Part shown: positions 1 to 56,792 of the stretch, in pieces
How the letters are laid out: the number at the start of each line of letters is the position of its first letter
Numbering within the stretch: position 1 is the stretch's first letter
Source of the DNA: Minisyncoccota bacterium
GTDB lineage: Bacteria > Patescibacteriota > Minisyncoccia > Phycocordibacterales > WO2-35-19
Reading direction: 5' to 3'
NCBI GenBank assembly: GCA_041664625.1
Contig: JBAYKK010000005.1
Location: 1 to 56,792, forward strand
Length of the DNA stretch: 56,792 nucleotides
Translations under genes and position numbers: made by a program
Notes under the pieces: generated by a model
The model's database searches: none
The model's input: only the letters and a program-made list of their open reading frames with translations
What the model was told of the DNA's origin: nothing

Positions 1-230
1 CTTCTTTTTAACATTCTTGATCCTTGTGTAGTTTTTAGATAACCTTCTCTCCTTTTGGCGTCCTTCTCATTCACACAAGCTTCGTAATACACCAGTTTCC
101 ATGGTCTATATCTTTTTGTAGAAGGAGTTAAACCTTGATTATGTTCTCTTACCCTATTTTTTAAATCAGAAGTAAAACCAATATATGTTTCGTCGTAATT
201 TTCACTTTGCAAAAAATACGTGTAGAACAT
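1..230 (-). CDS. GIY-YIG nuclease family protein (3' end runs off the window start)
   Basis: Own translation from ATG at 230 (alternative ATG at 239): MFYTYFLQSENYDETYIGFTSDLKNRVREHNQG...WKLVYYE...AKRREGYLK, the small standalone GIY-YIG pattern. Confidence 0.85.
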   Translation of the reverse strand, partial: MFYTYFLQSENYDETYIGFTSDLKNRVREHNQGLTPSTKRYRPWKLVYYEACVNEKDAKRREGYLKTTQGSRMLKR

Positions 231-270
231 ACTTCGCATTCTACCCTATCACCTCTTTATCTCCAAATAG

Positions 271-299
271 TTGATATTTAGACGGGTTTGTTATATAAA
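271..299 (+). promoter_or_regulatory. sigma70-like promoter for the small ORF at 324
   Basis: TTGATA-N17-TATAAA. Confidence 0.45.
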
Positions 300-323
300 A
301 TACTGCAGAAAGAGAGGTGAAAA

Positions 324-473
324 GTGACAGGTTTTTTCATTGGAATAGCATTTGTTTGCGGAGTGGAAACCTTTATAAGGTTTTTTGCTCCAACAACAAA
401 AGAAACGGAAGGGCTGCAGATTCGGGGTATCTTGACAATTGTGTCCGTATTCGCAGCAATCCTTTCTGCGTAA
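324..473 (+). CDS. Small (49 aa) two-helix membrane protein, absent from the ORF track
   Basis: GTG start after GAGGTG; VTGFFIGIAFVCGVETFIRFFAPTTKETEGLQIRGILTIVSVFAAILSA; upstream promoter and downstream terminator. Confidence 0.5.
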   Translation: MTGFFIGIAFVCGVETFIRFFAPTTKETEGLQIRGILTIVSVFAAILSA

Positions 474-480
474 TAAGAAA

Positions 481-507
481 GCCCCGCCGAGCAAAACTCG
501 GCGGGGC
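481..507. terminator. Bidirectional intrinsic terminator between the small ORF and rplL
   Basis: GCCCCGCCGAG-CAAAA-CTCGGCGGGGC, perfect 11-bp stem. Confidence 0.8.
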
Positions 508-535
508 AATCTGTTTTTATATTTTTTAAATAAAA

Positions 536-937
536 TTATTTCAAGTTTACCTTTCCCCCCGCGTCTTCAATAGATTTCTTCAAAGCTTCTGCTTCTTCTT
601 TCTTCATGTTTTCAACCAAAACTACTGGAGCAGCATCGACTTTGTCTTTGGCATCTTTGAGACCCAAAGCCAAAACTTCTTTCACCACTTTGATGATAGC
701 GATTTTTTGAGCACCAGCATCTACCAATTCAACAGTGAAGGTTGATTTTTCTTCCTTTGCCTCGCCGGAGCTTCCAGCGGAGGCGGGAGCAGCAACGGCT
801 GTTGCACTTACACCAAACTTACCTTCAAAAACTTTTACTAATTCGTTCAAATCCAAAACTGACATTTTTTCAATTTCTTCTACGATTTTGGCAAATTTTG
901 CCGGTACTACTGTTTCTTCTTTTTTTACTTCATCCAT
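536..937 (-). CDS. rplL: 50S ribosomal protein L7/L12
   Basis: MSVLDLNELVK...FGVSA...FTVELVDAG..KIAIIKVVKE..ALGLKDAKDKVD; carries a short palindromic in-frame insert in the hinge. Confidence 0.98.
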   Translation of the reverse strand: MDEVKKEETVVPAKFAKIVEEIEKMSVLDLNELVKVFEGKFGVSATAVAAPASAGSSGEAKEEKSTFTVELVDAGAQKIAIIKVVKEVLALGLKDAKDKVDAAPVVLVENMKKEEAEALKKSIEDAGGKVNLK

Positions 938-970
938 GATTTTTAATTTAATGATTAATTTTTTCCTCTT

Positions 971-1011
971 CCCCTCTCCTTCGCAAGGAGAGGGGCTAGG
1001 GGTGAGGTCGT
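971..1011. repeat. CCCCTCTCC-type palindromic repeat (second copy inside tsaE, 53829-53869)
   Basis: CCCCTCTCCTTCGCAAGGAGAGGGG hairpin plus GGGGTGAGGTC tail; 39/41 identical to the tsaE copy. Confidence 0.9.
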
Positions 1012-1014
1012 TTT

Positions 1015-1503
1015 TTAGTTTTTCTTTTCAGCTATCTGATTAAGAGCGATAGCAAATCTCTGTATTGGTGAGTTTATAACGTTGACAAACATACCACGCA
1101 AAACATCCAAAGATGGGATGGAGGCGATATTCATCATTTCAGTTTTTGATTTGTATTCACCATCAAAAATCCCGCCCAAGATCGAAATCTTGTCGTTTAG
1201 ACTTTTTTGAAAATTGTAAATACTCCTAGCTGGCGCGATGACATCTTCACCATAAACCACTGCCAATTCCCCATCCAAAGATGGGAGCTCACCTTTTATG
1301 CCGGCGCTAGTCAAAACTCTTTTGAAAAGAGATTTTTTGGCGACCACATAACCGACGTCTTCAGTCTTCAAAGATTTCCTGATGAGCGAAACATCTTTGA
1401 CCAAAAGTTTGTTGAACTGCACGAATACTATCGATTTGGATTTGGCCAAGACCTTTTCCAAATTAGCTATAATTTCTTGCTTTTTTTCTTTTGTAATTGC
1501 CAT
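1015..1503 (-). CDS. rplJ: 50S ribosomal protein L10
   Basis: MAITKEKK...VAKKSLFKR...ILGGIFDGE...IASIPSLDVLRGMFVNVINSPIQRF; upstream of rplL. Confidence 0.97.
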   Translation of the reverse strand: MAITKEKKQEIIANLEKVLAKSKSIVFVQFNKLLVKDVSLIRKSLKTEDVGYVVAKKSLFKRVLTSAGIKGELPSLDGELAVVYGEDVIAPARSIYNFQKSLNDKISILGGIFDGEYKSKTEMMNIASIPSLDVLRGMFVNVINSPIQRFAIALNQIAEKKN

Positions 1504-1519
1504 TTTGATAGATCAAAAT

Positions 1520-1606
1520 TAGGAAATAAAAAATCGACCACACGGCCGACAAAGCGAGATAAACTCCTATACAGGACTTATTGATGCCTGTAGTCTTCGA
1601 AGCCGT
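1520..1606 (-). promoter_or_regulatory. Probable L10 leader (autogenous L10-L12 binding RNA)
   Basis: Minus strand GAAGACTACAGG...AAGTCCTGTATAGG directly 5' of rplJ, resembling the L10 leader core. Confidence 0.6.
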
Positions 1607-1641
1607 TATTTGAAGAATACTCTTTTTATGAAATTTGTCAA

Positions 1642-1709
1642 CCCAGTAGTAGATTTTGGCATTGCACTGAAAGTGCATAGTAAAACTAATGCCAAAATTC
1701 ACTACTGGG
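1642..1709 (+). repeat. GTAG-type REP-like palindrome, copy 1 of 6
   Basis: GTAGTAGATTTTGGCATT...AATGCCAAAATTCACTAC. Confidence 0.9.
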
Positions 1710-1714
1710 TCAAC

Positions 1715-3010
1715 TTATCTAAACAAATCTACAAAAAAATTAAAAAAACGACTTGCAACACCAGTTTTTTTAGGCACTTCATAGATCACATTTTCCTGTG
1801 GCATATCCGAGCTTGGATCGGAGACGGCAGTTGTTTCTTTCTGTGGCTTGTCAAAGCTTGCGACAGAGGCAACTACTTTATTTTCAATTTTACTTTGTAT
1901 TATCAAAGCTTCATTTTTTATGTTTTGTATATTTTTAGAAATTTCCGTTGGGTTTATTGTTTCGACAGGAGCAACAGCAAAAACCATTTCACCTGTAGCG
2001 TTTTTGAGGCAAGTGCCCAAGCTGTTGTCAAAACCTTTCATTTTCAAAAGACTTTTATCGAGTTTGAAAGAAGATTTTGCTAAAACGATCGTGTTGGGTT
2101 GGAAGACAAAACCTTTGCCTTGATTTTCAATTTTCCAATTAAACAAGTTTATTTCGGTATTGCCTTTATTTAAAATTTCCAAATACTCCCCCATATCAGA
2201 AACAGTTATATCTGAAGAGGATACTTTCACCTTGAGCCGACTGACCGAAAATATGTCCCCTGCTCTGGCGCTCAAAACCACCACTAAATCGCCAGCGTAT
2301 TTGTAAGTATGGCTGACCAGTGATCCGACACCAACATTGCCGTCACCAAAAGACCAGTTTAATTCTGGACTAACTCCGGTAGTATTTTTTTTGATGGTAG
2401 CTTGAAACCAGATTGGGCTACCTGGTGAGGTTGTCCGATCGACACCAGCCAAAATTTCTAATTGAGCACTCAAAGAGGAAACTTTTTCAGTAGTGCCACT
2501 ACCAGAGCCCGAAGAAGAGTTGGTCGAAACCCCCAACACTTCCCCAGTGTTGTTGATGTCAGTATTCCCAGATGCTTCAGAAGAAACTATTATTTGCTGA
2601 CTTGTATCAAGCTCTATACCTGTATCTCTACCTCTGATATTTACTGTGATAATGAAAGTCCCCTCTTTAGAATCTTTGTAATAAAAAGTTTTATTAGCTG
2701 TATTTTTGCTCATATAAGTAGTAGCTGGGTTGCCAGTACTACCCAAAAATTCGCCCGTAGGCGAAGTAGAAATAAATTGGATGTCTAAAGTTTCTGGAGT
2801 TTGGATCGGATTGCCACCAGCATCTTGAGATTGGACAGTTATGGGGCCAGAGAGAGTATCGGGTTTGATTGATTGCGGATCGGTAGTAAATATTATTTTT
2901 TCTACCCCAGAGGCATAAGCTGAAGCGGCGTACATTATCATCAAACTGATTGCTACAATAACCAAAAATCCTAAAGTGAATCTGAAAAAAGTCTTATCAA
3001 AATATCGCAT
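1715..3010 (-). CDS. Membrane-anchored/secreted protein with PKD domain and lamin-tail-like domain
   Basis: N-terminal TM; PKD signature WSFGDG...VSHTYKYAG; YLEILNKGNTEINLFNWKI lamin-tail-like motif. Confidence 0.75.
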   Translation of the reverse strand: MRYFDKTFFRFTLGFLVIVAISLMIMYAASAYASGVEKIIFTTDPQSIKPDTLSGPITVQSQDAGGNPIQTPETLDIQFISTSPTGEFLGSTGNPATTYMSKNTANKTFYYKDSKEGTFIITVNIRGRDTGIELDTSQQIIVSSEASGNTDINNTGEVLGVSTNSSSGSGSGTTEKVSSLSAQLEILAGVDRTTSPGSPIWFQATIKKNTTGVSPELNWSFGDGNVGVGSLVSHTYKYAGDLVVVLSARAGDIFSVSRLKVKVSSSDITVSDMGEYLEILNKGNTEINLFNWKIENQGKGFVFQPNTIVLAKSSFKLDKSLLKMKGFDNSLGTCLKNATGEMVFAVAPVETINPTEISKNIQNIKNEALIIQSKIENKVVASVASFDKPQKETTAVSDPSSDMPQENVIYEVPKKTGVASRFFNFFVDLFR

Positions 3011-3034
3011 ATGTTTATGATATCAAACCGTATT

Positions 3035-3427
3035 TTATTTCACCACCATAGGTGGATTAGAGGTGCGGACTCGAGAAGAAATGAATTCCATAATTTTAGC
3101 GACAATAATTCCTGAGACGAAGAAGACAGCTGACCAAAGCCATATCGATGTTCCTGATTCGATATAATACAGAAAATATAATACTGGAATAACTGAAATA
3201 ACTGACCATAACCATTTCCTACCCTTTCCAAATAAACCAAATAGAAAGGTAGACAAGAAAAGATATGTGAATGGAAAACCATTTGCAAAATGAGCAAAAT
3301 CTTCAGTTACAAACCAGCTTCCGTAATTATTAAATATCATTTTGTAAACGATACCATTTGCAATTGGTATGGCAAGAAATGATGATAAGACTATTAAGAC
3401 AATAATTAGTAAAATGTTTCTTTTCAT
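3035..3427 (-). CDS. Small integral membrane protein
   Basis: 130 aa, about four hydrophobic segments; starts 3 bp after the stop of the large upstream gene. Confidence 0.75.
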   Translation of the reverse strand: MKRNILLIIVLIVLSSFLAIPIANGIVYKMIFNNYGSWFVTEDFAHFANGFPFTYLFLSTFLFGLFGKGRKWLWSVISVIPVLYFLYYIESGTSIWLWSAVFFVSGIIVAKIMEFISSRVRTSNPPMVVK

Positions 3428-3430
3428 AAA

Positions 3431-6400
3431 TTAATTGTTATTGATAATATATATTAAATCATTTTTCAAAAGATCTCGAGCCTCAACTGTTATCTTGTTT
3501 TTCTTTAGAAGGAAATCGAGTTCCTTTTCAATCAGCTTGATGATAATTTTATCTACTCTTTTTTCATATTTTCCGTTTCTCTTTTTCTCAAATTTGATGA
3601 TTAGTTTGGCCTCCTTTATAAGACCATCTCTCGTCTTTTTATCCTTAATCCAACCAAGGATGTAGGCCTCATTAATATCTGTAATCAAAGTATCCAATGT
3701 AACCACTCTTTCAACTTTTATATTTTCTGGATTTTGATTATCCAGATTTAAAGACAAATCAGTAATTTGATTAGGTGTGATAACTCCTGAAGTTTCCGCT
3801 GTAGCCGAGGTCTGATCAGATATGTAAGTAGTTTCAAAACTATATGATCCACCACCGTCCGTTCCCTGCAATTGAATCTTGTATTCTCCGTCTAGTGGAT
3901 CGGGAATCGTCAAATATTCATCATCAGTATTGAAGCCAGAATAAAACGCCCCCGGAATTTCATTGATTTCATTACCTGTTACAAAATCTTTACCAATTCT
4001 CTTCCCGTCGGGAGCGATTACTACAAAATCAGCCGGGGAAAATATTTTGGCAAATAGAATCTTTAGAGGTAAAGAGGTTTTGACTGGGTCAACCATTTCT
4101 CCCCCATTTATTTCAGTAAATATTTCTTCTTCCGCATCAGTTGGCAGGTTTATGTGACCAGATGGTAGTCTCATATCAATAGAATTGCTAATTGATGCGC
4201 TAACAATAGGTACAGTACCATCACCCGAACCCATTATTAATCCTTTATCTCCAGAACTTTTGTCATAATTTTCAGGATATCCGTGTTCCCAAAGGGGAAG
4301 TTTGTTTGAATCAACAACTCGAATACCTGTTATGGTACTTTCTGTGTCTGATATTATATTCAAAATATCTATATCAGATTCTAGGAAGGCGACAAGTCCT
4401 TGTTTAAGATTTTCAAGAAAATCATTTTTAGGATAACCTATCGGGTAATTTAGAGTTTGATTGGTTGTGACTTCTTGAAGATAGTTTGAAATTGGTAGCA
4501 ATTCTTGAGCAGAAATAATGGGCCATTGATGGATATAATCAAAAAGATTATCATATCCGAGTTTTTTTGCTTCTTTTTCATAATGAGATTTTATAAAGCC
4601 ATCAATCATACCAGGCGGAAATTCGCCCGCTTCCCAAATCAAATAATCTTTGGGCGCTCCTTGGTGAGGAGTGCCAAGGAAAATCAATTGGTCAATGTCA
4701 TTTTCATAACCACCAGATTGGGCATAACTTCTCGCCACAAGTCCTCCCATTGAATGAGCTATTATATCAACTTGGTTACAATCGCAAATATTTTTGATCG
4801 AATCAATTTTTTGTTTAAGAAGTGCTGCTGTTTCAATGTTTGAATTTTTCCAATCATATCCAAAAGGAAAAAGGCTTTCTCCACGAACATAGCCGTTGTT
4901 TTCCAAAGTTTCAATCAAGTTATCGTAAACATGAAAAATCGGATCAATAGTCCAAACCCCATCTTTATATACACTCCCCATAATCCCCGGGATGATGATG
5001 ACTGGGTTGATTGTTGGCTCTTCGATGACTACAGGAGGCCAAGCGCCTAGGAATGGAGTGTACAAAACATTGTCGGTTATCATGGTTCCTGAACCAGTTG
5101 GTGTGCCAACATAGGTATTATTTGGTCCATCGGCACTTCCCCACCAGTTGTCCCGAGCATCAATAATTTGAAGAGGCTTAGTTTCCCACCACCAACCCAA
5201 ATCTTTGCCACTATCGTTATAAACTCCATAACCAGTCATAACCAAACTTGATTGTGAAATAGTAGCGGCACCTCCTCGAGACCAAAGCCCATTATCACCA
5301 ACCAATTCACTCTTACTTATTGTGGTAGTCCCAGCATCTTGATAAATCGCCGCTCCACTGTTGTATTTAAGTATTGAATTTGAAATTGAAAGGTTCGCTC
5401 CTCTTTGATAAATAGTGGCGGCAACTCCGGCCAAATATTCGCCATTCCAATTGAAACCACCATAACCTAGCGTCACATAATCAAACTCGGCGTTTGAACC
5501 ATTTTCCAAAAATATTGAGGCCCAATTTCTCGGAGCTGGAGTGGTGGCGTCACCATCGCCGTTAGTGTCACCCCCAATCGAATCGTCTTTCAAAGAAGTG
5601 ATGTAGATTTTATTTTCGGCAGTGCCTTTGGCAATCAAGTTGCCACCTTGGACATTTATGGAACCATTGGTATATCTGTCCTCCATTTTTATAATCACCC
5701 CCGGTTCTATAGTCAGAGTAATGCCTGCAGGAATCACAAGGTATTCAATAATATACGGCAAATCGCCAGCACTCAAAGTGGTGTCTTGAGACAAGACACC
5801 ATTAATTCCAAATGCTTTCCTTTTAATATCAGAGCTGGTGTTGCCCGAATGAATAAACTCTTTGGAAGCTTCAATCATACCCGTCCTATCGTTACCAGAA
5901 AAAACATTATTTGTAAGAGTGAGCTTCCCTGGGCCGTAGGCAGAAATACCGTAACCAGGGCCATACCCAGTGCCATCAACATTGTTTCTGATTTCGTTGT
6001 TTGAAATGGTGACATCACCCGAGTCAATGCGTACCCCGACTATATTATTTTCAATAATTGAATGGGTAAGGGAAAGGGTGCCGCTTATATTATAAATCCC
6101 ATTACCTGCCGACATCTGCCCCCCTGCCCCATTTGAAGTTATTCTGAAATTTTCATGTATGTATGAATTTTTTATATCTACTGTGCCGCCATCATTTTCG
6201 ATACTTACATAATCTCCATAGCCGTAACCACCATAACCCGCATATGAAAAATCAATGTATTCCAAAATTCCCTCCGAGCCCGGTTTGAAATATAATCCTT
6301 GCCACTCGCCAGGACTACTGACACTAGGGCCCGTTCCATCGGTGTCTCCACCAACTTCGTCATTCCAAAAAGAGGTGAAATAAACTGGTTGATTCTCGGT

Positions 6401-6649
6401 ACCACGAGCAATGAGCTTGCCATAAATACTTGGCCCGCCCATTGCCGTGGTCTTTGCTTTTATCATAGTACCTGGTTCTATGGTCAATGTAGCACCAGAA
6501 GCGACAGAAAAATAACTGTCAATAATATAAACTCCACCCGAAGGCGACCACGTAGCATCAGAAGTTATTGGACTGGAGATGGTGGTGTCGGCGAAGGCGA
6601 ATACCGGGATGAGCACAAAAAATAAAACCAAAAAAACAACCTTTTTCAT
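3431..6649 (-). CDS. Large secreted protein: beta-helix repeats plus alpha/beta-hydrolase (PGAP1/LCAT-like lipase) domain
   Basis: Signal peptide MKKVVFLVLFFVLIPVFAFA (start 6649 preferred to 6697); duplicated FTS..DD..GGDT motif; PVIIIPGIMGS, FPFGYDW, AHSMGGL nucleophile elbow, LGTPHQG, GDGTVP. Confidence 0.85.
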   Translation of the reverse strand: MKKVVFLVLFFVLIPVFAFADTTISSPITSDATWSPSGGVYIIDSYFSVASGATLTIEPGTMIKAKTTAMGGPSIYGKLIARGTENQPVYFTSFWNDEVGGDTDGTGPSVSSPGEWQGLYFKPGSEGILEYIDFSYAGYGGYGYGDYVSIENDGGTVDIKNSYIHENFRITSNGAGGQMSAGNGIYNISGTLSLTHSIIENNIVGVRIDSGDVTISNNEIRNNVDGTGYGPGYGISAYGPGKLTLTNNVFSGNDRTGMIEASKEFIHSGNTSSDIKRKAFGINGVLSQDTTLSAGDLPYIIEYLVIPAGITLTIEPGVIIKMEDRYTNGSINVQGGNLIAKGTAENKIYITSLKDDSIGGDTNGDGDATTPAPRNWASIFLENGSNAEFDYVTLGYGGFNWNGEYLAGVAATIYQRGANLSISNSILKYNSGAAIYQDAGTTTISKSELVGDNGLWSRGGAATISQSSLVMTGYGVYNDSGKDLGWWWETKPLQIIDARDNWWGSADGPNNTYVGTPTGSGTMITDNVLYTPFLGAWPPVVIEEPTINPVIIIPGIMGSVYKDGVWTIDPIFHVYDNLIETLENNGYVRGESLFPFGYDWKNSNIETAALLKQKIDSIKNICDCNQVDIIAHSMGGLVARSYAQSGGYENDIDQLIFLGTPHQGAPKDYLIWEAGEFPPGMIDGFIKSHYEKEAKKLGYDNLFDYIHQWPIISAQELLPISNYLQEVTTNQTLNYPIGYPKNDFLENLKQGLVAFLESDIDILNIISDTESTITGIRVVDSNKLPLWEHGYPENYDKSSGDKGLIMGSGDGTVPIVSASISNSIDMRLPSGHINLPTDAEEEIFTEINGGEMVDPVKTSLPLKILFAKIFSPADFVVIAPDGKRIGKDFVTGNEINEIPGAFYSGFNTDDEYLTIPDPLDGEYKIQLQGTDGGGSYSFETTYISDQTSATAETSGVITPNQITDLSLNLDNQNPENIKVERVVTLDTLITDINEAYILGWIKDKKTRDGLIKEAKLIIKFEKKRNGKYEKRVDKIIIKLIEKELDFLLKKNKITVEARDLLKNDLIYIINNN

Positions 6650-6791
6650 CGTGTTAGAAATATGAAATTTTATTCCCATAATTAATATTAAACACATGAG
6701 CCTCGATAGTGATTTCTAACGGGATTCATAAAATGATTTTATCATTTTGCTGTGAACAGCCTGTTAACACATTGGGGATAAACTCTCTAAT

Positions 6792-6810
6792 TCCAAGGAC
6801 AGTCCTTGGA
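6792..6810. repeat. Palindrome at the 3' end of the HUH transposase
   Basis: TCCAAGGAC-A-GTCCTTGGA. Confidence 0.85.
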
Positions 6811-6812
6811 CT

Positions 6813-7481
6813 TTATAGCGTATATTTTTCAATGCCATTCTTAAATGCTAACCAAAAACCTATAAAATCATCAAAATTTTTTGTATTCTCAAAATATTCT
6901 GGGAAAGCTTCTTTATTCAAAACACTTGCTTCTTGCCTATCTTCTAAATAATCTAAATAACTTGAATGTTTATAAGAATTTAAAAATATTTTTGATTGAG
7001 CAAAGTCTTGAATACCTTTTTCTTTCCAGTTTTTGTCTGTTAGTTTTATTGGGTTTAGGTGTACATAAGAGAAGAGATATTTTAAATATTCATCTCTACC
7101 CGCATGTTGTGCTTTAAATGGGCCTTGGAATAAGGACCCACTTCGCTTGTATTTTTTATTAAAATACATAGCGTAAGCGGTTTGAAGTTTTTTCATAAAA
7201 GAGCTGACTCCCTCATCATTTTTGGCTCTAATAAGTAGGTGGAAATGATTCGGCATTAAACAATATGCCCCAATATTAACTACCGTTTCTCCCCTATCAT
7301 AAGAAAAACGATCTTTTTTGGAAACCATTTTTAAAACAATTCTTTCCTCTGAATTAAACAAATATAAAGATTCAACAAATCTTGTATAATCTTTTGGATC
7401 AATAAAAATATCTCTTTTGTCAGTACCGCGATTGTATACGTGGTAATACTCATCTGGAGCAAATTTGAATTCTCTATACAT
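6813..7481 (-). mobile_element. REP-associated (RAYT/IS200-like Y1) HUH transposase
   Basis: YYHVYNRG, YCLMPNHFHLL (HUH), YAMYFNKKYKRSGSLFQG, YVHLNP; ATG at 7481 preferred. Confidence 0.9.
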
Positions 7482-7500
7482 AAAATAATAATAGCAAACT

Positions 7501-7519
7501 TCCAAGGACTGTCCTTAGA
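7501..7519. repeat. Palindrome at the 5' end of the HUH transposase
   Basis: TCCAAGGAC-T-GTCCTTAGA; 18/19 match to the reverse complement of 6792-6810. Confidence 0.85.
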
Positions 7520-7560
7520 AGTTTATGGGAATAAATAAAATATAAGTTAAAATAAGCAAA

Positions 7561-7586
7561 CAAAAACCACCCGAAGGTGGTTTTTG
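7561..7586. terminator. Intrinsic terminator downstream of the surface protein gene
   Basis: CAAAAACCACC-CGAA-GGTGGTTTTTG. Confidence 0.85.
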
Positions 7587-7650
7587 TTTAGTCAGACCTT
7601 ATGTTAATCCTTTCGGAAAAACATACGGTTCACAAGAGACTAGATTTAAC

Positions 7651-9597
7651 TTAAGGGAAGCTTATATCAGCAGTTCTCCAGTCAGTCTCACCAGACATGA
7701 AGGTTGATGCCGAAAGAACTCCGGTAGGACCAACCCAGTTGATGTTTTCAAGACCGATTGCATACAGACCTGAGGCAGCAGCAGTACCAACTGTTGCTGT
7801 TCGTCCTTGGATCAAATATGTAACTGGAACAGTAACTTCGCTACCCTCGGCCAACAAACAACTAGCTGTGCCAGTTGTAACGCAGGTTGAAGGAATAGTG
7901 AACGCAGTAGATGTAGAGTTACTCAAAGAAGTAACTGCAACACCATTTTTGTACACCACGAAGCTAGCATCTGAACCATCATCTTCAAACAGAGGACTGC
8001 CTGAAGCAATAGTACCTAGAAGAATATCTCCACCTACAGCTTTAATTTTGACGCTAAAGGAAGCAGTCAAAGTTGAAGTAGCACCTGCAAGAGTTGAACC
8101 TTGAGGAGTGTTTGAGGTAGTAATACTCTTTGAAACCAAAGAGAGTTCAGGACCAGATTTCATTATACCAATTGAGTAACCAGTAGCAGAACCACTATCA
8201 GTAACTGCATCACCTTTTGAATTCTCATCAGTGATTCCAGTTGAAGAAGCGGTAACTACGAATCTAGCATCAGTGGTATTTGCATCTCGAACATCCATCT
8301 TGACTGTGTAAGTCTTAGTAGTGTCCTTTGCAATAGTCTGATCGAAATCAGAGAAGATATAAGTGTTAACACCTGTTACACTAGCTGCATCAAGTTCTGT
8401 TGAACCATCATATAGGTAAACAGTAGATGACGCTATAGCTCCTCCAGTTCCACTCTTTGCAACACCAATTTGAAGGTCAGTGATTGTCACTGCGTCCTTT
8501 TCTGCCTTAGCATCGAAGACCAATACTGTGAGTCTGTCACATTCATCTTCGGTTGTGTTTGAAGTACAAACAACATCTTGTTTTTTAGGACTTGATGCGT
8601 TCAAAGACAAAGCTAAAGTAGCAGAATCAGTCAAGTCAGCTGCAACAGTTGGAGTAGCAGCAATAGAGGCTGAACCAGCATAGTCATCTATACCAGCTCC
8701 GTCAACTGCGCGAACACCATCTGTGGCAAGAGCAACTGTGTAAGTCTCGGTATCAAAGTCAGCTGAATCAATAGAACTTTGAGCATCTAACTTAATCAAG
8801 TAAGTTTTGGAAGTGCCCTTTGGAACAACTGAATTAAAACCAGAAACGGTCACCAAATAATCAGTTCCATCCTTGGTAACTGTTGAAGAATTAAGATCAA
8901 TAGAAGCGAGAACATTGCCTCCTTCTGTTACATACAACTTTTTGAATATTTTGTTGTAGAACTTAGTGTCGGAAGAAGTTACGTTTTCATCCAAGTCAAA
9001 CTTCATTCTTTGAACTGCCATGTCAGAACCAGTAGCGGTTACCTTGACCCCCAAAACAGAAGCCATCGAATCACCTTCATAAACAGTGGATACAGTTCCA
9101 GCACTTGCTTCTACAACAGAAATAGAACCTTCCATTCCAGGAGTAGTTATACCAACTGAACCACCGGTAGTAGTACCACCAGTTGTTCCGCCAGTAGCGT
9201 TGATCTTAGCTCTAGTGATTGGACCAAAGTATCCAGCAGCAGGAGTGATCCCAACTGAAACTTGATATTTAGCCAAAGCAGATTGAGTCAAAGAACCAAA
9301 GTAACCCATAGCAACGCCAGCTGGCATTACCAAGTGTCCTTTTGATACTAACCATGTTTGTAAAGCGGAAACTTCTGCACCTTTTGAACCAACAGTTAAG
9401 TCAGTTGTGAAAGTTGTAGCAGCGCCAGTAGTAGTACCACCAGCAACTTGTGCTTGAAGTTGTGCGATCATAGCAAGCAAGCTATTGATCTGAGCTGTAA
9501 GTTCAGCAGTAGTTTGAGCGGAGACAGGAACTGCCACCAAGCTCAAAACCATTGTGAAAGCAACAGCACTTGCGAACAATTTTGATTTTAAATTCAT
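7651..9597 (-). CDS. Secreted S-layer-like surface protein with N-terminal peptidoglycan-binding domain
   Basis: Signal peptide, coiled AQINSLLAMIAQLQ, DLTVGSKGAEVSALQ..L...GYFGSLTQSALAKYQ...GYFGPITRA; Thr/Ser/Gly-rich body. Confidence 0.85.
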   Translation of the reverse strand: MNLKSKLFASAVAFTMVLSLVAVPVSAQTTAELTAQINSLLAMIAQLQAQVAGGTTTGAATTFTTDLTVGSKGAEVSALQTWLVSKGHLVMPAGVAMGYFGSLTQSALAKYQVSVGITPAAGYFGPITRAKINATGGTTGGTTTGGSVGITTPGMEGSISVVEASAGTVSTVYEGDSMASVLGVKVTATGSDMAVQRMKFDLDENVTSSDTKFYNKIFKKLYVTEGGNVLASIDLNSSTVTKDGTDYLVTVSGFNSVVPKGTSKTYLIKLDAQSSIDSADFDTETYTVALATDGVRAVDGAGIDDYAGSASIAATPTVAADLTDSATLALSLNASSPKKQDVVCTSNTTEDECDRLTVLVFDAKAEKDAVTITDLQIGVAKSGTGGAIASSTVYLYDGSTELDAASVTGVNTYIFSDFDQTIAKDTTKTYTVKMDVRDANTTDARFVVTASSTGITDENSKGDAVTDSGSATGYSIGIMKSGPELSLVSKSITTSNTPQGSTLAGATSTLTASFSVKIKAVGGDILLGTIASGSPLFEDDGSDASFVVYKNGVAVTSLSNSTSTAFTIPSTCVTTGTASCLLAEGSEVTVPVTYLIQGRTATVGTAAASGLYAIGLENINWVGPTGVLSASTFMSGETDWRTADISFP

Positions 9598-9842
9598 AAA
9601 TTTTATTTCGTCCGAAACCTCACTTTTATTTTAAAATTTTCGTGAAATCCCAAACAACTAATAATTAATAATACTAAACTAATAACAATTTAAACTAACT
9701 CTGTAATCTCTTTAAAATCGACAAGAAATTACAGATCTAGTTAACAAAGGAATTTTACCGCCTAAAACACAAGCTTGCAAAAGCAAACATGTGGATAAGA
9801 CGGTTAACAACAAGTATTACATATTATAAGAGTAAAAGCAAT

Positions 9843-9909
9843 CCCGTAGTAGATTTTGGCATTGTGGCAAAGCCACAGCACGAAGTGCAATGCCAAAATT
9901 CACTATGGG
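9843..9909 (+). repeat. GTAG-type REP-like palindrome, copy 2
   Basis: Same arms; inner TGTGGCAAAGCCACAGCACGAAGTGC. Confidence 0.9.
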
Positions 9910-9915
9910 ATAACT

Positions 9916-10638
9916 CTATATAATAGAATACTTGCTCCATCTCCTTTCGCCGGTTTTCTTTATTTTACCCTCATTTATAAGTACCATAAGCTCTCTTTGA
10001 ATAGTCTTCTCGCTACAGCCGTTTATATGCGGTACTATGTCCTTTATACTAACATTCGTATGTCCTTTAATAAATTCTAGGACAGTGCTTTTCCTCAAAT
10101 CTTTTCTTTTGTGTCCATTAGTGCCACCTGAAGTATTTGGACTCAAAATTCCAGATCGATTCGTTTTAATATTTTCTACTAAACTTTTAGGTTCGTTTGC
10201 AGTATTCAAACTATGAGAAGTCCCCTCTGCACTCATAAATTGAGATTCTGTAAACAGATTTTTTACAGATACGTTTTTATTATTTTCATAATTATCTGAA
10301 AATTTATTGAGCTCTGAAATAAAAGATTGGAATTCTTCTTTCAAGATATTGCCATTCATTTTGGAAATCAAACCAGAGACCGAAGCTATGTCTAACATAG
10401 ACATAAGTTCTAAAGAATTTTTTTCAATATCTAAAATTAATTTTTTGGTGTCTAGAATATTTACGTCTTTTAAATTAACAGACACGGAAACTAAGTTTAG
10501 AGACAAGTTTTTTATCTTGGTCTTCAACTCTTGGTCTTGTTCTATAAGATTAGATATCATGAACACTGCTGCCGCTAATCTATAAGATTTGTTATATATA
10601 AATACAAAATCGCTGTTTTTTGTGACTATTTCATTCAT
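9916..10638 (-). CDS. Helical-bundle N-terminus plus C-terminal winged-HTH (DeoR-like) protein
   Basis: C-term RKSTVLEFIK...VSIKDI....CSEKTIQRELMVLINEGKIKKTGERRWSKY. Confidence 0.8.
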   Translation of the reverse strand: MNEIVTKNSDFVFIYNKSYRLAAAVFMISNLIEQDQELKTKIKNLSLNLVSVSVNLKDVNILDTKKLILDIEKNSLELMSMLDIASVSGLISKMNGNILKEEFQSFISELNKFSDNYENNKNVSVKNLFTESQFMSAEGTSHSLNTANEPKSLVENIKTNRSGILSPNTSGGTNGHKRKDLRKSTVLEFIKGHTNVSIKDIVPHINGCSEKTIQRELMVLINEGKIKKTGERRWSKYSII

Positions 10639-10800
10639 GTTTTAATTGATTTTTATCGTATAAGACATTGGTCAATAAGACTTTATTTGTCTTATACATT
10701 CTTAATGTCTCTTATATTGTATACTATCAGACACTAAAAGTCAATAGACTAACTTATGACCTTATAATTAAGGATATTCTGTCCTTTATCGTAAGTCAAC

Positions 10801-10867
10801 CCCGTAGTGAATTTTGGCATTGCACTTCGTGCTGTGGCTTTGCCACAATGCCAAAATCTACTACGGG
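10801..10867 (-). repeat. GTAG-type REP-like palindrome, copy 3 (inverted relative to copy 2)
   Basis: Reverse complement of 9843-9909 with one difference. Confidence 0.9.
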
Positions 10868-10935
10868 GTCAATCCCATTTGCATGTCAACAATTTGTTAA
10901 TCCCTTCGTTACTTCGTATATGTTATTATTTGGGT

Positions 10936-13143
10936 ATGGCGAAGAAAAATAAGAAACCCGAAAACAAAAATAACGGTACCGATTTTGGATTAAAAAAATT
11001 AAAAGAAGAAACCGTCTCTTGGATATTAGCGATCGTATTTTTTGCTTTATCTATATTTTTTATTTTGGCCTCTTTTGATAAAGCGGGTTTCGTAGGTACT
11101 GGAGTTTTCAATATTTTTTCTAAACTTTTTGGTTTTGGATATTTCCTACTGCCCGTAGTCTGTTTCATTTTGGGTATTTCTTTCACTAAATCAATCAAGC
11201 GATCTTTTGGCGCCACTCGATTCATCGGGGCTTCTTTGTTTTTTATATCATCTCTAGCATTGCTTGATTTTTTGTTTGCTCAGTTTGGCTTAATCAAAAA
11301 AGGCGGGTTGGTCGGGAGCATCTTGCAGACCCCTTTAGTCAAACTCTTTGATGTTTATGCTACTCCAGTTATTTTGATAAGTTTAATGATCATAAGTATC
11401 TTGGTTATTTTTGATGCTTCTATAAATATATCTTCTTTATTAAATATTTTCAGAAAGAAAAAAGACGAAGAAGAGGAAGAGACAGTAGAACCCAAAGAAG
11501 TCAAAATAACTGACGGCAATATTGATAACAATGTCAAAATCACTCCCCCACCAGCACCCGTCATGGCCAAAAAAATACAAGCTCAAACAGAAGAAAGTAA
11601 TGACTTTGGTATCCGCAAAAACAGCATCTCTTCCAAACCTTACGCTTTCCCACCACTGTCTCTTTTGGAGAGGGACAAAGGCAAGCCCGAAGTCGGAGAC
11701 ATCAAAGCTAACTCCAATATCATCAAGAGAACTTTGCAAAATTTTGGCATTATCGTAGAAATGGATGAAATATCTATCGGCCCATCAGTGACCAGATACT
11801 CTTTGAAACCAGCCGAAGGGGTGAAGCTCTCTAAAATTTTGGGGCTACAAAACAATTTGGAACTAGCCCTCGCTGCCCACCCTGTGCGTATCGAAGCCCC
11901 TATCCCCGGCAAATCTTTGGTGGGTATCGAGATCCCTAACTCAGTCAAAACTATGGTCGGACTCGGCTCACTCCTATCACAAGCTGGTTATACTGATACC
12001 GAAAAATCTTTGACAGTCGCTTTAGGTAAAAGTATCTCTGGGACCTCTATATTTGCCAACATCGCCAAGATGCCTCACTTACTTATCGCGGGGGCTACCG
12101 GTAGCGGTAAATCAGTGACTATCCACGTGATGATAAACTCTTTGCTTTTCCGCAACTCACCCGAAAATTTGAAATTTATAATGATTGATCCCAAAAGAGT
12201 TGAGCTCACTCAATACAATAAAATCCCCCACCTCCTCACACCAGTCATCACTGATGCCAAAAAAGTGATCATGTCTTTGAAATGGGCCGCCAAAGAAATG
12301 GATCGCCGTTATGATATTTTGGAATCTAACAAAGTGCGAGATATCGAGTCTTACCATAAAAACATCCTCGCTCCCGCTCTCTCAGTCAAAACCAAAGACG
12401 GTCCGGAAATAATGCCTTACATAGTGATAGTGATCGACGAATTGGCAGACATCATGCAGGCTTACCCAAGAGAGTTGGAATCAGCCATCATACGCCTCGC
12501 CCAGATGAGTCGCGCGGTTGGCATACACCTCATACTTTCTACCCAAAGACCGAGCGTCAACGTCATCACTGGCCTCATCAAAGCCAACATCCCTGGTCGT
12601 ATTGCTTTGCAAGTGGCTTCGCAATTTGATTCTCGAACTATTTTGGATATGGCTGGAGCCGAAAAATTACTCGGCGCCGGTGATATGCTCTACAGCTCTG
12701 GAGAAATGTCCAAACCGATCAGACTTCAGTCCCCCTTCATATCTGAAAACGAGGTTAAAAAGGTAGTAGAATTTTTAGTTAAAAATAATGAAGACGAGAT
12801 ACCGACTGGCATAGATATGGAAGCCGATAATTCCAAAAATATCATTTTTGAATCACTCACTTCGGGCGGTGGCGGAGAAGACGAAGATGATTTGTACGAA
12901 GAAGCTAGAGAGACGGTCATACGCGACGGCAAAGCCTCAACTTCATATTTACAAAGGAAATTACGTATCGGTTATGCTAGGGCCGCTCGACTGATGGATA
13001 TTTTGGAAGAAAACGGAGTAGTCGGTGGTGGCGATGGTGCCAAACCTAGAGATGTGCTCATAAAACCAGAGGGCATATCATCTACTGGCGAAACAGGATT
13101 TCTAACGGATGAAACACCAGAAAAAGAAAATGAATTGCTATAA
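10936..13143 (+). CDS. ftsK: DNA translocase FtsK/SpoIIIE
   Basis: N-terminal TMs, PHLLIAGATGSGKS Walker A, IVIDELAD, RAVGIHLILSTQRPS, gamma domain ASTSYLQRKLRIGYARAARLMD; ATG 10936 preferred because the track start lies in a repeat. Confidence 0.97.
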   Translation: MAKKNKKPENKNNGTDFGLKKLKEETVSWILAIVFFALSIFFILASFDKAGFVGTGVFNIFSKLFGFGYFLLPVVCFILGISFTKSIKRSFGATRFIGASLFFISSLALLDFLFAQFGLIKKGGLVGSILQTPLVKLFDVYATPVILISLMIISILVIFDASINISSLLNIFRKKKDEEEEETVEPKEVKITDGNIDNNVKITPPPAPVMAKKIQAQTEESNDFGIRKNSISSKPYAFPPLSLLERDKGKPEVGDIKANSNIIKRTLQNFGIIVEMDEISIGPSVTRYSLKPAEGVKLSKILGLQNNLELALAAHPVRIEAPIPGKSLVGIEIPNSVKTMVGLGSLLSQAGYTDTEKSLTVALGKSISGTSIFANIAKMPHLLIAGATGSGKSVTIHVMINSLLFRNSPENLKFIMIDPKRVELTQYNKIPHLLTPVITDAKKVIMSLKWAAKEMDRRYDILESNKVRDIESYHKNILAPALSVKTKDGPEIMPYIVIVIDELADIMQAYPRELESAIIRLAQMSRAVGIHLILSTQRPSVNVITGLIKANIPGRIALQVASQFDSRTILDMAGAEKLLGAGDMLYSSGEMSKPIRLQSPFISENEVKKVVEFLVKNNEDEIPTGIDMEADNSKNIIFESLTSGGGGEDEDDLYEEARETVIRDGKASTSYLQRKLRIGYARAARLMDILEENGVVGGGDGAKPRDVLIKPEGISSTGETGFLTDETPEKENELL

Positions 13144-13516
13144 ATTTGAAAGTGGCTTTAATATAAAACTATTCCTGATTATTGCTTCAGTATTATTGTT
13201 AGTAACTTACGGTATATTTAATGCTAGAAATTTGATAACCGGCCCAACAGTTGAGATATTTAGTCCAGCAGAAAATACCGAAACGACAGAAAACAATATC
13301 GAAATAAAAGGTCAAGCCAAAAATACAGCTTTTTTGAGCCTCAACGAAAAACCCATTTTTGTTGATAAAGAAGGGGTATTTTCAGAAAAATTGCTGCTTT
13401 CCCCCGGGTCTAATATAATTGAAATCAAGGCCAAAGATCGATTTAAAAAAGAATTAACCAAAACCATCAAGATATATTATAAACAAAGCACGACGACGCC
13501 CCCTATATTAGAGTAA
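13109..13516 (+). CDS. Membrane-anchored Ig-like hypothetical protein
   Basis: TM then GPTVEIFSP...IEIKG...[20 protein letters not shown]; true start may be slightly downstream. Confidence 0.7.
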
Positions 13517-13529
13517 TAACAAAACAAAC

Positions 13530-14621
13530 ATGGCAAAAAAAGAAAAAAAAGAAGCGCGCAAAACTGATTCCGGAATAGAAGATGCTCTGAGAGAAATAAA
13601 AACTAAATTTGGTGACGACTCCATAATGATGCTTGGAGAAAAACCACACGTCGACATAAACAGCATTTCTACCGGATCTATCGGGCTTGACTCGGCTCTT
13701 GGTATTGGCGGTGTCCCCCGTGGCCGTATCATTGAAATATTTGGACCAGAATCTTCAGGCAAAACCACTCTTTCTTTGCACATAATCGCTGAGGCTCAAA
13801 AATTGGGAGGTATCTGCGCTTTCATAGATGCCGAACACGCGATGGATCCAGAATACTCTCAAAGATTGGGAGTCAAAGTAGATCAACTACTCATCTCTCA
13901 GCCAGACAACGGTGAACAAGCCCTCGATATCGTTGATTCTTTGGTCCGCTCTGGCAAATTGGACGTAGTCGTTATCGATTCAGTAGCGGCTCTCACCCCA
14001 AAAGACGAGATCGAAGGTGATATGGGCGCTTACCACGTCGGCAAGCAAGCCCGTCTCATGTCTCAAGCACTCCGCAAACTCACTGCCATCGTCGCCAAAT
14101 CCAAAACCGTAGTGATATTCATCAACCAAATCCGTATGCAAATCGGCGTGATGTTTGGTAACCCAGAAACCACTCCAGGCGGTAAAGCTTTGAAATTTTA
14201 TACATCGGTCCGTTTGGATATCCGCCGAATCGCTCAAATCAAAAAAGGTGAAGAAATCATGGGTGGTAGAGTCCGTGTGAAAGTGGTCAAAAACAAAGTC
14301 GCTGCCCCTTTCAAACAAACCGAATTCGACTTGATGTACAACGAAGGTATTTCCAAAGAAGGTGAGATGATCGCTTTGGGTGAAAAAATGGGAATTATTA
14401 AAAAATCTGGCACGAGCTACGGTTACTTACCTATCGGCGCTACTGCCAAAGATGAAGTGAAGCTTGGTCGAGGTTACGACGCCACTCGCCAATTCCTCAA
14501 AGCCAAAGAAAATAAAAAAATAGCTGAAGAAATCCTCAAACTCATCCGCAAACGACTCCATGAAGACACTAGCCCCGTCGCAACAGTCAAAGAAGAAGCT
14601 GAAGAATCACCAGAGGAATAA
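13530..14621 (+). CDS. recA: Recombinase RecA
   Basis: [44 protein letters not shown]. Confidence 0.99.
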
Positions 14622-14661
14622 AATTTGTTTTTTTGTTTTCTGTGTGATAGCCTCTTAATAT

Positions 14662-15222
14662 ATGTTGGAATACAACGAAATTACACTTGGAAAAGTGATC
14701 ATATTTGATAATGAACCTTGGGAAGTTATCGCTTCTCACGTTTTCCGCAAACAACAGAGGAAACCAGTCAACGCCACCAAATTGCGCAATCTGATTTCTG
14801 GCCGAGTGACCGAAAACTCTTTTCACGTATCAGAAAAAGTAGAAGAAGCAGATATTGATTACAAAGATATTAGATTTATTTACGAAACCAAAGGCGAATA
14901 CTGGTTCCATGAAGACGGCAACCCATCCAAAAGATTCACTCTCAAAGAAGAGCAAATCGGCCAAGGTGTTAAATTTTTGAAAAAAGATGCTATCGCCAAA
15001 GCTATGGTTTTTGATGAAAAGATTATTGGCGTGAAATTACCTATCAAAGTAGAACTCAAAGTAGTAGAAGCTCCACCCAATATGCGAGGCAACACCGCTC
15101 AAGGCGGAAACAAAGTCGTCAAAGTAGAAACCGGCGCTTCAGTCAACGCTCCCCTTTTCATAGCTGAAGGAGACACTATCGTCGTGAATTCTGAAACTGG
15201 CGAATACGTGTCAAGAGTTTAA
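14662..15222 (+). CDS. efp: Elongation factor P
   Basis: KLRNLISG, VVEAPPNMRGNTAQGGNK..KVETGA.VNAPLFI.EGD.I.VNSETGEYVSR. Confidence 0.95.
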   Translation: MLEYNEITLGKVIIFDNEPWEVIASHVFRKQQRKPVNATKLRNLISGRVTENSFHVSEKVEEADIDYKDIRFIYETKGEYWFHEDGNPSKRFTLKEEQIGQGVKFLKKDAIAKAMVFDEKIIGVKLPIKVELKVVEAPPNMRGNTAQGGNKVVKVETGASVNAPLFIAEGDTIVVNSETGEYVSRV

Positions 15223-15242
15223 CTCCACCCTATCCTAAAAAT

Positions 15243-15338
15243 AAAATAGTTCTCGAACGTGCCTATGCGTAGGCAAACGTGCCGAGCATAGCAAATTTCA
15301 GCAGAAATTATGCGACGGCTAAGCGAGAGAACTATTTT
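15243..15338. repeat. 96-bp structured repeat with terminal inverted repeats, copy 1 (copy 2 at 54790-54885)
   Basis: 94/96 identity between copies; ends AAAATAGTTCT...AGAACTATTTT. Confidence 0.92.
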
Positions 15339-15346
15339 ATTTTTTA

Positions 15347-15556
15347 TTATCTGCTCAAGTAAGGCAATAGAGCCATGAAGCGAGCGCGTTTGATAGCTAC
15401 AGCCAATTTCTTTTGGAATTCAGTAGATACTCCAGTTTTTTTCTTGGAAAGCATACGAGCATGAGGGTTTATAAACTTTTTCAAAAGTTCAGTATCTTTG
15501 TAATCCACGTACTTGATGCCGTTTTGTTTGAAGTAACAATTTTGTTTAGTTGTCAT
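15347..15556 (-). CDS. rpsR: 30S ribosomal protein S18
   Basis: VDYKDTELLKKF...QKKLAVAIKRARFMALLPY. Confidence 0.98.
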   Translation of the reverse strand: MTTKQNCYFKQNGIKYVDYKDTELLKKFINPHARMLSKKKTGVSTEFQKKLAVAIKRARFMALLPYLSR

Positions 15557-15575
15557 AATATTTATTATTTAATTT

Positions 15576-16028
15576 TTAAAAAGGGATATCTTCAGAATTA
15601 ATTTCTTCTTCTGGATATTCTATCGCTGGAGCTTCAGTTTCTTTACCTTTTGATTTATCTGAAGTCTCTTTTGGTTCATAAGTGCCACCAGTAGTCCCGC
15701 CACTCTTTGGGCCAAATTGCATTTTGTCGGCTACGATTTCAGTCCTGTATCTCTTGGTACCATCTTGGGCATCCCAGCTTCTGGTTTGAATACGGCCTTC
15801 CAAAAATACTCCGCTACCTTTGTGCAAGTATTGCTTGATAAGTTCACCTTGTTTACCAAAAACCACGATATTGTGATAGTCAGTTGATTCTTGTCTGCTA
15901 CCGTTTTTGTCTTTCCAAACTCGGTTGGTAGCTAATCCAAATTCACATACTTGCGAACCAGAAGGCAAAGCCTTTAATTCTGGATCTCGAGTCAAGTTTC
16001 CGTAAAGAATAACCTTATTTATATACAT
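15576..16028 (-). CDS. ssb: Single-stranded DNA-binding protein
   Basis: NKVILYGNLTRDPE...EGRIQTRSWD...DIPF tail. Confidence 0.98.
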   Translation of the reverse strand: MYINKVILYGNLTRDPELKALPSGSQVCEFGLATNRVWKDKNGSRQESTDYHNIVVFGKQGELIKQYLHKGSGVFLEGRIQTRSWDAQDGTKRYRTEIVADKMQFGPKSGGTTGGTYEPKETSDKSKGKETEAPAIEYPEEEINSEDIPF

Positions 16029-16043
16029 AGATTTATATTATTC

Positions 16044-16529
16044 TTATAAAGTTTGATCGGTGACGAGCTCATCGATGCTTTTATCAAGTTCTGCTTCTGT
16101 CGCTTTTGGTTTTTCAACATATTCTTCTCCTTTTTCTTCCTTTGGAGTTTCTTTTTTGTAAGTTGGAATCTTGGAAACACTCATGGTATTTTCTTTGACC
16201 GTTTTAACAATTAAAGATCTCAAAACATTTGGGAGGCTTTCAATTTTGTTTTTTATATCCAATACTTTTACCGGTTCTACTTCAAATTTCACCCAACCAA
16301 AATACGCTTTGCTAAATTTTTGACCTTTAGAATTGATATTTTTGGAAATATCATAAGCCAACACCAAAAGTTTTGGCACTTCTTCGGAGATGATCAATCC
16401 CTCGTTTTCTTCAATAATAGACTTTATTTTTGAAGCTTCGGTTAATATTTCTGACTCTTCGACGGTTGGTAAAAAATGATAGGCTACTTCGTAGACCAAA
16501 TTATCATTTTCTTCGTTTTTTTCGTTCAT
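16044..16529 (-). CDS. rpsF: 30S ribosomal protein S6
   Basis: YEVAYHFLP...LAYDI...AYFGWVKFE...VLRSLIVK; first gene of rpsF-ssb-rpsR. Confidence 0.92.
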   Translation of the reverse strand: MNEKNEENDNLVYEVAYHFLPTVEESEILTEASKIKSIIEENEGLIISEEVPKLLVLAYDISKNINSKGQKFSKAYFGWVKFEVEPVKVLDIKNKIESLPNVLRSLIVKTVKENTMSVSKIPTYKKETPKEEKGEEYVEKPKATEAELDKSIDELVTDQTL

Positions 16530-16535
16530 ATTTTA

Positions 16536-16602
16536 ATCTCAGACGGCTTCCCTCGGAAGGGACAGAGATGTTTTATAATAATGGTCACCTCGGGTCTGAG
16601 AT
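16536..16602 (-). promoter_or_regulatory. Candidate S6:S18-binding leader RNA
   Basis: ATCTCAGAC/GTCTGAGAT stem just 5' of rpsF with CCG next to the stem on the sense strand. Confidence 0.45.
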
Positions 16603-16624
16603 AAGCAATTTAACACAATAGAAC

Positions 16625-17584
16625 TCAAAAAGCAATCCCAAAAACTCTTTTGGCATTATTTAAAATTGCACTATTTAAATCTTCAAAACTTTCCCCCCTG
16701 ATTTCAGCCAACTTTTTAATCACCTCAATCACATACACCGGTTCGTTCCTCTTGCCTCGGAAAGGCACTGGTGCCACCCAAGGCGCATCAGTTTCAGACA
16801 TAATCAAATCTTGAGGAATGTATTTGATAACCTCATCATAATCATGTGTACCCTCCTTCGCAGAGCTTCGGCGAGGTAAAAATGTAACAACTCCCGTGAA
16901 AGACATAGCAAAATCCAAATCCAAAAATCTTTTGGCCACTGTCACATCCCCAGCAAAAAAATGTACATCCCCTCTCAATTTTTCTCCATAAGTTTTATGA
17001 TAACTTTCCAAAATATCCAAAGCATCATCATACGCATCCCCGCCCGCAACGCTCTCGCTCGCGAGGCGGGCAGGTCTCACGTGGAGCATCAGAGGCTTGT
17101 CGTGTTTTAAAGCAAATTCAATTTGCTCTATAAATAATTCTTTTTGCTTGTTTTTTTCTTCTTGGACTAAGCTACCTTCGCCAAGGCTTCGGTGCTCAAA
17201 GTAATCCAACCCGCATTCCCCTATAGCCACCACTTTTGGACTTTTGACTAATTCTTCAAATTCAACCTCATCCCATCCCACTTCGTGGGATCGCCCTTCC
17301 CCTAGATGCAGGGGAAGGGCTTCATTCTTACCCTCTCCTGCTTCTAGGAGAGGGTCGTTCCGCACAGCGGAACGGGGTGAGGTTATATGATCTGGGTGCA
17401 CACCGATGGTCGCCCAAATATTTTGATTAGCTTCGGCTATCTCTACTGCTTTTTTAGAATTTTCCAAATCTGTACCGATAGTGATCGCTCCCACTCCAGA
17501 CTCTTTCATCCGCGTCAAAATAGCCTCTCTATCAGATTCAAAATCTTTTGAGTCCAAATGACAATGTATATCTATGTATTTCAT
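16625..17584 (-). CDS. tatD: TatD family hydrolase with several in-frame palindromic insertions
   Basis: DIHCHL, TIGVHP, IGECGLDY, LMLHVR, VHFF, ETDAPW, RNEP. Confidence 0.93.
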   Translation of the reverse strand: MKYIDIHCHLDSKDFESDREAILTRMKESGVGAITIGTDLENSKKAVEIAEANQNIWATIGVHPDHITSPRSAVRNDPLLEAGEGKNEALPLHLGEGRSHEVGWDEVEFEELVKSPKVVAIGECGLDYFEHRSLGEGSLVQEEKNKQKELFIEQIEFALKHDKPLMLHVRPARLASESVAGGDAYDDALDILESYHKTYGEKLRGDVHFFAGDVTVAKRFLDLDFAMSFTGVVTFLPRRSSAKEGTHDYDEVIKYIPQDLIMSETDAPWVAPVPFRGKRNEPVYVIEVIKKLAEIRGESFEDLNSAILNNAKRVFGIAF

Positions 17585-19030
17585 TCAATCTTTCCTTACA
17601 AAAAGCGGATTTTCGGGAGTTTGGTTTTGTTTTATGAGTTCTTTAATTTTTTTAGAAGTCTCTGGCAAAATAGGATTGAGCATACGAGCGACCGAATAAA
17701 GTCTCACTACCAGACTCTCAATCATTTCTTGACCCTTGGCTTTATCTACTTTTACCACCTTAAAGGGCTGATTGTCTTGAATAAATTTGTCCATTTCAGA
17801 AACTTCAGACCAAATCAATTCGCAAGCTTTATTTATTTCAAATTTATCTAAATATTCAAAAAATTCTTGAGGGATACTTTTTTCAGGAATTTCTGGAGTT
17901 TTTGCCAAATTATCTTTGGCCATTTTCATAATACGCGAAGTGAGATTGCCTAAACCATTAGCCAACTTAGCGTTGTAAACTTGTTTGATCAAATCCATAG
18001 AGACCGGACTATCTTCAAACATCGAGACTTCCCCACAGACAAAATAACGCAAAGCTTCGGCTCCATAATTTTCTACTACTTCATAAGGATCGACGGTATT
18101 ACCCAAAGATTTGGACATTTTCATACCACCTTCACCTGTCAAAAATCCGTCAATCACTATCTGATGGGAATGTGGGAGATCGGCCGCCAAAAGCATAGCT
18201 TGCCACATAGCTGATTGCATACGCAAATTATCTTTACCGCAATACTGAGTAGGTCTGCCATTAACCCAAAATTTTTCAAATTGCTCTTTGTTTTGGGGCC
18301 AGCCCAAAGTAGAAATATAATTAACCAAAGCATCAAACCAAACATACATCACTTGATCTGGGTCTTTTGGCACTGGTATACCCCAAGGCATCTTGGTTTT
18401 TAACCGAGAAATAGAAAAATCTTCCAATCCCCTTTCTACGAATATCTTGATTTCATTTTGGCGGAAATCTGGCACTACAAAATTTGGTTGTTTTTTATAC
18501 AAATCCAAAAGTGGTTTTTGAAAAGCCGAAAATTTGAAAAAATAATTTTCTTCTTCGCGATATTCTATTTCAAGATTGGGATGGACCGGGCATTTACCCT
18601 CTACCAATTCAGAGTCAGTTTTTTCTAACTCACAACCTACGCAGTATTTTATTTGATAAGATTTTTTGTATATAAAACCATTTTGATCACAAATTTTCCA
18701 AAATTCTTGCGCGGTTTTTATGTGATGCTCGTCGGTAGTACGTATGAAATGCACATCTGGCGAGATCTGGAGCAAATTCAATAATCCTCGGAACTTTTCT
18801 GCATAGACATCTACATATTCTTGTGGAGTCTTGCCAGCCTCCAATGCATTTTGATAAATTTTTTGACCATGTTCATCAGTGCCGGTATTAAAAAACACTT
18901 CGAAACCTTGTAAGGCTTTTGCCCTCGCGATAACGTCAGCTCTTATGAACTCCAAAGCATGCCCAATGTGGGGATTGGAGTTGACGTAAGGCAAAGTAGT
19001 AGTTATGTAAAATATTTTAGACACAAACAA
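17585..19030 (-). CDS. metG: Methionine--tRNA ligase (short form, no C-terminal tRNA-binding domain)
   Basis: YITTTLPYVNSNPHIGHA, GTDEHGQK, YVWFDALVNY, KMSKS. Confidence 0.97.
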   Translation of the reverse strand: MFVSKIFYITTTLPYVNSNPHIGHALEFIRADVIARAKALQGFEVFFNTGTDEHGQKIYQNALEAGKTPQEYVDVYAEKFRGLLNLLQISPDVHFIRTTDEHHIKTAQEFWKICDQNGFIYKKSYQIKYCVGCELEKTDSELVEGKCPVHPNLEIEYREEENYFFKFSAFQKPLLDLYKKQPNFVVPDFRQNEIKIFVERGLEDFSISRLKTKMPWGIPVPKDPDQVMYVWFDALVNYISTLGWPQNKEQFEKFWVNGRPTQYCGKDNLRMQSAMWQAMLLAADLPHSHQIVIDGFLTGEGGMKMSKSLGNTVDPYEVVENYGAEALRYFVCGEVSMFEDSPVSMDLIKQVYNAKLANGLGNLTSRIMKMAKDNLAKTPEIPEKSIPQEFFEYLDKFEINKACELIWSEVSEMDKFIQDNQPFKVVKVDKAKGQEMIESLVVRLYSVARMLNPILPETSKKIKELIKQNQTPENPLFVRKD

Positions 19031-19036
19031 AAGATA

Positions 19037-20128
19037 CTATTTTAGAGTGGTATTACGCAAGCGCTCGGCTTCGACTACTTTATTGGCCGATATATCATTT
19101 AAAAATTCTATGAGCATCGTGGTCATCGGCACTGAAATCAAAAGTCCCACAAAGCCAGCCAGCTTATAACCCACAACCAAGGCCAAAATAGAAACAATTG
19201 GTGGCACACCCACAATCTTACTTACTACCAGCGGATAAATGAGTTGGTTTTCAAACTGGTGGATAATAATATAAAGACCAACCACCAAAAGTGCCGAAGT
19301 CATACCGCCCGTCACCAAAGACAAAGTAACCGCCGGAATAGCCGCCAATATCGGACCAAAAAGTGGGATGATTTCAAACATACCGGCAAGCACGGCCAAA
19401 AGTAGAGCATTTTCTACTTGCAATAAAGTCAGACCCAAAAATACCAACATAGCTATGATAACAGCCAAAACCACCTGACCTTGCATCCAAAGGCCGATTT
19501 TATGTTGCGATCTTTTCCACAAATCTAAAACATATTTTTCATTTTTGGCTGGAGTCACAATACGCAAAAAATTGGAAACCCCATCCGACTCCACCGATAA
19601 GTAAAAAGACAAAACTATAACCATGAGGAAACTTAAAATACCACCAAAAATCATGCTGGCCGTAGAGAAAAACCCTTCGGAATAACTTGAGACAGCGCTA
19701 TTGATTTGTTCTACAATTTGAGACAAAGAGAAATTTTTGGAAAATCCTGAAATAGCTGAATTTGAAGATAAAAGCTCATTATTTTGGAGTGGATTCCAAA
19801 CTTGTAATTCACCCAAATATCTGGGCAAAGTGGAAAGGAAACCAGCCGACTGATTGAGTAAAGGTAAAAATAAAAAGTAAAACATCACTACAAGCATAGC
19901 CACGGCGGCCGAATACATAAGCAACACTGCCAAAATCCTCGGCACTCCCCTACGCAAAAACCATTGTGTACCCGGTTCGGTAGCAGAAGCGATAATGATA
20001 GCCAACAAAACCACCAACACAACATCTCGCAAATAATAAAAAGCCAAAAAACCCAAAACGATAAGCACCGCTTTTACAATGGTACTGGAACTGATTTGGA
20101 TTATTTTATCACTTGAGTGAATTGCCAT
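19037..20128 (-). CDS. AI-2E family (PerM-like) transporter
   Basis: Multi-TM; LAGMFEIIPLFGP, HQFENQLIYP motifs. Confidence 0.9.
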   Translation of the reverse strand: MAIHSSDKIIQISSSTIVKAVLIVLGFLAFYYLRDVVLVVLLAIIIASATEPGTQWFLRRGVPRILAVLLMYSAAVAMLVVMFYFLFLPLLNQSAGFLSTLPRYLGELQVWNPLQNNELLSSNSAISGFSKNFSLSQIVEQINSAVSSYSEGFFSTASMIFGGILSFLMVIVLSFYLSVESDGVSNFLRIVTPAKNEKYVLDLWKRSQHKIGLWMQGQVVLAVIIAMLVFLGLTLLQVENALLLAVLAGMFEIIPLFGPILAAIPAVTLSLVTGGMTSALLVVGLYIIIHQFENQLIYPLVVSKIVGVPPIVSILALVVGYKLAGFVGLLISVPMTTMLIEFLNDISANKVVEAERLRNTTLK

Positions 20129-20136
20129 AATCTACA

Positions 20137-21528
20137 TTATAACATTTTTTGTTTGAGGAAAGAAAGCAAATCTTTTTCAGCCACCCTTTCTTGTTCACCA
20201 CTGTCACGTTCGCGTACAGTCACTCCGCCTTCTTTTTCAATAGTATCAAAATCAATAGTCACACAAAAAGGTGTACCAATCTCATCTTGTCTTCGGTATC
20301 TCTTTCCAATATTTCCATTGTCATCAAATTCAACTGCTCCAAATTCTTTCCTAAGGTTTTGGAAAATTTCTCGAGCTTTCGCAACAAGCTCTGGTTTATT
20401 TTTGAGAAGCGGAAATACGGCCACTTTGACCGGAGCGAGCTCTGGTTTGAGCGCCAAATAAACCCTCTTTTCTCCCCCTAATTCATCTTCTCTATACGCA
20501 TCTGCCAAAAATGCCGTGAACATACGGCCCATACCAACCGAGGTCTCCAATATCCAAGGTATATATTTTTCTCCTGTTTCTTGGTCAACATAATTAAGAT
20601 CGGTCCCCGAAAATTTCATATGCTGGCTCAAATCATAATCCGTCCGATCATGAACACCTTCTAATTCATCGAAGCCTAAAGATGGGAAATTGTATTCTAT
20701 ATCCCATGCGTCTTTGGCGTAAAAAACTAGATTTTCATGTTGATGCCAACGCAAATTTTCTTCACGAATACCCATTGAAAGATACCAGTCAAAGCGCTCT
20801 TGCTTGATTTTTTCGTAGGCTTCTTTGTTTTCGTTTGGTTTGATAAAAAATTGAGTATCAGCTTGTTCAAACTCGCGCACTCTAAAAAGAAAATTGCGAG
20901 GAGAAATTTCGTTTCGAAAAGCCTTACCGATCTGTGAAATACCAAACGGGATTTTGGGATGCATCGAGTCCACGATATTTTTGTAATCAAGATAAATACC
21001 CTGACAAGCCTCCCCTGGTAGATAAACCGGCTCAGCACCTTCAGAAGTGAAGTCCCCTAGATTACTTTTGACCAAAAGATTAAACTTTTTAACTTTAGAA
21101 AAATCCTTAGCCCCACACTTTTCACAAACTATTTTATCTCTATTTTCATCAAAAACTTCATTGAGTTTTGCCTCATCCATTTTTTCATCAGCACTGACGC
21201 CGATTGCATTCAAAACTTTATCAACTCGGATACGGGTATTGCATTTTTTACATTCTGCCAATGGATCAGAAAATCCGGTGGTATGCCCACTCGCATCCCA
21301 CACTTTAGGATGTTTAAACATGCCCGCGTCAAGACCATAATAATTATCTTTTTGATATACGTTGGCGTTCCACCATGCCCTTTTCAAATTATTTAAAAGC
21401 TCAACTCCGCGTGGACCAAAATCAAAAACTCCGGCTAGCCCACCATAAATCTCAGAACCTTGAAAGACAAAACCTCGCCTTTTGCAAAGCGAAATTATTT
21501 TATCCATTTGATTTTCTTCTTTTGCCAT
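20137..21528 (-). CDS. glyQS: Glycine--tRNA ligase (alpha2 type)
   Basis: LCKRRGFVF..SEIYGG, GEACQGIY, GKAFRNEISP..FLFRVREFEQ, GKRYRRQDEIGTP; ATG 21528 preferred. Confidence 0.96.
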   Translation of the reverse strand: MAKEENQMDKIISLCKRRGFVFQGSEIYGGLAGVFDFGPRGVELLNNLKRAWWNANVYQKDNYYGLDAGMFKHPKVWDASGHTTGFSDPLAECKKCNTRIRVDKVLNAIGVSADEKMDEAKLNEVFDENRDKIVCEKCGAKDFSKVKKFNLLVKSNLGDFTSEGAEPVYLPGEACQGIYLDYKNIVDSMHPKIPFGISQIGKAFRNEISPRNFLFRVREFEQADTQFFIKPNENKEAYEKIKQERFDWYLSMGIREENLRWHQHENLVFYAKDAWDIEYNFPSLGFDELEGVHDRTDYDLSQHMKFSGTDLNYVDQETGEKYIPWILETSVGMGRMFTAFLADAYREDELGGEKRVYLALKPELAPVKVAVFPLLKNKPELVAKAREIFQNLRKEFGAVEFDDNGNIGKRYRRQDEIGTPFCVTIDFDTIEKEGGVTVRERDSGEQERVAEKDLLSFLKQKML

Positions 21529-21563
21529 AATTCTATAATAACTCACTTTCCTTTCGTTTTCCA

Positions 21564-21604
21564 GAGGGTGACCCTTGAGGATTTTGCCCCAAAGGGTCAC
21601 CCTC
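21564..21604. repeat. 13-bp inverted repeat at the RT stop
   Basis: GAGGGTGACCCTT...AAGGGTCACCCTC. Confidence 0.75.
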
Positions 21605-22598
21605 AAATTTTTTTAATTTGCTCCCACAACTTCCACCCACTCCCCCATCCTAACATCCCCAAATACGAAGCTACTGTATTTTCTCTTTGTTTTCCTTCTT
21701 TTGAATTTATATTCCTAAACATTTTCTTTTTAGTTGCAGTTCGCAATACTCGGTGATTTGGAAAATGTACCCAACCCAAAAAATCAACTCCCGAATATAG
21801 GGTTTTAACAAAAAGTTTGTCTGAATGAAGAGTTAAATTCAATTCTTCTTTTAGGAAATCTGCAATTTTTGGTACTAGTTCCAAAATATAATCTTGATCT
21901 GTATCTAAAATAACAAAATCATCTGCGTATCTAATATAATGTTTGATTTTTAACTTGTGTTTAATAAATTGATCAAATTTGTTTAAGTACACATTTATAA
22001 AAAGTTGGGATGTTAAATTACCCAGTGGCAAACCAACCTCAATTTTATTTTTTGTATTGAAACTTGAAACTACTTTTTCCAAAAGCCAAATTATATTTTC
22101 ATCTTTTATATATTCTTTCAAGATTTTAATCAGTATTTCGTGACCAATACTGGCAAAACACTTCTTAACATCACCTTTTAAAACCCAACAAGTTTTTGTG
22201 TTGTTTTTTGATACTTTCTTACCAAAATCTCTAAAACGATTTAAGGCTTTGTGTGTACCTTTGAAATTTCGGCAAGAAAAAGAATCAAAAACGAATAATC
22301 GATCAAAATATGAATACAAAATTCTGTAGACAGCGTGATGCAAAAGTCTGTCTCGAACTGTAGCTTTGTGAATATTGCGAGGTTTTGGATCGTTTATGGA
22401 AAAAGCAAAATATCCACCGTGTTTGTATGATTTGTTCGTTAAATCAAAGTGAAGCTCTGATATATTATGTGAAAGATTGAGCGCAAACTCAGCCACATCT
22501 TTTTTGTTTTTCTTACCTGGTAAAAATTCCTGCCAAGCGTCATAAAGATTTTTAACTGATATAATGTTTTGGTAATCAATTTTAATTAAATTTTTCAT
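21603..22598 (-). CDS. DGR-class reverse transcriptase
   Basis: KPRNIH..TVRDRLLHHAV, GTHKAL, LKGDVKKCFASI, GLPLGNLTSQ, YIRYADDF, GVDFLG, SYLG; ATG 22598 (MKNLIKID) preferred to the MGGGG extension. Confidence 0.96.
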   Translation of the reverse strand: MKNLIKIDYQNIISVKNLYDAWQEFLPGKKNKKDVAEFALNLSHNISELHFDLTNKSYKHGGYFAFSINDPKPRNIHKATVRDRLLHHAVYRILYSYFDRLFVFDSFSCRNFKGTHKALNRFRDFGKKVSKNNTKTCWVLKGDVKKCFASIGHEILIKILKEYIKDENIIWLLEKVVSSFNTKNKIEVGLPLGNLTSQLFINVYLNKFDQFIKHKLKIKHYIRYADDFVILDTDQDYILELVPKIADFLKEELNLTLHSDKLFVKTLYSGVDFLGWVHFPNHRVLRTATKKKMFRNINSKEGKQRENTVASYLGMLGWGSGWKLWEQIKKI

Positions 22599-22982
22599 AT
22601 GCAAACCAATTCTACCCCCCCCCCCCAAGAATTACCAAAATTAATCCCCAAAAAAAAAAAATACTAAACCCTTTGGCAAAAACTGCATAGAGATTTCCCA
22701 AGAGTTGAACGGCTTGGTATAGGACAAAAGATTGAAAATATTTTTCTTTTTGTATTAGAGTTAACTTTTTATTCCGCATATTTACCTCTAGAACCTAAAA
22801 TACTGATGCTCGGTAAAGCTATATCTAAACTAGATATTTTAAAATTTTTTATACAACTAGCTTGGGAGAATAAATTGATTTCCACAGATCAACACATTGA
22901 ACTGTCTCAAAACTTGGAGGAAATCGGGCGACAACTTGGTGGTTGGAAAAAAGGACTTGAAGCAAAACTCCCGTCAAAATAA
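22599..22982 (+). pseudogene. avd: Avd-like four-helix-bundle accessory protein, antisense to TR/RT, with in-frame TAA at 22665-22667
   Basis: Own translation: MQTNSTPPPQELPKLIPKKKKY*TLWQKLHRDFPRVERLGIGQKIENIFLFVLELTFYSAYLPLEPKILMLGKAISKLDILKFFIQLAWENKLISTDQHIELSQNLEEIGRQLGGWKKGLEAKLPSK; IGRQLGGW tail typical of Avd/bAvd. Confidence 0.85.
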
Positions 22983-23004
22983 TGACGGGAGAAATGATTA
23001 GTTT

Positions 23005-23120
23005 CGGAAGGACAATGCGATGACGATTGTCGCCATTCCACACGTTGGCGTTCGAGAAGCGATTGACGTTCACGTTCGGCCTACCGTCAGTGTTCAGGTT
23101 CACGTTAGCAACGAAGAACT
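23005..23120 (-). repeat. DGR template repeat (TR)
   Basis: AAC-rich, reads FFVANVNLNTDGRPNVNVNRFSNANVWNGDNRHRIVLP; ungapped match to 23436-23551. Confidence 0.96.
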
Positions 23121-23339
23121 TGTGCTATAAATCTTCCGTTGCACCACCCATCAAACCATGACAAGTTGAATATTATTCGGGACATAAAAGTCCACTAATT
23201 TATAGCACCAACTAATTATTTTTTGTTTATAAAAATATATCCACTCTTTTGTAAGACGTATCCGACAAAATTCTCAAATATACTTTTATACAACCATGGC
23301 ACCGAAGCCATAACCGCGGCGCTTGCATATTGCAAGTTT

Positions 23340-23348
23340 AGTATAACA
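23340..23348 (-). promoter_or_regulatory. Extended -10 element, candidate promoter for the TR-RT transcript
   Basis: TG-T-TATACT on the minus strand about 220 nt upstream of TR. Confidence 0.45.
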
Positions 23349-23350
23349 AA

Positions 23351-23394
23351 AATCCCCCAAACCCGCCCACAATTGGGAAAGGGTCTGAGGGATT
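23351..23394 (-). terminator. Hairpin/terminator downstream of the DGR target gene
   Basis: Minus strand AATCCCTCAGACCC...GGGTTTGGGGGATT followed by a T-run; pairing needs G-U wobbles. Confidence 0.65.
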
Positions 23395-23414
23395 AAGAGT
23401 CAAAGGATCAAACC

Positions 23415-24044
23415 TTAGGACTCAAGGGTCAGTTGCGGAAGGACAATGCGACGACGAAAGCCGCCACGCCACACGCCGGCGCTCGAGACGCGACCGACGC
23501 CCACGCCCGGCCCACCGTCAGTGCTCAGGCCCACGAAAGCAACGAAGAACTCACCCGCCACCTTGAATAAAAAGAAGGTGGAGTAACCACCAGTGCGAAG
23601 CCACTGCTTGTGGTCGCACACAAAAGCGATGATCTGCTCCTGGGTGAGGCAGAGATCATCCAAACTCCGTCCGAGACTACTGAAGATGGTTTTGAAGTCT
23701 CCGTCTTGGAACATCTCGTAGACTTGGACGGGAGTTTCTGGTTTTGCTTCTTCGGGGACATCGAGACCCCAGTTTTTGAAGTCGGGGTCAAGGTACCCAG
23801 TGAACACTTCCTTGGCGGAAGTGATGGTTTTGGTGCCGGTGGTGGCGGAGATGGTGACACTGGCGGAGATGGAGCGGAGGATTGATGCCACCGCTTTCTC
23901 CACCTTCACCCAACACGGCTCCTTGCGGAGGAACTTTTTCAATTCGTTTCCCCACAGTTCGGCGTCGTTGCCGAGCAAGTTTTTCATCAGTTGGTTAAGC
24001 AGTCCAACGAACTGCTGGAGCGCTTCACTGAGCATATTATTCAT
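23415..24044 (-). CDS. DGR target protein (209 aa), VR in the C-terminal 40 residues
   Basis: VR encodes FFVAFVGLSTDGGPGVGVGRVSSAGVWRGGFRRRIVLP; SD GAAAGGA; visibly GC-richer than flanks. Confidence 0.95.
   Translation of the reverse strand: MNNMLSEALQQFVGLLNQLMKNLLGNDAELWGNELKKFLRKEPCWVKVEKAVASILRSISASVTISATTGTKTITSAKEVFTGYLDPDFKNWGLDVPEEAKPETPVQVYEMFQDGDFKTIFSSLGRSLDDLCLTQEQIIAFVCDHKQWLRTGGYSTFFLFKVAGEFFVAFVGLSTDGGPGVGVGRVSSAGVWRGGFRRRIVLPQLTLES
23436..23551 (-). repeat. DGR variable repeat (VR)
   Basis: 22 mismatches to TR in 116 bp, 21 at TR adenines. Confidence 0.96.
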
Positions 24045-24112
24045 GGTCAGTTTCCTTTCAAATTTCTGTACAGGTTTTTATTTGGTTTTCACCTTCCTGC
24101 ACTCTACCTAAA

Positions 24113-24142
24113 TTATACACCCAAACACCCTACTTTGTCAAG
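24113..24142 (-). promoter_or_regulatory. sigma70 promoter of the DGR target
   Basis: TTGACA-N18-TATAAT. Confidence 0.6.
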
Positions 24143-24184
24143 CAAAAATTGTAAATACGGCTTAAAATAAGAGTTTTGGTGGAG

Positions 24185-26152
24185 TTACTCCACCACCTTG
24201 TCATCTCCTACTTTGAAAGTAGGGTCTCCAAAGAAGCTGATAGTACCTGGGTTGGTTTTGGATTCAATTTTTAAACCAGTGATTTTATCAATACCAGAAA
24301 AAGTAGCCCCACCCAAAAGATTTGGGGTTTGACCTACCTGACTTATACTTGGCAAGAATTCTAGTTGGAAATACACCTCCTTTTTGGGTGAGCCAAAACC
24401 AGTATTTGGCAGAATTGATCCTATATTCCAAACCACTTCGTTGGTCACTTTATTAAAAGAAATTATTTCACTGCTTGGACTGCTCAAATTGGTCCACTTT
24501 ACATACGAAGGCAGAGTGGCTCTGACCTCGGCATTACTGACTTGATTGAACGAATTACCGACACTCCACACTACTGTATAAGTAGTCGGCACATCAGCTT
24601 TTGGTGGGATTGGTCCAGAATTTTCAATACTACCGACAGATCTTGTTATTTTTGAAGAAAAATTAATATTAGTGGTCAAAACAATTTTTCTAACTTCAGT
24701 GACGGATACCGTCTCAGTCGAACCAGATTCGGATACTCTTTCGCCTTTTATTTTTATAGTCATTTGTATTTCTGGTTTAACTCCTTTGGCTATATCCGCA
24801 TACAAAAGAGGGACCAAACGAAAAGATAAACTTTTTTCAGATCCAGGGCTCATGTCAGCAAATTCTGAGACTGACCTTTTGTCCCACAAAATAGTATTAT
24901 TGAATGATTGGAAAAATCCGGTATTACCAGCAAAAACTCCTGCTGGGCTAAACGCTCCACCAGTCAAAGTGGCTTCTGCCGACACGTCAAACAATCTTGA
25001 AGGTAAATTATTGATTACGACAAATTCAGTGGCCACCTGGCCATCTCCTTTGGCGGCATAATCCCCTTCCTTACCTTCAATGAACACATCCAAACCTATG
25101 AAAGATTTTTTGACCAAAACAGATTCCATAAGTTGAGAAAAAGGTACCGCTATTATCCTTTCGTCATCTACACTCGCTGTACCGGTATTTATTTTGAAAA
25201 CTTTTTCTTCGTTGTCTTGACCTATGACACTACCCCTCACTACGATGTTTTTCTTTTCGCCAGAATTAAGTTGAGAAAATTTCCAAACATTATTACCAAA
25301 AGAAGCTTTGGGTGTCGAATCTTTAAATACAAAACCAAAAGGATATTCCAAACTGACTAAGAGATCACCAACTTGATCTTTGGAATTTGAAGCAACTTCG
25401 ACGTCCAAAGAAATTTCTTGATTGGAATTGACCTCTTTAGGGTAAGTAGCAGTGACGATTATGGGAGCGGAGCTGATAGATAATTCGTGGACTTTTTCTT
25501 TATAAAAAAGAGCACTGGAGTTGGCTACTCGATATTCCAAAGAAATTTTAATTTGTTTGGAGCTACCTTTTTCTCCAAAAAAAACTAATTTTATATTTTT
25601 GCTATAGCTTTCTCCTTTTTTTATGACTCCTAAATCAAATCTTTCTTGACTGAGTTCTTTGGAAAGATCTACCGAGGATCGAGTGCCAGTAGCATATTCA
25701 ATAAACAAAGAAGCTGAGTCCAGGTCCACATTGTTATTGTTTACAATATTGATATCCAAAGAAACTTCTTGCCCTCCCCCCACCTGAAGTGGCCCGACTA
25801 CTTTTATGTCCACATTTTTTGAAGAAACCGAATTCATACCACCAAAAAAGACGAAAGCCGCCACTCCCGCTGCCAAAACAAAAAACAAAACCGATGCCAT
25901 GAAAATTTTATTTACGAAATTATGTTTTTTTTGAGCCATATTTGATATTTTAGAAGTTAACTCATCAAAACTACCCGCTTTTTGATCTTGCCAATTTTCT
26001 TTTATTTCGGAATCTTCTGTATTGTTAAATTCTTCTTTTTTTTCAACACTCAAATCAGATCGCCCTTTATCAATAATATCTGGAGCGTTCCTAGAATAGA
26101 GCTTCCTTTCTAGTCGATCCAATTTTTCTCTTTTTTCATCTCCATATTCCAT
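24185..26152 (-). CDS. Membrane-anchored multi-Ig-like hypothetical protein
   Basis: Single TM (IFMASVLFFVLAAGVAAFVFF) then long beta-rich extracellular region; ATG 26152 preferred. Confidence 0.8.
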   Translation of the reverse strand: MEYGDEKREKLDRLERKLYSRNAPDIIDKGRSDLSVEKKEEFNNTEDSEIKENWQDQKAGSFDELTSKISNMAQKKHNFVNKIFMASVLFFVLAAGVAAFVFFGGMNSVSSKNVDIKVVGPLQVGGGQEVSLDINIVNNNNVDLDSASLFIEYATGTRSSVDLSKELSQERFDLGVIKKGESYSKNIKLVFFGEKGSSKQIKISLEYRVANSSALFYKEKVHELSISSAPIIVTATYPKEVNSNQEISLDVEVASNSKDQVGDLLVSLEYPFGFVFKDSTPKASFGNNVWKFSQLNSGEKKNIVVRGSVIGQDNEEKVFKINTGTASVDDERIIAVPFSQLMESVLVKKSFIGLDVFIEGKEGDYAAKGDGQVATEFVVINNLPSRLFDVSAEATLTGGAFSPAGVFAGNTGFFQSFNNTILWDKRSVSEFADMSPGSEKSLSFRLVPLLYADIAKGVKPEIQMTIKIKGERVSESGSTETVSVTEVRKIVLTTNINFSSKITRSVGSIENSGPIPPKADVPTTYTVVWSVGNSFNQVSNAEVRATLPSYVKWTNLSSPSSEIISFNKVTNEVVWNIGSILPNTGFGSPKKEVYFQLEFLPSISQVGQTPNLLGGATFSGIDKITGLKIESKTNPGTISFFGDPTFKVGDDKVVE

Positions 26153-26174
26153 TTGAATATTATACCATGAAAAA

Positions 26175-26783
26175 TTAATTAGCTTTGAGGGATTCATTTA
26201 TGAGAGCGATCATCCTTGACCTCTTGGGAGAGATCGCTTCTAGTGATTCGATAGTTATCTCTGACGATGATATCGGCACAGAAAGTTCTGGGTCATGTCT
26301 CATATAACCCAAAACATGCAAAATGCGAAGCAGGGTTAAACATTCTGCCAAAACTATATCTTGTGATTTGGCTTTTTCTAAAAAATTAAAAAAATTGCAA
26401 ACAATATTAAAAACTCCCGACTTCGCCTCAAGCTTCGTCGTGGCAAGGGAAATATAAGACTCTTCAGAAACCAACTTTTTAACCAGATTTAAAATATTAC
26501 CAACCATCTTCAACTTTTCTGGAGAATTTTTGAATACTTCAAACAAATTTTTTTCAGACCTACTACTTACCACTTTCCAACCGGTTTTACCATGAATCAA
26601 AGAAAACTCCCCCAATGAAAAATCTTGGCAACCACCTCGCAATTTGGAATGTAAATTCCTAGCCCCTTGCACCTTGGCATTTATAAGGCCAAAATTTTCA
26701 GTAAATACATTTACTAATTTATTACTATCGCCCTCAGCGCGACTAGAAACTACGATGCCTTTAGTGTGGTGTTTGTGATACAT
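26175..26783 (-). CDS. recO: DNA repair protein RecO
   Basis: TKGIVVSSRAEGDSNKLVNVFTENFGLINAKVQGARNLHSKLRG OB-fold. Confidence 0.85.
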   Translation of the reverse strand: MYHKHHTKGIVVSSRAEGDSNKLVNVFTENFGLINAKVQGARNLHSKLRGGCQDFSLGEFSLIHGKTGWKVVSSRSEKNLFEVFKNSPEKLKMVGNILNLVKKLVSEESYISLATTKLEAKSGVFNIVCNFFNFLEKAKSQDIVLAECLTLLRILHVLGYMRHDPELSVPISSSEITIESLEAISPKRSRMIALINESLKAN

Positions 26784-26905
26784 CCAGTAGTGAAAAATGA
26801 CATTGCTCTAAAAAGAGCTGACCACTTTTTTATTAAAATAATTATTAAATTTAAATTTTTTCATAGACCCTATACTGCTCAGTACATTTTTGATGTCATT
26901 TTCTA

Positions 26906-29900
26906 CTACTGGATACATATTTTAAAAGTCATATTTTCTATCTCTATTTGTTCACCGTCATTATTTTCAAAAACAAAATTGCTTACATTGGTTGGTTTTT
27001 TGATTTCAGAAGCCATTGAATTCAAAAATTCTTTGCCTGTACCATCGGTTTCAACCAAAAGTTCCACCGTGTCACTCGGTACCAAATTTTTATTTTTCCT
27101 GAGTTCTTGGATAGCTCTGATGAATCCTCTGGCATTCCCCTCTTTTTGCAATTCTGGAGTGATCTCAGTATCGAGTTCTAATTCTTGTTCTAAGTTTTCA
27201 TCAAAAATTATTTCTTTGATATTTATCTCGTCTTTGATCAAATCTAGATATTCTTCTTTATCTTTCAATTTTAAATCTTTAATTTTCAATTTACTAAGCG
27301 GTTGTCTCACTTTTATATTGGCAGTCATCCTTTTTTCTAAAGCCAAGGACACGACACTCCTGACCTCGGCCATATTTTGTAAAATCTCATTATCAATTTT
27401 TATTTCATTCAAATCAGACCAATTTTCCAAATGTACGCTCTGTTGACTAGACTTTATTTTTAGCGATTGAAAAATATCCTCCGCCAAAAACGGCATTATC
27501 GGAGCTATTATTTTAGAAAGTTCAAGTAAAACGAAATGCATAGTTTCAGAAACCATTTTTCTTTCTTTCTCGGTTTCAGATTTAAATCGATCTCTTGATC
27601 TACGCAAATACCAAGTTGATAAATCGTCAATAAAACTTCGCACTGGTCGGCCCGATTTTAAAGTATTGTATTGCTCCAAACCTTCAGTTACTTCAGTATG
27701 TAATTCTTTTAATCTAATTAAAATCCATTTATCTAAAATATTATCTGATTTTTTGAACTCCACAAAATCTGTCTTATAAGAAGAATAAAAAGAAACCACA
27801 TTGAGCAAAATATTTATCATTCTTTGATATATTTCTTTAACATTTTCATCTTTGAAATTTAAATCCTCAGCCTGCATCACTACTGAAGTCATCATATAAA
27901 ACCGCAAAGCATCAGCTCCATACTTATCAATAATAATCAAAGGGTCGGTGTAGTTGTTTTTGGACTTGCTCATTTTTTCACCATCTGCCGCTAAGATAGT
28001 GCCAGTGGTTACCACATTTTTAAAAGATTCACTCTTAAAAAGAGCTGTCGATATAACATGCATATAATAAAACCAAGTCCGAGTCTGAGCTATATATTCA
28101 GCTATAAAATCTCCAGGAAAACGAGCTTCAAAATTTTCTTTGTTTTCAAAAGGATAGTGCCATTCGGAAAATGGCATAGAGCCTGATTCAACCCAACAAT
28201 CTATTACTTCTGGTATTCTCTTCAAATTGAACCCGTCCTCATCCGCTAATTCAATTTCATCAATATAAGGCCGATGCAAATCTAACTCATAATTTTCATT
28301 GTGAGGCAAAGGTACAAAATCAAGCTCACCAAATTCAGCAAAGCCAGATTTGTATAAATTTTTTTCTTTGATCTCAATCGATTTTTTTAAGTCCGCCCCC
28401 TGAGCCACCATATGCATAGCAGCGATCGGACCATCATGACTCACCAAAAGAATATTTTTACCTGCATATTTATTTTCTAAATCATACAAGAAACTTCCAA
28501 CTCTTTTGTTGAGATCGAGCAAGTTTTCACCACCATCGGGAGATTTTTCAAATCTTTCTTTGGTGTTGGCAAACAATTTCCAATACTCATCCCATTTTTT
28601 GCCTTCAAAATTTGGGCCTTTTTTGAATTCTCCCAGCATTTCATCTATCACAACAGCTTCTGCTTTTAATCCTAAAGTTTCTCTGACAATTTCGGTCGTC
28701 TCCAAACATCTGGTGAAAGGTGAAGTGATTATCAAATCAATTTTTTTATTTTTTATATCTAAACTAGACATACTGACTTGTTTTTTGCCTTCCGTCGTCA
28801 AATGATAAATGTTTTTTGGATCAGTATTTATCAAATCTCCAATATTTTGTTCAGCTTCGCCGTGTCGCATAGTGAAATATTTGTTACCAGATTTTTTGGT
28901 GTATTTTTTGAGTTCGGCAACTGAACCAATGACTTTTATTTCCTTAGTTTTTTCATTTCTCCAAATAGGTAAAGGCGAGGCCCAAAATCGATTTCGACTA
29001 ATAGTCCAATCTGGTGCGCTTTCCATAATGCTTTGAAATCGGCCATGTTTTAAATGCTCTGGCACCCAATTTATATTTTCATTTTTTGAAAGCATCTCAT
29101 TTTTTATTTTTTGCACATCAATAAACCAACTTGAAAGAGCGTTATAAATTAGCGGTGTACCACAACGATAACAATGAGGGTAAGAGTGAGTATTTGGCGC
29201 TTTAGCAAACAAAAGCCCACGGTTTTGTAAGTCTTCTTTTATTAAACTCTCGGCTTTTTTTATATAAACCCCGCGTACAAATTCTGGAGCATCATTATTG
29301 AAATTACCATTAGGTAGAAGTAGGGGCACCATCGGCAAATCATTTTTCAAACCGAGTTGATAATCGTCTTCACCATAAATAACTGCGGTATGAACCACTC
29401 CTGTACCATCTTCAGTCGTCACGAAGTCAGCCGGCACAACAAGCCATGCTTTTTTGTTGGTAGCTCTAACTGCCGGCAAATCATACAGCGGCTCGTACTC
29501 CAAACCGACTAGACTCTCCCCTTTCATTTCTTTAATTATTTTATATTCATCGTCCCCAAAAACTGCCTCCAACCTACTCTTCGCCAATATAAAATGCACC
29601 AAATCACCCACTCCCATATCCTTTTTTTCAATCAAAACATAATCAATTTCTGGACCAACCGCCAAAGCTACATTGGCCGGCAAAGTCCATGGGGTAGTAG
29701 TCCACGCCAATATAGAAATATTTTTTGGCAAATTATTCTTATCAGGATTTTTTATTTTAAATTCAAGAATTACCGCCTCTTCAGTCACGTCTTTATAAGA
29801 ATTATCCATAGCAATCTCGGCTCGAGCGAGTGGAGTTTCGCAACGTGGACAATAAAGTAAAACTTTTCGTCCTTCGTAGAGCATTCCCTTTTTGTGAATT

Positions 29901-30412
29901 TGAGATAAAGCCCACCAAACACTTTCAGTATAGTTGGTGTCCATAGTCTTATAGGAATTATCAAAATCTACCCAACGACCAAGTCGATCAATATATTTTT
30001 TCCAATCATTAACATAAGTTAAAACTTGGGACCGACATTCTTGGTTAAATTTCCCTATACCTAAAGTCTCGATATCTTTTTTGTGTTTTAGACCAAGTTT
30101 TTTTTCTACAATATTTTCTACGGGTAGACCATGGCAATCCCAACCCCAAACTCGGCGGACGTGGTAGCCCTTCATGGTTTTATAACGAGGAAAAAGATCT
30201 TTGGCAGTGGAGCCCAACAAATGCCCATAATGAGGCAAGCCAGTAGCAAAAGGCGGCCCATCATAAAAAACAAACTCACCTTTTGGTGATGGTTTTTCAA
30301 GTGATTTTTCAAATATTTTATTGTCTTGCCAAAATTTGAGAATTTCTTCTTCTCTTTCAGCGATTTTTGCTTTGCCCGTTATTTCCTTAGTATTTTTATT
30401 TTCTTCTGCCAT
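26906..30412 (-). CDS. ileS: Isoleucine--tRNA ligase with inserted histidine-phosphatase domain
   Basis: DGPPFATGLPHYGH, GWDCHGLP, WTTTPWTLP, DWTISRNRFW, KMSKS; insert with RHGE...SPFTRCLET...VSHDG. Confidence 0.96.
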   Translation of the reverse strand: MAEENKNTKEITGKAKIAEREEEILKFWQDNKIFEKSLEKPSPKGEFVFYDGPPFATGLPHYGHLLGSTAKDLFPRYKTMKGYHVRRVWGWDCHGLPVENIVEKKLGLKHKKDIETLGIGKFNQECRSQVLTYVNDWKKYIDRLGRWVDFDNSYKTMDTNYTESVWWALSQIHKKGMLYEGRKVLLYCPRCETPLARAEIAMDNSYKDVTEEAVILEFKIKNPDKNNLPKNISILAWTTTPWTLPANVALAVGPEIDYVLIEKKDMGVGDLVHFILAKSRLEAVFGDDEYKIIKEMKGESLVGLEYEPLYDLPAVRATNKKAWLVVPADFVTTEDGTGVVHTAVIYGEDDYQLGLKNDLPMVPLLLPNGNFNNDAPEFVRGVYIKKAESLIKEDLQNRGLLFAKAPNTHSYPHCYRCGTPLIYNALSSWFIDVQKIKNEMLSKNENINWVPEHLKHGRFQSIMESAPDWTISRNRFWASPLPIWRNEKTKEIKVIGSVAELKKYTKKSGNKYFTMRHGEAEQNIGDLINTDPKNIYHLTTEGKKQVSMSSLDIKNKKIDLIITSPFTRCLETTEIVRETLGLKAEAVVIDEMLGEFKKGPNFEGKKWDEYWKLFANTKERFEKSPDGGENLLDLNKRVGSFLYDLENKYAGKNILLVSHDGPIAAMHMVAQGADLKKSIEIKEKNLYKSGFAEFGELDFVPLPHNENYELDLHRPYIDEIELADEDGFNLKRIPEVIDCWVESGSMPFSEWHYPFENKENFEARFPGDFIAEYIAQTRTWFYYMHVISTALFKSESFKNVVTTGTILAADGEKMSKSKNNYTDPLIIIDKYGADALRFYMMTSVVMQAEDLNFKDENVKEIYQRMINILLNVVSFYSSYKTDFVEFKKSDNILDKWILIRLKELHTEVTEGLEQYNTLKSGRPVRSFIDDLSTWYLRRSRDRFKSETEKERKMVSETMHFVLLELSKIIAPIMPFLAEDIFQSLKIKSSQQSVHLENWSDLNEIKIDNEILQNMAEVRSVVSLALEKRMTANIKVRQPLSKLKIKDLKLKDKEEYLDLIKDEINIKEIIFDENLEQELELDTEITPELQKEGNARGFIRAIQELRKNKNLVPSDTVELLVETDGTGKEFLNSMASEIKKPTNVSNFVFENNDGEQIEIENMTFKICIQ

Positions 30413-30416
30413 AAAC

Positions 30417-31259
30417 TTATCTTACCAGTTTTCCGCCATTTTTCAATTTTGAAAGAGCGTTTTCAAACTCTAAAGGTAAAGGTGATTCTACCGTCAACTG
30501 AGTGTGGTCAGGTAATTCTAGTTTTATAGAAAAAGCATGCAAAGCCAATCGTTCAAACCCTAAGTTTGCCTCTTCAGTTCCCCCCTTAATGTAAGGGGGG
30601 TTAGGGGGGTTATTTTTTCCGTAAAGTTTATCGCAAAGCACCGGATGTGAGATTGATTTCAGATGTACCCTGATCTGGTGGGTGCGACCGGTTTTGGGTT
30701 TAACTTCTAAATAGGCAAACTCTTCTACCTCTTTTCCTTCTTTACCCCTCTTAATATAAGAGGGGTCGACGCGTAGCGCGGGGGCGTTATTTGTTTGAGC
30801 AAGCACTTTATATTCTGTCACCGCTTCTCGCAATTCCCCTTTGGCACCATGTTCGGCCGACCATTTCCTGAAATCACTGGCACTTCTACCGATTGGTTTA
30901 TTTATAACCCCCTCCATTTTATCTTCCGAAAAATTACCCCAAACCACAGCATTATAAATTTTTTGGACTTCTCTATTTTGAAATTGTTCTTTCAAAAAAG
31001 CATGCGACTCTTTGGTTTTGGCCACCAAGATCACTCCACTAGTGTCTTTATCGAGGCGATGCACTATTCCTGGTCGTTTTATAATTTCATTATTTTGTAA
31101 AATCTGCTCTTCCCCTACTTCTTTCAAGTCAGGGTAATTTGAGTTTATCCAATCCACCAAAGTTTCTTCTGTTCTTCGGCCGTCACTATGCACCAAAAGA
31201 CCCGATGGTTTATCCAAGGCTAAGATGTATTGGTCTTCATATAAGGTATTTATTTCCAT
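30417..31259 (-). CDS. RluA/RluD family pseudouridine synthase
   Basis: GIVHRLDKDTSG, KTGRTHQIRVHL, LHA. Confidence 0.95.
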   Translation of the reverse strand: MEINTLYEDQYILALDKPSGLLVHSDGRRTEETLVDWINSNYPDLKEVGEEQILQNNEIIKRPGIVHRLDKDTSGVILVAKTKESHAFLKEQFQNREVQKIYNAVVWGNFSEDKMEGVINKPIGRSASDFRKWSAEHGAKGELREAVTEYKVLAQTNNAPALRVDPSYIKRGKEGKEVEEFAYLEVKPKTGRTHQIRVHLKSISHPVLCDKLYGKNNPPNPPYIKGGTEEANLGFERLALHAFSIKLELPDHTQLTVESPLPLEFENALSKLKNGGKLVR

Positions 31260-31303
31260 AACCTTAACTATGCCATAAAAACATATTATGGTATATTATT
31301 TCT

Positions 31304-31379
31304 GCGCGGTTAGCTCAGTTGGTAGAGCAACTCATTTACACTGAGAAGGTCGTGGGTTCAAGTCCCTCACCGCGCACCA
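31304..31379 (+). tRNA. tRNA-Val(TAC)
   Basis: GCGCGGT/ACCGCGC acceptor, loop TT-TAC-AC, GGTTCAAGTCC, encoded CCA. Confidence 0.95.
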
Positions 31380-31380
31380 C

Positions 31381-31452
31381 GCTCCCGTAGTTCAATGGAT
31401 AGAACAAAGCTCTTCTAAGGCTTTGATGTAGGTCCGATTCCTGCCGGGAGCA
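31381..31452 (+). tRNA. tRNA-Arg(TCT)
   Basis: GCTCCCG/CGGGAGC acceptor, loop CT-TCT-AA. Confidence 0.92.
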
Positions 31453-31457
31453 CAAAT

Positions 31458-31763
31458 TTACATCGACGGATCTCTAGGCAAAGAAATTTCTTTGTTTATA
31501 TAAACATTTCTTTTTTCAATAGCATTTTTTAGTTTGTCTACATTTATCAGATTTTCATAATTTTCAACAGATCCTGATTTTTTATAACTCTCAAAATATT
31601 GAGCATAGAAAAGTTTTAGACCAATAAAAGTAACGACTAAGAAAATCACAAAAAATACACCCAAGCTTAAAAGCCAATACGAATCAACATCAAGAATATT
31701 TGCTCTTAAAGACTTGAGAGTTGGAACACTTTTCTTTTTAAGTTTTAAAAGATTAAATTTCAT
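31458..31763 (-). CDS. Single-TM hypothetical protein at the end of the pilM/N/O-like cluster
   Basis: ORF with one TM, overlapping the upstream stop. Confidence 0.7.
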   Translation of the reverse strand: MKFNLLKLKKKSVPTLKSLRANILDVDSYWLLSLGVFFVIFLVVTFIGLKLFYAQYFESYKKSGSVENYENLINVDKLKNAIEKRNVYINKEISLPRDPSM

Positions 31764-32284
31764 TTTTCTCTAAAAATAACAAATTCAACAAAACCAGACC
31801 AACCACCAGAAGATGATGTATCTAAACTGACATTTTTAATCAAAACCCCAAAAGGCATTTTCTTTAACCTATCCAAAAAATAAACCGTATTTTTCCATGT
31901 ACTTTCTATCTCCATTTTTACTTTCACATCTTCTTTAAAAGAATCAGCTCCAGACGTATCGATATCGATCGATGTAATCGCAAATTTTACTCCCGCATTA
32001 CGAGCAACATTTTCTATGCTCTCTATAAACTTCACCTCGTCACCTTTTTGAATGAAAAAATCTCTCAAAGCTTGAATTGGCTCTTTATTGGCTTCTGCCA
32101 ATACTTTAATTGCCAAAAGCCTTTCTTCCTTAAATGTTTCGGATTTGGAATCTCCATAAAAACTCTCTACTTTTTTTGCTTCACTGAGCACAAAAAACAA
32201 ACCTACAAAATAAAGTGCAACAACAAACAAAGCAAAAGCCTGTACAAATTTCACAGTTTTATTTTTTGGAATCCAATTATTCAT
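31760..32284 (-). CDS. PilO-like type IV pilus assembly protein
   Basis: TM, then FIESIENVARNAGV...VKMEIESTWKN..YFL.RLKKMP...IKNVSL; position after PilN-like gene. Confidence 0.7.
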   Translation of the reverse strand: MNNWIPKNKTVKFVQAFALFVVALYFVGLFFVLSEAKKVESFYGDSKSETFKEERLLAIKVLAEANKEPIQALRDFFIQKGDEVKFIESIENVARNAGVKFAITSIDIDTSGADSFKEDVKVKMEIESTWKNTVYFLDRLKKMPFGVLIKNVSLDTSSSGGWSGFVEFVIFREK

Positions 32285-32828
32285 TTTTGATAAAAATATT
32301 CATAGAGAATGGTAAATTTTTGTCTTTAGTCAAACTTGAAACTGGTACATCGACGATAAATTGAGGGTTTGTTTTTTTAAGTAGGTTTAAAAACGATATC
32401 AAAGAATCTCTGTTCGTAGATATTCCGCCAAGCAAAACGACTGTGCCAGTCTGACCATTATAATTTTGATCTCTAGTAAAAGATAATGAATTGAGTCTCA
32501 CTCCAATCGGCAGAGACTCAATAATTTTTGAAAAATATTCAACCACCGGCAAACCGTTAGTACTTGATTGAAACAAGTTTAATTTTAAATTTATTTCTTC
32601 AGGTAAATTTACAGTTTTTCTAACTGCTTCATCGTTCTTCAAACCAAAAGATAAATTACTTAAAGATGTATCAGAAAAATAAGCAGAAACCAAAAAATAA
32701 GAAGGTAGCAACATAATAAAACCCACCAAAAAAGCCGCTGCCACCAAAAGCGAAACGATAACCGTCAAACGTTCTCTTAAACCTTTTTTTAAAAATTCTT
32801 TTTCTGTTTTTGGTAAAAGATTAATCAT
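32277..32828 (-). CDS. PilN-like type IV pilus assembly protein
   Basis: MINLLP start, TM, LP.GVRLNSLSF, L.G....R..L..F...L. Confidence 0.8.
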   Translation of the reverse strand: MINLLPKTEKEFLKKGLRERLTVIVSLLVAAAFLVGFIMLLPSYFLVSAYFSDTSLSNLSFGLKNDEAVRKTVNLPEEINLKLNLFQSSTNGLPVVEYFSKIIESLPIGVRLNSLSFTRDQNYNGQTGTVVLLGGISTNRDSLISFLNLLKKTNPQFIVDVPVSSLTKDKNLPFSMNIFIKNE

Positions 32829-33784
32829 GTTATATCAGATAAAGCGGTACCAATAGCGCCCGCAAAACTCAAAGATTTTTCGAACGGAATATCTGGCGAG
32901 TACTTATCTATTTCAAAAATATTAGTCCAAACATTAGCCAGTTTAATGTTTTGAGACAAATCTTTAGAATCATTTATGGCTTCCACTACCTTTTTGGCAC
33001 TATCAAACTCGCCACAGACAAAAAAAGATTTGATGGGCTGATTTTTGCTTGTATCATATTTTAAACAATATTCTATAAATTTTTCATACTCGTCCAAAAA
33101 TTCTTTTTTGTAGTCTCCACCAAAAACACTTCTGATAGTAGAAAAGTGAACTATTTTATTCTTTATCAAATGAATTCCGATACGATTTTCTCGGGCGTGG
33201 ATAATGCAATATGTACCATAAAAGTTTTTTGGAATGATAGAATTGGCAATGGCTCCAGATTCATGAACACAACCAACCAATTCAAACCCAGCTTTATTAA
33301 GCACTTCCACAAATTTTTCTACTTCTTTTTTGACCGAAGCTACAACCACGACCGAAACATTATAACCAGATTCAGATTCAACAATTTGAGTGGGAGTAAA
33401 ATCAAAAACAGTTTCATTCAAAGAAAGTGGCACGTTTTCTTCAATCATAAACGCCACCGCCTCTTTGATATCGCCCCCAATAGTCGGTACCAAAACTGAA
33501 AACACATACGTTATTTCATCAGGTAAAGCGAAAAATACAAAAGGACAATTAAAACTTTTTCTTACTACCGCAAGTTTATCTATAACATCTTGGGTATTAA
33601 CAATGGCACCATTCAAAATAGAACCTTTGTTGAGAGGCACTACGACGCTCTTAAAACGAGGACCCACTCCTTTTTTTTCAAAATAAATAGCTTTTATACT
33701 GGTATCAGAAAAAGAAATCCCAATATGAGATGGTTTTAAAAAGATCGGGGTTGGAAAATATTTAGAGAGAAATCTAAATTTCAT
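32825..33784 (-). CDS. pilM: PilM-like type IV pilus assembly protein
   Basis: HIGISFSDTSIK, EENVPLSLNETVFDF, GAIGTAL; upstream of PilN-like gene. Confidence 0.8.
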   Translation of the reverse strand: MKFRFLSKYFPTPIFLKPSHIGISFSDTSIKAIYFEKKGVGPRFKSVVVPLNKGSILNGAIVNTQDVIDKLAVVRKSFNCPFVFFALPDEITYVFSVLVPTIGGDIKEAVAFMIEENVPLSLNETVFDFTPTQIVESESGYNVSVVVVASVKKEVEKFVEVLNKAGFELVGCVHESGAIANSIIPKNFYGTYCIIHARENRIGIHLIKNKIVHFSTIRSVFGGDYKKEFLDEYEKFIEYCLKYDTSKNQPIKSFFVCGEFDSAKKVVEAINDSKDLSQNIKLANVWTNIFEIDKYSPDIPFEKSLSFAGAIGTALSDIT

Positions 33785-33799
33785 AGCTAAATTATATCA

Positions 33800-33868
33800 C
33801 CTAGTAGTAGATTTTGGCATTGCACTTTGTGCATAAAATTTATTTTAATGCCAAAATTCACTACCAGG
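33800..33868 (+). repeat. GTAG-type REP-like palindrome, copy 4
   Basis: GTAGTAGATTTTGGCATTGCAC...AATGCCAAAATTCACTAC. Confidence 0.9.
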
Positions 33869-33882
33869 TATCATACAACTTT

Positions 33883-34263
33883 TTATTTTAATCTATCAAT
33901 ATAAGACTGGAGTATGATCGTAGCGGCCGAAGCGTCGTGCATATCATTTTTACCTTGTATAAGTTCTGCTTGCTTACTTGTCATAAATTCAGGTTCAAAA
34001 TAAATCGGCAATTTAAGTTCTTCTTCTAAACTTTTTTTAAATTCTTCTATTTCTTTCATTATTTTATTTGGTTCACCAGCAAAGTTTTTGGACTCCCCCA
34101 ACACTATCTCATCGATATTTTCTTTTTCTATTATTTTTTTAATCTCCAGCAACAAATTTTTATTATTTGAAACTACCGAATGCGGGAAAGCCATCTGACC
34201 ATTTAGATCAGAGACCGCAAGTCCCACTCTTTTGCTACCAAAATCAACGCCGAGATATTTCAT
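33883..34263 (-). CDS. ruvX: Holliday junction resolvase RuvX/YqgF
   Basis: LGVDFGSKRVGLAVSD, EFMTS, DASAATIILQSY. Confidence 0.95.
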   Translation of the reverse strand: MKYLGVDFGSKRVGLAVSDLNGQMAFPHSVVSNNKNLLLEIKKIIEKENIDEIVLGESKNFAGEPNKIMKEIEEFKKSLEEELKLPIYFEPEFMTSKQAELIQGKNDMHDASAATIILQSYIDRLK

Positions 34264-35417
34264 TTTGTTTTAAAATTCCTTATTTTTTGAGCAATAATTT
34301 TAACTACTTTTTTATCCAAAACACTAGGCAAAATTTTATTTACACTCAATTCTTTATTTTTCACACAACCGGCCAAAGTTTCGGCTACTACTATTTTTAG
34401 TTCTTCTGTGATTTTTTTGATCTTATTATCCAAAACTCCTCTAAATAATCCTGGAAAAACCAACACATTATTTATCTGATTGGGGAAATCGCTTCGGCCA
34501 GTACCGACAATGAAAGCCCCGGCCTTCTTGGCCAAATCGGGCATGATTTCTGGTACTGGGTTGGCCATAGCAAAAATTATAGCTTTTTCATTCATCAATT
34601 TTACAAACTCTGGTTTAAATATATTTGGAGCACTCACTCCTACAAAAACATCTGCGCCTTTTAAAGCATCGCCCAAATCCCCTTCTATATTTTCAAGATT
34701 GGTTATCTGGAGCATTTGTTTTTTTGTACTATTCAAATCAGTACGATTTTTAGAAACGATAGCTTTTGAATCAACTAAAATAATATTTTTCACGCCGTAT
34801 CTGATAAGCAATTTGGTAGCAGCTATACCTGCCGACCCTGCACCACAAACTACTACTTTTATTTTTCCTTTTGGTTTTTTAACTAATTTCAAACTATTTA
34901 TAAGGGCAGCCAAGATCACTATGGCTGTACCGTGCTGATCATCATGAAATACCGGGATATCCAATTCTCTGATGAGCCTTTCTTCGATTTCAAAACATCT
35001 AGGAGCCGAGATATCTTCTAGATTTATACCACCAAAAGTTGGCGCTATGTTTTTTATAGTTTTTATAATTTCTTCAGTATCTTGAGTAGCGAGGACTATA
35101 GGGTAAGCGTCGACATTGCCAAATTCTTTAAAGAGCAGGGCTTTGCCCTCCATCACCGGTAGCGCTCCGAGTGGGCCGATATTGCCAAGACCCAAAACTG
35201 CTGAACCATCAGAGACGATAGCGATAGTGTTACCTTTGATAGAATAGTCAAAAGCTTTTGAGGGTGTCTTGGCCAAAAGCAAAGAGACTTCGGCTACACC
35301 AGGCGTATAAGCTACGCTCAAATCGTCTTTATTTTTGAGAGGTGGGAATTTACTCTTGATTTCGATCTTGCCCCCAAATCGCAAATGTCTTTTCAATGAT
35401 TCCTTTTTGTAGTCCAT
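34260..35417 (-). CDS. NAD(P)-dependent malic enzyme
   Basis: AYTPGVA, DGSAVLGLGNIGP, PVMEGKA, INLEDISAP, FHDDQHGTA, GAGSAG, AMANP.PE, NQINNVL.FPG. Confidence 0.95.
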   Translation of the reverse strand: MDYKKESLKRHLRFGGKIEIKSKFPPLKNKDDLSVAYTPGVAEVSLLLAKTPSKAFDYSIKGNTIAIVSDGSAVLGLGNIGPLGALPVMEGKALLFKEFGNVDAYPIVLATQDTEEIIKTIKNIAPTFGGINLEDISAPRCFEIEERLIRELDIPVFHDDQHGTAIVILAALINSLKLVKKPKGKIKVVVCGAGSAGIAATKLLIRYGVKNIILVDSKAIVSKNRTDLNSTKKQMLQITNLENIEGDLGDALKGADVFVGVSAPNIFKPEFVKLMNEKAIIFAMANPVPEIMPDLAKKAGAFIVGTGRSDFPNQINNVLVFPGLFRGVLDNKIKKITEELKIVVAETLAGCVKNKELSVNKILPSVLDKKVVKIIAQKIRNFKTK

Positions 35418-35423
35418 ATAGTT

Positions 35424-36116
35424 TTATTTTTTAGGAATTTGTTTTATACCCCATTTAGGATTTTCTTCTATCCATTTTGAAATATCAGTCCATTTTAATC
35501 CATGAAAACCAAATTGGTTGGTATATTTGTGATCATGCCCTTCTATGGCAAATTTCTCTGCTAATTCAGGTGGAGCAAACAGTATACCAGAATCTTCCAT
35601 AAGTTTTCTCTGCCAAACACACATGACCAAGTCTTCAGGGTGAAGTTTATCAAAAGCACCTTCGTTCACCAACCGAGCAGAAGTTTCTAGAAATTTTTTG
35701 CTTCTCAAAGAAAATCCCCCATTACCCACTACTGTGGTATCAAACAAATTTCTTGGAAAATTAAACCTCTCAAACCAAAATTCGTCATGTACAAACCATG
35801 GTGCACCAATATAATCGTAATTTAAAAACTCATCAAGCCATGACTTTGGGTTTAAAATGAAACCATCATACTGAACAAGTAACACAAAATCAGTACTGAC
35901 ATATTTCACCAAATCACGAATACAAAATTCAGAAAAAGCTTCAATGGATCCAATATGGGGAATTTCCACTTTTCGGGGATCATTTGTAGGAAGTGAAGTG
36001 AGTAATTTAATTTCCCCAAATTCTATTTTTTCAGAAGAAATATCAAGGGCTTTTTGAACTCTTTCTACATTGACACAATCAATCCCAACCAGAGTAACAT
36101 TTGGCAAATTTTTCAT
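35424..36116 (-). CDS. DUF5672-like putative glycosyltransferase-fold protein
   Basis: LPNVTLVGIDC, LLVQYDGF, YDYIGAPW, VGNGGFSLRSKK, PED, FGFHG; ATG 36116 preferred. Confidence 0.8.
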   Translation of the reverse strand: MKNLPNVTLVGIDCVNVERVQKALDISSEKIEFGEIKLLTSLPTNDPRKVEIPHIGSIEAFSEFCIRDLVKYVSTDFVLLVQYDGFILNPKSWLDEFLNYDYIGAPWFVHDEFWFERFNFPRNLFDTTVVGNGGFSLRSKKFLETSARLVNEGAFDKLHPEDLVMCVWQRKLMEDSGILFAPPELAEKFAIEGHDHKYTNQFGFHGLKWTDISKWIEENPKWGIKQIPKK

Positions 36117-36332
36117 TGGCGGGGACGATGCCCGGAACTTTGAACCTAAAACACGGCTCAAATTCAAGGATCTTGATAAAAGTATACAGAAACTACGAGC
36201 TATATACAAAGTTCATCCCGAATGGTTTGAGGTACCAAAGCCTAAATTAACTAAAGGGAAAAACGAAGTGGATTATTCAATATAAAATTTCAGCAGAGAG
36301 CGCGCATCCCACTCGCTATCACGGACGATTCT

Positions 36333-38045
36333 CTATGATTTTTTACTACCTCCTACAACTAGATTTTTGACTGTTGCAACAACATTATCGAAGACAGAAG
36401 TTAACTTTGTTTTCGCTTCTTCTGTAAGACGAGAAGTATGCATCACAGAGTTTCTGAGTGGTTTGTAGGGCGTATCTTCGTCTCTAAGAATTTTATCGTC
36501 AATAACTCTTGCCAGATCAATATAATCTAAATACATCAATAGATTTTCCTCGGCACTCCTGATTGGTATTGATATTCCTGCTTCGGTTTTCTGATCTTGC
36601 AACCCCTTTTTTCTATCCTCGCCTTTACAATATACACACAAACTAGTATTTCCAGCTTTTTTATCATATCGATCTATACATGTTTTATCGCCATCGCTCC
36701 GATCTTTGTTTAAACAAGCGGTAGGACCATTATCTCCAATATGTCTCCTTAATAAGTTTTCTGAGATAAAACACTGGACATAACTACTACTGTTGAAAGC
36801 GGCATCGTTGGCTAAATCCCTAATAAACTTATCACCACCATTTATGCCGTCATCTTCTCCAGTGTAGTCCTTGGCAACTTCTCGATACAATGATTTCGCT
36901 TTCTTCATTTTCGACGACTCTCTTTTTGTGTTATCGGGGTCGCCATCTTCACCACGCATCTCGCGAAGATCGTCCCACTGATCCAATACTTTTATTACAA
37001 GTATTTTTATTTCAGCGAGATATTTCTTATAGATCGGATCGTCAACTTGCACTCCTTCTCGACTACTTGTAAATGGATCATTTTCGCCACTATCTAAAGA
37101 ATCAATATGAATTTGACCATAAATATACTCTTCGGGAAGCTGGGATGAGGGCGAATGCTTCATGATGTCAAGTTCACGCATTCTACCGTTCACAAAAAGA
37201 TCAACGCCGATGCGTTCCTTAGCGCCAAAGATATTTCGATTTGTAGGTTTCTTTACAGACGCAATGAATCCACTTATCTCTACACTATCAGTCGTAAGCC
37301 CGATCATGCTGCCGTTAGCAGGTGTGATCAAAGGCAAGAATGGGTCTGAATCATAATTATTGATATTCCAAACAAACTCCGTATTGCTTGCAAGTTCACT
37401 TAGTGCGTCAATAGTAACTTCGGTATTATTGAGAACTATTTTGAATTCTGGATCAATTAGTGAAAATCTGAAATAAAGAGCGATAATTTTTCTCAAAAAT
37501 TCTTCTGTATGGCTCCTTTCCTCTTTCAAGCCCTCAAAACAAATAACTGTGCCTCTATCGGCGCTACATAGTTCTTTATAAGCACTAAAGTCAGGTTCTT
37601 TGAGTTCATAATCTGCGGTGCCAGAACCTTTTTTAATCTCAGCATTTATTTCACTATTATCAATCACAACCCCATTCCATTTTCCCGCTGTAGTTTTTGA
37701 AAGAACTACAACCCGATCGGCACATGATAGTAACGCCAATTTCCCAATACCTTTTCTGCCAATGTGATGCCGTTTTTTGTTCGGAGAATGCGTACCAAAC
37801 TCATCGCGCTTGGAATAGCCAATTTTCAGAAATCTATTTTGTAAATCATCACGACTCATCCCAGTGCCATCGTCGGCTATACACATGTTGCGCTTCGCAG
37901 GATCATAGACAATTTGCACATTTTCAGCCTCTGCGTCCCACGCATTTGAAATTGCCTCACCAAGAATGGTGGCAAAACTGCGGTATAAGTTTCGACCAAG
38001 ATGGTCTAGCACAGTGAGCGCAATTTCAAATCTTAGAGGTTTCAT
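36333..38045 (-). CDS. GHKL (HATPase_c, MutL/MORC-like) ATPase with C-terminal candidate HEPN domain
   Basis: EAISNAWDA, DDGTGM, GRKGIGKLA, GTVI; C-term LMYLDYIDL...LRNSVMH. Confidence 0.85.
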   Translation of the reverse strand: MKPLRFEIALTVLDHLGRNLYRSFATILGEAISNAWDAEAENVQIVYDPAKRNMCIADDGTGMSRDDLQNRFLKIGYSKRDEFGTHSPNKKRHHIGRKGIGKLALLSCADRVVVLSKTTAGKWNGVVIDNSEINAEIKKGSGTADYELKEPDFSAYKELCSADRGTVICFEGLKEERSHTEEFLRKIIALYFRFSLIDPEFKIVLNNTEVTIDALSELASNTEFVWNINNYDSDPFLPLITPANGSMIGLTTDSVEISGFIASVKKPTNRNIFGAKERIGVDLFVNGRMRELDIMKHSPSSQLPEEYIYGQIHIDSLDSGENDPFTSSREGVQVDDPIYKKYLAEIKILVIKVLDQWDDLREMRGEDGDPDNTKRESSKMKKAKSLYREVAKDYTGEDDGINGGDKFIRDLANDAAFNSSSYVQCFISENLLRRHIGDNGPTACLNKDRSDGDKTCIDRYDKKAGNTSLCVYCKGEDRKKGLQDQKTEAGISIPIRSAEENLLMYLDYIDLARVIDDKILRDEDTPYKPLRNSVMHTSRLTEEAKTKLTSVFDNVVATVKNLVVGGSKKS

Positions 38046-39081
38046 ATTGTTTAATATGCTTCTTTATACCAAGCCCAATAACGTGCCCGAGCTGAGGCGG
38101 AACTGCATTTCCGATATGTTTACTAATTTTCGACGCTGGAAAATCCCCAAAATCATAGCCGATAGGAAAGGTCTGCAACAATGCGCCCTCACGAATTGAG
38201 AGTGCCCTGTTTTGTTCTGGGTGTCCAAATCTTCCAGACCCATAACTCGTAAATTGTGTTGTGATTGTTGGTGACACACCATTCCATGTCATTCGTCCAT
38301 ATACAGAAGTATACGTTTGTCCGCTATCCTTTTTGTAACAATTTGGAAGTAATGTTTTGTTCCAATCATGCCACGTCCCTCCAGGTTTAGATTGAGCAAT
38401 TCGTCTCTGGTTTATCGGAGTTAGTTTTTTTGCTTGATGTAAATGATCATGTTTAGATATTTCTCCTGCATCAATTTTTGGCAATTCACGAATAACATGC
38501 CCCACGGTAATATATTTATCTTTTGTATGTGTTTCTTCTGGTATTGAAATTTTGCCAAGTTTCGAAGCAAGTAGAATTAAACGACTACGATTTTGCGGCA
38601 CGCCATAATTTGGTGCGTATACAACTTTCCAGTCAACTTCGTATCCAAGTTTTTTAAGTTCGTTTACAAAATTCTTAAACACGTCAGTTTTTGTAACCCC
38701 TCGAACGTTTTCCATGGAGATAATGTCAGGTTTAATAATTTTTATCCCTCTAACAAAATGATCAAGCAGATTCCATCTATTATCGTGCGTATCCTTATGT
38801 AATTTGAAAGCATGCGAAGAGAATGGCTGGCAAGGAGCACAACCAACAAGTACCCGAGTACTTCCTTTTGAATATATTTTATTTAATTTTTTGAAATCAA
38901 ATTCCGAAATATCTGCGGATATAAATTTAGCCCCATTATTTTTTTCGTACGCATAGGCACATGATTCGTCATTATCAAGGCCAGCCAAGACTGATAACCC
39001 AGATTTTCTTAGTCCATATGTCAAACCACCTATTCCACTAAACAGGTCAATGACTTCTATTTTTTTAGATTTTTTTGTCAT
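38026..39081 (-). CDS. DNA (cytosine-5)-methyltransferase
   Basis: DLFSGIGG, GCAPCQPFS, ENV, PQNRSR, RALSIREGALLQTFP, GNAV. Confidence 0.97.
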   Translation of the reverse strand: MTKKSKKIEVIDLFSGIGGLTYGLRKSGLSVLAGLDNDESCAYAYEKNNGAKFISADISEFDFKKLNKIYSKGSTRVLVGCAPCQPFSSHAFKLHKDTHDNRWNLLDHFVRGIKIIKPDIISMENVRGVTKTDVFKNFVNELKKLGYEVDWKVVYAPNYGVPQNRSRLILLASKLGKISIPEETHTKDKYITVGHVIRELPKIDAGEISKHDHLHQAKKLTPINQRRIAQSKPGGTWHDWNKTLLPNCYKKDSGQTYTSVYGRMTWNGVSPTITTQFTSYGSGRFGHPEQNRALSIREGALLQTFPIGYDFGDFPASKISKHIGNAVPPQLGHVIGLGIKKHIKQYETSKI

Positions 39082-39085
39082 ATTT

Positions 39086-39706
39086 TTAACTCGCTATTTC
39101 AAAAATCTTTTTCACAAAAGACGTTCGGGCGTAAAATGCACGACTGACCGACCCGTGACCAGGGCCTTTCGTGCGAGCTTGTATCCACTTTCCGTCTTTT
39201 CCAGTTAAAGCTTCGAATCCTTCTTTTATCAACTTTGCACGGATAAAATCATAGTCAGCTTTTATTTCTTTTATCAATTCATCATCCTCGGCAAAGTCTA
39301 GACTTGCAACTTTCAATAAAGTGGCCCCCTCGGAATTTGTGCCATTCCACTGCACCGCGCAAAAAACAATGGTTTTGAGCTTTGCCCAACAATGGCTTTC
39401 AAAAAACGAATGGGCTTTCAATTCTGTTGGATTGATCATTGTTATCGCCATTGTTTCCTTTGGCACGAGTTCACCTTTTATTTCACGGAAAGCAACTGAC
39501 TTTAATTCGTAAGTAAGCCCATTCGGTGCTTTTGATATGTTGGTTTGAAGTCCTGCCAAACGTTCCAAAACAAGACCCTTCCAGCCTTTATTCTGCTTTC
39601 CTGTCTCGTAAGTCGTAATGCCGTGTTCCAAAGCCAATTTTCGTAAATCTTGGCCTATATACTTTTTTAGATTTTTTATCGCAATTGTGCGTGTGATGAT
39701 TTTCAT
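39086..39706 (-). CDS. MutH/Sau3AI-family restriction endonuclease
   Basis: NKGWKGLVLE...YELKSV...PKETMAIT, ADYDFIR, QARTKG.GH.S.SRAFY. Confidence 0.85.
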   Translation of the reverse strand: MKIITRTIAIKNLKKYIGQDLRKLALEHGITTYETGKQNKGWKGLVLERLAGLQTNISKAPNGLTYELKSVAFREIKGELVPKETMAITMINPTELKAHSFFESHCWAKLKTIVFCAVQWNGTNSEGATLLKVASLDFAEDDELIKEIKADYDFIRAKLIKEGFEALTGKDGKWIQARTKGPGHGSVSRAFYARTSFVKKIFEIAS

Positions 39707-40521
39707 ATTTTTGCTTTCTTATTTTTCAAATTGCGATCCAATTCCTCAAATCTCTTTATTGATACATCTAAAAATTGTTTATCAAGATCAATGCCGATAA
39801 ATTTTCTGCCGAATAAATGTGCGGCGATTCCAGTCGTTGAGCTTCCCGTGAATGGATCAAGAATTAGATCTCCTTTGTTTGTGCTTGCAAGCACAATTCT
39901 TTTCAGTAAATCCTCTGGCTTTTGTGTTGGGTGCTTGCCAAATTTCTTTTCAATTGGCTTTGGTGTTCCCATAGACCAAACCGAACGCATTTGAAGCCTA
40001 GGCTTTTTTAATGCGTCCTCCGGCCAAGTGCCGTTTTTCATTAAATCGTAATTGAAAATATGTTTTGCTTTTTTGTCCCTCCTTGCCCAAATAATTGTTT
40101 CGTGACTTGCGGTAAAAAATCGACAACTTAGATTCGGTGATGCGTTCGGTTTGAACCATGCAATATCGTTAAGTACGTGAAATCCTGCGACCTGAAGTGC
40201 AAAACCGCATTGGTAAATTGAGTGATAAGTTCCACTGATCCAAAGTGTGCCAGAGGGTTTCAGTACACGCTTAACGGCTTGTATCCACTCAAGATGAAAT
40301 TCAAAATCTTTTTTTAATCCATTACTCTTGTCCCATTCGCCTTTATTCACGCTCACTTGCCGTCCAGCGTGGACAGTAAAACCGCCGTTTGAGAGCAGGT
40401 AGGGAGGATCAGCAAAAACCATATCAACCGAATTTTCTGGAAGTTCAGTAAGAACGTTCAAACAATTTGCTTGATAGAGAGTAAAATTCGGTTTTTCGTA
40501 ATATGGTTTTTGCATAGACAC
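39703..40521 (-). CDS. Beta-class N4-C/N6-A DNA methyltransferase (DpnB-like)
   Basis: ADPPY, VNKGEWD, WFKPNASPN, HPTQKP, DPFTGSSTT. Confidence 0.95.
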   Translation of the reverse strand: MSMQKPYYEKPNFTLYQANCLNVLTELPENSVDMVFADPPYLLSNGGFTVHAGRQVSVNKGEWDKSNGLKKDFEFHLEWIQAVKRVLKPSGTLWISGTYHSIYQCGFALQVAGFHVLNDIAWFKPNASPNLSCRFFTASHETIIWARRDKKAKHIFNYDLMKNGTWPEDALKKPRLQMRSVWSMGTPKPIEKKFGKHPTQKPEDLLKRIVLASTNKGDLILDPFTGSSTTGIAAHLFGRKFIGIDLDKQFLDVSIKRFEELDRNLKNKKAKI

Positions 40522-40585
40522 CTTATCATTTTAGCAAGATTGAGCCGAAACAGCTTTACTTTGCTTCGGTTCAAAGTTGCCAATC

Positions 40586-40676
40586 TGGCGGAGGAGGTGA
40601 GATTCGAACTCACGATCCAGTTGCCCAGATTCCGCTTTTCAAGAGCGGTGCCTTAAACCACTCGAGCCACTCCTCC
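40586..40676 (-). tRNA. tRNA-Ser(TGA)
   Basis: GGAGGAG acceptor, loop CT-TGA-AA, long variable arm, GAGTTCGAATCTC, encoded CCA. Confidence 0.96.
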
Positions 40677-40742
40677 GTGGACATCAATATTACAACATAA
40701 GAGGCAGATAGACAACGGGATTAAAAATATTATACTTTATTC

Positions 40743-41105
40743 ATGATCTCAATAGATGATTTTAAAAAAGTAGAAATAAGAGCGGGCAAAGTGCTTTCAG
40801 CTGAACCGGTAGAAGGATCAGAGAAATTACTTAAACTTTCGGTAGATTTTGGATCCGCCTCCGCCGAAAGCTCTGGCGAGGCAAAGGAAGAAAAAAGGGA
40901 TTTGAGGCAAGTAGTATCAGGCATAGCCAAACACATCTCCCCCGAAGAATTAGTCGGTACTACTTGCACTTTTGTCACCAATTTAGAGCCTCGAGAAATC
41001 ATGGGTCTCAAAAGTGAAGCCATGATCATGGCTTTATCAAACGAAGAATCTTTTTCTTTACTCAAAGTCTCACCAAATATCCCCCCTGGTAGTATTGTCA
41101 AATAG
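40743..41105 (+). CDS. Standalone tRNA-binding OB-fold protein (Trbp111/CsaA/MetG C-terminal-like)
   Basis: ISIDDFKKVEIRAG...KLLKL.VDFG...RQVVSGI...VTNLEPR...SEAM. Confidence 0.92.
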   Translation: MISIDDFKKVEIRAGKVLSAEPVEGSEKLLKLSVDFGSASAESSGEAKEEKRDLRQVVSGIAKHISPEELVGTTCTFVTNLEPREIMGLKSEAMIMALSNEESFSLLKVSPNIPPGSIVK

Positions 41106-41117
41106 TTTGTTGTGTTA

Positions 41118-41184
41118 CCCTGTAGTGAATTTTGGCATTAAGTTACCTTATGCACAAAGTGCAATGCCAAAATCTACTACGGGG
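41118..41184 (-). repeat. GTAG-type REP-like palindrome, copy 5
   Basis: GTAGTGAATTTTGGCATT...GCAATGCCAAAATCTACTAC. Confidence 0.9.
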
Positions 41185-41200
41185 TGTTAAAATGTTGTTT

Positions 41201-41668
41201 ATGGAAACTATTTTAGAATGGCATTCGCCAGAACATCATTTTGATAAAAAAAGCGCAGACTGGTATTGGATACTAGGAGTTATCATATTGGGCGCTTCAG
41301 TTTTGGCTTTTTATTTCCACAATTTTCTTTTTGGAGTTTTTATAATAATCGCCGGTCTAACTATCGGCATGCTTTCATACAAAGAAACCAAATCTGTCCT
41401 CGTGAAGATTTCCAACAAAGGTTTGATTTTTGGCAACGCATTATACCCTTGGGTTTCTTACCGTTCTTTTTGGATTGAAGACGAACACACCCACGGCTAT
41501 CGCATTTTGCTACACCCCACCAACCCCTACCTCCCTCTTACCATTATCCCAGTAAATCAAGAGATCGATTTGAATGATGTCCGTGAAATACTTTTGGAAT
41601 TTTTGGAAGAAGAATTTTTGCAAGAATCTCTAGTCCATCAATGGTTTGATAAACTCCTAGCGAGATAA
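41201..41668 (+). CDS. Conserved two-TM hypothetical protein (DUF5673-like)
   Basis: LEWHSPEH...KSADWYW, two TMs, YPW...SFWI; ATG 41201 or 41192. Confidence 0.75.
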   Translation: METILEWHSPEHHFDKKSADWYWILGVIILGASVLAFYFHNFLFGVFIIIAGLTIGMLSYKETKSVLVKISNKGLIFGNALYPWVSYRSFWIEDEHTHGYRILLHPTNPYLPLTIIPVNQEIDLNDVREILLEFLEEEFLQESLVHQWFDKLLAR

Positions 41669-41733
41669 TTTTGTGCCGTTTATTGAGTAACGCTACTATG
41701 TCCCGCCGTAGCTTTCTTTGACCAACGTAGAAC

Positions 41734-41779
41734 CTCCTACCGGCAAGGTTGCGAGTTCAAGTCCTGCCGAGGATGCTAA
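41734..41779 (+). repeat. Degenerate tRNA-like repeat, copy 1
   Basis: 36/46 identity to 42448-42493; T-loop-like GTTCAAGTCC. Confidence 0.55.
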
Positions 41780-41847
41780 ACTAAGATAAAAATTTTATAA
41801 TATAAAGGAGGTCGAATTTTATTAGATTAACACTTAAAATAATATTT

Positions 41848-42357
41848 ATGAAAAAAATTATATATTCCTCAATAGTTGTTGCTTCTATGCTGATAGGTGT
41901 GGGCACAGCATTTGCGGCAGGTGGATTTGACCAATATGGATACAACGATACTGCCAGAATCTTTAACGGGACATGTGTAAGTTGGTATATGAGTAAATTT
42001 GGCGGCACAGAAGCACAAGCACAAGATTACTGTGGTGATTACTCAAACGATAAATTAGTGATGAAGTGGAATGCGGAATGGGACAGAGGCAATGCTGAAG
42101 GGTGGAGCAATCCCCCTTATGCGGCTTACGAAAATAATGAGTGGAATGGTATGACCAAAGAAGGAAGCAAATCAGTCTGGAAATATAAGATAGTTTGGGT
42201 GGGAGATTATGCGACCGACCCATTACTAATTCCTGACGGTGGATACGGGATATGGGGTCAGTTTGCTGTAATCATGGACCAAGGAAAAGATCCATCATAC
42301 GGTCCGGGACATTTTTGGTTTGCTCATTCAATGCCTACTGGTTATGGTGCTTACTAA
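41848..42357 (+). CDS. Small exported Trp/Tyr/Gly-rich protein
   Basis: Signal peptide MKKIIYSSIVVASMLIGVGTAFA; SD AGGAGG region upstream. Confidence 0.85.
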   Translation: MKKIIYSSIVVASMLIGVGTAFAAGGFDQYGYNDTARIFNGTCVSWYMSKFGGTEAQAQDYCGDYSNDKLVMKWNAEWDRGNAEGWSNPPYAAYENNEWNGMTKEGSKSVWKYKIVWVGDYATDPLLIPDGGYGIWGQFAVIMDQGKDPSYGPGHFWFAHSMPTGYGAY

Positions 42358-42383
42358 CAAGTAAGATCAGCAACCAACAAAAG

Positions 42384-42409
42384 GCCACCCAATATCTGGG
42401 TGGTTTTTT
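42384..42409 (+). terminator. Intrinsic terminator
   Basis: GCCACCCA-ATATC-TGGGTGGT followed by T-run. Confidence 0.8.
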
Positions 42410-42416
42410 GCTATTT

Positions 42417-42489
42417 ACCTTTGTAGCACACTGGATAGAGTTGGACGCTTCTACCGTCAAAATTGCAGGTTCAAATCTTACCGAAGATG
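42417..42489 (+). pseudogene. Degenerate tRNA-Arg(TCT)-like pseudogene
   Basis: Cloverleaf with one mismatch per arm; loop CT-TCT-AC; GGTTCAAATC; no CCA. Confidence 0.55.
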
Positions 42490-42580
42490 CTAACGAAAAT
42501 ATTCAACGCGGACACTTTTCGCGTGTTTTTGGTCAGATTTTTTATAAAATAAAAATCCATCAAATGTCTATGCTCGAAGC

Positions 42581-42994
42581 TTAAAACATTTTTGGTAATT
42601 TAATTTCTCTGGTCTGTAATCTTTCCAAAAATGCTTTTTGCAAATCGGGAACAAGGGGAAAATCATGATTTTCTTTGGGTTCGTGAGTAAAAACATCAAA
42701 ACCTTGTTCATTGTATCGAGGTATCAAATGCCAGTGCACTTGTTTTACCTCGTCCATATACATCAAATATACCTTTTCTAAATTTAAAGTTTTTAAAAGT
42801 GTATCGCGAGTAATATCCACAATTTCCATTAGATAGTCATATTCAGAATCTGAAAGATCATGCAAATCTGGCATGTCTTTTTTCCAAACAACAACTACGT
42901 GTCCCTTGGTAATGGGGAAAAGAGCCAAACATACATACAACCACTCACTTTCATAAATAATTGATTTTGGCGGCGGTTTTGGAAGTGAAGACAT
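42581..42994 (-). CDS. HIT family protein
   Basis: PITKGHVVVVWK.D..DL.DL, VHWHLIPRY; ATG 42994 preferred. Confidence 0.9.
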   Translation of the reverse strand: MSSLPKPPPKSIIYESEWLYVCLALFPITKGHVVVVWKKDMPDLHDLSDSEYDYLMEIVDITRDTLLKTLNLEKVYLMYMDEVKQVHWHLIPRYNEQGFDVFTHEPKENHDFPLVPDLQKAFLERLQTREIKLPKMF

Positions 42995-43066
42995 AAAATT
43001 ATTATATACGAAATGCCGTGTCCTTGCGAACACGGCATAGATTTGAGCTCGGGGCAGAAACAATGA

Positions 43067-43462
43067 TCAAGCCGCCACGGCCTCTTTCTTCCGGAACTTG
43101 ATTTTTCCGTGACCCTCATACTTGGATGGCACGACAACGATGTCGTATTCCCTCATCATATCCTTTACGGGAACTCCCGTCACTGAGGACACGGTTACGA
43201 CCGAAAGAATCTTGGCCTCTTTCGGAAAATAATATGCGTCCGTCGCAACCATGAGGCTTGTGGGAGTCGCCTCCACTGCTGTGAAGCTTGGGTCTTCCAC
43301 ATCACGCTCGTAGATGAGCACCTTGTTGTAGTCAAGGCAGTCTTCTACGTATAGGTGCGGATATTTTGAGTATTCCTGGTTTTGTCTGCGTCTCTTAAAA
43401 TACAAGATGGCGCCGAAAACCAGAAGTGAAATCAACAACAAACTTCCAAAGAACAAAAACAT
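43067..43462 (-). CDS. GC-richer single-TM hypothetical protein
   Basis: N-terminal TM plus basic patch; SD GGAGG; own promoter TTGACA-N16-TATACT at 43488-43515. Confidence 0.8.
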   Translation of the reverse strand: MFLFFGSLLLISLLVFGAILYFKRRRQNQEYSKYPHLYVEDCLDYNKVLIYERDVEDPSFTAVEATPTSLMVATDAYYFPKEAKILSVVTVSSVTGVPVKDMMREYDIVVVPSKYEGHGKIKFRKKEAVAA

Positions 43463-43653
43463 GGTGAAATTTGCCTCCTACCCACAAGTATAGCAAATAC
43501 ACATTATTTGTCAAGGATTTTGTCATTTTGTAAAGAGTAGCATTTAAAATATGGCTCAAAATTAACATTTAATGAAACGAGTACGTTAGAACCTTCTTTG
43601 TTGTATATCGTGCCAAACGAAATATGGAATAACATGCATTATGTACAATTTTG

Positions 43654-43725
43654 TGCTCTCGGGGGGAATCGAACCCACATCAAACCCTCCGCAAGGGTTT
43701 ATCCTATCCATTGAACGACGAGAGC
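43654..43725 (-). tRNA. tRNA-Arg(GCG)
   Basis: GCTCTCG/CGAGAGC acceptor, loop TT-GCG-GA, GGTTCGATTCC. Confidence 0.93.
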
Positions 43726-43755
43726 AAATTGTTTTGACGACAAGATGACAATAAC

Positions 43756-43786
43756 AAAAAATGTCTCGTTTGGCGAGACATTTTTT
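43756..43786. terminator. Terminator downstream of rpsT
   Basis: AAAAAATGTCTCG-TTTGG-CGAGACATTTTTT. Confidence 0.8.
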
Positions 43787-43789
43787 GTT

Positions 43790-44053
43790 TTATATTTTGA
43801 TGGTGATGATTTTCATCAATCGAGACTTTTTGCGGGAAGCGGTATTTTTTTTGATGATACCGGTTTTTTTGGCTTTATCTATCGCCTTCTGGAGTTTAGG
43901 GATAAGCTTTTTGGCCTCATCATTCTTTTTGGCTAAAATCAATTTTTTGTATTCTTTGACTACGCTCTGCATTTCGTTTTTGCGACGCAAATTAAAAACT
44001 CTCTTTTTTTTAGAGCCTCTGAGCGCTTTTTTGGCTGATGTTGTTATTGGCAT
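43790..44053 (-). CDS. rpsT: 30S ribosomal protein S20
   Basis: MPITTSAKKALR...IDKAKKTGIIKKNTASRKKSRL. Confidence 0.97.
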   Translation of the reverse strand: MPITTSAKKALRGSKKKRVFNLRRKNEMQSVVKEYKKLILAKKNDEAKKLIPKLQKAIDKAKKTGIIKKNTASRKKSRLMKIITIKI

Positions 44054-44193
44054 AAGTCAGTAGTTAGATTAAAGTAGTTAGTAGCAAGGAAACACTCACT
44101 AATAACGACTCAGAAAGAGTAACAGATAAACTATTTTTATGCAAATTTCCAATCCCCCCTTACTACTATATACTTACTACTAACTACTTATTT

Positions 44194-44760
44194 ATGTTTG
44201 GACACATTACAGGCAAAATATTTGATCTGAAAGGGACTCGAGCCATTGTAGACGCTCATGGCATTGGTTTTGTGGTTCATAGCACCCCTTCATATTTGGC
44301 CAAATTGAGAACCAATCAAGAAGCAAGCTTTTGGACTCATACCGCAGTCCGAGAAAATTCGATAGATATTTATGGATTTGAAACCGAAGAAGAACTCAGG
44401 GCCTTTGAACTCTTGATTACCGTTTCCGGAGTAGGGCCAAAATCTGGTTTAGCGATCTTGGGCATAGCAGGAGTCAAATCAATTGAAGAAGCCGTAGCGA
44501 CCAACGACACTTCAGCTTTAACCAAAATATCTGGCATCGGTCGTAAAACCGCTGAAAAAATCGTTTTGGAATTAAACGGCAAATTGATTGGTACGACAAA
44601 AGGCGGGGGTGTAAATAGCGAAGATATAGACGTGTTTGAGGCTCTCAAATCTTTAGGCTACAGAGAACGTGACATCCAGGAAATTATAAAGAATTTACCC
44701 AAAGATTTGGCTGGAGCCAATGAAAAAATAAAACACGCTCTTAAAAATTTAGGTAAATAA
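44194..44760 (+). CDS. ruvA: Holliday junction branch migration protein RuvA
   Basis: HTAVREN...YGF, LITVSGVGPKSGL, ISGIGRKTAEKIVLEL, ALKSLGY. Confidence 0.97.
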   Translation: MFGHITGKIFDLKGTRAIVDAHGIGFVVHSTPSYLAKLRTNQEASFWTHTAVRENSIDIYGFETEEELRAFELLITVSGVGPKSGLAILGIAGVKSIEEAVATNDTSALTKISGIGRKTAEKIVLELNGKLIGTTKGGGVNSEDIDVFEALKSLGYRERDIQEIIKNLPKDLAGANEKIKHALKNLGK

Positions 44761-44763
44761 AAT

Positions 44764-46116
44764 ATGTTTAAAATTTTAAAAAAAATAATACCCAAATCGG
44801 TTTTCCAATTTTTCCAACCAACTTACCATTACCTATTGGCTTTTTTGGGAGCTTTGATTTATCGCTTCCCCGCTCAAAAACTCATAGTGATCGGTGTGAC
44901 CGGCACCAAAGGCAAGACAACCACCGTAGAATTAGTTAATGCTATTTTGGAATCAACTGGATACAAAACCGCCCTCCAAAGCACTTTGCGTTTTAAAATC
45001 GCAAAAAAAGAAAAGAGGAACTTATTTAAAATGAGTATGCCAGGCCGATTTTTCATGCAAAAATTTTTGCGTGATGCCGTTACCGCCGGCTGTAGCCACG
45101 CCATCATAGAGATGACTAGTGAAGGTGCTAAGCAATTCAGACACAAATTTATTCACCCAGACGCTCTGATTTTTACCAATCTGGCGCCCGAACACATCGA
45201 ATCACACGGCTCTTATGAAAAATATTTGCAAGCCAAACTTTCTATTGCCAGAGAACTTGAGAGCCCAAAGAAAAAGTTCATGAAAAAAGTCTGGCCTGTG
45301 TCAACAAGGAGGTCCGAGGACTTTTTGAAGGAACCTTTTTCTTTGGGCTCCGTCATAATAGCCAACACAGATGACAAAGAAGGCAAAAAGTTTTTGGCTC
45401 TCAATATACAAAACAAAATCCCCTACTCTCTGAATGATGCCATCAACGTCAAAGCCACCGAAAAAGGCTCTTCATTCCAGCTTGGCAAATTGGTTGTGCA
45501 TAGCAAATTGCCAGGTATATTCAATGTCAGCAATATGCTCGGGGCCATAGCTTTGGCAAAATTCATGAACATACCAGATGAAAAAATAAAAAAGGGTCTG
45601 GAAGATATAAACTTCATTAGAGGCCGAATGGAAAAAATAGAAAATAATTTAGACATTGATATCGTAGTCGATTACGCCCACACTCCAGATTCACTTATGG
45701 CAGTTTATGGAACTTACAACAGCCATATGAAAATTGCAGTTTTGGGCAATACTGGTGGTGGCCGAGACACTTGGAAAAGAAAAGTGATGGGCGAAATCGC
45801 CGACAAATATTGCGACCAAATTATTTTAACCAACGAAGACCCTTACGATGAAGACCCTAGAAAAATCATAGAAGATGTAAAAGTTGGCATCACAAAAAAA
45901 CAGGTAGAAATAATTATAGACAGGCGCGAAGCTATCGCTACAGCCATCAAAAAAGCTCTAACCATAAAAAAAGAAAGTGGCGACAAATACAAAGTAGCAG
46001 TGCTCATAACCGGCAAAGGCACTGACCCATATATAATGGAGGCTGGTGGCAAAAAAACTCCTTGGGACGATGCCGAGGTTGCAAGAGAAGAACTCCAAAC
46101 TATTTTAAATAAATAA
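44764..46116 (+). CDS. murE: MurE-type Mur ligase
   Basis: GVTGTKGKTTT, EMTSEG, FTNLAPEHIE.H, GRME, VDYAHTPD, TNEDP..EDP, GKG. Confidence 0.9.
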   Translation: MFKILKKIIPKSVFQFFQPTYHYLLAFLGALIYRFPAQKLIVIGVTGTKGKTTTVELVNAILESTGYKTALQSTLRFKIAKKEKRNLFKMSMPGRFFMQKFLRDAVTAGCSHAIIEMTSEGAKQFRHKFIHPDALIFTNLAPEHIESHGSYEKYLQAKLSIARELESPKKKFMKKVWPVSTRRSEDFLKEPFSLGSVIIANTDDKEGKKFLALNIQNKIPYSLNDAINVKATEKGSSFQLGKLVVHSKLPGIFNVSNMLGAIALAKFMNIPDEKIKKGLEDINFIRGRMEKIENNLDIDIVVDYAHTPDSLMAVYGTYNSHMKIAVLGNTGGGRDTWKRKVMGEIADKYCDQIILTNEDPYDEDPRKIIEDVKVGITKKQVEIIIDRREAIATAIKKALTIKKESGDKYKVAVLITGKGTDPYIMEAGGKKTPWDDAEVAREELQTILNK

Positions 46117-46119
46117 AAA

Positions 46120-46986
46120 ATGCCAGAGCTGCCAGAAGTACATACCACCGTTGAAGGTTTGAAGGGAGTAATAGTAGGCAAAACCATAAAATCAGTGTGG
46201 TCTGATTTTTATGTAGGCGCTAGATATAACAGTGGGCAAAATATCAAAAACAAAAAGTATTTTGAAAATTTCAAGAAGATAGTTACTGATACAAAAATAA
46301 AAAATGTAGAAAGGAGGGGTAAAAATATTTTAATAAATTTAAATAATGACTACACAATCATAGTGCATATGAAAATGACAGGGTGCCTAATGTACAAAAA
46401 AGATTACTCTGACGAAAAATATATACATCTTATTTTCACCCTTTCAAATAATCACTTTTTATTACTTTCTGATATGCGCAAATTTGCTTCGGTAACTATT
46501 TCTAAAACCAATGAAATCCATTTGCATCAAACAGTAGGCAAACTCGGCCCCGACCCATTGGACCCCAAATTAAATGCTCAAAAACTTTTTGAAATTTTAC
46601 ACGATAAAAAAAGAACTCCCATCAAAACAGCTCTGCTTGATCAAAATGCTCTGGCTGGTATCGGCAATATTTATTCTGATGAAATACTTTGGCTTACGGC
46701 TATCCATCCCCTCTCGAGAGCCGACAAGATTCCCCAAAATAAATTCGGGAAAATTTTTAAAGCGATGCAACAAATTTTAAGATTCTCCATCAAACATGGT
46801 GGCGATTCCAAATCAGATTATCGCAATGCTTTTGGCGAAAAAGGTGGTTTCCAAAATTTCCACAAAGTTTACAGTAACAAAGGCCAAAAATGTTCAAAAA
46901 CAAACTGTTCGGGTATAATAGAGCGGACGGTGATCGGTGGCAGAAGCACTCATTTTTGCCCCAAACACCAAATCAAATATAAATAA
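46120..46986 (+). CDS. mutM: Formamidopyrimidine-DNA glycosylase
   Basis: MPELPEV, RRGK, HMKMTG, GIGNIYSDE, Zn finger C..C...C..HQ. Confidence 0.97.
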   Translation: MPELPEVHTTVEGLKGVIVGKTIKSVWSDFYVGARYNSGQNIKNKKYFENFKKIVTDTKIKNVERRGKNILINLNNDYTIIVHMKMTGCLMYKKDYSDEKYIHLIFTLSNNHFLLLSDMRKFASVTISKTNEIHLHQTVGKLGPDPLDPKLNAQKLFEILHDKKRTPIKTALLDQNALAGIGNIYSDEILWLTAIHPLSRADKIPQNKFGKIFKAMQQILRFSIKHGGDSKSDYRNAFGEKGGFQNFHKVYSNKGQKCSKTNCSGIIERTVIGGRSTHFCPKHQIKYK

Positions 46987-46987
46987 A

Positions 46988-47911
46988 ATGAAAGAACCAT
47001 TGCTTATATTATTAGTTTTATTTGTTTTAGTTGGCTTGGCCTATAGTCCCCTCAAAAAAGCTAACCTCAACAAACCCTCAAGTTCTCAAAATACTTCAAC
47101 CATCGGCACAAAAGAAAATCTAGGTAGTACTCCAAATAAAGAAGTTGCGGAAAGCATTAAAAAAACAGAAGCAGAAATAAAAAAAATAGAAAAAAACGTA
47201 AGCAAAGAAAACGCAAACCTCAATCGCTCTCCATATTATGGCAAAATCCGAATGTCTAGCATCTCAGGACTTCGCGGTAACGACCCCAATCAAGAATACC
47301 TAAATCTTTCAGTCAATATTAAAAAAGATGAGACCATAAAAATAACAGGTTGGTATTTGAAAAGTGCAATTACTGGTTACTATGCGATTATCGGCAGAGC
47401 ATCTTTGTTGCCTTTCCCTTTTACCAAGACCGAGAGCGATGTAGTCTTGCAGCAAAACGATAGAGTAATTTTGACCAAAGGTTTCTCTCCTATTGGCGTA
47501 TCTTTCCGTACCAACAAATGTACAGGTTATTTTGAAGAGAATCGCACATTTACTCCCAACTTGCCTTTACAGTGTCCATTACCTAAAAGTGAAAAATTAC
47601 CAAATTTTTCTAGCGTTTATGATCGCAATGATGAATGCCTAACTATCATAGAAAGGATCGGGCGTTGCACTACCAAAGACAGCGAATTCATAAGAGAATT
47701 ACCAGACACAGTTCCCTCGTCTTGCAAAAACTACATAACCACTCAGATAAATTATAATACCTGCGTAGCTAAACATTTTAGTGATACTGACTTTCCTGGT
47801 AACGAGTACCGTATTTTCTTAAATAAATTTGGGCCACTTTGGCGCACCTCTCACGACACTATAAACCTACATGACGAAAACGGTTTGATTGTAGGTACTA
47901 TTACGTATTAA
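46988..47911 (+). CDS. Secreted/membrane hypothetical protein, lamin-tail-like, Cys-rich
   Basis: N-terminal TM, EYLNL...I.ITGWYLKS, DTINLHDENG; ATG 46988. Confidence 0.75.
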   Translation: MKEPLLILLVLFVLVGLAYSPLKKANLNKPSSSQNTSTIGTKENLGSTPNKEVAESIKKTEAEIKKIEKNVSKENANLNRSPYYGKIRMSSISGLRGNDPNQEYLNLSVNIKKDETIKITGWYLKSAITGYYAIIGRASLLPFPFTKTESDVVLQQNDRVILTKGFSPIGVSFRTNKCTGYFEENRTFTPNLPLQCPLPKSEKLPNFSSVYDRNDECLTIIERIGRCTTKDSEFIRELPDTVPSSCKNYITTQINYNTCVAKHFSDTDFPGNEYRIFLNKFGPLWRTSHDTINLHDENGLIVGTITY

Positions 47912-48426
47912 ACTAACGAATACAAAACCACGCCGGCACAGACCGCGACGTTGAGAGATTCTTTTTGGCCCAACATCGGCAATTGCGCCACCACATCACA
48001 AATTTTTAAATCTTCTTTCGAGAGTCCCTCTACTTCATTACCGAAAACCAACACCAGATTTTCAGTTTTTAAATCTTTTATTTTTTTGTAGTCAATCGCT
48101 TCACTATCTTGTTCGATGCCCACAACCAAGCAGTCTGAAAAATAATCTTGGGAGCGAGATTTGCTAGGCAACTGGGAGCGGACAAGATTATTTTTCAGAC
48201 TGCTTATCGCTTCTTCCAAACTCTCAACTTTTTCCCATTCTATATTTTTCTCTGCGCCCAATGAGGCTTTGGTCAAGCCTTTGTTTTCTCTACCAAACCT
48301 ATCAACCGGCGTCGGAGTATAACCTACCAAAATAATTTTGGTGACACCAACAGCATCGCAAGTACGGAAAATAGAGCCGACGTTTTCGTTGCTCCTTATG
48401 TTATTCAATATGACAACCTTTTGCAT
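47908..48426 (-). CDS. TrmH/SpoU RNA methyltransferase
   Basis: NIRSNENVGSIFRT, LVFGNEVEG, KESLNVAV. Confidence 0.93.
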   Translation of the reverse strand: MQKVVILNNIRSNENVGSIFRTCDAVGVTKIILVGYTPTPVDRFGRENKGLTKASLGAEKNIEWEKVESLEEAISSLKNNLVRSQLPSKSRSQDYFSDCLVVGIEQDSEAIDYKKIKDLKTENLVLVFGNEVEGLSKEDLKICDVVAQLPMLGQKESLNVAVCAGVVLYSLV

Positions 48427-48444
48427 AATTGCTATACTACACTT

Positions 48445-48849
48445 ATGTTAAATACATTTCCAGATTTACTTACATATTCCCTACTCTCGCCTTTTATATT
48501 ACGAGTAGTGATAGGGCTTATATTTGTAGACCTCGGCGTGCTTTTGTTTAAAGGTGAAAAAGCGAGATGGCTCACTTCACTTTCTGTCCTCAAAGTTCCA
48601 AGACCAGAAATGGCAATCAAAGTATTTGGGGTTATTGAAGTAGTAGGTGGCGCGATGCTTATCTTGGGATTTTATACTCAAATGACTGCTTTGATTTTGG
48701 CATTATTCACTTTTGCTGAAAGTTATATCGAATATAAAGAGCCGGGCATCTTGAAAAGAAATTTAGTTTTTTATGTAATGCTCCTAGCTATTTTGATTTC
48801 TTTGCTCTTATCTGGTGCCGGCGCTTTTGCTATCGATTTGCCGTTGTGA
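48445..48849 (+). CDS. DoxX family membrane protein
   Basis: ILRVVIGLIF...IEVVGGAMLILGFYT...GAGAFAID. Confidence 0.9.
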   Translation: MLNTFPDLLTYSLLSPFILRVVIGLIFVDLGVLLFKGEKARWLTSLSVLKVPRPEMAIKVFGVIEVVGGAMLILGFYTQMTALILALFTFAESYIEYKEPGILKRNLVFYVMLLAILISLLLSGAGAFAIDLPL

Positions 48850-48883
48850 GTTTTTATGTTATATTTTCTTATGTTTGTGCAAT

Positions 48884-48956
48884 GCGCCCATAGCTCAGTC
48901 GGTAGAGCAGTTGCCTTTTAAGCAAATGGTCGTAGGTTCGATTCCTACTGGGCGCA
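48884..48956 (+). tRNA. tRNA-Lys(TTT)
   Basis: GCGCCCA/TGGGCGC acceptor, loop CT-TTT-AA, GGTTCGATTCC. Confidence 0.95.
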
Positions 48957-48976
48957 CACGACAAAAAATCCCAAAC

Positions 48977-49027
48977 AAAAACCCCGCGCTTATTGTATGC
49001 CTTGGCATAATGACGCGGGATTTTTTA
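48977..49027 (+). terminator. Hairpin terminator after tRNA-Lys
   Basis: CCCGCG..TTAT..ATGCC-TT-GGCAT..AATGACGCGGG followed by T-run. Confidence 0.6.
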
Positions 49028-49212
49028 TTGAGTTGTGTTTATTTAATTTCCTATGTTTTACGCCCTACCGGGCGGGGCCCTAGAAAGAAAAAGGTTTTTA
49101 GAAAATGTTGTTTTTTGCATAACTTTATGTTAATTGCTAATACACCCAATATGACATCTGCGTAGAGCTGATAGTTACGTTTGTAACAGTTTTGCTATAA
49201 TAACAGTCATAT

Positions 49213-49755
49213 ATGGATATGAGCGACGAGGAGATATTAAAACTTTCATACAAGAAACCTCACTATTTTGGCGAGCTGTTCAATCGACACGACCAAAGAT
49301 TTTTGGCTATTGCTAAAAAAACTTTAAGATCAACGGATGACGCTGAAGATGTGGTCCAAAACACTTTCATCAAGATTTATAAGTATGGTCGCAAGTTTTC
49401 AGAGAATGGTGGTAAATTTAAGCCTTGGGCCAATACCATACTTAGGAATTGCTTGGCCGATCAAATCAATAAATACAAGAACGCAACGTTAACTATGAAC
49501 GAGGATTTAGAAAACAATATGCCCGACGAAACTGTTTTGGATAAAAATTTTGGCAATGTTGGTTATGTACAATTTATTTTAAACAAAATAGACAAGACGG
49601 CAGCGGAAATAATAAATTTAAGATATATGCTAGGTAAATCATTCAAAGAAATTGCCAAAATATTAAATATAAAAAGCAGTACGGCTAGAGTAAGGGTCTA
49701 TAGATCTAAAAAGATATTTGCCCAAGCTTACCGTCAATTTGATATCAATATATGA
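49213..49755 (+). CDS. ECF-type RNA polymerase sigma factor
   Basis: DDAEDVVQNTFIKIY, FKPW..TI.RN, SFKEIAKIL....TARVRVYRSK. Confidence 0.93.
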   Translation: MDMSDEEILKLSYKKPHYFGELFNRHDQRFLAIAKKTLRSTDDAEDVVQNTFIKIYKYGRKFSENGGKFKPWANTILRNCLADQINKYKNATLTMNEDLENNMPDETVLDKNFGNVGYVQFILNKIDKTAAEIINLRYMLGKSFKEIAKILNIKSSTARVRVYRSKKIFAQAYRQFDINI

Positions 49756-50111
49756 TCATGAAAAATAAAAATTTAAAAAGAAAAATAATGGCCCGTATTT
49801 ATCTGCAATACACCAAAAACACTTTCTTGGAGTATCCAGATTATTTTATGTTGGCTTTATTTTTAGCTATTTCTTTTGTCTTGGTCTCTATTAGTGATGT
49901 TTTGAGTAATCTACCCAAAGATAGTTTCCCCCATGCTTTTAATTTTCTAATTATTGCCCTGAGAAACACCAGTTTGGTATTACAAATACTAATAGTTGGT
50001 TTTTTTGTGAGAGTGGCAGTAAGTGTAGCTCTGTTTACTTACAAAAACAGGAGTGCCTTTTCCAAAGCTATATCCAATTCATTACCACTTTCCATCCGAC
50101 TGCGATGGTAG
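49752..50111 (+). CDS. Membrane protein coupled to the ECF sigma (possible anti-sigma)
   Basis: ATGA overlap with the sigma gene; two TMs. Confidence 0.65.
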   Translation: MIMKNKNLKRKIMARIYLQYTKNTFLEYPDYFMLALFLAISFVLVSISDVLSNLPKDSFPHAFNFLIIALRNTSLVLQILIVGFFVRVAVSVALFTYKNRSAFSKAISNSLPLSIRLRW

Positions 50112-50479
50112 GCTTCTATTAGCTTCGTATAAAAAATCTTAAGGTCTTCTGGTTGCCAATTTTTTAAATCTTTTTTGGATTTGTTGTATGGGTAATCACT
50201 TTTGATGCCCAAATCTTCTTTGCTTGCTCCCAAATCAATCAGGGTCATGTCTTTGACTTTGCTTATTATTTTATGGATCAACTCTTCGGCTTCTATGCCT
50301 GAAAATCTTAGTTTTTCATATTCAATCCACGCTTTTTTAGCGCTCTTCTCCCCTATCGCATCTTGCAGAGCAAACGGGCTATATTCATACACCCGTTCTT
50401 TTTTTGGTTTCTTTTCATCCCCTTCTACTTCCGGAGTCTGACTAAAAATCTTTTCGTATTCTTTAAATAAATTATCCAT
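50039..50479 (-). CDS. DNA polymerase III delta (HolA) C-terminal-like protein
   Basis: FALQDAIGEK..KKAW..Y...PYNKSK...LEKALL. Confidence 0.65.
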   Translation of the reverse strand: MDNLFKEYEKIFSQTPEVEGDEKKPKKERVYEYSPFALQDAIGEKSAKKAWIEYEKLRFSGIEAEELIHKIISKVKDMTLIDLGASKEDLGIKSDYPYNKSKKDLKNWQPEDLKIFYTKLIEAYHRSRMESGNELDIALEKALLFL

Positions 50480-50482
50480 ATT

Positions 50483-52879
50483 TTATTTCAACTCACCCCA
50501 ATTTTGGCCACTTGAGGTATTGACCACTAGCGGCACACCAGAGCTTTGCTCCAAAGTCATCACATTTTCCATAATTTTTTTGGCCTCCAAGCCAAAACTT
50601 GCCAATACTTCATCTTTAACTTCATAAATCAATTCATCGTGGATCTGCATCAGGAGATGTACTGAGTCTGCAAGATTATTGGTTTTTATAAAATCATCAA
50701 TTTTTTTCATAGCGATTTTGATAATATCGGCCGAAGTGCCTTGAATCGGTGCATTTATAGCCATGCGTTCGGCTGCTGCTTTTATAAAAGGTAAACGAGA
50801 TTTGAGACCTTCAAAATATCTACGTCGACCAAAAAAAGTTTTGGTATAACCATTTTTGGTAGCTTCTATTTTGGCATTATCCAAATATTTGGCTAAACCG
50901 GCAAAATTTTCAAAATAGGCATTGATGAATTTTTGAGCAATTTGGCGATCGGTGCCAATGTTGGCTTGCAAAGCAGTCACACCCATACCATAAAGTATCC
51001 CGAAGTTTATGATCTTGGCCTGTCTCCTCATTTCTTTGGTCACCTCCTCTTCAGAAACTTTAAAAACTTCCATCGCTACCGCAGTATGGATATCCTGACC
51101 ATTTTTAAATATTTCTATCATTTTTTTATCTTGGGCCAAAAATGCGGCGATACGTAATTCGATCTGCGAATAATCCAAAGCGAAAAGTTGACTACCGCGA
51201 GGTGCAAAAAAAGCTTTCCTGATCACTTTACCTCTTTCGCTACCGATGGGTATATTTTGTAAATTGGGACTTTCGGAAGACATCCGCCCGGTCGCTGCCC
51301 CAGTCTGCACGAACCTCGCATGCAGACGCGAGTTTTCATCGAGCGCTTTAGGGATCGGCTCTATGTAAGTAGAAATAATTTTTGAAAGTTCTCGATATTC
51401 CAAAATCAAAGGGATAATTGGGTGTAAATCTTTCATTTTTTGCAATTCTGATTCTTTGGTAGATTTGGCCCCACCAGCGGTCTTTTTTTGATTCTTAACC
51501 GAAAGACCCAACTTATCAAACAAAACTTCTCCCAACTGCTTAGGCGAGGCTACGTTGAACTCGACACCAGCTTCTTGCCAAATGTTTTTTTCTAAATCTT
51601 TAAGGATTTTGGAGTAATCATCACCCAAATTTTCCAAAAACTTTTTGTCTACCGAAATCCCATATTTTTGAGTTTCCATCAAAATAGGTATCAAGGGTTT
51701 TTCTATATCTTCAAAAATCGACTGGCTCTCTCTTTTTTTAAGTTCAGCAAAAACTATTTTTTTAGCTTCATCAAAATCTTCAGTCCCAGCAAAATTAAAT
51801 AAATCTTCTGGTTTAGGATTGGTTATGTTTGAATCCGCTACCCAAAGAGCGATCAGAGTTTCTTGCAAATCTTTGTCGTCTATTTTTTGTTTATTTTCAA
51901 TTTTTTCTTCTTTGATTGTTTCTTTACCTCCTTCTAATACACTTTTCAATCTCGCCCCCATATTTCTAAATTCCAATTTAGCAAAAAGGTTTTCAGCCAC
52001 TTTCAAATCCAAACCTTCTCGCCACTTTTGACTTGGCAAAACGAAATCAATTGGCGCATCCCGCCTGATAGTGGCCAACATTTTACTAAACTTGGCTTCT
52101 TCTTCGTTTTTCTCCAATAATTCCAAAATTCTTGGTTTTATTTTTTTTCGGATTTCGGATTTCGGATTTCGGATTTGCTTGTAAAGCTCTTCAATAGTGC
52201 CAAAATTTTTAATCAGATCAGTAGCACTTTTTTCGCCTATCCCAGCGACACCGATTATATTATCCGAAGGATCGCCTCTCAAACCTTTGAAATCAACTAG
52301 GAATTTGGGTTCAAAATCAAACCTTTCCAACACCGCTTTTTCATCATACAAAATAGTTTCTTTGATACCCTTTTTTAAAGTATAAACTTTGACACTGCCA
52401 TTATTTTTACCGCCATCAGAAACCAATTGCATGGTATCCATATCGCCAGAAGCGATCACAATATCAATAGGAATTTTCAATTTTAAATTTTCAATTTTAA
52501 ATTTCTCCACAATAGTACCCAACATATCGTCAGCTTCAAAACCTTCAAGAGAATAAATAGGGATATTCAAAACTTCACAAATTTGTTTGGATTTTTCCAA
52601 TTGCAAAGAGAGTTCATCGTCAGTTTTTTTGCGACCAGCTTTGTAGCCTTCATAAACTTCATGTCGATAAGTAGGTTTGGGCAAGTCATAGCAGGCCACG
52701 ATATAATCCGGTTTCAAATCAGTCGCTATTTTCAAAATCATCGTAACTAAACCATACAAAGCTCCTGTCGGCTCGCCTCCACTGGTCGCAAAATCCGGCA
52801 AAGCATGATACGCCCGATGAATGATCGCGTGCGCATCAAGCAATACTAATTTTTCTCTATTATTAATTTCCTTTTTCAT
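50483..52879 (-). CDS. polA: DNA polymerase I (5'-3' exonuclease plus polymerase; 3'-5' exonuclease region reduced)
   Basis: LLDAHAIIHRAYHA, FEADD, GDPSDN, GRMSSESPNLQNIP, DYSQIELR, RRQAKIINFGILYG, QIHDEL. Confidence 0.97.
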   Translation of the reverse strand: MKKEINNREKLVLLDAHAIIHRAYHALPDFATSGGEPTGALYGLVTMILKIATDLKPDYIVACYDLPKPTYRHEVYEGYKAGRKKTDDELSLQLEKSKQICEVLNIPIYSLEGFEADDMLGTIVEKFKIENLKLKIPIDIVIASGDMDTMQLVSDGGKNNGSVKVYTLKKGIKETILYDEKAVLERFDFEPKFLVDFKGLRGDPSDNIIGVAGIGEKSATDLIKNFGTIEELYKQIRNPKSEIRKKIKPRILELLEKNEEEAKFSKMLATIRRDAPIDFVLPSQKWREGLDLKVAENLFAKLEFRNMGARLKSVLEGGKETIKEEKIENKQKIDDKDLQETLIALWVADSNITNPKPEDLFNFAGTEDFDEAKKIVFAELKKRESQSIFEDIEKPLIPILMETQKYGISVDKKFLENLGDDYSKILKDLEKNIWQEAGVEFNVASPKQLGEVLFDKLGLSVKNQKKTAGGAKSTKESELQKMKDLHPIIPLILEYRELSKIISTYIEPIPKALDENSRLHARFVQTGAATGRMSSESPNLQNIPIGSERGKVIRKAFFAPRGSQLFALDYSQIELRIAAFLAQDKKMIEIFKNGQDIHTAVAMEVFKVSEEEVTKEMRRQAKIINFGILYGMGVTALQANIGTDRQIAQKFINAYFENFAGLAKYLDNAKIEATKNGYTKTFFGRRRYFEGLKSRLPFIKAAAERMAINAPIQGTSADIIKIAMKKIDDFIKTNNLADSVHLLMQIHDELIYEVKDEVLASFGLEAKKIMENVMTLEQSSGVPLVVNTSSGQNWGELK

Positions 52880-52920
52880 TTATATGAACTAATTTTAGTC
52901 TTTTTTATTAACAAAGCGAC

Positions 52921-52948
52921 TTGACATTTACTTCTATTTTGCTATACT
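52921..52948 (+). promoter_or_regulatory. Strong sigma70 promoter with no downstream ORF
   Basis: TTGACA-N16-TATACT with TG extension. Confidence 0.75.
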
Positions 52949-52954
52949 TTATCT

Positions 52955-53013
52955 GTAAATGCTTTCCTTGTCGAAAGCCCTGAGAAATCCCCTGCAAGGG
53001 GGATTTCGTTTTA
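52955..53013 (+). ncRNA. Candidate ~60-nt two-hairpin small RNA convergent on the toxin gene
   Basis: GCTTTC-CTTGTC-GAAAGC hairpin, then GAAATCCCC-TGCAAG-GGGGATTTC-GTTTTA terminator. Confidence 0.55.
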
Positions 53014-53595
53014 TACAATACTCCCTATTTTTAACTTTATTTCTTTAAGTTCACTATTATCAATTTTACCCATAAATCTTAAAAGCCTTTTCGCGTCAAA
53101 AAGCCTAGCTTGGGACAAAATTAAAACTGAACCGCAAAATGAAACTAGCCTATGGTAATATTTACCATCCTTATTTTTATTTGATGTTAGTGGAACTCCT
53201 AAAAATATATTATTGTTGAATTTTCTTACTATCAAAACAGGCCGTTCAAAATCAGAATGTTTTCCATCCTCTTCATCTCCTATATTTTTGCCTATTGAAC
53301 CAATCCAAACTTCTCTCTTTTGAAAATAAACCCGACCTCTCTTTGAAAGTGCTTTTTTCTTTGTATTCCAATTATCAAAATCTTGATCTACTACTTTTTT
53401 CAAACTAAATCTTATTCCATACTCAATCCCTATTTCTGATTTGGATATGTATTCTTCTGCTTTTTCTATAGCAATCCGAAGTGAATTAAAAATGCCTATA
53501 CTTTGTATTTCTTCATTGGATTCATAATTATTCTCAGATACTTGAAAAATATCCTCCGTTTTCTCTTTTATAAGAATAAAATTATTTGCACTCAT
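53011..53595 (-). CDS. PemK/MazF-family toxin with N-terminal extension
   Basis: REVWIGSIGKNIGDEEDGK...FERPVLIVRKF....LGVPLTS...ILSQARLFDAKRL. Confidence 0.85.
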   Translation of the reverse strand: MSANNFILIKEKTEDIFQVSENNYESNEEIQSIGIFNSLRIAIEKAEEYISKSEIGIEYGIRFSLKKVVDQDFDNWNTKKKALSKRGRVYFQKREVWIGSIGKNIGDEEDGKHSDFERPVLIVRKFNNNIFLGVPLTSNKNKDGKYYHRLVSFCGSVLILSQARLFDAKRLLRFMGKIDNSELKEIKLKIGSIV

Positions 53596-54086
53596 TTTTT
53601 AACATCGTTTATTACAATTTTTCTTTCTGATTCTTTATGTCCATGTTCAAATTTTATCACAATATGAGGTGGCATAATACTTTGGATTTTTTCTGGCCAT
53701 TCTATAAAAATCAGATTTTGAGGATCCGCTATAATTTCTGACCAGCCCAAATTCAACATCTCTCCGGCTGTTTCTATACGATATGCGTCTATATGAATGA
53801 GTTTATGAAATATCTCCTCCTTCTTTCTCCCCTCTCCTTCGCAAGGAGAGGGGTTGGGGGTGAGGTCGTAAATTTTTTCAATAACAAAAGTGGGGCTTTG
53901 AATTATTTCTTCAATACCAAAAGCTTTGGCTAAATATTTCATAAAAGTAGTCTTACCACTCCCCAATTCACCATACAAACCCACCACCGTGGCGCTTTTT
54001 GCCAAATCAGACTTTTCCAAAATAGTCTTAGTAAAGTTGGAGGCGATTTGAGCTGTTTCTTCTGTGCTTTTAGATATAAATTCCAT
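53592..54086 (-). CDS. tsaE: t6A biosynthesis ATPase TsaE with palindromic in-frame insert
   Basis: GELGSGKTTF, QSPTF, HIDAYR, FIEWPE; insert LTPNPSPCEGEGR. Confidence 0.96.
   Translation of the reverse strand: MEFISKSTEETAQIASNFTKTILEKSDLAKSATVVGLYGELGSGKTTFMKYLAKAFGIEEIIQSPTFVIEKIYDLTPNPSPCEGEGRKKEEIFHKLIHIDAYRIETAGEMLNLGWSEIIADPQNLIFIEWPEKIQSIMPPHIVIKFEHGHKESERKIVINDVKK
53829..53869. repeat. CCCCTCTCC-type palindrome inside tsaE
   Basis: 39/41 identical to 971-1011. Confidence 0.9.
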
Positions 54087-54158
54087 CCTGTAGTAGATTT
54101 TGACTATGTTAATTTTTAACCGATTCCGTAAGAATTATAGTCAAAATTCACTACAGGA
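54086..54158 (+). repeat. GTAG-type REP-like palindrome, copy 6 (variant stem)
   Basis: GTAGTAGATTTTGACTAT...ATAGTCAAAATTCACTAC. Confidence 0.85.
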
Positions 54159-54254
54159 TTCCATATATTTATCCTACCATAATATAAAAACAAAAAGCCC
54201 CCGCCGGAGTCTGCCTAAGCAGATCATCCGACGGGGACAAGATCGATACCGATA

Positions 54255-54722
54255 TCAGCTTACTCCTCTTGGCCCACGGAGATAGTTGATTTCCCACGCC
54301 TCTGTGTGCCATCGCCCGTCAGTGCGTATCGTAAACCGACGGGATGCTGTTCCTGCGTACTGCCCAGGTTGACATCCCGCACTCTTTCGGTCTGCTTCGC
54401 TGGGGGTCGGTGGGCAGATCCCTCGCGCTGTGATGACGATGTCCCGCCGGCCGAGAAAGTTATAGTAGCCCCGCGAAACCGTCACCCCCGAAGGAATGAT
54501 AGCGTTTACGAATTGGCCAGTGGTGGTTTTGAAAGCCACCACTTGTCCGTTTTCGTATACCTCGATCGGCACGGTAGTGTTATTGGTCAACACTACGGTC
54601 AAAATTGGAGGGGTGGCAATCGATGAAAGCCGACCCCAACCTGCCCCACCTCGAGCCGCGACACATCCAGTTAAAAACATGACCGAAAGTGCCAGAAATA
54701 AGATCGAAGTCTTGTTTTTCAT
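54255..54722 (-). CDS. GC-richer lipoprotein
   Basis: MKNKTSILFLALSVMFLTGC lipobox; SD AGGAG; promoter TTGACA-N17-TATAAT at 54745-54773. Confidence 0.85.
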   Translation of the reverse strand: MKNKTSILFLALSVMFLTGCVAARGGAGWGRLSSIATPPILTVVLTNNTTVPIEVYENGQVVAFKTTTGQFVNAIIPSGVTVSRGYYNFLGRRDIVITARGICPPTPSEADRKSAGCQPGQYAGTASRRFTIRTDGRWHTEAWEINYLRGPRGVS

Positions 54723-54789
54723 AAAACTCACACTCCTGTCCTGCATTATAGCAAAGTCAAAGCTAAATGTCAAGCGTTTTTGAATCACA

Positions 54790-54885
54790 AAAATAGTTCT
54801 GGAGCGTGCCTATGCGTAGGCAAACGTGCCGAGCATAGCAAATTTCAGCAGAAATTATGCGACGGCTAAGCGAGAGAACTATTTT
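54790..54885. repeat. 96-bp structured repeat, copy 2
   Basis: 94/96 identity to 15243-15338. Confidence 0.92.
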
Positions 54886-54920
54886 TGTGATGAAAAAAAA
54901 TTTGGTGATATAATAAAAGT

Positions 54921-56600
54921 ATGACTATAAAATTTGATGAAGATAAACAAAGACAAAAACTTGAAGAACTCAGAGCAAATGAAGAAGAAAGTTTGGCCCA
55001 AGCAATGTCAAATAAATACGGGATACCTTATATAGACCTCAGTGTTAACCCGGTAAACATCGATGCCTTACGAGTAATAAAAGAACCAGAAGCGAGAGAA
55101 GCTGAAGTCGCCTCTTTCAACATCATCAACAAAAAAGTCTCTCTAGCAATCATCTCTCCCAACAATCCAAAAACTACTACTCTGATTGAAGGGCTGAAGG
55201 ACCGAGGTTATATCCCCTCTTTGTTTTTGGCCTCTCATCAAAGCTTAGAGAAAATATGGAACCGCTACAAGGATTTATCATACTCAATGGAGACCAAAAG
55301 TGGAGCACTCGATATCGCCAACGAAGAAATCCAAGATTTAGTAAAGAGTGTCAAAACCGCTGCCGACATCAAAAAATCCATCGAGACTATTTTGGCTCAG
55401 AAAAAAAGTTATCGTATTTCTAAAATATTAGAAATAATTTTGGCTGGAGCTATTTCTATAGGAGCTTCCGATATTCACATCGAACCAGAAGACACATCGG
55501 TCAGATTGCGTTTCCGTTTAGATGGAGTTTTGAATGATATTTTAACTTTGGATTCGGCTACTTTTAATCTTTTGCTTTCTCGTATCAAACTAATTTCCAA
55601 TCTCAAGTTAAACCTTAGAGGTAAGGCTCAAGACGGGCGTTTCAGTATCAAACTAGGTGATAGCGAAATTGAAATCCGTACTTCCCTTTTGCCGGGTGGT
55701 TACGGTGAGTCTGTAGTATTACGAGTTTTGAACCCTAATGCTATTTCAGTTTCTTTGGAAGAGCTTGGTATAAATGAAAAACTATTACAAATAATATTAA
55801 AGGAGTTAAAAAAACCAAACGGTATGATTTTGAATACCGGTCCAACTGGCTCTGGTAAAACCACCACTCTTTACGCTTTCCTCAAAAAAATTCACACACC
55901 AGAAATAAAAATAATAACCATTGAAAACCCGATCGAATACCACTTGAAAGGTATCGTGCAAACTCAAGTAGAAGAAGAAAAAGGTTATACTTTTTTGGAA
56001 GGTTTGCGTAGTGCCTTGCGTCAAGACCCTGATGTCATAATGGTTGGTGAAATCCGCGATGAAGAAACCGCTGAGATTGCTATCAATTCGGCTTTGACTG
56101 GCCACTTAGTTTTTTCTACTCTGCACACCAACAATGCGGCCGGCACATTCCCCCGTCTGATTGACTTAGGTGTAAACTCCAAAGTCATAAGTTCAGCCAT
56201 CAACATCGCTATGGCCCAGAGACTTTTGCGAAGATTGTGCAATAAATGCAAAAAAATAATGACTCTGGAAGATAAAGAAAATAAATTGATAAAAGATGTT
56301 ACTGATAGTATTTCAGACAAAAAATATTTAGAAGGAATAGATTTAAAAAATGTTTACGAAGCGGTGGGTTGCGAAGCGTGCAACTTCACGGGCTACAAAG
56401 GCCGAACCGGTATTTATGAGGCTATATTAACTGACGAAAATGTTGAGATAATCGTCAAAGAAAATCCGAGTGAAAGAGAAATCAATAAGGCTTCAGAAAA
56501 TCAAGGTATTTTAAATATGAGACAAGATGGCATACTCAAAATATTGCAAGGTGTGACTTCCATCGACGAGCTCAGTCGTGTGATTGATTTGGAAGAATAG
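54921..56600 (+). CDS. pilB: PilB/GspE-type pilus assembly ATPase
   Basis: SDIHIEP, RFRLDG, AQDGRF, GPTGSGKTTT, ALRQDPDVIMVGEIRD, TGHLVFSTLHTN, C..C/C..C, GRTGIYE. Confidence 0.93.
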   Translation: MTIKFDEDKQRQKLEELRANEEESLAQAMSNKYGIPYIDLSVNPVNIDALRVIKEPEAREAEVASFNIINKKVSLAIISPNNPKTTTLIEGLKDRGYIPSLFLASHQSLEKIWNRYKDLSYSMETKSGALDIANEEIQDLVKSVKTAADIKKSIETILAQKKSYRISKILEIILAGAISIGASDIHIEPEDTSVRLRFRLDGVLNDILTLDSATFNLLLSRIKLISNLKLNLRGKAQDGRFSIKLGDSEIEIRTSLLPGGYGESVVLRVLNPNAISVSLEELGINEKLLQIILKELKKPNGMILNTGPTGSGKTTTLYAFLKKIHTPEIKIITIENPIEYHLKGIVQTQVEEEKGYTFLEGLRSALRQDPDVIMVGEIRDEETAEIAINSALTGHLVFSTLHTNNAAGTFPRLIDLGVNSKVISSAINIAMAQRLLRRLCNKCKKIMTLEDKENKLIKDVTDSISDKKYLEGIDLKNVYEAVGCEACNFTGYKGRTGIYEAILTDENVEIIVKENPSEREINKASENQGILNMRQDGILKILQGVTSIDELSRVIDLEE

Positions 56601-56792
56601 AGTTATACACAAAAAAAATTGCCCGAAATGGGGTTTTATGAATAATAGAATACAGAACAAACAGTAATTAGGGATACAAATCTCTAAGTGGCACTTTCAA
56701 TATTTAAATCAAAAGCAAAACATTATTCTGAGGAAAGAGCTAGTGGTCCCTCCCGAAAGATGGTACCGGCACTTCCTTGATTTAATGTCAAA

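What the first reader, a model, noticed from the sequence alone, without database searches (positions are those of the whole stretch)
746..786. A short palindromic element inserted in-frame in several unrelated housekeeping proteins
Seen: rplL 746-786 (reverse complement) and the tRNA-binding gene 40855-40895 share 38/41 nt and encode ASAGSSGEAKEE and ASAESSGEAKEE. Related CC(G)CCTTCGCC..AGCTTCGGCG sequences occur in tatD (16851-16876, LPRRSSAKEG; 17172-17197, HRSLGEGS) and recO (26416-26448, LATTKLEAKSG). They are GC-rich against an AT-rich background and are read in different frames and orientations. Established: Rickettsia palindromic elements show that selfish repeats can enter coding sequence and create new peptide segments. 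Inferred: this genome has its own mobile coding-palindrome family that remodels loops of essential proteins.
Basis: partly seen in the sequence, partly recalled or inferred. Interest (0 to 1): 0.72.

Follow-up and report, generated by a model that had tools for sequence, protein, structure and literature searches.

The report
In-frame palindromic repeats in CPR genes
A 30-40 base GC-rich palindrome is scattered, in frame and in both orientations, through loops, linkers and tails of unrelated housekeeping proteins of groundwater Patescibacteria, much as Rickettsia palindromic elements are, and some copies stay unchanged even at silent codon positions for reasons not yet known.

Summary
rplL (746-786, -) and the Trbp111-like gene (40855-40895, +) share 38/41 nt in the same reading frame, where chance predicts none. 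Searching with a consensus finds two more copies above the shuffle maximum. They lie antisense in tatD (16850-16879) and recO (26416-26450). The tatD 17172-17197 candidate is not significant.

The unit is a discrete imperfect palindrome of about 30 nt, ACCCGCCTCCGCYGAAGCTTCGGCGAGGCAA. A long sense form adds AAGGAAGAAAAA.

Relatives carry it in the L12 hinge, L10, RecA, TatD, Trbp, S16 and NusA tails, an FtsB-like protein and, rarely, spacers. Orthologues show clean 27-45 nt presence/absence, scattered across the gene trees. In L12 it replaces hinge sequence and adds no length.

The family is not private to this genome. It occurs across Paceibacteria-type CPR lineages and is about 90-fold over-represented in the source metagenomes.

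Variants differ by compensated 1-nt indels that change the peptide but keep the DNA. Sense copies keep silent sites fixed (codon identity 0.75 versus 0.36), while other copies decay.

The local RAYT-like transposase has its own, different flanking hairpins.

Best reading: an RPE-like in-frame palindromic repeat family whose copying mechanism is unknown. I found no published description.

The parts
746..786 (-). Long sense copy in the L7/L12 hinge (host gene rplL 536-937, -). It reads PASAGSSGEAKEEK. Core 753-787; tail AAGGAAGAAAAA.
   Evidence: E=2.7e-12; score 54. Hinge length is unchanged relative to relatives.
40855..40895 (+). Long sense copy in the loop of a Trbp111/CsaA-like tRNA-binding protein (host gene 40743-41105, +). 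It reads SASAESSGEAKEEK.
   Evidence: 14-residue insertion relative to 1PYB. pLDDT below 50 for residues 41-49. Empty allele P0017. Depth spike with sharp edges at 40855 and 40888-93.
16850..16879 (+). 30-nt copy antisense to tatD (host 16625-17584, -). It reads LPRRSSAKEG. Partly decayed.
   Evidence: E=0.04; score 36 against null maximum 28. Clean 10-codon insertion present in 6 of 32 orthologues. The L161 orthologous copy matches the element's reverse complement at 27/28 positions.
26416..26450 (+). Copy of about 30 nt antisense to recO (host 26175-26783, -). It reads (S)LATTKLEAKSG. Decayed.
   Evidence: score 34 against null maximum 28. 10-residue insertion relative to the RecO of L162. 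nhmmer alone is not significant (E=1.9).
14427..14453 (-). Probable old, AT-decayed copy in recA (host 13530-14621, +). It reads LPIGATAKD. The orthologous site in L095 holds a well-kept copy reading LPAGASAKEGG.
   Evidence: It would not be detectable from the window alone (score 20).
17172..17197 (+). Membership is unproven in this genome.
   Evidence: Score 21, the shuffle median. The orthologous site in relatives carries RRSLGEGG, RRSFSEGG or PRSSSGAKSEVG inserts. The L161 copy scores 32.

Best explanation
The 41-nt match belongs to a dispersed family of short GC-rich imperfect palindromes found in Paceibacteria-type Patescibacteria (CPR). The discrete unit is about 30 nt, ACCCGCCTCCGCYGAAGCTTCGGCGAGGCAA. 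A long sense form carries a slightly larger centre and the tail AAGGAAGAAAAA.

Shown:
- Copies sit almost only inside protein-coding genes, in either orientation.
- They are always a multiple of three bases and free of stop codons.
- They add 9-15 residues to surface loops, linkers and tails of unrelated proteins. In L12 they replace hinge residues instead.
- The conserved entity is the DNA, not the peptide.
- Presence/absence at a given site is patchy among orthologues and differs even between close strains.
- Copies range from pristine to AT-decayed.

Inferred:
- The family spreads by copying a hairpin-forming unit into new sites. Candidate routes are single-strand copy/paste by an unidentified enzyme, or copy-choice/ectopic repair, perhaps helped by natural transformation between co-resident lineages.
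- Selection then keeps only in-frame, stop-free copies in structurally tolerant places.
- In effect this is a much shorter CPR counterpart of the Rickettsia palindromic elements.
- The rplL and Trbp copies are two well-kept sense copies.
- The L12 hinge may be the birthplace or a preferred landing site. Its native sequence (CCN GCC NCC GCT GG...GAA GAR AAA) already resembles both ends of the unit.

Not explained: why the arms of sense copies in rplL and Trbp stay fixed at silent sites.
For: One DNA family in many genes:
- Window copies are in rplL, Trbp, tatD and recO.
- Relatives carry it in L10, RecA, TatD sites 2 and 4 and Trbp variants b, c and d.
- They also carry it in S16 and NusA tails, an FtsB-like tail, Zn-ribbon proteins, a giant protein and an L12 N-terminal extension.
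- Two copies are intergenic.

Discrete unit: independent inserts of 30, 30, 30 and 33 nt share the same ends, TTGCC...GGGT when read antisense.

Both orientations: the TatD site-4 copy in L161 matches the reverse complement at 27/28 positions.

DNA rather than peptide:
- Variant c equals variant b with three 1-nt deletions (38/39 aligned positions identical). The internal peptide changes from GSSGEAK to EASAGK.
- Variant b is open in all six frames.

Gain and loss:
- TatD site 4: 5 carriers need 5 changes on the NJ tree (permuted mean 4.7).
- TatD site 2: 13 changes against 14.6 permuted.
- rplL: at least 19 switches among 80 sequences.
- L10: insert present in 7 of 80 orthologues.
- Trbp: empty forms at 79% identity, filled forms at 55%.
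- Strain level: strains about 93-94% identical (X3/X4) carry 31 extra GC-rich letters at 26358-26369 of recO. A hairpin insert in tatD, which I treat as a separate one, shows a 36-nt indel.

Age spectrum: pristine copies alongside decayed ones.

Community abundance: depth 576 and 738 against about 6 and 8 at 40851-40904, with many different flanks.

Tolerated position: the Trbp insert lies in a loop between strands and has pLDDT below 50.
Against: - I found no target-site duplication, terminal inverted repeats beyond the dyad itself, common target motif or candidate enzyme.
- The neighbouring RAYT-like gene has different cognate hairpins.
- Copy number is low: 4-5 in 57 kb. No strict long-form copy lies outside rplL in 673 kb around rplL.
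- In rplL the element adds no length.
- All of the roughly 17 long-form copies share one frame and orientation relative to the host gene.
- Resident copies within one rplL clade keep silent sites fixed: 0.78 against 0.38, and 0.75 against 0.36 in the unbiased set. Trbp genes only 55% identical share 33 identical nt. A purely selfish resident copy should decay.
- The NJ trees rest on 98-248 columns and are weakly resolved, so the gain/loss counts are upper-leaning estimates.
- Palindromes are also prone to precise deletion, so some of the patchiness may be loss.
- No insertion event was observed directly.
Confidence: 0.55

Rival explanations
1. The conserved sense copies are a functional cis-acting nucleic-acid signal kept by host selection. 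It could be an mRNA hairpin, or an SD / anti-SD-like duplex: the left arm contains CCUCC, and the right arm and tail contain GAGG and AAGGA. It would act in highly expressed translation and transcription genes (rplL, trbp, rpsP, nusA). Dispersal would be occasional duplication, and the antisense copies dead by-products.
For: - Silent sites in the arms are fixed while the loop codons change amino acid freely within one vertically related rplL clade.
- Codon identity is 0.75 against 0.36, and GC3 is 0.77 against 0.42, only in variant-b genes.
- Trbp genes 55% identical share 33 identical nt.
- One-sided changes are mostly C to U opposite G, which preserves RNA pairing.
- All long-form copies are sense.
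Against: - 46 of the 71 distinct rplL sequences in the unbiased set do without it, and close relatives differ.
- Trbp, TatD and L10 orthologues lack it freely.
- Predicted RNA stability of the hinge segment is no better than for ordinary hinges: -16.9 against -15.2 kcal/mol.
- There is no covariation beyond the shuffles.
- No Rfam family matches.
- C/U changes at third codon positions are synonymous anyway, so the wobble argument is confounded.
Confidence: 0.2
2. There is no transposable element. The sequence was born in the L12 hinge, as the native hinge plus an internal inverted duplication made by template switching. Pieces of it are then copied into other genes by short-patch ectopic gene conversion or templated break repair. 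The copying is anchored on P-A...E-E-K codon micro-homologies, which are common in Ala/Pro/Glu/Lys-rich CPR linkers.
For: - The long form in other genes carries the EEK codons that are native to every L12 hinge, including hinges without the element.
- The left arm resembles the ordinary hinge sequence CCT GCC GCC GCT GG.
- Replacement without length change in rplL fits conversion.
- The same frame in all long-form copies fits codon-phased anchors.
- recA, recO and ruvA are present in the window.
Against: - Antisense 30-nt copies with the same sharp ends in TatD, L10, RecA and RecO have no such anchors.
- Different variants sit 400 nt apart in one genome without homogenisation (L082: rplL variant b plus a c-like copy in L10).
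- The window's rplL copy is no closer to its own Trbp copy (38/41) than to the rplL of another genome (L014, 40/41).
Confidence: 0.15
3. It is a REP/REPIN mobilised by the local HUH Y1 (RAYT-like) transposase at 6813-7505.
For: - A Y1_Tnp gene lies in the window (PF01797, 1.1e-10). Its best NCBIfam match is REP_Tyr_transpos.
- The element is a short imperfect hairpin with a bulged base and no target duplication, as REPs are.
Against: - The gene is bracketed by its own matched hairpin, TCCAAGGACNGTCCTTGGA. In six relatives the bracketing hairpins co-vary with the gene and never resemble the element.
- The NCBIfam score of 44 is below the cut-off of 80.
- No element copy lies next to any homologue.
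- There is no conserved GTAG/CTAC beside the element (own reading).
Confidence: 0.04
4. It is a DNA uptake or recombination signal, or another chromosomal protein-binding site such as parS, maintained by molecular drive or by selection across co-resident CPR lineages.
For: - The sequence is conserved across lineages and across a community.
- It occurs in both orientations in tolerant coding regions.
- Type IV pilus genes are in the window (PilM, T2SSE ATPase), and competence is reported for Patescibacteria (PMC12455944).
- No canonical parS occurs in the window.
Against: - Density is about 10-fold or more below that of known uptake sequences (own knowledge of Haemophilus and Neisseria).
- No short core k-mer is strongly enriched.
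- Discrete 30-nt insertions are not how uptake sequences arise.
- Many copies decay.
Confidence: 0.04
5. It is chance, or convergent low-complexity coding of Ala/Ser/Gly/Glu/Lys-rich linkers.
For: - The peptides are low-complexity.
- Codons for Ala, Gly and Ser are mutually reverse-complementary, which favours accidental dyads.
- Ordinary hinges fold about as well.
Against: - 38/41 nt against 0.00 expected.
- The same rare C-ending codons occur in AT-rich genomes.
- There is identity across frames and orientations.
- Chance hits from other phyla use other codons.
Confidence: 0.01

Closest known systems
Rickettsia palindromic elements (RPE)
   Same: Both are palindromic repeats of an AT-rich, reduced genome. 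They are found in frame inside unrelated housekeeping genes and add peptide segments at positions compatible with the fold. They also occur between genes, and no transposase is known (PMC10969869; Ogata et al. 2000, from memory).
   Different: - RPEs are about 100-150 bp in some ten families confined to Rickettsia. This unit is about 30 nt (36-41 nt in the long form).
- It occurs across several CPR candidate phyla and classes.
- It is unrelated to RPEs in sequence.
- In L12 it replaces sequence rather than inserting.
- Some of its copies show silent-site conservation.
REP / REPIN elements with RAYT (Y1 HUH) transposases
   Same: Both are imperfect GC-rich hairpins of 20-40 nt with no target duplication. 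A RAYT-like gene is present in the window.
   Different: - REPs are extragenic, usually high-copy, carry a conserved GTAG/CTAC and flank their RAYT.
- Here the copies are overwhelmingly intragenic and few.
- The RAYT-like gene is flanked by a different hairpin.
Organellar coding palindromes: GC clusters of yeast mitochondria, coding palindromes of Nematomorpha mitochondria (PMC6649704, abstract)
   Same: GC-rich or perfect inverted repeats embedded in protein-coding genes of AT-rich genomes and translated as part of the protein.
   Different: These are organellar and far longer (up to 284 bp in Nematomorpha). They are a different lineage, and no shared sequence family spans many species.
DNA uptake sequences (USS/DUS) inside coding regions
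   Same: A nucleotide motif conserved across related species, tolerated in weakly constrained protein segments in several frames and both orientations.
   Different: Uptake sequences have 9-12 nt cores at roughly one per kb and arise by point mutation plus drive. Here the unit is a discrete 30 nt, the density is low, and the insertions are clean.
[quoted passage not shown]
   Same: Coding sequence with dyad symmetry, a punctate distribution, and proposed spread by HGT and intragenomic shuffling.
   Different: PARCELs are 25-residue units in long tandem arrays in surface or unknown-function ORFs of Mollicutes and others. They are not single 10-residue inserts in core housekeeping proteins.

Membership tests
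Rickettsia palindromic elements (RPE) | Sequence belongs to one of the described RPE families of Rickettsia (about 100-150 bp) | tested here: not met
   The unit is 30-41 nt in Patescibacteria. RPE size and host are taken from PMC10969869. I made no direct sequence comparison with RPE consensus sequences.
Rickettsia palindromic elements (RPE) | Palindromic repeat inserted in frame in unrelated protein-coding genes, at structurally tolerant positions | tested here: met
   Trbp, TatD, RecO, L10 and RecA inserts. Position in a loop and low pLDDT.
REP/REPIN-RAYT | Copies of the repeat flank the RAYT gene in inverted orientation | tested here: not met
   The RAYT-like gene at 6813-7505 and its homologues in six loci are flanked by a different, co-varying hairpin.
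REP/REPIN-RAYT | Extragenic location and high copy number | tested here: not met
   46 of 48 copies in 774 kb are intragenic. The window holds 4-5 copies in 57 kb.
REP/REPIN-RAYT | Conserved GTAG/CTAC tetranucleotide beside the hairpin | tested here: not met
   The flanks of eight copies have no common tetranucleotide (own reading). GTAGTAG belongs to another, intergenic repeat.
MITE | Terminal inverted repeats plus target-site duplication | tested here: not met
   Filled/empty comparisons for TatD site 4, L10, RecA and Trbp show no duplication. The dyad is the whole element.
IS200/IS605-derived hairpin elements (PATE-like) | Insertion 3' of a fixed tetra- or pentanucleotide; mobilised by a TnpA (Y1) | tested here: inconclusive
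   I saw no fixed flank in eight sites. Enzyme activity cannot be tested with these tools.
DNA uptake sequence | Short core strongly over-represented genome-wide (about one per kb) | tested here: not met
   k-mer enrichment shows no such core for this element: GGCGAGGC occurs 5 times against 0.5 expected, and 3 of the 5 are unrelated.
parS-type centromere site | A few palindromic sites per genome bound by ParB, clustered near the origin | not testable with these tools
   No canonical parS occurs in the window. The position of the origin and the ParB specificity are unknown.
Rfam RNA families | Match to a curated covariance model | tested here: not met
   The window gives only tRNAs at gathering score. 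Nothing credible appears at 650-1100.

The most novel reading that the evidence does not exclude
The arms of the element are a phylum-wide nucleic-acid signal written into coding sequence. They would be an inverted repeat recognised by a conserved CPR protein, or an mRNA duplex, held by host-level selection at silent sites in rplL, trbp and other translation genes. The L12 hinge would be both its origin and its master copy. The peptide inserts in other proteins would then be side effects of a regulatory or chromosome-level system not yet described in any bacterium.
Probability: 0.2. Interest if true: 0.85.

Novelty: new variant of a known kind. Interest (0 to 1): 0.62.

Why it matters
Patescibacteria have tiny genomes, and their proteins are known for odd insertions whose origin is rarely traced. 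This work traces part of that insertion load to one identifiable DNA family. A single 30-nt palindrome explains extra loops, linkers or tails in L12, L10, RecA, RecO, TatD, Trbp, S16 and NusA.

Three consequences follow:
- It offers a second, independent case after Rickettsia for studying how selfish or neutral DNA creates new protein segments.
- It warns annotators and structure predictors that these segments are DNA-driven.
- It provides a community-wide marker sequence.

The silent-site conservation of some copies is a concrete, testable anomaly. If it reflects function, it points to an unknown cis-acting signal in uncultivated bacteria.

Tried and rejected
- **Rfam.** Gathering threshold over the whole window and E-value mode on 650-1100 gave nothing beyond tRNAs.
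- **Hairpin thermodynamics.** Not better than shuffles nor better than ordinary hinges.
- **Covariation.** No excess over shuffles.
- **IMG/VR viral contigs.** No exact match to the right arm plus tail, so there is no sign of a phage vector.
- **Canonical parS.** Absent from the window.
- **Uptake-sequence idea.** No enriched core k-mer. Three of the five GGCGAGGC sites are unrelated.
- **RAYT link.** Different cognate hairpins.
- **Genome-wide homogenisation.** Rejected, because different variants lie 400 nt apart in L082.
- **Same-genome pairing of rplL and Trbp variants.** Only two pairs could be made. The window is b/b. A 104,530-nt contig probably pairs an ordinary hinge with an empty Trbp site, inferred from equal contig length. 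The two genes lie 40 kb apart, and look-ups give at most 10 kb.
- **RNA evidence.** Only DNA runs hold this genome.
- **Genome-contig scan.** Capped at 80 loci and diluted by chance hits from other phyla, so copies per genome could not be counted.
- **Literature.** Four searches found no description of such elements in CPR.

Full report
**What is in the window**

The window is AT-rich (38% G+C). Source names given to the closest homologues place it in a groundwater Patescibacteria (CPR) bacterium near Candidatus Zambryskibacteria / Paceibacteria.

The reverse complement of 746-786 lies in the hinge of ribosomal protein L7/L12 (rplL, 536-937). It matches 40855-40895, in a 120-residue Trbp111/CsaA-like tRNA-binding protein (PF01588), at 38 of 41 bases. 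A degenerate 41-mer allowing three mismatches finds only these two sites, against 0.00 expected. Both copies are read in the same frame, and two of the three differences are synonymous.

**Is it a palindrome, and is it an insertion?**

The sequence is an imperfect dyad: GCCTC-C-GCYGGA / TCCGGC-GAGGC. As single strands, the two window copies fold no better than shuffles (z -1.4 and -0.9).

In rplL it is not a length-adding insertion. Across 120 relatives the segment between KFGVS and FTVEL is almost always 20-24 residues. It comes in three variants:
- an ordinary AAAGPAAAGPAAEEK hinge (a);
- the window's PASAxGSGEAKEEK (b);
- PASAEASAGKEEK (c).

The window's hinge is also about as long as that of E. 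coli L7/L12 (own knowledge).

In Trbp it is an insertion. Many relatives of 107 residues read FGD-ENPRQV where the window reads FGSASAESSGEAKEEKRDLRQV. Against Aquifex Trbp111 (1PYB) the extra 14 residues fall in a loop. An AlphaFold model (mean pLDDT 86.8) puts them between two strands, with pLDDT below 50 for residues 41-49.

**The same DNA in many lineages and many genes**

I scanned one genome per species with a pattern that left third codon positions free. Among the returned loci that I assign to CPR, by record title or by low G+C and typical CPR proteins, were these hosts:
- L12 hinges of Paceibacterota, and of Zambryskibacteria, Nomurabacteria, Taylorbacteria and Beckwithbacteria;
- two more Trbp loops;
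- C-terminal tails of S16 in two genomes;
- C-terminal tails of NusA in two genomes, one with three tandem copies;
- an FtsB-like protein;
- two Zn-ribbon proteins;
- a giant protein;
- an N-terminal extension of L12.

In these hits the free positions are almost fixed (GGC GAG GCA AAG). The upstream CCC GCC TCC GCC, which was not part of the pattern, is also kept. Chance hits from other phyla use other codons.

In two groundwater metagenomes that hold this genome, contig depth jumps from about 6-8 to 576 and 738 exactly over 40851-40904. The extra contigs have many different flanks, and the spike has sharp edges at 40855 and 40888-93.

**The nucleic acid is conserved, not the peptide**

I retrieved 80 rplL loci by protein similarity. 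In variant-b genes, codon identity at four-fold sites is 0.75 in the element columns against 0.36 in the rest of the gene. GC3 is 0.77 against 0.42. Variant-a genes show 0.36 against 0.35.

Variant c has the same DNA as variant b apart from three single-base deletions and one C-to-T change: 38 of 39 aligned positions are identical. The frame shifts internally, so GSSGEAK becomes EASAGK. Among other small differences, the changes between b and c include a G-to-A in the left arm and a C-to-T in the right arm, which keep the dyad.

Variants b and c both occur in rplL and in Trbp. A 30-nt variant d (CCC GCC TCC GTC GAA GGC TTC GGC GGG ACA) occupies the same Trbp site in other genomes. The Trbp genes of the window and of L059 are only 55% identical as proteins, yet share 33 consecutive identical bases in the insert. 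Their flanks are saturated with silent changes.

**The tatD and recO claims**

TatD relatives range from 255 to 330 residues, with clean presence/absence at four sites.

At site 4, TF[LPRRSSAKEG]TH is present in 6 of 32 orthologues. In one relative (L161) the 30-nt insert TTGCCTCGCCGAAGCTTTGCGGAGGCGGGT matches the reverse complement of the rplL/Trbp element at 27 of 28 aligned positions. A third relative (L162) has the empty site.

With the consensus CCCGCCTCCGCCGAAGCTTCGGCGAGGCAAAGGA, the window gives these Smith-Waterman scores:

| Locus | Score |
|---|---|
| rplL | 54 |
| Trbp | 52 |
| tatD site 4 | 36 |
| recO | 34 |
| Shuffle maximum (60 shuffles) | 28 |
| Shuffle median | 21 |

The tatD and recO copies are antisense to their host genes. 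RecO has a 10-residue insertion there relative to a 59%-identical orthologue.

The second tatD candidate (17172-17197) scores only 21. Orthologous sites in relatives hold RRSLGEGG, RRSFSEGG or PRSSSGAKSEVG inserts. The reverse complement of variant c reads ARRSFSGGG, which closely resembles the RRSFSEGG and ARRSLGGGG versions.

**A wider census**

In 774 kb of CPR loci I found 36 copies in L12 hinges and 12 elsewhere. The 12 include:
- L10 of L082, a 30-nt insert reading LSAEASAKAD that the window's L10 lacks; an insert of this size occurs in 7 of 80 orthologues;
- RecA of L095, reading LPAGASAKEGG;
- two spacers.

At that RecA site the window has LPIGATAKD, encoded by an AT-decayed version of the same DNA.

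Independent inserts of 30, 30, 30 and 33 nt share the same ends, so the unit is discrete. I saw no target duplication and no common flanking motif.

**Gain and loss**

On neighbour-joining trees built without the insert columns, carriers are scattered about as much as in random permutations:
- TatD site 4: 5 changes for 5 carriers;
- TatD site 2: 13 changes against 14.6 permuted.

The rplL variant needs at least 19 switches among 80 sequences, against 27.3 permuted. These trees are short and weakly resolved, and palindromes are prone to precise deletion, so the direction of change is uncertain.

There is also strain-level polymorphism. Contigs about 93-94% identical to the window carry 31 extra GC-rich letters at 26358-26369 of recO. 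Another contig lacks 36 nt of a tatD hairpin, which I treat as a separate insert.

**What it is not**

- No Rfam family matches.
- The right arm plus tail has no exact match in IMG/VR.
- No short core is enriched as in uptake sequences.
- The window does contain a RAYT-like Y1 transposase at 6813-7505. It is bracketed by its own hairpin, TCCAAGGACNGTCCTTGGA. In six relatives the gene is bracketed by matched hairpins that co-vary with it and never resemble the element.
- Different variants lie 400 nt apart in one genome (L082), so there is no general homogenisation.

**Best reading and what remains open**

The data fit an RPE-like family of in-frame palindromic repeats:
- a discrete hairpin-forming unit that is copied into new sites;
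- a filter by selection for frame, absence of stop codons (variant b is open in all six frames) and structural tolerance;
- subsequent decay.

The copying mechanism is not identified.

One result does not fit a purely selfish element. Seven rplL genes that group together on the tree and are 80-87% identical all carry variant b. In them the arms are invariant at silent sites (0.78 against 0.38) while the two loop codons change amino acid freely. Yet predicted RNA stability is no better than for ordinary hinges, and there is no covariation beyond shuffles.

Three explanations remain possible:
- the arms are recognised by something and selected;
- these sites are re-converted repeatedly;
- the L12 hinge is itself the source. 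Its native sequence resembles both ends of the unit, and the long form found in other genes carries the EEK codons that are native to L12.

**Novelty**

Four full-text searches found no description of such elements in CPR. The nearest concepts are RPEs (PMC10969869), REP/RAYT systems, organellar coding palindromes (PMC6649704) and PARCELs (PMC2996958). I rate this a new variant of a known kind.

Noticed in passing
window 21603-24044: A diversity-generating retroelement. The reverse transcriptase is at 21603-22628 (-), the template repeat at 22993-23120, and the variable repeat at 23424-23551 at the 3' end of ORF 23415-24044 (-). 24 of the 26 TR/VR mismatches fall at template adenines.
   Followed up: partly
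window 971-1008, 53829-53866, 17330-17383 (also L089, L095, L102, L108, L162): A second hairpin family: ACCTCACCCC-N(3-20)-CCCTCTCCTT-loop-AAGGAGAGGG. It lies in the rplJ-rplL spacer, inside TsaE (where it reads TPNPSPCEGEGRKKEE) and inside tatD. There are 10 copies in 774 kb, mostly intergenic.
   Followed up: partly
window 17275-17374: Four tandem perfect GC-rich hairpins (stems of 7-11 bp) inside the tatD reading frame. The DNA fold has z = -9.1. They are shared by the closest TatD relatives and absent from most others.
   Followed up: partly
window 17040-17075: A 36-nt hairpin insert in tatD, CCCGCCTCGC...GCGGGCGGG, reading PARLASESVAGG. It is cleanly absent from a strain about 93% identical (contig of run X3). 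Another allele replaces it with 28 other letters.
   Followed up: partly
window 30580-30600 and 30744-30766: Two related hairpins, CCCC(C/T)CTTA-NNN-TAAG(G/A)GGGG, inside an RluD-like pseudouridine synthase. Both read P[PS]YIK[GR]G. The protein has about 40 residues more than the Pfam profile.
   Followed up: no
window 1624-1727, 9822-9930, 10791-10869, 33788-33875, 41103-41193, 54076-54168: An intergenic palindromic repeat of about 100 nt, ACCCnGTAGTAGATTTTGGCATTGCAC...GTGCAATGCCAAAATTCACTACnGGGT. AGTAGTAG is the most enriched 8-mer (15 against 0.9 expected). One 99%-complementary pair brackets ORF 9916-10638, which has no Pfam or NCBIfam match.
   Followed up: no
window 6792-7519: A RAYT-like Y1 transposase gene (6813-7505, -) bracketed by the hairpin TCCAAGGACNGTCCTTGGA. 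It is present in six relatives, mostly a few kb upstream of rplL, and each homologue has a matched, lineage-specific hairpin pair.
   Followed up: yes
window 15243-15338 and 54790-54885: A 96-nt repeat, 98% identical between its two copies, with inverted ends AAAATAGTTCTC...GAGAGAACTATTTT. It looks like a MITE.
   Followed up: no
window 26906-30412: Isoleucyl-tRNA synthetase with a histidine-phosphatase (His_Phos_1) domain inserted at residues 515-681. The same architecture occurs in relative L162.
   Followed up: no
window 36333-40521: A restriction-modification-like cluster: an HATPase_c_3 protein, a C5 cytosine methylase, a MutH/Sau3AI-like nuclease and an N6/N4 methylase.
   Followed up: no
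window 26358-26369: Strains about 93-94% identical (runs X3, X4) carry 31 extra GC-rich letters here in recO, including CAGCGAAG and GGGG. The window lacks them. L162 RecO has 15 extra residues at the same place.
   Followed up: partly
window about 40.6-40.7 kb: Gene orientation flips from mostly - to + between tRNA 40589-40676 and the Trbp gene. GC skew changes sign nearby. This could be a replication landmark. No dnaA was seen among the roughly 50 window ORFs scanned with Pfam.
   Followed up: no
L119 about 8.2-8.7 kb: A tandem array with a period of about 99 nt is read through as a spurious 176-residue ORF upstream of rplL in a relative.
   Followed up: no

Follow-up and report, generated by a model that had tools for sequence, protein, structure and literature searches.

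DGRs of Bordetella Phage and of CPR Bacteria

In the diversity-generating retroelement (DGR) of Bordetella phage BPP-1 (mtd-VR, avd, TR, brt), the flow of information from a template repeat (TR) to a variable repeat (VR) is adenine-specific, and the VR occupies the 3' end of the target gene. Its reverse transcriptase (RT) carries [I/L]GxxxSQ and YxDD motifs and is accompanied by a small basic partner, Avd, and the 3' boundaries of its two repeats differ, as IMH vs IMH*. The Bordetella spacer is a segment of ~140 nt located 3' of TR. DGRs of CPR bacteria have already been catalogued in thousands. Architecture B3, in which the gene order is TR-(avd)-RT and avd is inverted, accounts for 90% of CPR DGRs, and many CPR VR classes either carry the label "unknown VR 1-6" or were assigned to no group (Wu et al., 2018; PMC5758913).

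Here we describe a locus in a window of 56,792 nt (the whole stretch of DNA that was analyzed) that is very probably a complete chromosomal DGR of the Patescibacteria (CPR) type. On the - strand its layout is target-VR, terminator, RNA leader-TR-terminator, avd (which lies on the + strand), and RT (Table 1), i.e., the B3 architecture. The DGR here is an ordinary one for CPR bacteria, one more member of the known B3 kind and nothing different in kind. Like other CPR B3 DGRs (Wu et al., 2018; PMC5758913) and DGR clade 2 (Roux et al., 2021; PMC8144416), it has this gene order with an inverted avd, belongs to a Patescibacteria host from groundwater, and has a small target without recognizable transmembrane segments or domains. 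It shares with the BPP-1 element the adenine-specific flow from TR to a VR at the 3' end of the target, both RT motifs with an end-to-end RT alignment, the small basic Avd, and the difference between the 3' boundaries of TR and VR. Unlike in BPP-1, avd is inverted and located between TR and RT, the structured RNA extends ~200 nt 5' of TR with only a hairpin-terminator of ~45 nt on the 3' side, the element is chromosomal rather than phage-borne, and the target has no detectable lectin fold. The value of the locus lies in what comparison exposes, namely, a target fold, a template RNA, and a conserved G/C run, all three poorly described.

Table 1. Features of the DGR locus, in window coordinates.
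Feature	Position	Strand	Basis or remark
DGR reverse transcriptase, 331 aa	21603..22598	-	Pfam RVT_1 1e-21
avd (accessory variability determinant)	22599..22982	+	Pfam bAvd; opposite strand to RT, TR, and target
C12 run (G12 on RT strand)	22615..22626	.	avd/RT junction, 16 nt from RT ATG
Stretch with nine window-private substitutions	22627..22667	.	Comparison with L001, X1, X2, L085
Intrinsic terminator of TR RNA (predicted), CTCCCGTCA-TTATTT-TGACGGGAG hairpin + TTTTGCTT	22960..22991	-	Terminator scan
TR	22993..23120 (core 23005-23120)	-	Direct repeat; outside any target-family ORF
Structured RNA leader, six helices	23122..23322	-	RNAalifold, 43 loci; directly 5' of TR
Leader helices H1-H3	H1 23322-17/23304-299; H2 23288-76/23242-30; H3 23270-60/23257-47
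Leader helices H4-H6	H4 23208-197/23133-22; H5 23193-90/23183-80; H6 23166-59/23153-46
GC-rich hairpin followed by T-run	23351..23394	-	Fold; 3' of target stop codon
VR	23424..23551 (core 23436-23551)	-	Encodes target residues ~166-206
Target gene, 209 aa	23415..24044	-	ORF; VR at C-terminus
Putative target promoter TTGACA-18-TATAAT	24112..24141	-	Consensus scan, pattern match only

Template and Variable Repeats

A single 128-nt direct repeat with an offset of 431 was returned by the repeat finder. Its 116-nt cores align without gaps with 22 mismatches, 21 of them at TR adenines, which reproduces exactly the count of an earlier note on this DNA. These 21 mismatches lie at T on the + strand, i.e., at A on the target-coding - strand; 16 of them are A>G, four A>T, and one A>C. 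The sole non-adenine mismatch in the core is at 23058, where T in TR corresponds to G in VR (- strand). Given 27 A in the 116-nt TR, the finding of at least 21 of 22 mismatches at A has a hypergeometric P of 9.5e-17. The homology extends 12 nt beyond the core, to 22993 and 23424, with three further A>N changes and one T>C, and the 128-nt repeat has 24 of its 26 mismatches at TR adenines overall.

The VR was confirmed to form the 3' end of the 209-aa ORF (24044..23415), and TR is indeed rich in AAC, with 10 AAY codons in the target frame, in which it translates to FFVANVNLNTDGRPNVNVNRFSNANVWNGDNRHRIVLPK. All 27 TR adenines are in codon position 1 (13) or 2 (14) of this frame and none is in position 3. 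Because the adenines are so placed (10 AAY), up to ~1.8e15 protein variants would be reachable. TR and VR share a 15-nt block at the 3' end and then diverge, into CCGCAACT in VR vs CCGAAACT in TR, a boundary difference which recurs in most relatives. No second VR matching TR was found in the 56.8-kb window, and a degenerate pattern built from 70 nt at the 3' end of TR, with N for every A, had 0 matches to other VR alleles or remote targets in metagenome contigs.

The order target (+), TR 430-490 nt downstream, avd (-), and RT (+) is conserved in about 40 species-level Patescibacteria loci. When 43 related loci were pooled, 692 of 1309 TR adenines were changed (53%) vs 39 of 3844 other sites (1%). 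The AAC codons of TR have been lost in at least one relative (L033). There is direct support for the repeat pair and the adenine bias between its copies, for the assignment of RT and Avd, for the conservation of the cassette, and for the secondary structure of the RNA. The DGR call of the earlier note is thus upheld by the adenine-restricted divergence of TR and VR, an RT closest to the Bordetella enzyme, an Avd gene, and a cassette conserved in dozens of Patescibacteria; its remark that DGRs are common in CPR agrees with published surveys (Wu et al., 2018, PMC5758913; Roux et al., 2021, PMC8144416).

Template RNA

The leader directly 5' of TR is a conserved RNA structure of ~200 nt. Over 43 loci, 92.9% of cells are paired, vs 42-52% when the partners are slid; compensatory changes were found in 43 of 50 pairs, and 0 of 500 shuffles reached any of the measures. 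A pattern derived from the leader matched at least 119 metagenome contigs, and among those with enough flank the match is followed by a reversed avd in 90 of 97 and by an RT in 59 of 68. Conserved RNA motifs located beside RT genes, as here, include Rfam RT-9 (RF03080) and RT-10; RT-10 is the Bordetella TR-RT spacer, and other RT motifs were guessed to serve DGRs (Weinberg et al., 2017; PMC5737381). RT-9 matches 23215-23324 below threshold (28.3 bits vs a gathering score of 46.1), aligning with helix H1 and the segment that follows this helix, and none of 17 relatives reaches the RT-9 gathering threshold. While one hairpin is modeled in RT-9, six covarying helices extend over 200 nt here.

On the other side of TR, the hairpin of the predicted terminator shares sequence with the stop codon of avd, which runs convergently. 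Of 44 related loci, at least 37 have a hairpin 3' of TR that ends in a T-rich tail, and there the stems differ in sequence yet still pair. As for the TR promoter, TGGATA-17-AATAAT (23243-23215) was rejected because it sits within conserved leader helix H2; TGTTATACT, an extended -10 at 23348-23340, would be a better candidate. None of the RNA runs contains the TR region, and the ends of the TR transcript, as well as a separate TR transcription unit, are for this reason predictions.

A second hairpin follows the stop codon of the target gene. The 90-nt stretch downstream of VR in the window folds at -38.8 kcal/mol, the hairpin is kept in two relatives (L002 and L004), in which the G-U pairs of the window are Watson-Crick pairs, and the hairpin block is conserved across 43 loci. 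It lies ~30 nt (29 nt) past the end of homology, which is further than in Bordetella. It is probably the terminator of the target gene and may be the counterpart of the post-IMH hairpin of other DGRs; it may also be a terminator and nothing else.

These features suggest the following working. An RNA of ~370 nt would be made from ~23335 to ~22960, consisting of the six-helix leader, the TR of 116-128 nt, and the 3' hairpin terminator. The leader would serve as a scaffold for RT and Avd. RT and the basic Avd would copy TR into cDNA, presumably primed near the 3' hairpin, with random bases placed opposite 27-30 template adenines. The cDNA would then replace VR in the target gene, rewriting its last ~40 codons, and the direction of transfer would be set by the differing 3' boundaries of the two repeats. 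The target domain would finally bind a ligand. The leader and terminator give concrete bounds of a minimal CPR DGR RNA for reconstitution with the 331-aa RT and the 128-aa Avd. It is rather doubtful, on present evidence, that DGRs of the Patescibacteria lineage have an RNA layout unlike that of Bordetella, in which the six-helix leader of 200 nt 5' of TR is the RT-Avd scaffold, TR has its own terminator, and the G/C run gates RT and/or avd, possibly together with a non-lectin target domain of ~160 residues.

Target Protein

The putative target promoter scores 12/12 and is the sole perfect match in 21500-24250. The target gene ranks first in GC3 (0.69) among 44 ORFs of the window and is far more GC-rich than its genome. 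No paralogs of the gene were found in the window. The target family has no Pfam model and gave 348 matches; with 2630 representatives of 50%-identity clusters, it ranks among the largest families of DGR targets that lack annotation. As stated in the earlier note, the protein has neither a signal peptide nor a transmembrane segment.

To our knowledge, it is a long-standing claim that DGR variable regions always reside in C-type lectin (CLec) folds. The earlier note had assigned the target to this fold, which found no backing in Pfam, NCBIfam, PDB sequences, or Foldseek. The protein has no Pfam or NCBIfam match at E up to 1, no Pfam or NCBIfam family recurs among 36 relatives at E up to 10, and multi-copy members of the family showed no further domain of interest in a Pfam scan. 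PDB sequences searched with a profile returned nothing relevant, and a search of BFVD returned nothing. The structure of the target was predicted, as the earlier note had proposed, and the AlphaFold models are confident (pLDDT 86.5 for the full-length protein; pLDDT 94.3 and pTM 0.90 for the domain). Neither model had a match at E up to 0.001 in Foldseek searches of 350,542 PDB chains, a method that can miss very distant folds; the best E was 0.6 (full-length) and 1.0 (domain), TM was at most 0.27, and no lectin, FGE, or DGR variable protein was among the 50 matches listed.

The model consists of a strand (52-59), three helices (65-70, 76-79, and 83-92), and five further strands (104-110, 113-121, 127-133, 139-140, and 147-151), and this predicted order would fit the minimal CLec order. 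The order beta1-alpha1-alpha2-beta2-beta3-beta4-beta4'-beta5 was described for AvpA (PMC5006420). In the CLec topology, beta1 pairs with beta5. The VR would be placed as in Mtd, TvpA, AvpA, and TaqVP, at the C-terminus on the last beta-strands of the same succession of secondary-structure elements, and as in CLec variable proteins the AAY-encoded residues are interleaved with conserved hydrophobic or aromatic ones (V, W, R). That the VR domain has a C-type lectin fold, highly divergent and free of inserts, and is no new scaffold, is a reading to which we give a chance only a little short of even. The model has the element order of AvpA, VR spans the four final strands, a position it also has in known variable proteins, and new CLec variants were what was expected of the uncharacterized VR domains of CPR (Roux et al., 2021; PMC8144416). 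Against it, no lectin is among the Foldseek matches listed in spite of the confident model, and there is no sequence or profile match to CLec, FGE-sulfatase, or DUF1566-type families, nor anything in BFVD. The target shows no sequence, profile, or Foldseek similarity to Mtd, TvpA, AvpA, or TaqVP, and, unlike in CLec variable proteins, its variable residues alternate along a predicted beta-hairpin (xNxNxN ... NxNxN) and the loop after it, and would therefore form one exposed face of the ~160-residue domain. With a small soluble target whose confident model matches nothing solved, the lectin-fold claim becomes directly testable. If true, a non-lectin domain would give DGR hypervariation a second natural scaffold, in >2600 protein clusters.

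avd and the avd/RT Junction

The presence of an Avd-like gene, as the earlier note had it, is borne out by Pfam bAvd (4.8e-12, 46.8 bits, above the cutoff of 40) and matched by NCBIfam DivGenRetAVD (3e-13, below cutoff); what had been missed is that the gene is inverted, on the + strand, and broken in the window. Avd has a pI of 9.2 and is 127-128 aa long where intact. In the window, avd is interrupted by an in-frame TAA (22665-22667), while it is intact in the loci L085, L086, and L001; four of five assemblies of the strain have it intact. Compared with L001, X1, X2, and L085, the window differs in this stretch alone, at nine positions. These nine private substitutions destroy a conserved hairpin, GAGGATTAC-CACAA-GTAATCCTC (22627-22649), and create both an A12 run and the TAA stop. 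Each of the nine private bases is identical to a neighboring base. The A12 run (22650-22661) was rejected as a real feature, being present in the window only.

The C12 run and this A12 artifact are the only two homopolymers of at least 9 in the window. A C/G run of 8-12 is located at the avd/RT junction in 36 of 49 genome loci and 54 of 86 metagenome contigs. The window, X1, and JGI have C12 vs C10 in X2 (same strain, contigs), where the only upstream ATG is out of frame with avd. Homopolymeric contingency loci are known elsewhere, e.g., poly-G/C tracts in promoters and reading frames of Neisseria. Like them, the run here is a G/C tract of 8-12 at a fixed place in an AT-rich genome, extends over the 5' end of avd and the sequence immediately before a -10-like box of the divergent RT gene, and differs in length between two samples of one strain. 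Unlike in contingency loci, the frame of the upstream ATG is no better than chance over 93 loci: an ATG upstream of the run is in frame with avd in 12 of 36 genome and 14 of 57 metagenome loci (26/93). Translation of the poly-C from an upstream ATG as the avd start is thus not supported. A -10-like TATAGT on the RT strand may account for part of the conservation of the upstream ATG. The likeness of the C/G run to a phase-variable locus is, by this analogy, a lead and not a finding. We know of no cellular DGR in which the regulation of mutagenesis is understood; control of such a mutagenic system may act at the conserved homopolymer, which is a candidate site for it.

Activity in This Strain

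Cellular DGRs are often quiescent yet not dead. The VR is identical in five assemblies (the window, the JGI/NCBI contig, the ENA contig, and Logan contigs SRR18595301 of 2022 and SRR6484324 of 2018), and no VR polymorphism was seen in contigs of this strain, which drop rare variants. The VR of a related strain in run X3 differs at TR-adenine sites, and also at two sites that differ in the TR-like contigs of X3. It is possible, although we would not favor it, that the element is a DGR by descent which in this strain acts rarely or not at all, the VR having been diversified earlier and being now a fixed allele. The constancy of VR over at least three samples, with release dates from 2018 to 2022, speaks for this, as do the non-adenine mismatch in VR, the stop codon in avd of the window, the C10 run of X2 with its out-of-frame ATG, and the TR of L033 without AAC codons. 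Against it, no damage is seen in the RT, in the TR with all its AAY codons, in the helices of the leader, or in the terminator; the avd stop is confined to one of the five assemblies, and minor alleles are invisible in contigs.

Reverse Transcriptase

Both motifs reported earlier for the RT were located, GLPLGNLTSQ at residues 189-198 (nt 22034..22005) and YADD at residues 224-227 (nt 21929..21918). The best PDB match is 8ub7_A, a 328-aa RT (8e-35), to which residues 12-324 align end to end, while group II intron and retron RTs in PDB match at 4e-15 or weaker. We take 8ub7_A to be the Bordetella bRT, recognized from its printed sequence with IGSLTSQ and YMDD. No mention of PDB code 8UB7 was found in the searchable literature, and a search of PDB sequences with Avd gave no relevant match, hence no support from an Avd chain for the identity of 8ub7. 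Sequence similarity places the RT much nearer to the DGR enzyme of Bordetella than to the RTs of group II introns or retrons. An ordinary diverged duplication beside an unrelated RT (group II intron, retron, or defense RT) is barely conceivable and is refuted by the mismatch statistics (P=1e-16) and by the recurrence of the identical arrangement and adenine bias in more than 40 species. The top NCBIfam match of the RT is a group II intron RT/maturase model (133.7 bits, with Drt3a and retron weaker), but all three matches are far under their cutoffs (300, 200, and 235 bits for group II intron, Drt3a, and retron), and the Rfam search gave neither intron RNA domains nor a retron msr/msd.

The diversity-generating retroelement

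The element in the window is a genuine, complete diversity-generating retroelement (DGR) of the known CPR type. The earlier note had claimed a template repeat (TR) and a variable repeat (VR) that diverge specifically at adenines, and this was borne out. A repeat search of the window revealed a sole long direct repeat in the region (22993-23120 and 23424-23551, offset 431), and in the ungapped comparison of 23005-23120 with 23436-23551, 21 of 22 mismatches fall at a T of the + strand, that is, at an adenine of the target-coding - strand, and one at a TR thymine (hypergeometric P = 9.5e-17 for 27 adenines in 116 nt). Homology continues for 12 nt beyond the 116-nt core, with three further A>N differences. 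In the target frame the TR reads FFVANVNLNTDGRPNVNVNRFSNANVWNGDNRHRIVLPK, with ten AAY codons and all of its 27 adenines at codon position 1 or 2. Neither a second VR nor a target paralogue was found in the 56.8-kb window. When 43 independent loci were pooled, 692 of 1309 TR adenines were changed in the VR versus 39 of 3844 other positions. The TR ends at its 3' side with CCGAAACT and the VR with CCGCAACT almost everywhere in these loci, and this fixed difference would play the part of IMH* versus IMH, the 3' boundary sequences of TR and VR.

Features of the element in the window
Feature	Position	Strand or site	Basis
RT	22598..21603	-	Pfam RVT_1 match
Avd homologue	22599-22982	+	Pfam bAvd match above threshold, starting at profile position 19
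C12 run	22615-22626	avd/RT divergent junction	homopolymer search
Six-helix RNA leader	23322-23122	-	covariation
TR 3' hairpin	22991-22968	-	flagged as terminator by scan

Residues 12-324 of the reverse transcriptase (RT) align with PDB chain 8ub7_A at 8e-35, while the best match to a group II intron or retron RT reached 4e-15. We take the 328-aa sequence of this chain to be Bordetella bRT. The LGNLTSQ and YADD motifs of the window RT stand opposite IGSLTSQ and YMDD in the alignment. NCBIfam group II, Drt, and retron models also match, all far below their cutoffs.

The Avd-like gene (accessory variability determinant) is present as predicted, but is interrupted in the window by an in-frame TAA at 22665-22667, after which the next canonical start codon occurs at 22806 at the earliest. 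In four other copies of the strain (an ENA contig, a 192-kb JGI/NCBI contig, and Logan contigs of runs SRR18595301 and SRR6484324), thousands of bases are identical to the window; the sole differences are nine positions between 22627 and 22667, and these copies encode an intact Avd of 127-128 aa. In these four copies the C-run is followed by a perfect hairpin, GAGGATTAC-CACAA-GTAATCCTC, which is kept base for base in relatives; the nine clustered window-only substitutions destroy this conserved 9-bp hairpin and create an A12 run and the avd stop codon. Every one of the nine bases is a copy of the adjacent base, a pattern that looks like an error of sequencing or consensus calling at a homopolymer, and both the A12 run and the avd stop are therefore probably artefactual. 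A variant private to the window is conceivable, with lower probability.

Homing has occurred: after the last point at which TR and VR were identical, 21-24 adenine positions were rewritten. The VR is the same in all five assemblies of the strain, and current activity in this strain is unproven. In short, low-depth contigs of a run with a related strain, the VR differs at three adenine-templated sites and also at two sites that are changed in the TR-like contigs of that run; this match suggests TR-to-VR copying after the divergence of that strain.

Conservation among Patescibacteria

Read along the - strand, the element runs target-VR, TR, (avd reversed), RT. This is architecture B3, reported for 90% of CPR DGRs (Wu et al., 2018, PMC5758913), which form a separate clade with targets without recognisable domains (Roux et al., 2021, PMC8144416). 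A scan of one genome per species identified 79 loci encoding relatives of the target, all in Patescibacteria lineages and the closest in a Zambryskiibacteriota MAG; together with the locus L004 and the window, 81 loci were analyzed. Reversed avd is present in 50 of the 81 and RT in 42, in the same order, and the TR lies 430-490 nt downstream of the VR in 44 loci.

The cassette occupies different points of one conserved neighbourhood (IleRS, RecO, a 655-670-aa protein, and GlyRS) in L002/L006, L004, and the window, and in L004 IleRS and RecO separate RT from target, TR, and avd. In relatives, toxin genes of the PemK and YafQ types lie next to the cassette, and an Rfam LOOT RNA (81 bits) lies just downstream of a DGR RT gene at L027:6444-6561. 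At L033:4370-4942, the "TR" has no AAC codons, differs from the VR by one base, and reads like a diversified VR; it looks like a degenerate or overwritten template. About 29 family members (e.g., L009, L012, and L013) have no RT, avd, or TR within 4 kb. L009 shares a MAG with the DGR locus L006; since only 19 of its 35 mismatches to the L006 TR are at adenines, divergence as a paralogue is more likely than present use as a remote target. In the metagenome contig L181, two VRs lie upstream and downstream of the cassette (1645-1764 and 4344-4462); since 13 of 14 and 20 of 21 of their differences from the single TR are at adenines, L181 is a two-target DGR.

The target protein

The 209-aa target has neither a hydrophobic N-terminus nor a TM segment, in agreement with the earlier note. 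Its family is very large (348 matches in 90% clusters and 2630 representatives of 50% clusters, 1014 of them below 1e-30), and "hypothetical protein" is the sole name given to its members in the sources. The conserved unit is the C-terminal ~160 residues, present in two or three copies in some proteins, e.g., three in tandem in P0122 (476 aa) and P0123 (560 aa).

The C-type-lectin fold proposed for the target was supported by no test that we ran. Pfam and NCBIfam gave no match for the target, a Pfam scan of 36 family members and a profile search of PDB sequences were empty, and AlphaFold models of the full-length protein (pLDDT 86.5) and of residues 53-209 (pLDDT 94.3, pTM 0.90) found nothing by Foldseek in PDB (best E 0.6 and 1.0); the 50 matches listed in each search include no lectin, FGE, or DGR variable protein, and Foldseek against BFVD also found nothing. 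The last 100 residues are modeled as a strand, helices, and then four or five strands, the element order described for the AvpA lectin fold (Handa et al., 2016, PMC5006420), a likeness limited to that order. The domain may be either a minimal, unrecognisable lectin fold or a new scaffold. The TR has AAY codons in alternation with hydrophobic ones over two predicted strands and the loop preceding an invariant Trp, which would place the variable residues on one face of a beta-hairpin and on a neighbouring loop. Any role of the target is hypothetical.

Among the ORFs of the window, the target gene (23415-24044, - strand) has the highest GC content (55% GC, GC3 0.69, versus 38% GC for the window, 30% for RT, and a median GC3 of 0.34 for 44 ORFs), and the family averages 8-9 GC points above its flanks in the 81 loci. 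A putative consensus promoter upstream of the target scored 12/12 in a pattern scan; together with the high GC content, it may reflect high expression, while biased gene conversion and foreign origin are alternative explanations of the GC excess. Unlike the target family, RT and avd are below the genome average in GC. The second most GC-rich ORF (54255-54788, - strand, 52% GC, 177 aa), which may be of foreign origin, adjoins a PilB/GspE-like ATPase ORF (54921-56600) and likely encodes a lipoprotein, because its signal peptide ends in a lipobox-like LTGC.

The C/G homopolymer

Apart from the C12 run, the 56.8 kb contain no genuine homopolymer of 9 or more. Of 49 related genome loci, 36 have a C/G run of 8-12 (mode 10) at the avd/RT junction, against only four other such runs in 583 kb. 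Among 86 metagenome contigs, 54 also have the run, at a constant distance of 580-668 nt from the RNA motif described below. The run is kept across dozens of Patescibacteria DGRs despite their AT-rich genomes; our literature search found no paper on a tract of this kind in connection with DGRs. Read in the avd frame, the run encodes PPP, with the conserved R-x-x-P-x-V-[IL]-x-K-x-K after it, and on the RT strand a -10-like box comes next. Its length differs between assemblies of the strain (C12 in the window, SRR18595301, and the JGI contig, C10 in SRR6484324). A translational on/off switch of avd was not demonstrated, because the number of loci with an upstream ATG in the avd frame, 26 of 93, is at the chance level. 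The role of the run is hypothetical; action in the spacer of an RT promoter and action as an RNA or DNA structure would be equally conceivable.

The RNA leader

The 294-nt spacer from the target stop codon to the TR is conserved far above the level expected of intergenic DNA, and RNAalifold predicted helices with many compensatory changes in 43 loci. The resulting six-helix leader is well supported as a structure: 92.9% of cells pair, versus 42-52% with the partners slid by 1-3 columns, double changes occur in 43 of 50 pairs, and shuffled controls reached none of these measures. The last helix strand ends 2 nt from the TR. Directly 3' of the TR, a hairpin followed by TTTT was found at nearly every locus, its stems keeping their pairing while their sequences differ; the hairpin of the window and the stop codon of the convergent avd overlap. 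Leader, TR, and terminator would make a self-contained TR RNA of ~370 nt. The Bordetella RNA likewise needs segments on both sides of the TR, but its large structured part is 3' of the TR, while the leader here is 5'. The Rfam RT-9 motif matches the first helix and what follows it, below threshold; RT-1 to RT-19 are motifs near RT genes, RT-10 being tied to the Bordetella DGR (Weinberg et al., 2017, PMC5737381). The role of the leader is hypothetical.

A pattern taken from the fourth and fifth helices found at least 119 metagenome contigs. Where this could be judged, the pattern is followed by reversed avd in 90 of 97 and by RT in 59 of 68, and has a family target before it in 81 of 91. In seven of the ten exceptions (L106, L116, L120, L126, L160, L186, and L202), the TR after the same leader is of another class (VFAVNVNWNADNRKWNCNANRLDDNRWNAGNR...), which has an adenine-biased VR of its own; in an eighth, L153, the TR is of yet another type, and no VR was found for it. 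The leader RNA is therefore part of the retroelement rather than of the target, and one DGR lineage serves at least two target families.

Follow-up and report, generated by a model that had tools for sequence, protein, structure and literature searches.

The avd gene of the DGR cassette described here begins with a simple-sequence repeat, and a comparison of related loci showed that the position of this repeat in the first codons of avd is conserved across the clade and that its length is hypervariable between otherwise identical copies. The explanation that we favor, at slightly better than even confidence, is that the cassette is a DGR of the B3 architecture in which slippage of the avd 5′ repeat would switch the Avd protein on and off, with RNA hairpins overprinted on the gene. 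All positions refer to the window, that is, the whole 56.8-kb stretch of DNA that was analyzed. The following features are referred to below.

24112–24141, − strand: promoter-like site TTGACA-18-TATAAT, a perfect consensus, upstream of the target gene
23415–24044, − strand: DGR target gene, 209 aa, without a Pfam match
23436–23551, − strand: VR core, 116 nt, forming C-terminal codons of the target gene
23005–23120, − strand: TR core, with 27 A's, many of them in AAC codons
22968–22991, − strand: hairpin 1, CTCCCGTCA-loop-TGACGGGAG, directly 3′ of TR; its loop holds the avd stop codon
22599–22982, + strand: avd, 127 codons in public copies, with a TAA at 22665–22667 in the window
22627–22667, no strand assigned: nine window-specific substitutions, seven of them to A, creating the TAA stop and an A12 run
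22627–22661, − strand: hairpin 2 region; in public copies GAGGATTAC-cacaa-GTAATCCTC at 22627–22649
22615–22626, + strand: C12 simple-sequence repeat (G12 in the RT sense), 16 nt after the ATG
22609–22614, − strand: candidate −10 box TAGAAT, adjoining the G tract 10 nt before the RT ATG (a sequence match only)
22596–22601, no strand assigned: CATATG, the adjoining divergent start codons of RT (−) and avd (+)
22557–22565, + strand: candidate extended −10 box for avd, TGATATAAT, in RT codons 12–14 (likewise known from its letters only)
21603–22598, − strand: DGR reverse transcriptase (RT), 331 aa, with LGNLTSQ and YADD

Judged by its sequence, the locus is a chromosomal DGR of a Paceibacteria-type (CPR) bacterium with the standard CPR cassette layout. 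TR and VR differ at 22 positions of the 116-nt core, 21 of which are TR adenines; these A-to-N differences are a footprint that points to mutagenic retrohoming at this DGR. Beyond the core, weaker TR homology reaches 22993 and has an IMH*-like end. The ~40 C-terminal residues of the target protein (209 aa) are encoded by VR, which lies at the 3′ end of the gene. The RT carries the motifs of the DGR clade (LGNLTSQ at residue 192, YADD at residue 224), scored 77.9 bits against RVT_1 in a profile search, and has the BPP-1 bRT as its best solved relative (8ub7_A, E 8e-35, over residues 12–324). A search of the cassette against Rfam returned no family at gathering score.

The + strand gene between TR and RT is the Avd gene, as indicated by profile and predicted fold. 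The identification made in the initial annotation was upheld by Pfam bAvd (PF22296, 46.8 bits, cutoff 40) for the frame ending with the TAA at 22980–22982, whereas the 50 bits obtained with NCBIfam DivGenRetAVD (NF033474) stayed below the equivalog cutoff of 80. A PDB sequence search with Avd alone matched no Avd, and one with a profile of the CPR homologues did not reach the BPP-1 Avd by sequence. The structure model (pLDDT 90.5) consists of four helices and was superposed with Foldseek on the BPP-1 Avd 4dwl_D (TM 0.77/0.90, rmsd 1.5 Å); it also matched the Avd chains of the DGR RNP 8ub7. Residues 1 to 13 of the model lie outside the helices, and residues 1 to 7 have a pLDDT below 50. The prolines encoded by the C12 tract belong to this leader (MQTNSTPPPR), so that, according to the model, the repeat lies in a disordered N-terminal extension of Avd.

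The C12 tract is the only G/C run of at least 8 nt in the window. A repeat was found at the 5′ end of avd in 95 of 105 distinct related loci, in 86 cases as poly-C of at least seven (range C7–14), in five as (CT)n spanning 13–37 nt, and in four as (CA)n. The site accounts for 94 of the 105 G/C runs of at least 8 nt that were present in 712 kb of these loci. In four pairs of near-identical copies, compared over 1.5–3.3 kb, the tract was the only indel: C9 versus C11 (L094 and L093; one mismatch over 1652 nt), C12 versus C11 (L115 and L117; no mismatch over 3250 nt), (CA)10 versus (CA)5 (L124 and L125; one mismatch over 1464 nt), and C10 versus C9 (L101 and L103; aligned over 3309 nt). Every pair comprised one in-frame and one out-of-frame allele. 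The runs of one groundwater study contained C11, C10, and C6 versions with contigs breaking at the tract, and had no second variable site within 500 nt of it. The tract lengths were taken from short-read assemblies and Logan contigs rather than raw reads, and homopolymers are least reliable in such data. The (CA)5 versus (CA)10 pair is free of the homopolymer-assembly objection. Two hallmarks of a contingency locus were thus found at avd, namely, a repeat in the 5′ coding region that is long enough to slip (at least eight G/C) and, in the assemblies and contigs, a length polymorphism with constant flanks.

In 94 of the 95 loci with a repeat, an ATG reads open into the tract; 32 of the 95 (33.7%) have it in the frame of Avd. 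A proportion of one third is also expected if the upstream ATG is unrelated to Avd translation. The tract-less alleles L085 and L086 read CATATGAATTTACCT... and give an in-frame MNLPQVI; therefore, the same ATG is likely to be the real avd start. In 20 of the 63 out-of-frame loci, the stretch from the tract to Avd residue 24 is devoid of ATG, GTG, and TTG, and a possible TTG, GTG, or ATG start is located downstream of the tract in the other 43.

In the window itself, avd is broken. The initial annotation had described a frame running from the ATG at 22599 to the TAA at 22982; both codons and the + strand are real, but an in-frame TAA at 22665–22667 interrupts the frame, and the only listed open reading frame in it covers 22806–22982 (58 aa). 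The stop results from substitutions at positions 22627, 22630, 22638, 22641, 22648, 22653, 22659, 22663, and 22667. Over 6.4 kb, the window departs from the JGI/NCBI contig Ga0376277_0000563 and a Logan contig at these positions only; over the 47.7 kb compared, position 45055 is the single additional difference. The public version of the contig encodes an intact 127-aa Avd (P0001). If the window represented a real, decaying allele, in which a clustered G/C-to-A burst had killed avd, the DGR would be dead in the sampled population. The TAA and the loss of hairpin 2 would fit such an allele, as would the origin of the window from an assembly of its own, evident from the additional difference at 45055. 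We nevertheless regard this as highly improbable: the contigs of two independent public runs, like the JGI/NCBI contig, disagree with the window at each of the nine sites, the changes set in immediately 3′ of C12 and are mostly copies of a neighboring base, an ENA contig with the coordinates of the window ends inside the tract at 22620, and VR, TR, and RT are identical in the window and the public copy. The stop is probably a consensus error downstream of the homopolymer, because the substitutions start right after C12, where another assembly breaks. DGR-type adenine mutagenesis was rejected as their source; it is the public version that the relatives conserve, so that the direction of change is N to A.

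The proposal of the initial annotation that the DNA is in dual use agrees with the presence of two conserved hairpins of the RT-sense strand, one overlapping the stop codon of avd and the other its 5′ codons. Hairpin 1 has a 9-bp stem with six GC pairs and is followed by TTTTGCTT at 22967–22960 on the − strand, and with its GC-rich stem and U tract it looks like an intrinsic terminator. In an anchored stem search with shuffled controls, a stem of at least 8 bp was present in 39 of 55 relatives versus 3.6% of the shuffles, with covarying inner pairs, and the stem together with a TTTTGTTT-type tail is conserved in most relatives. G·U pairs in hairpin 1 number 105 in the RT sense versus 26 in the avd sense. 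Hairpin 2 displays compensatory variants among the relatives. In the RT-sense RNA of the public copies, the U/C-rich segment 22650–22661 is predicted to pair with G12, which extends the stem to 23 bp (−28.8 kcal/mol, z −2.75, vs. −17.5 kcal/mol in the window version); the substitutions in the window destroy the hairpin. The covariation and the G·U asymmetry show that both ends of avd are overprinted by RNA hairpins that act on the RT/TR-sense strand.

Taken as a switch for Avd, the repeat would operate on or off, or on dosage, by slippage, as we infer from its sequence and variation. Replication slippage, and perhaps transcriptional slippage, would bring the start at 22599 into the reading frame of the four-helix Avd body or out of it, the protein would be produced in a sub-population only, and mutagenic retrohoming would thereby be turned on and off stochastically. 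One mutation generator (repeat slippage) would govern another (adenine-directed retro-mutagenesis). In the Bordetella system, RT requires Avd for cDNA synthesis (bioRxiv 10.1101/2023.10.23.563531), and a corresponding dependence in the present cassette would be an extrapolation by analogy with that phage system. Extended to CPR bacteria in general, the proposal that DGR mutagenesis is gated by an avd contingency locus, the same DNA forming a structured RNA on the opposite strand, is put forward tentatively, at rather less than even confidence.

The repeat may alternatively serve the RT-sense strand as a structural element or a signal, with Avd made regardless and length variation amounting to neutral drift. 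It would then form part of a long leader stem analogous to the RT-binding spacer stem of Bordetella, or the spacer of the RT promoter, and Avd would be produced from a downstream start or by constitutive slippage, transcriptional or ribosomal, at the C run, which is followed by hairpin 2. Frameshift sites classically consist of a slippery run with a hairpin after it. The 23-bp RT-sense stem takes in G12, the adjacent 9-bp hairpin shows compensatory changes, and a TAnnnT hexamer directly follows the tract in 27 of 85 relatives (32% vs. a background of 3.9%). Since the G tract is part of the stem and a −10-like hexamer adjoins it, the conserved role could be structural or transcriptional, with length variation tolerated; the alternative starts in the 43 out-of-frame loci would also be consistent with this. 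We consider this explanation rather unlikely on balance. The nine loci with (CT)n of 13–37 nt or (CA)n misfit a fixed spacer or a G-specific structure and fit a preference for any slippery repeat, the 20 out-of-frame loci mentioned above lack a canonical downstream start, and hairpin 2 reaches at least 6 bp in only 34 of 92 loci. The (CT)n versions of this length also make it unlikely that the tract serves solely as a promoter spacer.

The strand arrangement of the cassette had been recognized correctly in the initial annotation: target gene, VR, TR, and RT are all encoded on the − strand, avd is located antisense between TR and RT, and the RT ATG (22598–22596, −) abuts the avd ATG (22599–22601, +) in CATATG, so that the two genes diverge from adjoining start codons. 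Among 80 RT-related loci, avd is located on the opposite strand directly upstream of RT in 73; the remaining seven have at most 201 nt of upstream sequence, and the divergent orientation is therefore found in 73 of the 73 testable relatives. Misassembly or chance as the source of the layout was rejected on these grounds. The layout had been presented as a departure from the best-studied DGRs, but it is not new: architecture B3, TR-(avd)-RT, accounts for 90% of CPR DGRs (Wu et al., 2018, NAR 46:11, PMC5758913), and the window conforms to it with TR at 23005–23120 (−), avd at 22599–22982 (+), and RT at 21603–22598 (−). The zero spacing did not hold up as a conserved feature. It occurs in 13 of 38 close and two of 67 distant loci, so that a family-wide rule was rejected and the CATATG junction is essentially a trait of the close sub-lineage. 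Within the clade, the two starts are an estimated −48 to +136 nt apart, the start calls being approximate.

As the initial annotation had pointed out, the avd promoter must lie inside the RT coding sequence. The candidate extended −10 box TGATATAAT is located there, 33 nt before the avd ATG, and the pattern TGnTAnnnT recurs 51–58 nt upstream of the tract in relatives. The same annotation envisaged that the TR-RT spacer RNA runs antisense through avd, with mutual control by antisense pairing or transcriptional interference, and that the zero-spaced starts belong to this device. The strand arrangement is indeed real and conserved, the RT-sense RNA structures overlap both ends of avd, and the candidate avd and RT promoters each lie within the 5′ region of the other gene; the two transcripts would therefore overlap by ~30 nt at their 5′ ends. 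Nevertheless, such antisense control appears improbable, because the GC-rich hairpin and the TTTTGTTT-type tail after TR in most relatives would stop most TR transcripts before avd, the zero spacing is confined to one sub-lineage, and the start-to-start distance varies over the range given above, uncertain start calls included. The claim that ~380 nt of DNA serve both as TR-RT spacer RNA and as avd could be retained for the hairpins, but is weakened for the spacer as a whole by the terminator-like hairpin and U tract. None of the public RNA runs searched contains the region.

The avd 5′ repeat of changing length appears to be new. The searchable literature, which does not include the main paper on CPR DGRs (Paul et al., 2017), contains no link between DGRs and homopolymeric tracts, slipped-strand mispairing, or contingency loci, and a search of the text of Wu et al. 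(2018, PMC5758913) found no mention of an avd repeat tract, abutting starts, or strand-specific hairpins. If the proposed switch is real, the repeat would be a simple, heritable, and reversible means to limit costly hypermutation to a part of the population, and tract length modulo 3 would provide a metagenomic read-out of an “armed” DGR. DGRs reach their highest abundance in CPR bacteria, organisms that cannot be cultivated by themselves, and little is known of DGR regulation. At the tract, gene callers cut such avd genes short or restart them, and assemblies are broken or degraded; broken avd genes of CPR bacteria therefore need to be checked before a DGR is called dead. The strand-specific hairpins at the ends of avd mark where the functional RNA of B3 DGRs may be sought, and this RNA cannot be modeled directly on the Bordetella phage RNA.

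The cassette in the window shares gene order, orientation, CPR host, and the 3′-terminal VR with the CPR B3 cassettes (Wu et al., 2018, PMC5758913), of which it is a member. With the BPP-1 DGR (mtd-avd-TR-brt), it has in common a homologous RT (8ub7_A), the same Avd fold (4dwl, 8ub7_B), and adenine-specific TR/VR differences. In BPP-1, an Avd-binding stem-loop, Sp 3-33, is located immediately 3′ of TR (Handa et al., bioRxiv 10.1101/2023.10.23.563531), and the 3′ end of the same-strand avd gene contributes to the RNA through an avd:Sp duplex (bioRxiv 10.1101/2023.10.23.563531). The ~9-bp stem 3′ of TR is the positional analogue of Sp 3-33 in the present cassette; in contrast to BPP-1, avd is located on the other strand downstream of TR, and the hairpin next to TR runs antisense to the stop codon of avd and has a U tract like that of a terminator. 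The BPP-1 avd is not known to have a repeat tract.

In Haemophilus influenzae, the TA repeats between hifA and hifB lie between divergent promoters. The avd repeat is similarly located in a short region common to two divergent genes and is adjoined by a −10-like hexamer; unlike the hif repeats, it lies inside the avd reading frame, and its (CT)n versions of 13–37 nt cannot be a 17-nt promoter spacer. Phase-variable loci of Neisseria, Campylobacter, and Haemophilus contain poly-G/C tracts in 5′ coding regions (PMC5084427, PMC8355987, PMC3315296). The avd loci resemble them in that the start codon is closely followed by a G/C homopolymer of 8–14 nt or by a dinucleotide repeat, and in a length polymorphism that is the only indel between near-identical genomes, with alleles distributed over three frames; by this frame logic (32 of 95 in frame), changes in length would switch avd. 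They differ from them in that the hosts are CPR bacteria and that the putatively gated gene encodes the accessory factor of a targeted mutator instead of a surface or restriction-modification protein.

The window contains a complete DGR cassette on the − strand, with a gene on the + strand inserted between TR and RT:

23415-24044, − strand: DGR target gene, with the VR at its 3′ end
23005-23120, − strand: TR core
between TR and RT, + strand: avd-like frame matching Pfam bAvd
21603-22598, − strand: RT gene, with a DGR-type LGNLTSQ motif and a YADD box

The 116-nt core common to TR and VR contains 22 mismatches, 21 of which lie at TR adenines. The best solved relative of the RT is the Bordetella phage bRT (8ub7_A, E 8e-35, residues 12-324). 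Because housekeeping genes (MetRS, GlyRS, IleRS, EF-P, RecA, and ribosomal proteins) surround the cassette, it is regarded as chromosomal and not as part of a phage. The glycyl-tRNA synthetase gene (20137-21606, −) starts immediately next to the RT stop codon or overlaps it (21603-21606). Elsewhere in the window, genes with the Pfam labels N6/N4 methylase, MutH-like, C5 DNA methylase, and HATPase_c_3 are clustered at approximately 38026-40521 (−) in what resembles a restriction-modification or defence locus, and a Y1 (IS200/IS605-type) transposase gene was labeled by Pfam at approximately 6813-7481.

The + strand gene was identified as avd, as the initial annotation had proposed, because of its match to Pfam bAvd (46.8 bits, cutoff 40) and its fold; its score against NCBIfam DivGenRetAVD (50 bits), however, was under the model cutoff of 80. 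The structural model, built with 24 homologues as input (pLDDT 90.5), consists of four helices and superposes on BPP-1 Avd (4dwl_D, TM 0.77/0.90, rmsd 1.5 Å) as well as on the Avd chains of the DGR ribonucleoprotein 8ub7. The start codons of RT and avd are joined back to back in the hexamer CATATG at 22596-22601.

Both aspects of this layout were surveyed in relatives. Among 80 loci encoding RT relatives at 55-68% identity, nearly all labeled CPR/Patescibacteria or unclassified uncultured bacteria, avd lies immediately upstream of RT, in opposite orientation, in 73; the remaining seven have at most 201 nt of upstream DNA. The antisense position of avd, the headline of the initial annotation, is thus conserved, but it is already known, since Wu et al. 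(2018; PMC5758913) define architecture B3 as TR-(avd)-RT, the parentheses denoting the reverse strand. The zero spacing is less widespread: the CATATG junction occurs in 13 of 38 loci with at least 60% Avd identity, but in only two of 67 more distant loci, and the distance between the two starts varies within the clade, from about −48 to +136 nt by estimates with uncertain start calls. Abutting avd and RT starts are a lineage trait.

The 5′ codons of avd contain a simple repeat:

22615-22626: C12 tract, 16 nt after the avd ATG (G12 on the RT-sense strand)

It is the only G/C run of at least 8 in the 56.8-kb window. Related loci were gathered from collections of genomes and metagenomes; of 105 distinct ones, 95 have a simple repeat at this position (86 poly-C of 7-14, five (CT)n, and four (CA)n), with all tract lengths derived from assemblies. 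Of the G/C runs of at least 8 in 712 kb of fetched DNA, 94 of 105 are at the avd tract site, and several of the other 11 represent this site where a contig ends. The tract is the sole indel when near-identical copies from different samples are compared:

L094 versus L093: 1 mismatch in 1652 nt; C9 versus C11
L115 versus L117: no mismatch in 3250 nt; C12 versus C11
L124 versus L125: 1 mismatch in 1464 nt; (CA)10 versus (CA)5
L101 versus L103: 3309 nt aligned, single indel; C10 versus C9

Four runs of one groundwater study, compared with L093, yielded C11, C10, and C6 as well as contigs ending in the tract; a single base distinguishes all four from L093, and the 500 nt compared show no other variation. 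In the window's own lineage, one run has a C12 tract, and the tract of a related strain is C10. In locus L116 (~1450), the sole difference from L115 in 3185 nt is an A before the tract changed to C, which extends the C run from 12 to 13 and keeps the frame. Contig 181 of ERZ1292625 (108 kb) carries two cassettes, L088 (100379-103690) and L090 (6655-9966). L088 lacks roughly the first 275 RT codons, and its DFLGWVH-encoding sequence is joined, about 10 nt on, to a C10 tract, so that the deletion endpoint adjoins the repeat.

In 94 of 95 loci, an open frame leads from an ATG into the tract; this ATG shares the frame of the Avd body in 32 of 95 (33.7%), a proportion indistinguishable from one third. 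The same proportion would also be expected if this upstream ATG were irrelevant to Avd. Each of the four near-identical pairs consists of one in-frame and one out-of-frame allele. The tract-less alleles L085 and L086 read CATATGAATTTACCTCAAGTAATC (MNLPQVI) in frame, so in this lineage Avd truly begins at the ATG abutting the RT start. Among the 63 out-of-frame loci, 20 lack any ATG, GTG, or TTG from the tract to Avd residue 24. We infer that the simplest reading of the repeat is a slippage-driven frame switch: slippage would shift the avd start in and out of frame in the manner of a contingency locus, gating Avd production and, through Avd, retrohoming. Against this switch stand the possible start downstream of the tract in the other 43 out-of-frame loci and the origin of every tract length in assemblies. 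The Avd leader, prolines included, lies ahead of helix 1 in the model, with disorder predicted for its first residues, so the leader can tolerate a changed number of prolines. Gene callers re-start or shorten Avd at the tract, giving homologues that start with LPQ or comprise only 92-100 aa.

The avd frame had been described as open from 22599 to 22982. In the window, however, translation from the ATG at 22599 ends at TAA 22665-22667, and the sole ORF listed in this frame is 22806-22982. Public copies of the contig (JGI/NCBI Ga0376277_0000563 and, from SRR18595301, a Logan contig) encode an intact 127-aa Avd beginning MQTNSTPPPRGLPQVILKEKECYTLW. Nine substitutions clustered in 22627-22667, seven of them to A, distinguish the window from these copies and yield an A12 run, the TAA stop, and a TTG extending the listed RT ORF to 22628. 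A single further difference from the JGI copy was found in another 41.3 kb (47.7 kb compared altogether), at 45055 (A in the window versus G), which marks the window as a separate assembly from the same population; the affected codon is number 98 of a Mur-ligase ORF (44764-46116), GTG (Val) in the JGI copy and ATG (Met) in the window. A real dead avd allele is possible but unlikely. Most likely, the stop reflects poor consensus downstream of the homopolymer, because the public letters occur at all nine sites in contigs of two independent groundwater runs, the first substitution is at the base right after C12, most substitutions copy the adjacent base, and the ENA contig with the window's coordinates breaks off inside the C tract, at window position 22620.

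On the RT-sense strand, hairpins overlap both ends of avd:

22968-22991, RT-sense: hairpin 1, arms CTCCCGTCA / TGACGGGAG, avd stop codon in the loop
22627-22649 in the public copies: hairpin 2, GAGGATTAC-cacaa-GTAATCCTC, directly after the C tract

The proposed dual use of this DNA is thereby supported at the avd stop codon and 5′ end. Hairpin 1 starts within a few nucleotides of the TR end, and stems of at least 8 bp were found in 39 of 55 relatives versus 3.6% of shuffles in an anchored search. Its outer pairs are kept as CTCYC/GRGAG and its inner pairs covary. Non-Watson-Crick pairs are G·U 105 times in RT sense versus 26 in avd sense, and the RT-sense stem is longer in 41 loci and shorter in four, which indicates that hairpin 1 acts in the TR-containing RNA. 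Its position is that of the Avd-binding stem-loop in BPP-1, and stems of ~9 bp occupy this position in 207 other DGRs (Handa et al., bioRxiv 10.1101/2023.10.23.563531). A conserved TTTTGTTT-type tail follows, and the hairpin is listed as terminator-like; such an element directly after TR argues against the continuous 380-nt TR-RT spacer RNA envisaged initially.

Hairpin 2 reaches at least 6 bp in 34 of 92 loci versus 6.8% of shuffles; compensatory variants include GAGGATTGC/GCAATCCTC, GAGAAGCAC/GTGCTTCTC, and CGAGCAC/GTGCTCG. The window version of 22627-22667 abolishes it. In RT-sense RNA, the G tract is predicted to pair with the U/C-rich complement of the KEKE codons in a 23-bp stem located 16 nt before the RT AUG (−28.8 kcal/mol, z −2.75), whereas the window version folds differently (−17.5 kcal/mol).

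Sub-threshold matches to the Rfam RT-9 RNA were observed at 23215-23324 (−) in the window (28.3 bits) and at 2045-2158 (−) in L093 (36.4 bits), against a gathering score of 46.1. They extend over the whole model, lie roughly 95 nt upstream of TR in RT-sense orientation, and contain a GC-rich hairpin of 10 bp each. According to a speculation by Weinberg et al. (2017), RT motifs are parts of DGRs; in this clade, the RT-9-like element may form the 5′ portion of the DGR RNA. In another related locus, L003, a LOOT RNA (RF03000, 81.1 bits, over the gathering score) lies at 5084-5201 (+), about 100 nt downstream of the RT gene.

Candidate transcription signals, all of them sequence matches only, are the following:

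24141-24112, − strand: TTGACA-18-TATAAT, 12/12 consensus sigma-70-type, ~70 nt upstream of the DGR target gene
22557-22565, + strand: TGATATAAT, 33 nt ahead of the avd ATG within RT codons 12-14, candidate avd signal
10 nt ahead of the RT ATG, directly adjoining the G tract: TAGAAT, candidate signal

The motif TGnTAnnnT recurs in relatives 51-58 nt upstream of the tract. TAnnnT beside the tract is found in 27 of 85 relatives versus a background of 3.9%, which could also reflect the leader codons. No RNA sequencing run was found to contain the region.

By every sequence feature tested, the window element is a DGR of architecture B3. Its mechanism should be like that of the Bordetella system (RT, Avd, and a structured TR RNA), but the RNA layout is different. 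No link between DGRs and phase-variable repeats was found in the searchable literature, which did not include Paul et al. (2017), a key paper on CPR DGRs. The avd repeat resembles those of classical phase-variable loci and may act as a switch. The repeat and the hairpins that overprint avd appear to be new relative to the known B3 layout.

Follow-up and report, generated by a model that had tools for sequence, protein, structure and literature searches.

A MazF/PemK-family gene and its convergent small RNA in a Minisyncoccota genome: a candidate RNA-controlled toxin-antitoxin-like pair

[quoted passage not shown] A large clade of true MazF proteins controlled by an RNA instead of MazE would blur the division of TA systems into types I, II and III, and would account for the hundreds of 'orphan' MazF annotations in the Patescibacteria, in whose tiny genomes as many as five copies are found. 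Such a compact toxin-sRNA pair might also become a basis for RNA-controlled RNase tools.

The toxin gene and its neighbours

The toxin open reading frame lies on the minus strand at positions 53,011-53,595 and encodes 194 aa, in which an N-terminal accessory domain is fused to a MazF/PemK-family endoribonuclease. The family core (residues 69-194; 53,011-53,391, minus strand) consists of a family-specific N-terminal helix followed by the MazF barrel, as delimited by the homolog lengths, the invariant columns and the alignment with B. subtilis MazF. The Pfam profile PemK_toxin (PF02452) matched residues 110-192 with E 4.7e-8 and 33.7 bits (gathering cut-off 23.1) and was the sole Pfam match, while NCBIfam and PADLOC gave none; the two other paralogs of the source genome scored 51.9 and 44 bits against the same profile. 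The toxin profile retrieved B. subtilis MazF/YdcE among the PDB entries (E 2.5e-6), and the AF2 model (pLDDT 84.8) was superposed by Foldseek on MazF-mt1 and on the MazF proteins of S. aureus, B. subtilis and E. coli, with E from 1e-6 to 1e-4 and TM(target) of 0.65-0.78. The closest PDB structures were 1ne8/4mdx and 4hke, the S. aureus, E. coli and M. tuberculosis MazF and Kid, and the protein as modelled has the SH3-like barrel fold of MazF/Kid. At the catalytic positions, the arginine of the invariant pair R118-P119 (R29 in E. coli, R25 in B. subtilis) is aligned with the VRPVLV motif of B. subtilis MazF, and the stretch P135-L-T137-S138 keeps a threonine or serine (T52 in E. coli, T48 in B. 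subtilis). The N-terminal helix of the core bears the motif DFDNWNxKKK, in which W76 and K80 are invariant across the family alignment. Sequence and model together confirm the assignment to the true MazF/PemK fold with the catalytic-position residues kept, and the protein would be expected to be toxic.

The clade is large: at E<=1e-30 it comprises 523 clusters (50% identity), and the species-representative genomes contain at least 585 loci. Most of the 120 matches listed are of about 126 aa. In the window, tsaE (53,592-54,086, minus strand; PF02367, E 3.8e-28) is located upstream, its stop overlapping the toxin start in ATGA, so that the toxin probably shares a transcript with this housekeeping gene and is probably coupled to it in translation, and polA (50,483-52,879, minus strand) is located downstream. 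The paralogs of the source genome follow either rplI or an uncharacterised 82-aa reading frame, itself preceded by a frame that is DnaN-like by eye; the 82-aa frame, upstream of the C14 paralog, was considered as a relative of the N-terminal domain and rejected, being unrelated to it and belonging to no Pfam family. Elsewhere the upstream neighbours are long unrelated reading frames (RpoC-like by eye in locus L010), and no gene of the MazE/PemI type was found directly upstream of the toxin in any of these settings. The flanking genes differ among the loci, a small upstream or antitoxin reading frame is absent from most of them, and a small upstream gene or domain occurs in one sub-clade only, where it matched no antitoxin family.

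The convergent small RNA and its conservation

The candidate partner of the toxin is encoded downstream of it on the opposite strand. Its predicted promoter (52,921-52,948, plus strand) comprises the -35 box TTGACA (52,921-52,926), a 16-nt spacer with TG at 52,940-52,941, and the -10 box TATACT (52,943-52,948), which amounts to 11 of 12 consensus matches and a TG-extended -10. The predicted transcript of about 60 nt (52,955-53,014, plus strand) would begin with the 5' tail GUAAAU, followed by hairpin 1 (52,961-52,978), with a 6-bp stem and the loop CUUGUC where the wider family usually has GGC-UUCG-GCC, by the linker CCCUGAGAA, by hairpin 2 (52,984-53,007), which the terminator scan recognised as the intrinsic terminator of the sRNA, and by the U-tail GUUUUAU (53,008-53,014), which overlaps the toxin stop codon (53,011-53,013). 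Hairpin 2 is probably a bidirectional terminator, as suggested by the A-run that precedes it and the U-rich run that follows it on the toxin strand. The predicted fold has a minimum free energy of -22.6 kcal/mol and z = -4.0, and none of the 200 shuffles was as stable. No Rfam family matched the RNA, the best being a chance match to rnk_pseudo with E 0.5, and no RNA sequencing run was found to contain the window sequence.

An earlier note on this DNA had described the ATGA overlap of toxin and tsaE, the near-consensus promoter, the hairpin with its terminator and the U-run lying on the stop codon, and all of them were found where it had put them. Its statement that neither neighbour is a protein antitoxin holds for tsaE and polA, and most related loci likewise have no antitoxin reading frame. 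It had also seen no reading frame in the RNA, which agrees with the comparison of relatives: the AUG is not conserved and is missing in many of them, hairpin 1 has indels of 1, 8 and 9 nt, and the stem changes are compensatory on both sides, so the possibility of an encoded peptide was rejected.

The AT-rich DNA of the window contains 21 promoter-like matches of at least 9/12, with 18 expected by chance; such matches being common, it is the conservation of the whole unit that is decisive. The search for the promoter-hairpin-terminator motif beside homologous toxins, whose absence the earlier note had named as a refutation, revealed the convergent promoter and hairpins downstream of the toxin in all of the 20 close relatives and the convergent unit in about 19 of 20 distant homologs (35-50% identity). 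All three paralogs of the 737-kb source genome possess a convergent unit, each with a diverged sRNA of its own. The promoter keeps its position among the relatives and varies in its spacer sequence, and the sRNA U-tail overlaps the toxin stop in at least 17 of 20 relatives. For the further loci, a broad covariance model was dropped because MAFFT aligned the diverse RNAs in a structurally inconsistent way, and a controlled promoter-plus-two-hairpin detector was used instead; in its strict form it recognised 50 of 80 loci versus 7/80, 1/77 and 1/77 in the controls, and its negatives were mostly frame errors or loci where the RNA is visible by eye. Thus, the co-occurrence of toxin and sRNA is near-obligate, with several diverged pairs within one genome.

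In the sRNA alignment of the close loci (A1), 95.9% of the cells are paired and 35 cells are compensatory versus 9 in the shuffles, while hairpin 1 shows compensatory changes on both sides in 4 of its 6 pairs. The G.U wobbles are confined to the plus strand (L001, L005, L015, L016), and the UUCG and GNRA tetraloops occur on the sRNA strand only. At the level of sequence comparison, the covariation supports the predicted structure and identifies the strand on which the RNA would be read, which gives a covariation-supported small RNA family new to Rfam. Conservation extends to the single-stranded tail, which reads (U)ACAAAU or GUAAAU, and to the single-stranded linker, which reads CGA or CCGAGA, while the stems and the promoter spacers drift. 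Members of the wider family have a third hairpin, which stands at the stop codon as the shared terminator; hairpins 1 and 2 are therefore outside the likely toxin transcript and are conserved nevertheless.

The covariance model R1, of the kind that the earlier note had proposed, scored 75.8 bits at the window and 34 bits at the C14 paralog, and 12 of its 16 matches of about 29 bits or more in the 201 genomes of the class are convergent beside a MazF-like match. This narrow model gave no match at the loci of pVir, Nitratiruptor and H. suis (Helicobacter); since it misses the distant RNAs, the architecture is the only basis on which the RNAs of the whole family are read as homologous. The Nitratiruptor RNA, inspected by eye, follows the same order of tail, hairpin 1, linker and hairpin 2 as the window RNA. 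The proposal of a MazF-family RNase paired with a single, non-repeated convergent sRNA is therefore supported by a unit that stands near-invariably beside the homologs across changing contexts. The word 'orphan', by contrast, had to be given up, as the arrangement is not unique and belongs to a large family, for which cjrA/cjpT is probably a precedent in print. One genome (G148) contains an orphan sRNA with no toxin gene, and twofold tandem duplications of the sRNA occur occasionally.

The pVir relative and the known types of systems

A toxin-antitoxin pair of the Campylobacter jejuni plasmid pVir, cjrA/cjpT, was reportedly described by Shen et al. in 2016, and passages of the citing literature present CjrA as an antisense sRNA, an RNA antitoxin and part of a type I system. 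The only PemK/MazF gene on pVir, pVir0047 (134 aa), was found to be 41% identical to the core of the window toxin (tblastn, residues 2-115; E 4e-17) and, as in the latter, has an N-terminal FDEWN..KK helix and the GKNIGxE...RPVLV motifs. The sRNA CJpv3 of the same plasmid, a 77-nt RNA seen on a Northern blot, is convergent with the toxin gene, and its dRNA-seq signal at the transcription start was 16164 versus 28 for the toxin gene, a difference of about 500-fold (Dugar 2013, PMC3656092). CJpv3 extends from 31,119 to 31,043 and the toxin stop is at 31,038, which places the end of the sRNA 5 nt outside the coding sequence; the promoter has a TG-extended -10, with the mapped start 6-8 nt after it. 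The published 'type I' system cjrA/cjpT is probably this pair of pVir0047 and CJpv3. The homologs on Campylobacterota plasmids share the layout of the window pair, with a toxin and a convergent sRNA. The likeness comprises a homologous toxin with a tryptophan-containing N-terminal helix and an independently promoted convergent sRNA that ends at or near the stop; the differences are that cjrA/cjpT is a module of a Campylobacterota plasmid, that its RNA of 77 nt has three hairpins, that its toxin has no N-terminal accessory domain, and that neither sequence comparison nor the covariance model detected any likeness between CJpv3 and the window RNA. An isolated observation on a Campylobacter plasmid is hereby linked to a widespread family, and a search of the accessible literature for MazF with a convergent sRNA in the CPR bacteria found no description.

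The fold of ToxN, a toxin of type III, is Kid/MazF-like. The window pair resembles the type III systems in combining an endoribonuclease protein with a candidate RNA antitoxin and no protein antitoxin, and in the occasional tandem duplication of the RNA gene. In ToxIN, CptIN and TenpIN the antitoxin is a tandem-repeat RNA array encoded upstream on the same strand, with a terminator before the toxin, and is processed by the toxin (Blower et al. 2012, PMC3401426). In contrast, the window RNA consists of a single unit without repeats, has a promoter of its own and is located downstream on the opposite strand, and the toxin is a MazF of PF02452 and not ToxN/AbiQ, CptN or TenpN. Convergent RNAs that overlap the toxin at the 3' end are represented in type I by txpA/RatA and bsrG/SR4 of B. 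subtilis and by Fst/RNAII of the E. faecalis par locus (reviewed in PMC6563280, PMC8167048). Convergent transcription, the 3'-end overlap or shared bidirectional terminator and the strong antitoxin promoter are common to them and to the window pair; their toxins, however, are small (<60 aa) hydrophobic peptides and not soluble RNase-fold proteins of 126-194 aa, and the window system differs in its minimal overlap, its tetraloops and the lack of a second complementary region. With the type II systems MazEF and PemIK (Kis-Kid), such as EndoA-EndoAI of B. subtilis and MazEF of E. coli, the family shares the toxin fold and motifs, but it has no gene of the MazE, PemI or AbrB type, possesses an extra N-terminal helix and has an RNA as its constant partner.

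Possible modes of action

That the sRNA is a cognate antitoxin or regulator of the toxin at all is considered likely. The explanation that suits the locus best overall is a two-part toxin-antitoxin-like cassette with a protein-binding sRNA antitoxin, though its probability falls somewhat short of even; that the RNA acts chiefly by binding the toxin protein is proposed a shade more tentatively still. The strong convergent promoter would supply the sRNA of about 60 nt in large excess, and the RNA would bind the toxin directly and neutralise it, as in type III, with a single unit in place of the repeats. The two tetraloop-capped hairpins may be a scaffold that presents the conserved single-stranded 5' tail and linker, by which the RNA might fill the RNA-binding groove of the toxin as an uncleavable substrate or product mimic, and the 3'-3' overlap with the toxin gene would mainly provide a shared bidirectional terminator and tight linkage. 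The expression of the equivalent pVir RNA in the literature, the helix with W76 and K80, and the orphan and duplicated sRNAs were counted in favour of the RNA as partner. A mimicry of the toxin's own K/N-W codons (AAAUGG) by the sRNA tail was considered and rejected, as the tail variant is uncorrelated with the codon. In its most complete form, the proposal would be a distinct TA class, centred on the Patescibacteria and present also on Campylobacterota plasmids, in which MazF has a single-unit sRNA instead of a protein antitoxin, the sRNA sits on the toxin dimer with its 5'-(ppp)ACAAAU or GUAAAU tail as an uncuttable mimic of the 3' cleavage product held by the N-terminal Trp/Lys helix, and in the window sub-clade the N-terminal domain, separate or fused, is a second lock or a trigger sensor; all these parts taken jointly are somewhat unlikely.

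A doubtful but serious alternative is a type I-like antisense action, in which the sRNA would pair with the complementary 3' end of the toxin mRNA, comprising the stop codon, the 3' UTR and the region of the terminator, and cause its decay by RNase III or 3'-exonucleases or block its translation, no toxin being made while the sRNA is abundant. Pairs of type I overlapping at their 3' ends, such as txpA/RatA, bsrG/SR4 and par of pAD1, are well known, and CjrA of pVir, the sole relative studied, is the one that the passages mentioned above cite as antisense. Invariably the two genes converge 3' to 3', and the sRNA terminates on or inside the stop region of the toxin; this abutting of the stop codon is a prediction of the antisense mechanism that pure protein binding would not need. 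In the window clade no canonical terminator precedes the sRNA gene on the toxin strand, so that the 3' UTR of the toxin mRNA has to include at least the complement of hairpin 2. On the other side, the UUCG or GNRA tetraloops are poor initiators of kissing loops, the tail and linker are conserved although perfect complementarity in cis requires no conservation, the mapped sRNA end on pVir leaves the toxin coding sequence uncovered, and, with its 126-194 aa, the toxin is no small membrane peptide but a catalytic enzyme. The 5' part of the sRNA scored -12.4 against the translation-initiation region of the toxin, with -11.9 for non-cognate and -11.1 for shuffled pairs; a second pairing site like those of par/Fst or SprA1AS was rejected for want of such specific complementarity.

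Protein binding by the RNA has also to be weighed against the N-terminal domain (residues 1-68; 53,392-53,595, minus strand), a beta-beta-beta-alpha-beta fold in the AF2 model, which could be the actual inhibitor here, either as an antitoxin of type II character fused to the toxin or as a sensor lock of the sort known from fused toxin-antitoxins such as CapRel, leaving the sRNA unit as a bidirectional terminator and promoter relic or as a secondary regulator. This is improbable, although the domain is very strongly conserved, has a confident fold, and exists in related loci as a separate gene of 68-84 aa (the standalone homologs P0121-P0129 are 70-78% identical), which lies 11-14 nt upstream of the PemK gene in L019, L068, L071 and L072, the classic position of an antitoxin, and stands alone inside a toxin-antitoxin gene cluster in L069. 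Nevertheless, the great majority of the homologs are devoid of it, only 2 of the 150 best-listed clusters being aligned over the full length with the domain included, and every locus that has it keeps an intact sRNA with the consensus promoter, which makes the domain an accessory and not the universal partner. A known antitoxin fold was rejected for it, since no Pfam family matched and Foldseek and PDB comparison gave nothing significant (best E 0.08, generic RNase H-like or ASKHA cores). The suggestion of the earlier note that the extension is a fused inhibitor gains from the separate upstream gene in relatives and loses by the majority of members that have no such domain and by the sRNA retained beside it.

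It is equally improbable that the pair is no TA module, the MazF-like protein being a tolerated housekeeping or processing RNase and the convergent element an insulator, a terminator or an independent riboregulator travelling along. In favour of this reading, the toxin genes stand at the 3' ends of housekeeping operons (after tsaE and rplI in the source genome and after long frames in other genomes, RpoC-like by eye in L010), and the 126-aa clade is unusually conserved at 65-80% identity. Against it, the toxin is distributed patchily over 32 of the 201 class genomes, with up to five diverged copies in one genome; its varied contexts and plasmid-borne homologs are what mobile toxin-antitoxin modules typically show; an element that only terminates transcription would need no conserved consensus promoter and no conserved 5' tail; and on pVir the RNA is an abundant, discrete transcript.

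The toxin gene and its convergent RNA

The toxin ORF of 194 aa (53011-53595, minus strand), matched by the Pfam family PemK_toxin over residues 110-192 (E 4.7e-8), starts with an ATG overlapping the stop codon of tsaE (53592-54086, minus strand; Pfam TsaE) as ATGA and is followed downstream by polA (50483-52879, minus strand); neither neighbour is a protein antitoxin. The 131-bp gap between the toxin and polA holds the sRNA unit on the plus strand: a promoter TTGACA-16-TGnTATACT (52921-52948; 11/12 consensus positions and an extended -10 element) and two predicted hairpins, at 52961-52978 and at 52984-53007. After the latter comes GUUUUAU, spanning the toxin stop. The locus was described accurately in the earlier note. 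The predicted RNA has a folding energy of -22.6 kcal/mol (z = -4.0), and its site matched no Rfam family and no tRNA.

The majority of homologs have a length of 126 aa, corresponding to residues 69-194 of the protein. In the profile search, the best PDB relative was YdcE/EndoA of B. subtilis (E 2.5e-6), followed by PemK/MoxT of B. anthracis, the MazFs of S. aureus, E. coli and M. tuberculosis, and Kid, and the AF2 model (pLDDT 84.8) gave a TM-score of about 0.7 on the target against MazF structures. By alignment, R118-P119 and T137/S138 stand at the positions of the catalytic Arg and Thr, respectively. The invariant W76 and K80 sit in an N-terminal helix specific to the family. Clustered at 50% identity, this family has 523 clusters with a cut-off of E<=1e-30 and 1978 with one of E<=1e-10.

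Conservation of the RNA and its pairing with the toxin

The scan of species-representative genomes yielded 20 relatives of the protein, and in all 20 a convergent promoter with hairpins lies directly 3' of the toxin stop. In the alignment of 21 RNAs, 95.9% of the cells of the two-hairpin structure are paired, with 35 compensatory cells vs 9.0±2.3 in shuffles, and the pairing collapses when the partners are slid by one column. Read on the toxin strand, the G.U wobbles found in four loci (L001, L005, L015 and L016) would become A.C mismatches; among 50 further distinct RNAs, the loop of hairpin 1 is UUCG in 15 and GNRA in 7, and that of hairpin 2 is GAAA in 11, GCAA in 9 and UUCG in 3; and the promoter is conserved in position, with a variable spacer sequence. 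These features show that the functional strand is that opposite to the toxin; the sRNA is thus both conserved and structured, on a clearly assigned strand.

The same order of elements is shared across the family: a consensus promoter, a single-stranded 5' tail of 5-8 nt ((U)ACAAAU; GUAAAU in the window clade), hairpins 1 and 2 with a short linker between them (CGA/UCG or CCGAGA), and a terminator. In the window clade, the terminator is hairpin 2 itself, with the toxin stop inside its U-tail, and the RNA measures about 60 nt. In most of the distant members (RNA of 85-95 nt), an A-rich spacer separates hairpin 2 from a third hairpin with its U-run, located within the last ~10 toxin codons, with the stop codon in or beside it; it looks like a bidirectional terminator common to both transcripts. 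The tail and hairpins 1 and 2 of these members are probably beyond the toxin transcript, and yet they are the conserved part.

Both the motif search beside homologous toxins and the covariance model proposed in the earlier note bore out the association. Homologs of 35-50% identity carry the unit in about 19 of 20 fetched loci. The profile scan for the toxin family returned at least 585 loci, and in 80 of them a strict detector (promoter and two hairpins) was positive in 50, while the three control regions gave 7, 1 and 1; in most of the negative loci the toxin frame was misassigned or the RNA was present by eye. The covariance model R1 gave 16 matches of at least ~29 bits in 201 genomes of the class, 12 of them directly convergent on one of the 65 MazF-like hits (32/201 genomes), while matches of lower score were ordinary terminators. 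This 737-kb genome encodes three MazF-like paralogs. The 135-aa paralog on contig C14 (L023, 6985-7432) faces its own diverged sRNA, located by R1 (34 bits, E 1.8e-7), and that of 132 aa on contig C12 (L031, 19944-20400) has its own diverged promoter and hairpins.

The toxin genes occupy the 3' ends of housekeeping operons: behind tsaE, behind rplI (C12), and behind an ORF of 82 aa, uncharacterised and preceded by a DnaN-like (by eye) ORF (C14). Elsewhere the toxin is flanked by long ORFs upstream (RpoC-like by eye in L010) and a recurrent gene of ~570 aa downstream, by paired ORFs of ~570 aa, or by other genes, and a small upstream ORF is absent at most loci. The toxin and the sRNA are therefore a near-obligate pair that moves as a unit. 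That the sRNA is the cognate partner of the toxin is well supported and we consider it probable. The proposal of a MazF-family RNase partnered by a single non-repeated convergent sRNA was essentially right.

Several departures from the common arrangement were also seen. An orphan sRNA (L053, G148:C1:156376-156434), a strong R1 match with intact promoter and terminator, lacks the toxin gene; opposite it lies an Obg-like (by eye) ORF of 324 aa, and a GTATAA remnant of a toxin 3' end persists. Tandemly duplicated sRNA genes follow a single toxin gene in L065 (G156:C43, 7222-7276 and 7375-7429) and L033. In L002 (2617-3396), the 259-aa protein P0009 carries a NUDIX hydrolase domain N-terminal to the MazF-like core (PF00293 + PF02452), with the sRNA kept.

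Plasmid relatives and the mode of action

The tblastn search against plasmids matched 49 records, including 38 of Campylobacter, 8 of Helicobacter and 2 of Nitratiruptor; the pVir, Nitratiruptor and H. suis plasmids show a convergent promoter and hairpins after the toxin stop. Among these matches is the only PemK/MazF gene of C. jejuni pVir, with 41% identity (E 4e-17). The sRNA CJpv3 (minus strand, 31119 to 31043, 77 nt) lies between pVir0047 (405 nt) and pVir0048, is positive on Northern blot and has a TSS signal of 16164 vs 28 for pVir0047 (Dugar et al. 2013, PMC3656092, Tables S5 and S12). In two later papers, CjrA is cited as a type I antitoxin of pVir, an antisense RNA, and its partner cjpT is probably pVir0047. 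There is probably one experimental precedent for this kind of system; beyond it the MazF-sRNA family is undescribed, and the window contributes a fused three-part variant. Family members bearing the sRNA also come from MAGs that carry the labels Sulfuricurvum, Rickettsiales, Bacteroidetes and Rhizobiaceae (L091, L113, L115, L090, L107, L151 and others); the Campylobacterota-labelled ones are consistent with the plasmid hits, and the remaining labels may reflect mis-binning or misnaming.

The reading to which we commit, tentatively, is that the sRNA would bind the toxin protein directly, the 3' overlap being a shared terminator. Its closest rival, somewhat less probable, is antisense action on the toxin mRNA, with which the invariant 3'-3' geometry and the published type I label of the pVir pair agree. 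The single-stranded tail and linker are conserved beyond what cis-complementarity requires, tetraloop-capped scaffolds are poor antisense initiators, hairpins 1 and 2 are conserved outside the probable overlap, and no second pairing site for the 5' part of the sRNA was found in the translation-initiation region of the toxin mRNA; these points, together with the extra Trp/Lys helix of the toxin, favour direct binding. Under direct binding, the 5' tail might mimic a MazF cleavage product, as suggested by two points: the TSS is predicted to fall on the A of ACAAAU, and MazF of B. subtilis, the closest relative with a solved structure, is specific for UACAU.

The N-terminal domain and neighbouring sequences

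Residues 1-68, with a modelled beta-beta-beta-alpha-beta fold, matched no Pfam family and no PDB fold significantly. They also occur as standalone proteins of 68-84 aa (70-78% identity), whose gene precedes a PemK gene (137 aa) by 11-14 nt in four loci (L019, L068, L071 and L072), all with the convergent sRNA kept (R1 34.9 bits for the last three). Among the 150 best-listed clusters, only 2 are aligned along the entire protein, this domain included. Since it exists as a separate gene, leaves the sRNA in place and is so rare, the domain is an accessory of one sub-clade rather than a universal partner, and may act as a sensor or as a second inhibitor. The idea of a fused inhibitor thus gains from the separate gene directly upstream of PemK, but does not extend to the family, which mostly lacks the domain and keeps the sRNA where it is present. 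The domain gene also stands alone in a toxin-antitoxin gene cluster, amid BrnT/CopG and HEPN/MNT genes (L069/L070), in the order BrnT/CopG, domain gene, HEPN/MNT in L069 (1911-3689), with no adjacent MazF gene.

Around the toxin locus, a near-perfect long inverted repeat (54086-54160; arms of ~23 bp, -28.8 kcal/mol, z = -6.6) adjoins the start codon of tsaE; it could serve as a terminator for the unit upstream or as a regulatory hairpin, or be a small mobile element. Further on, a GC-rich island (54200-54790; 55-61% GC vs ~30-40% around) looks foreign and contains a 177-aa lipoprotein-like ORF (54255..54788, minus strand) that matched no Pfam family and has a perfect 12/12, TG-extended promoter (54773..54745). 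A GC-rich palindromic insert in tsaE (53825-53870, CTCCCCTCTCCTTCGCAAGGAGAGGGG) encodes PNPSPCEGEGRKKEE in frame, and the heptamer TTCGGAT is repeated four times in tandem within the polA coding sequence (52146-52175).
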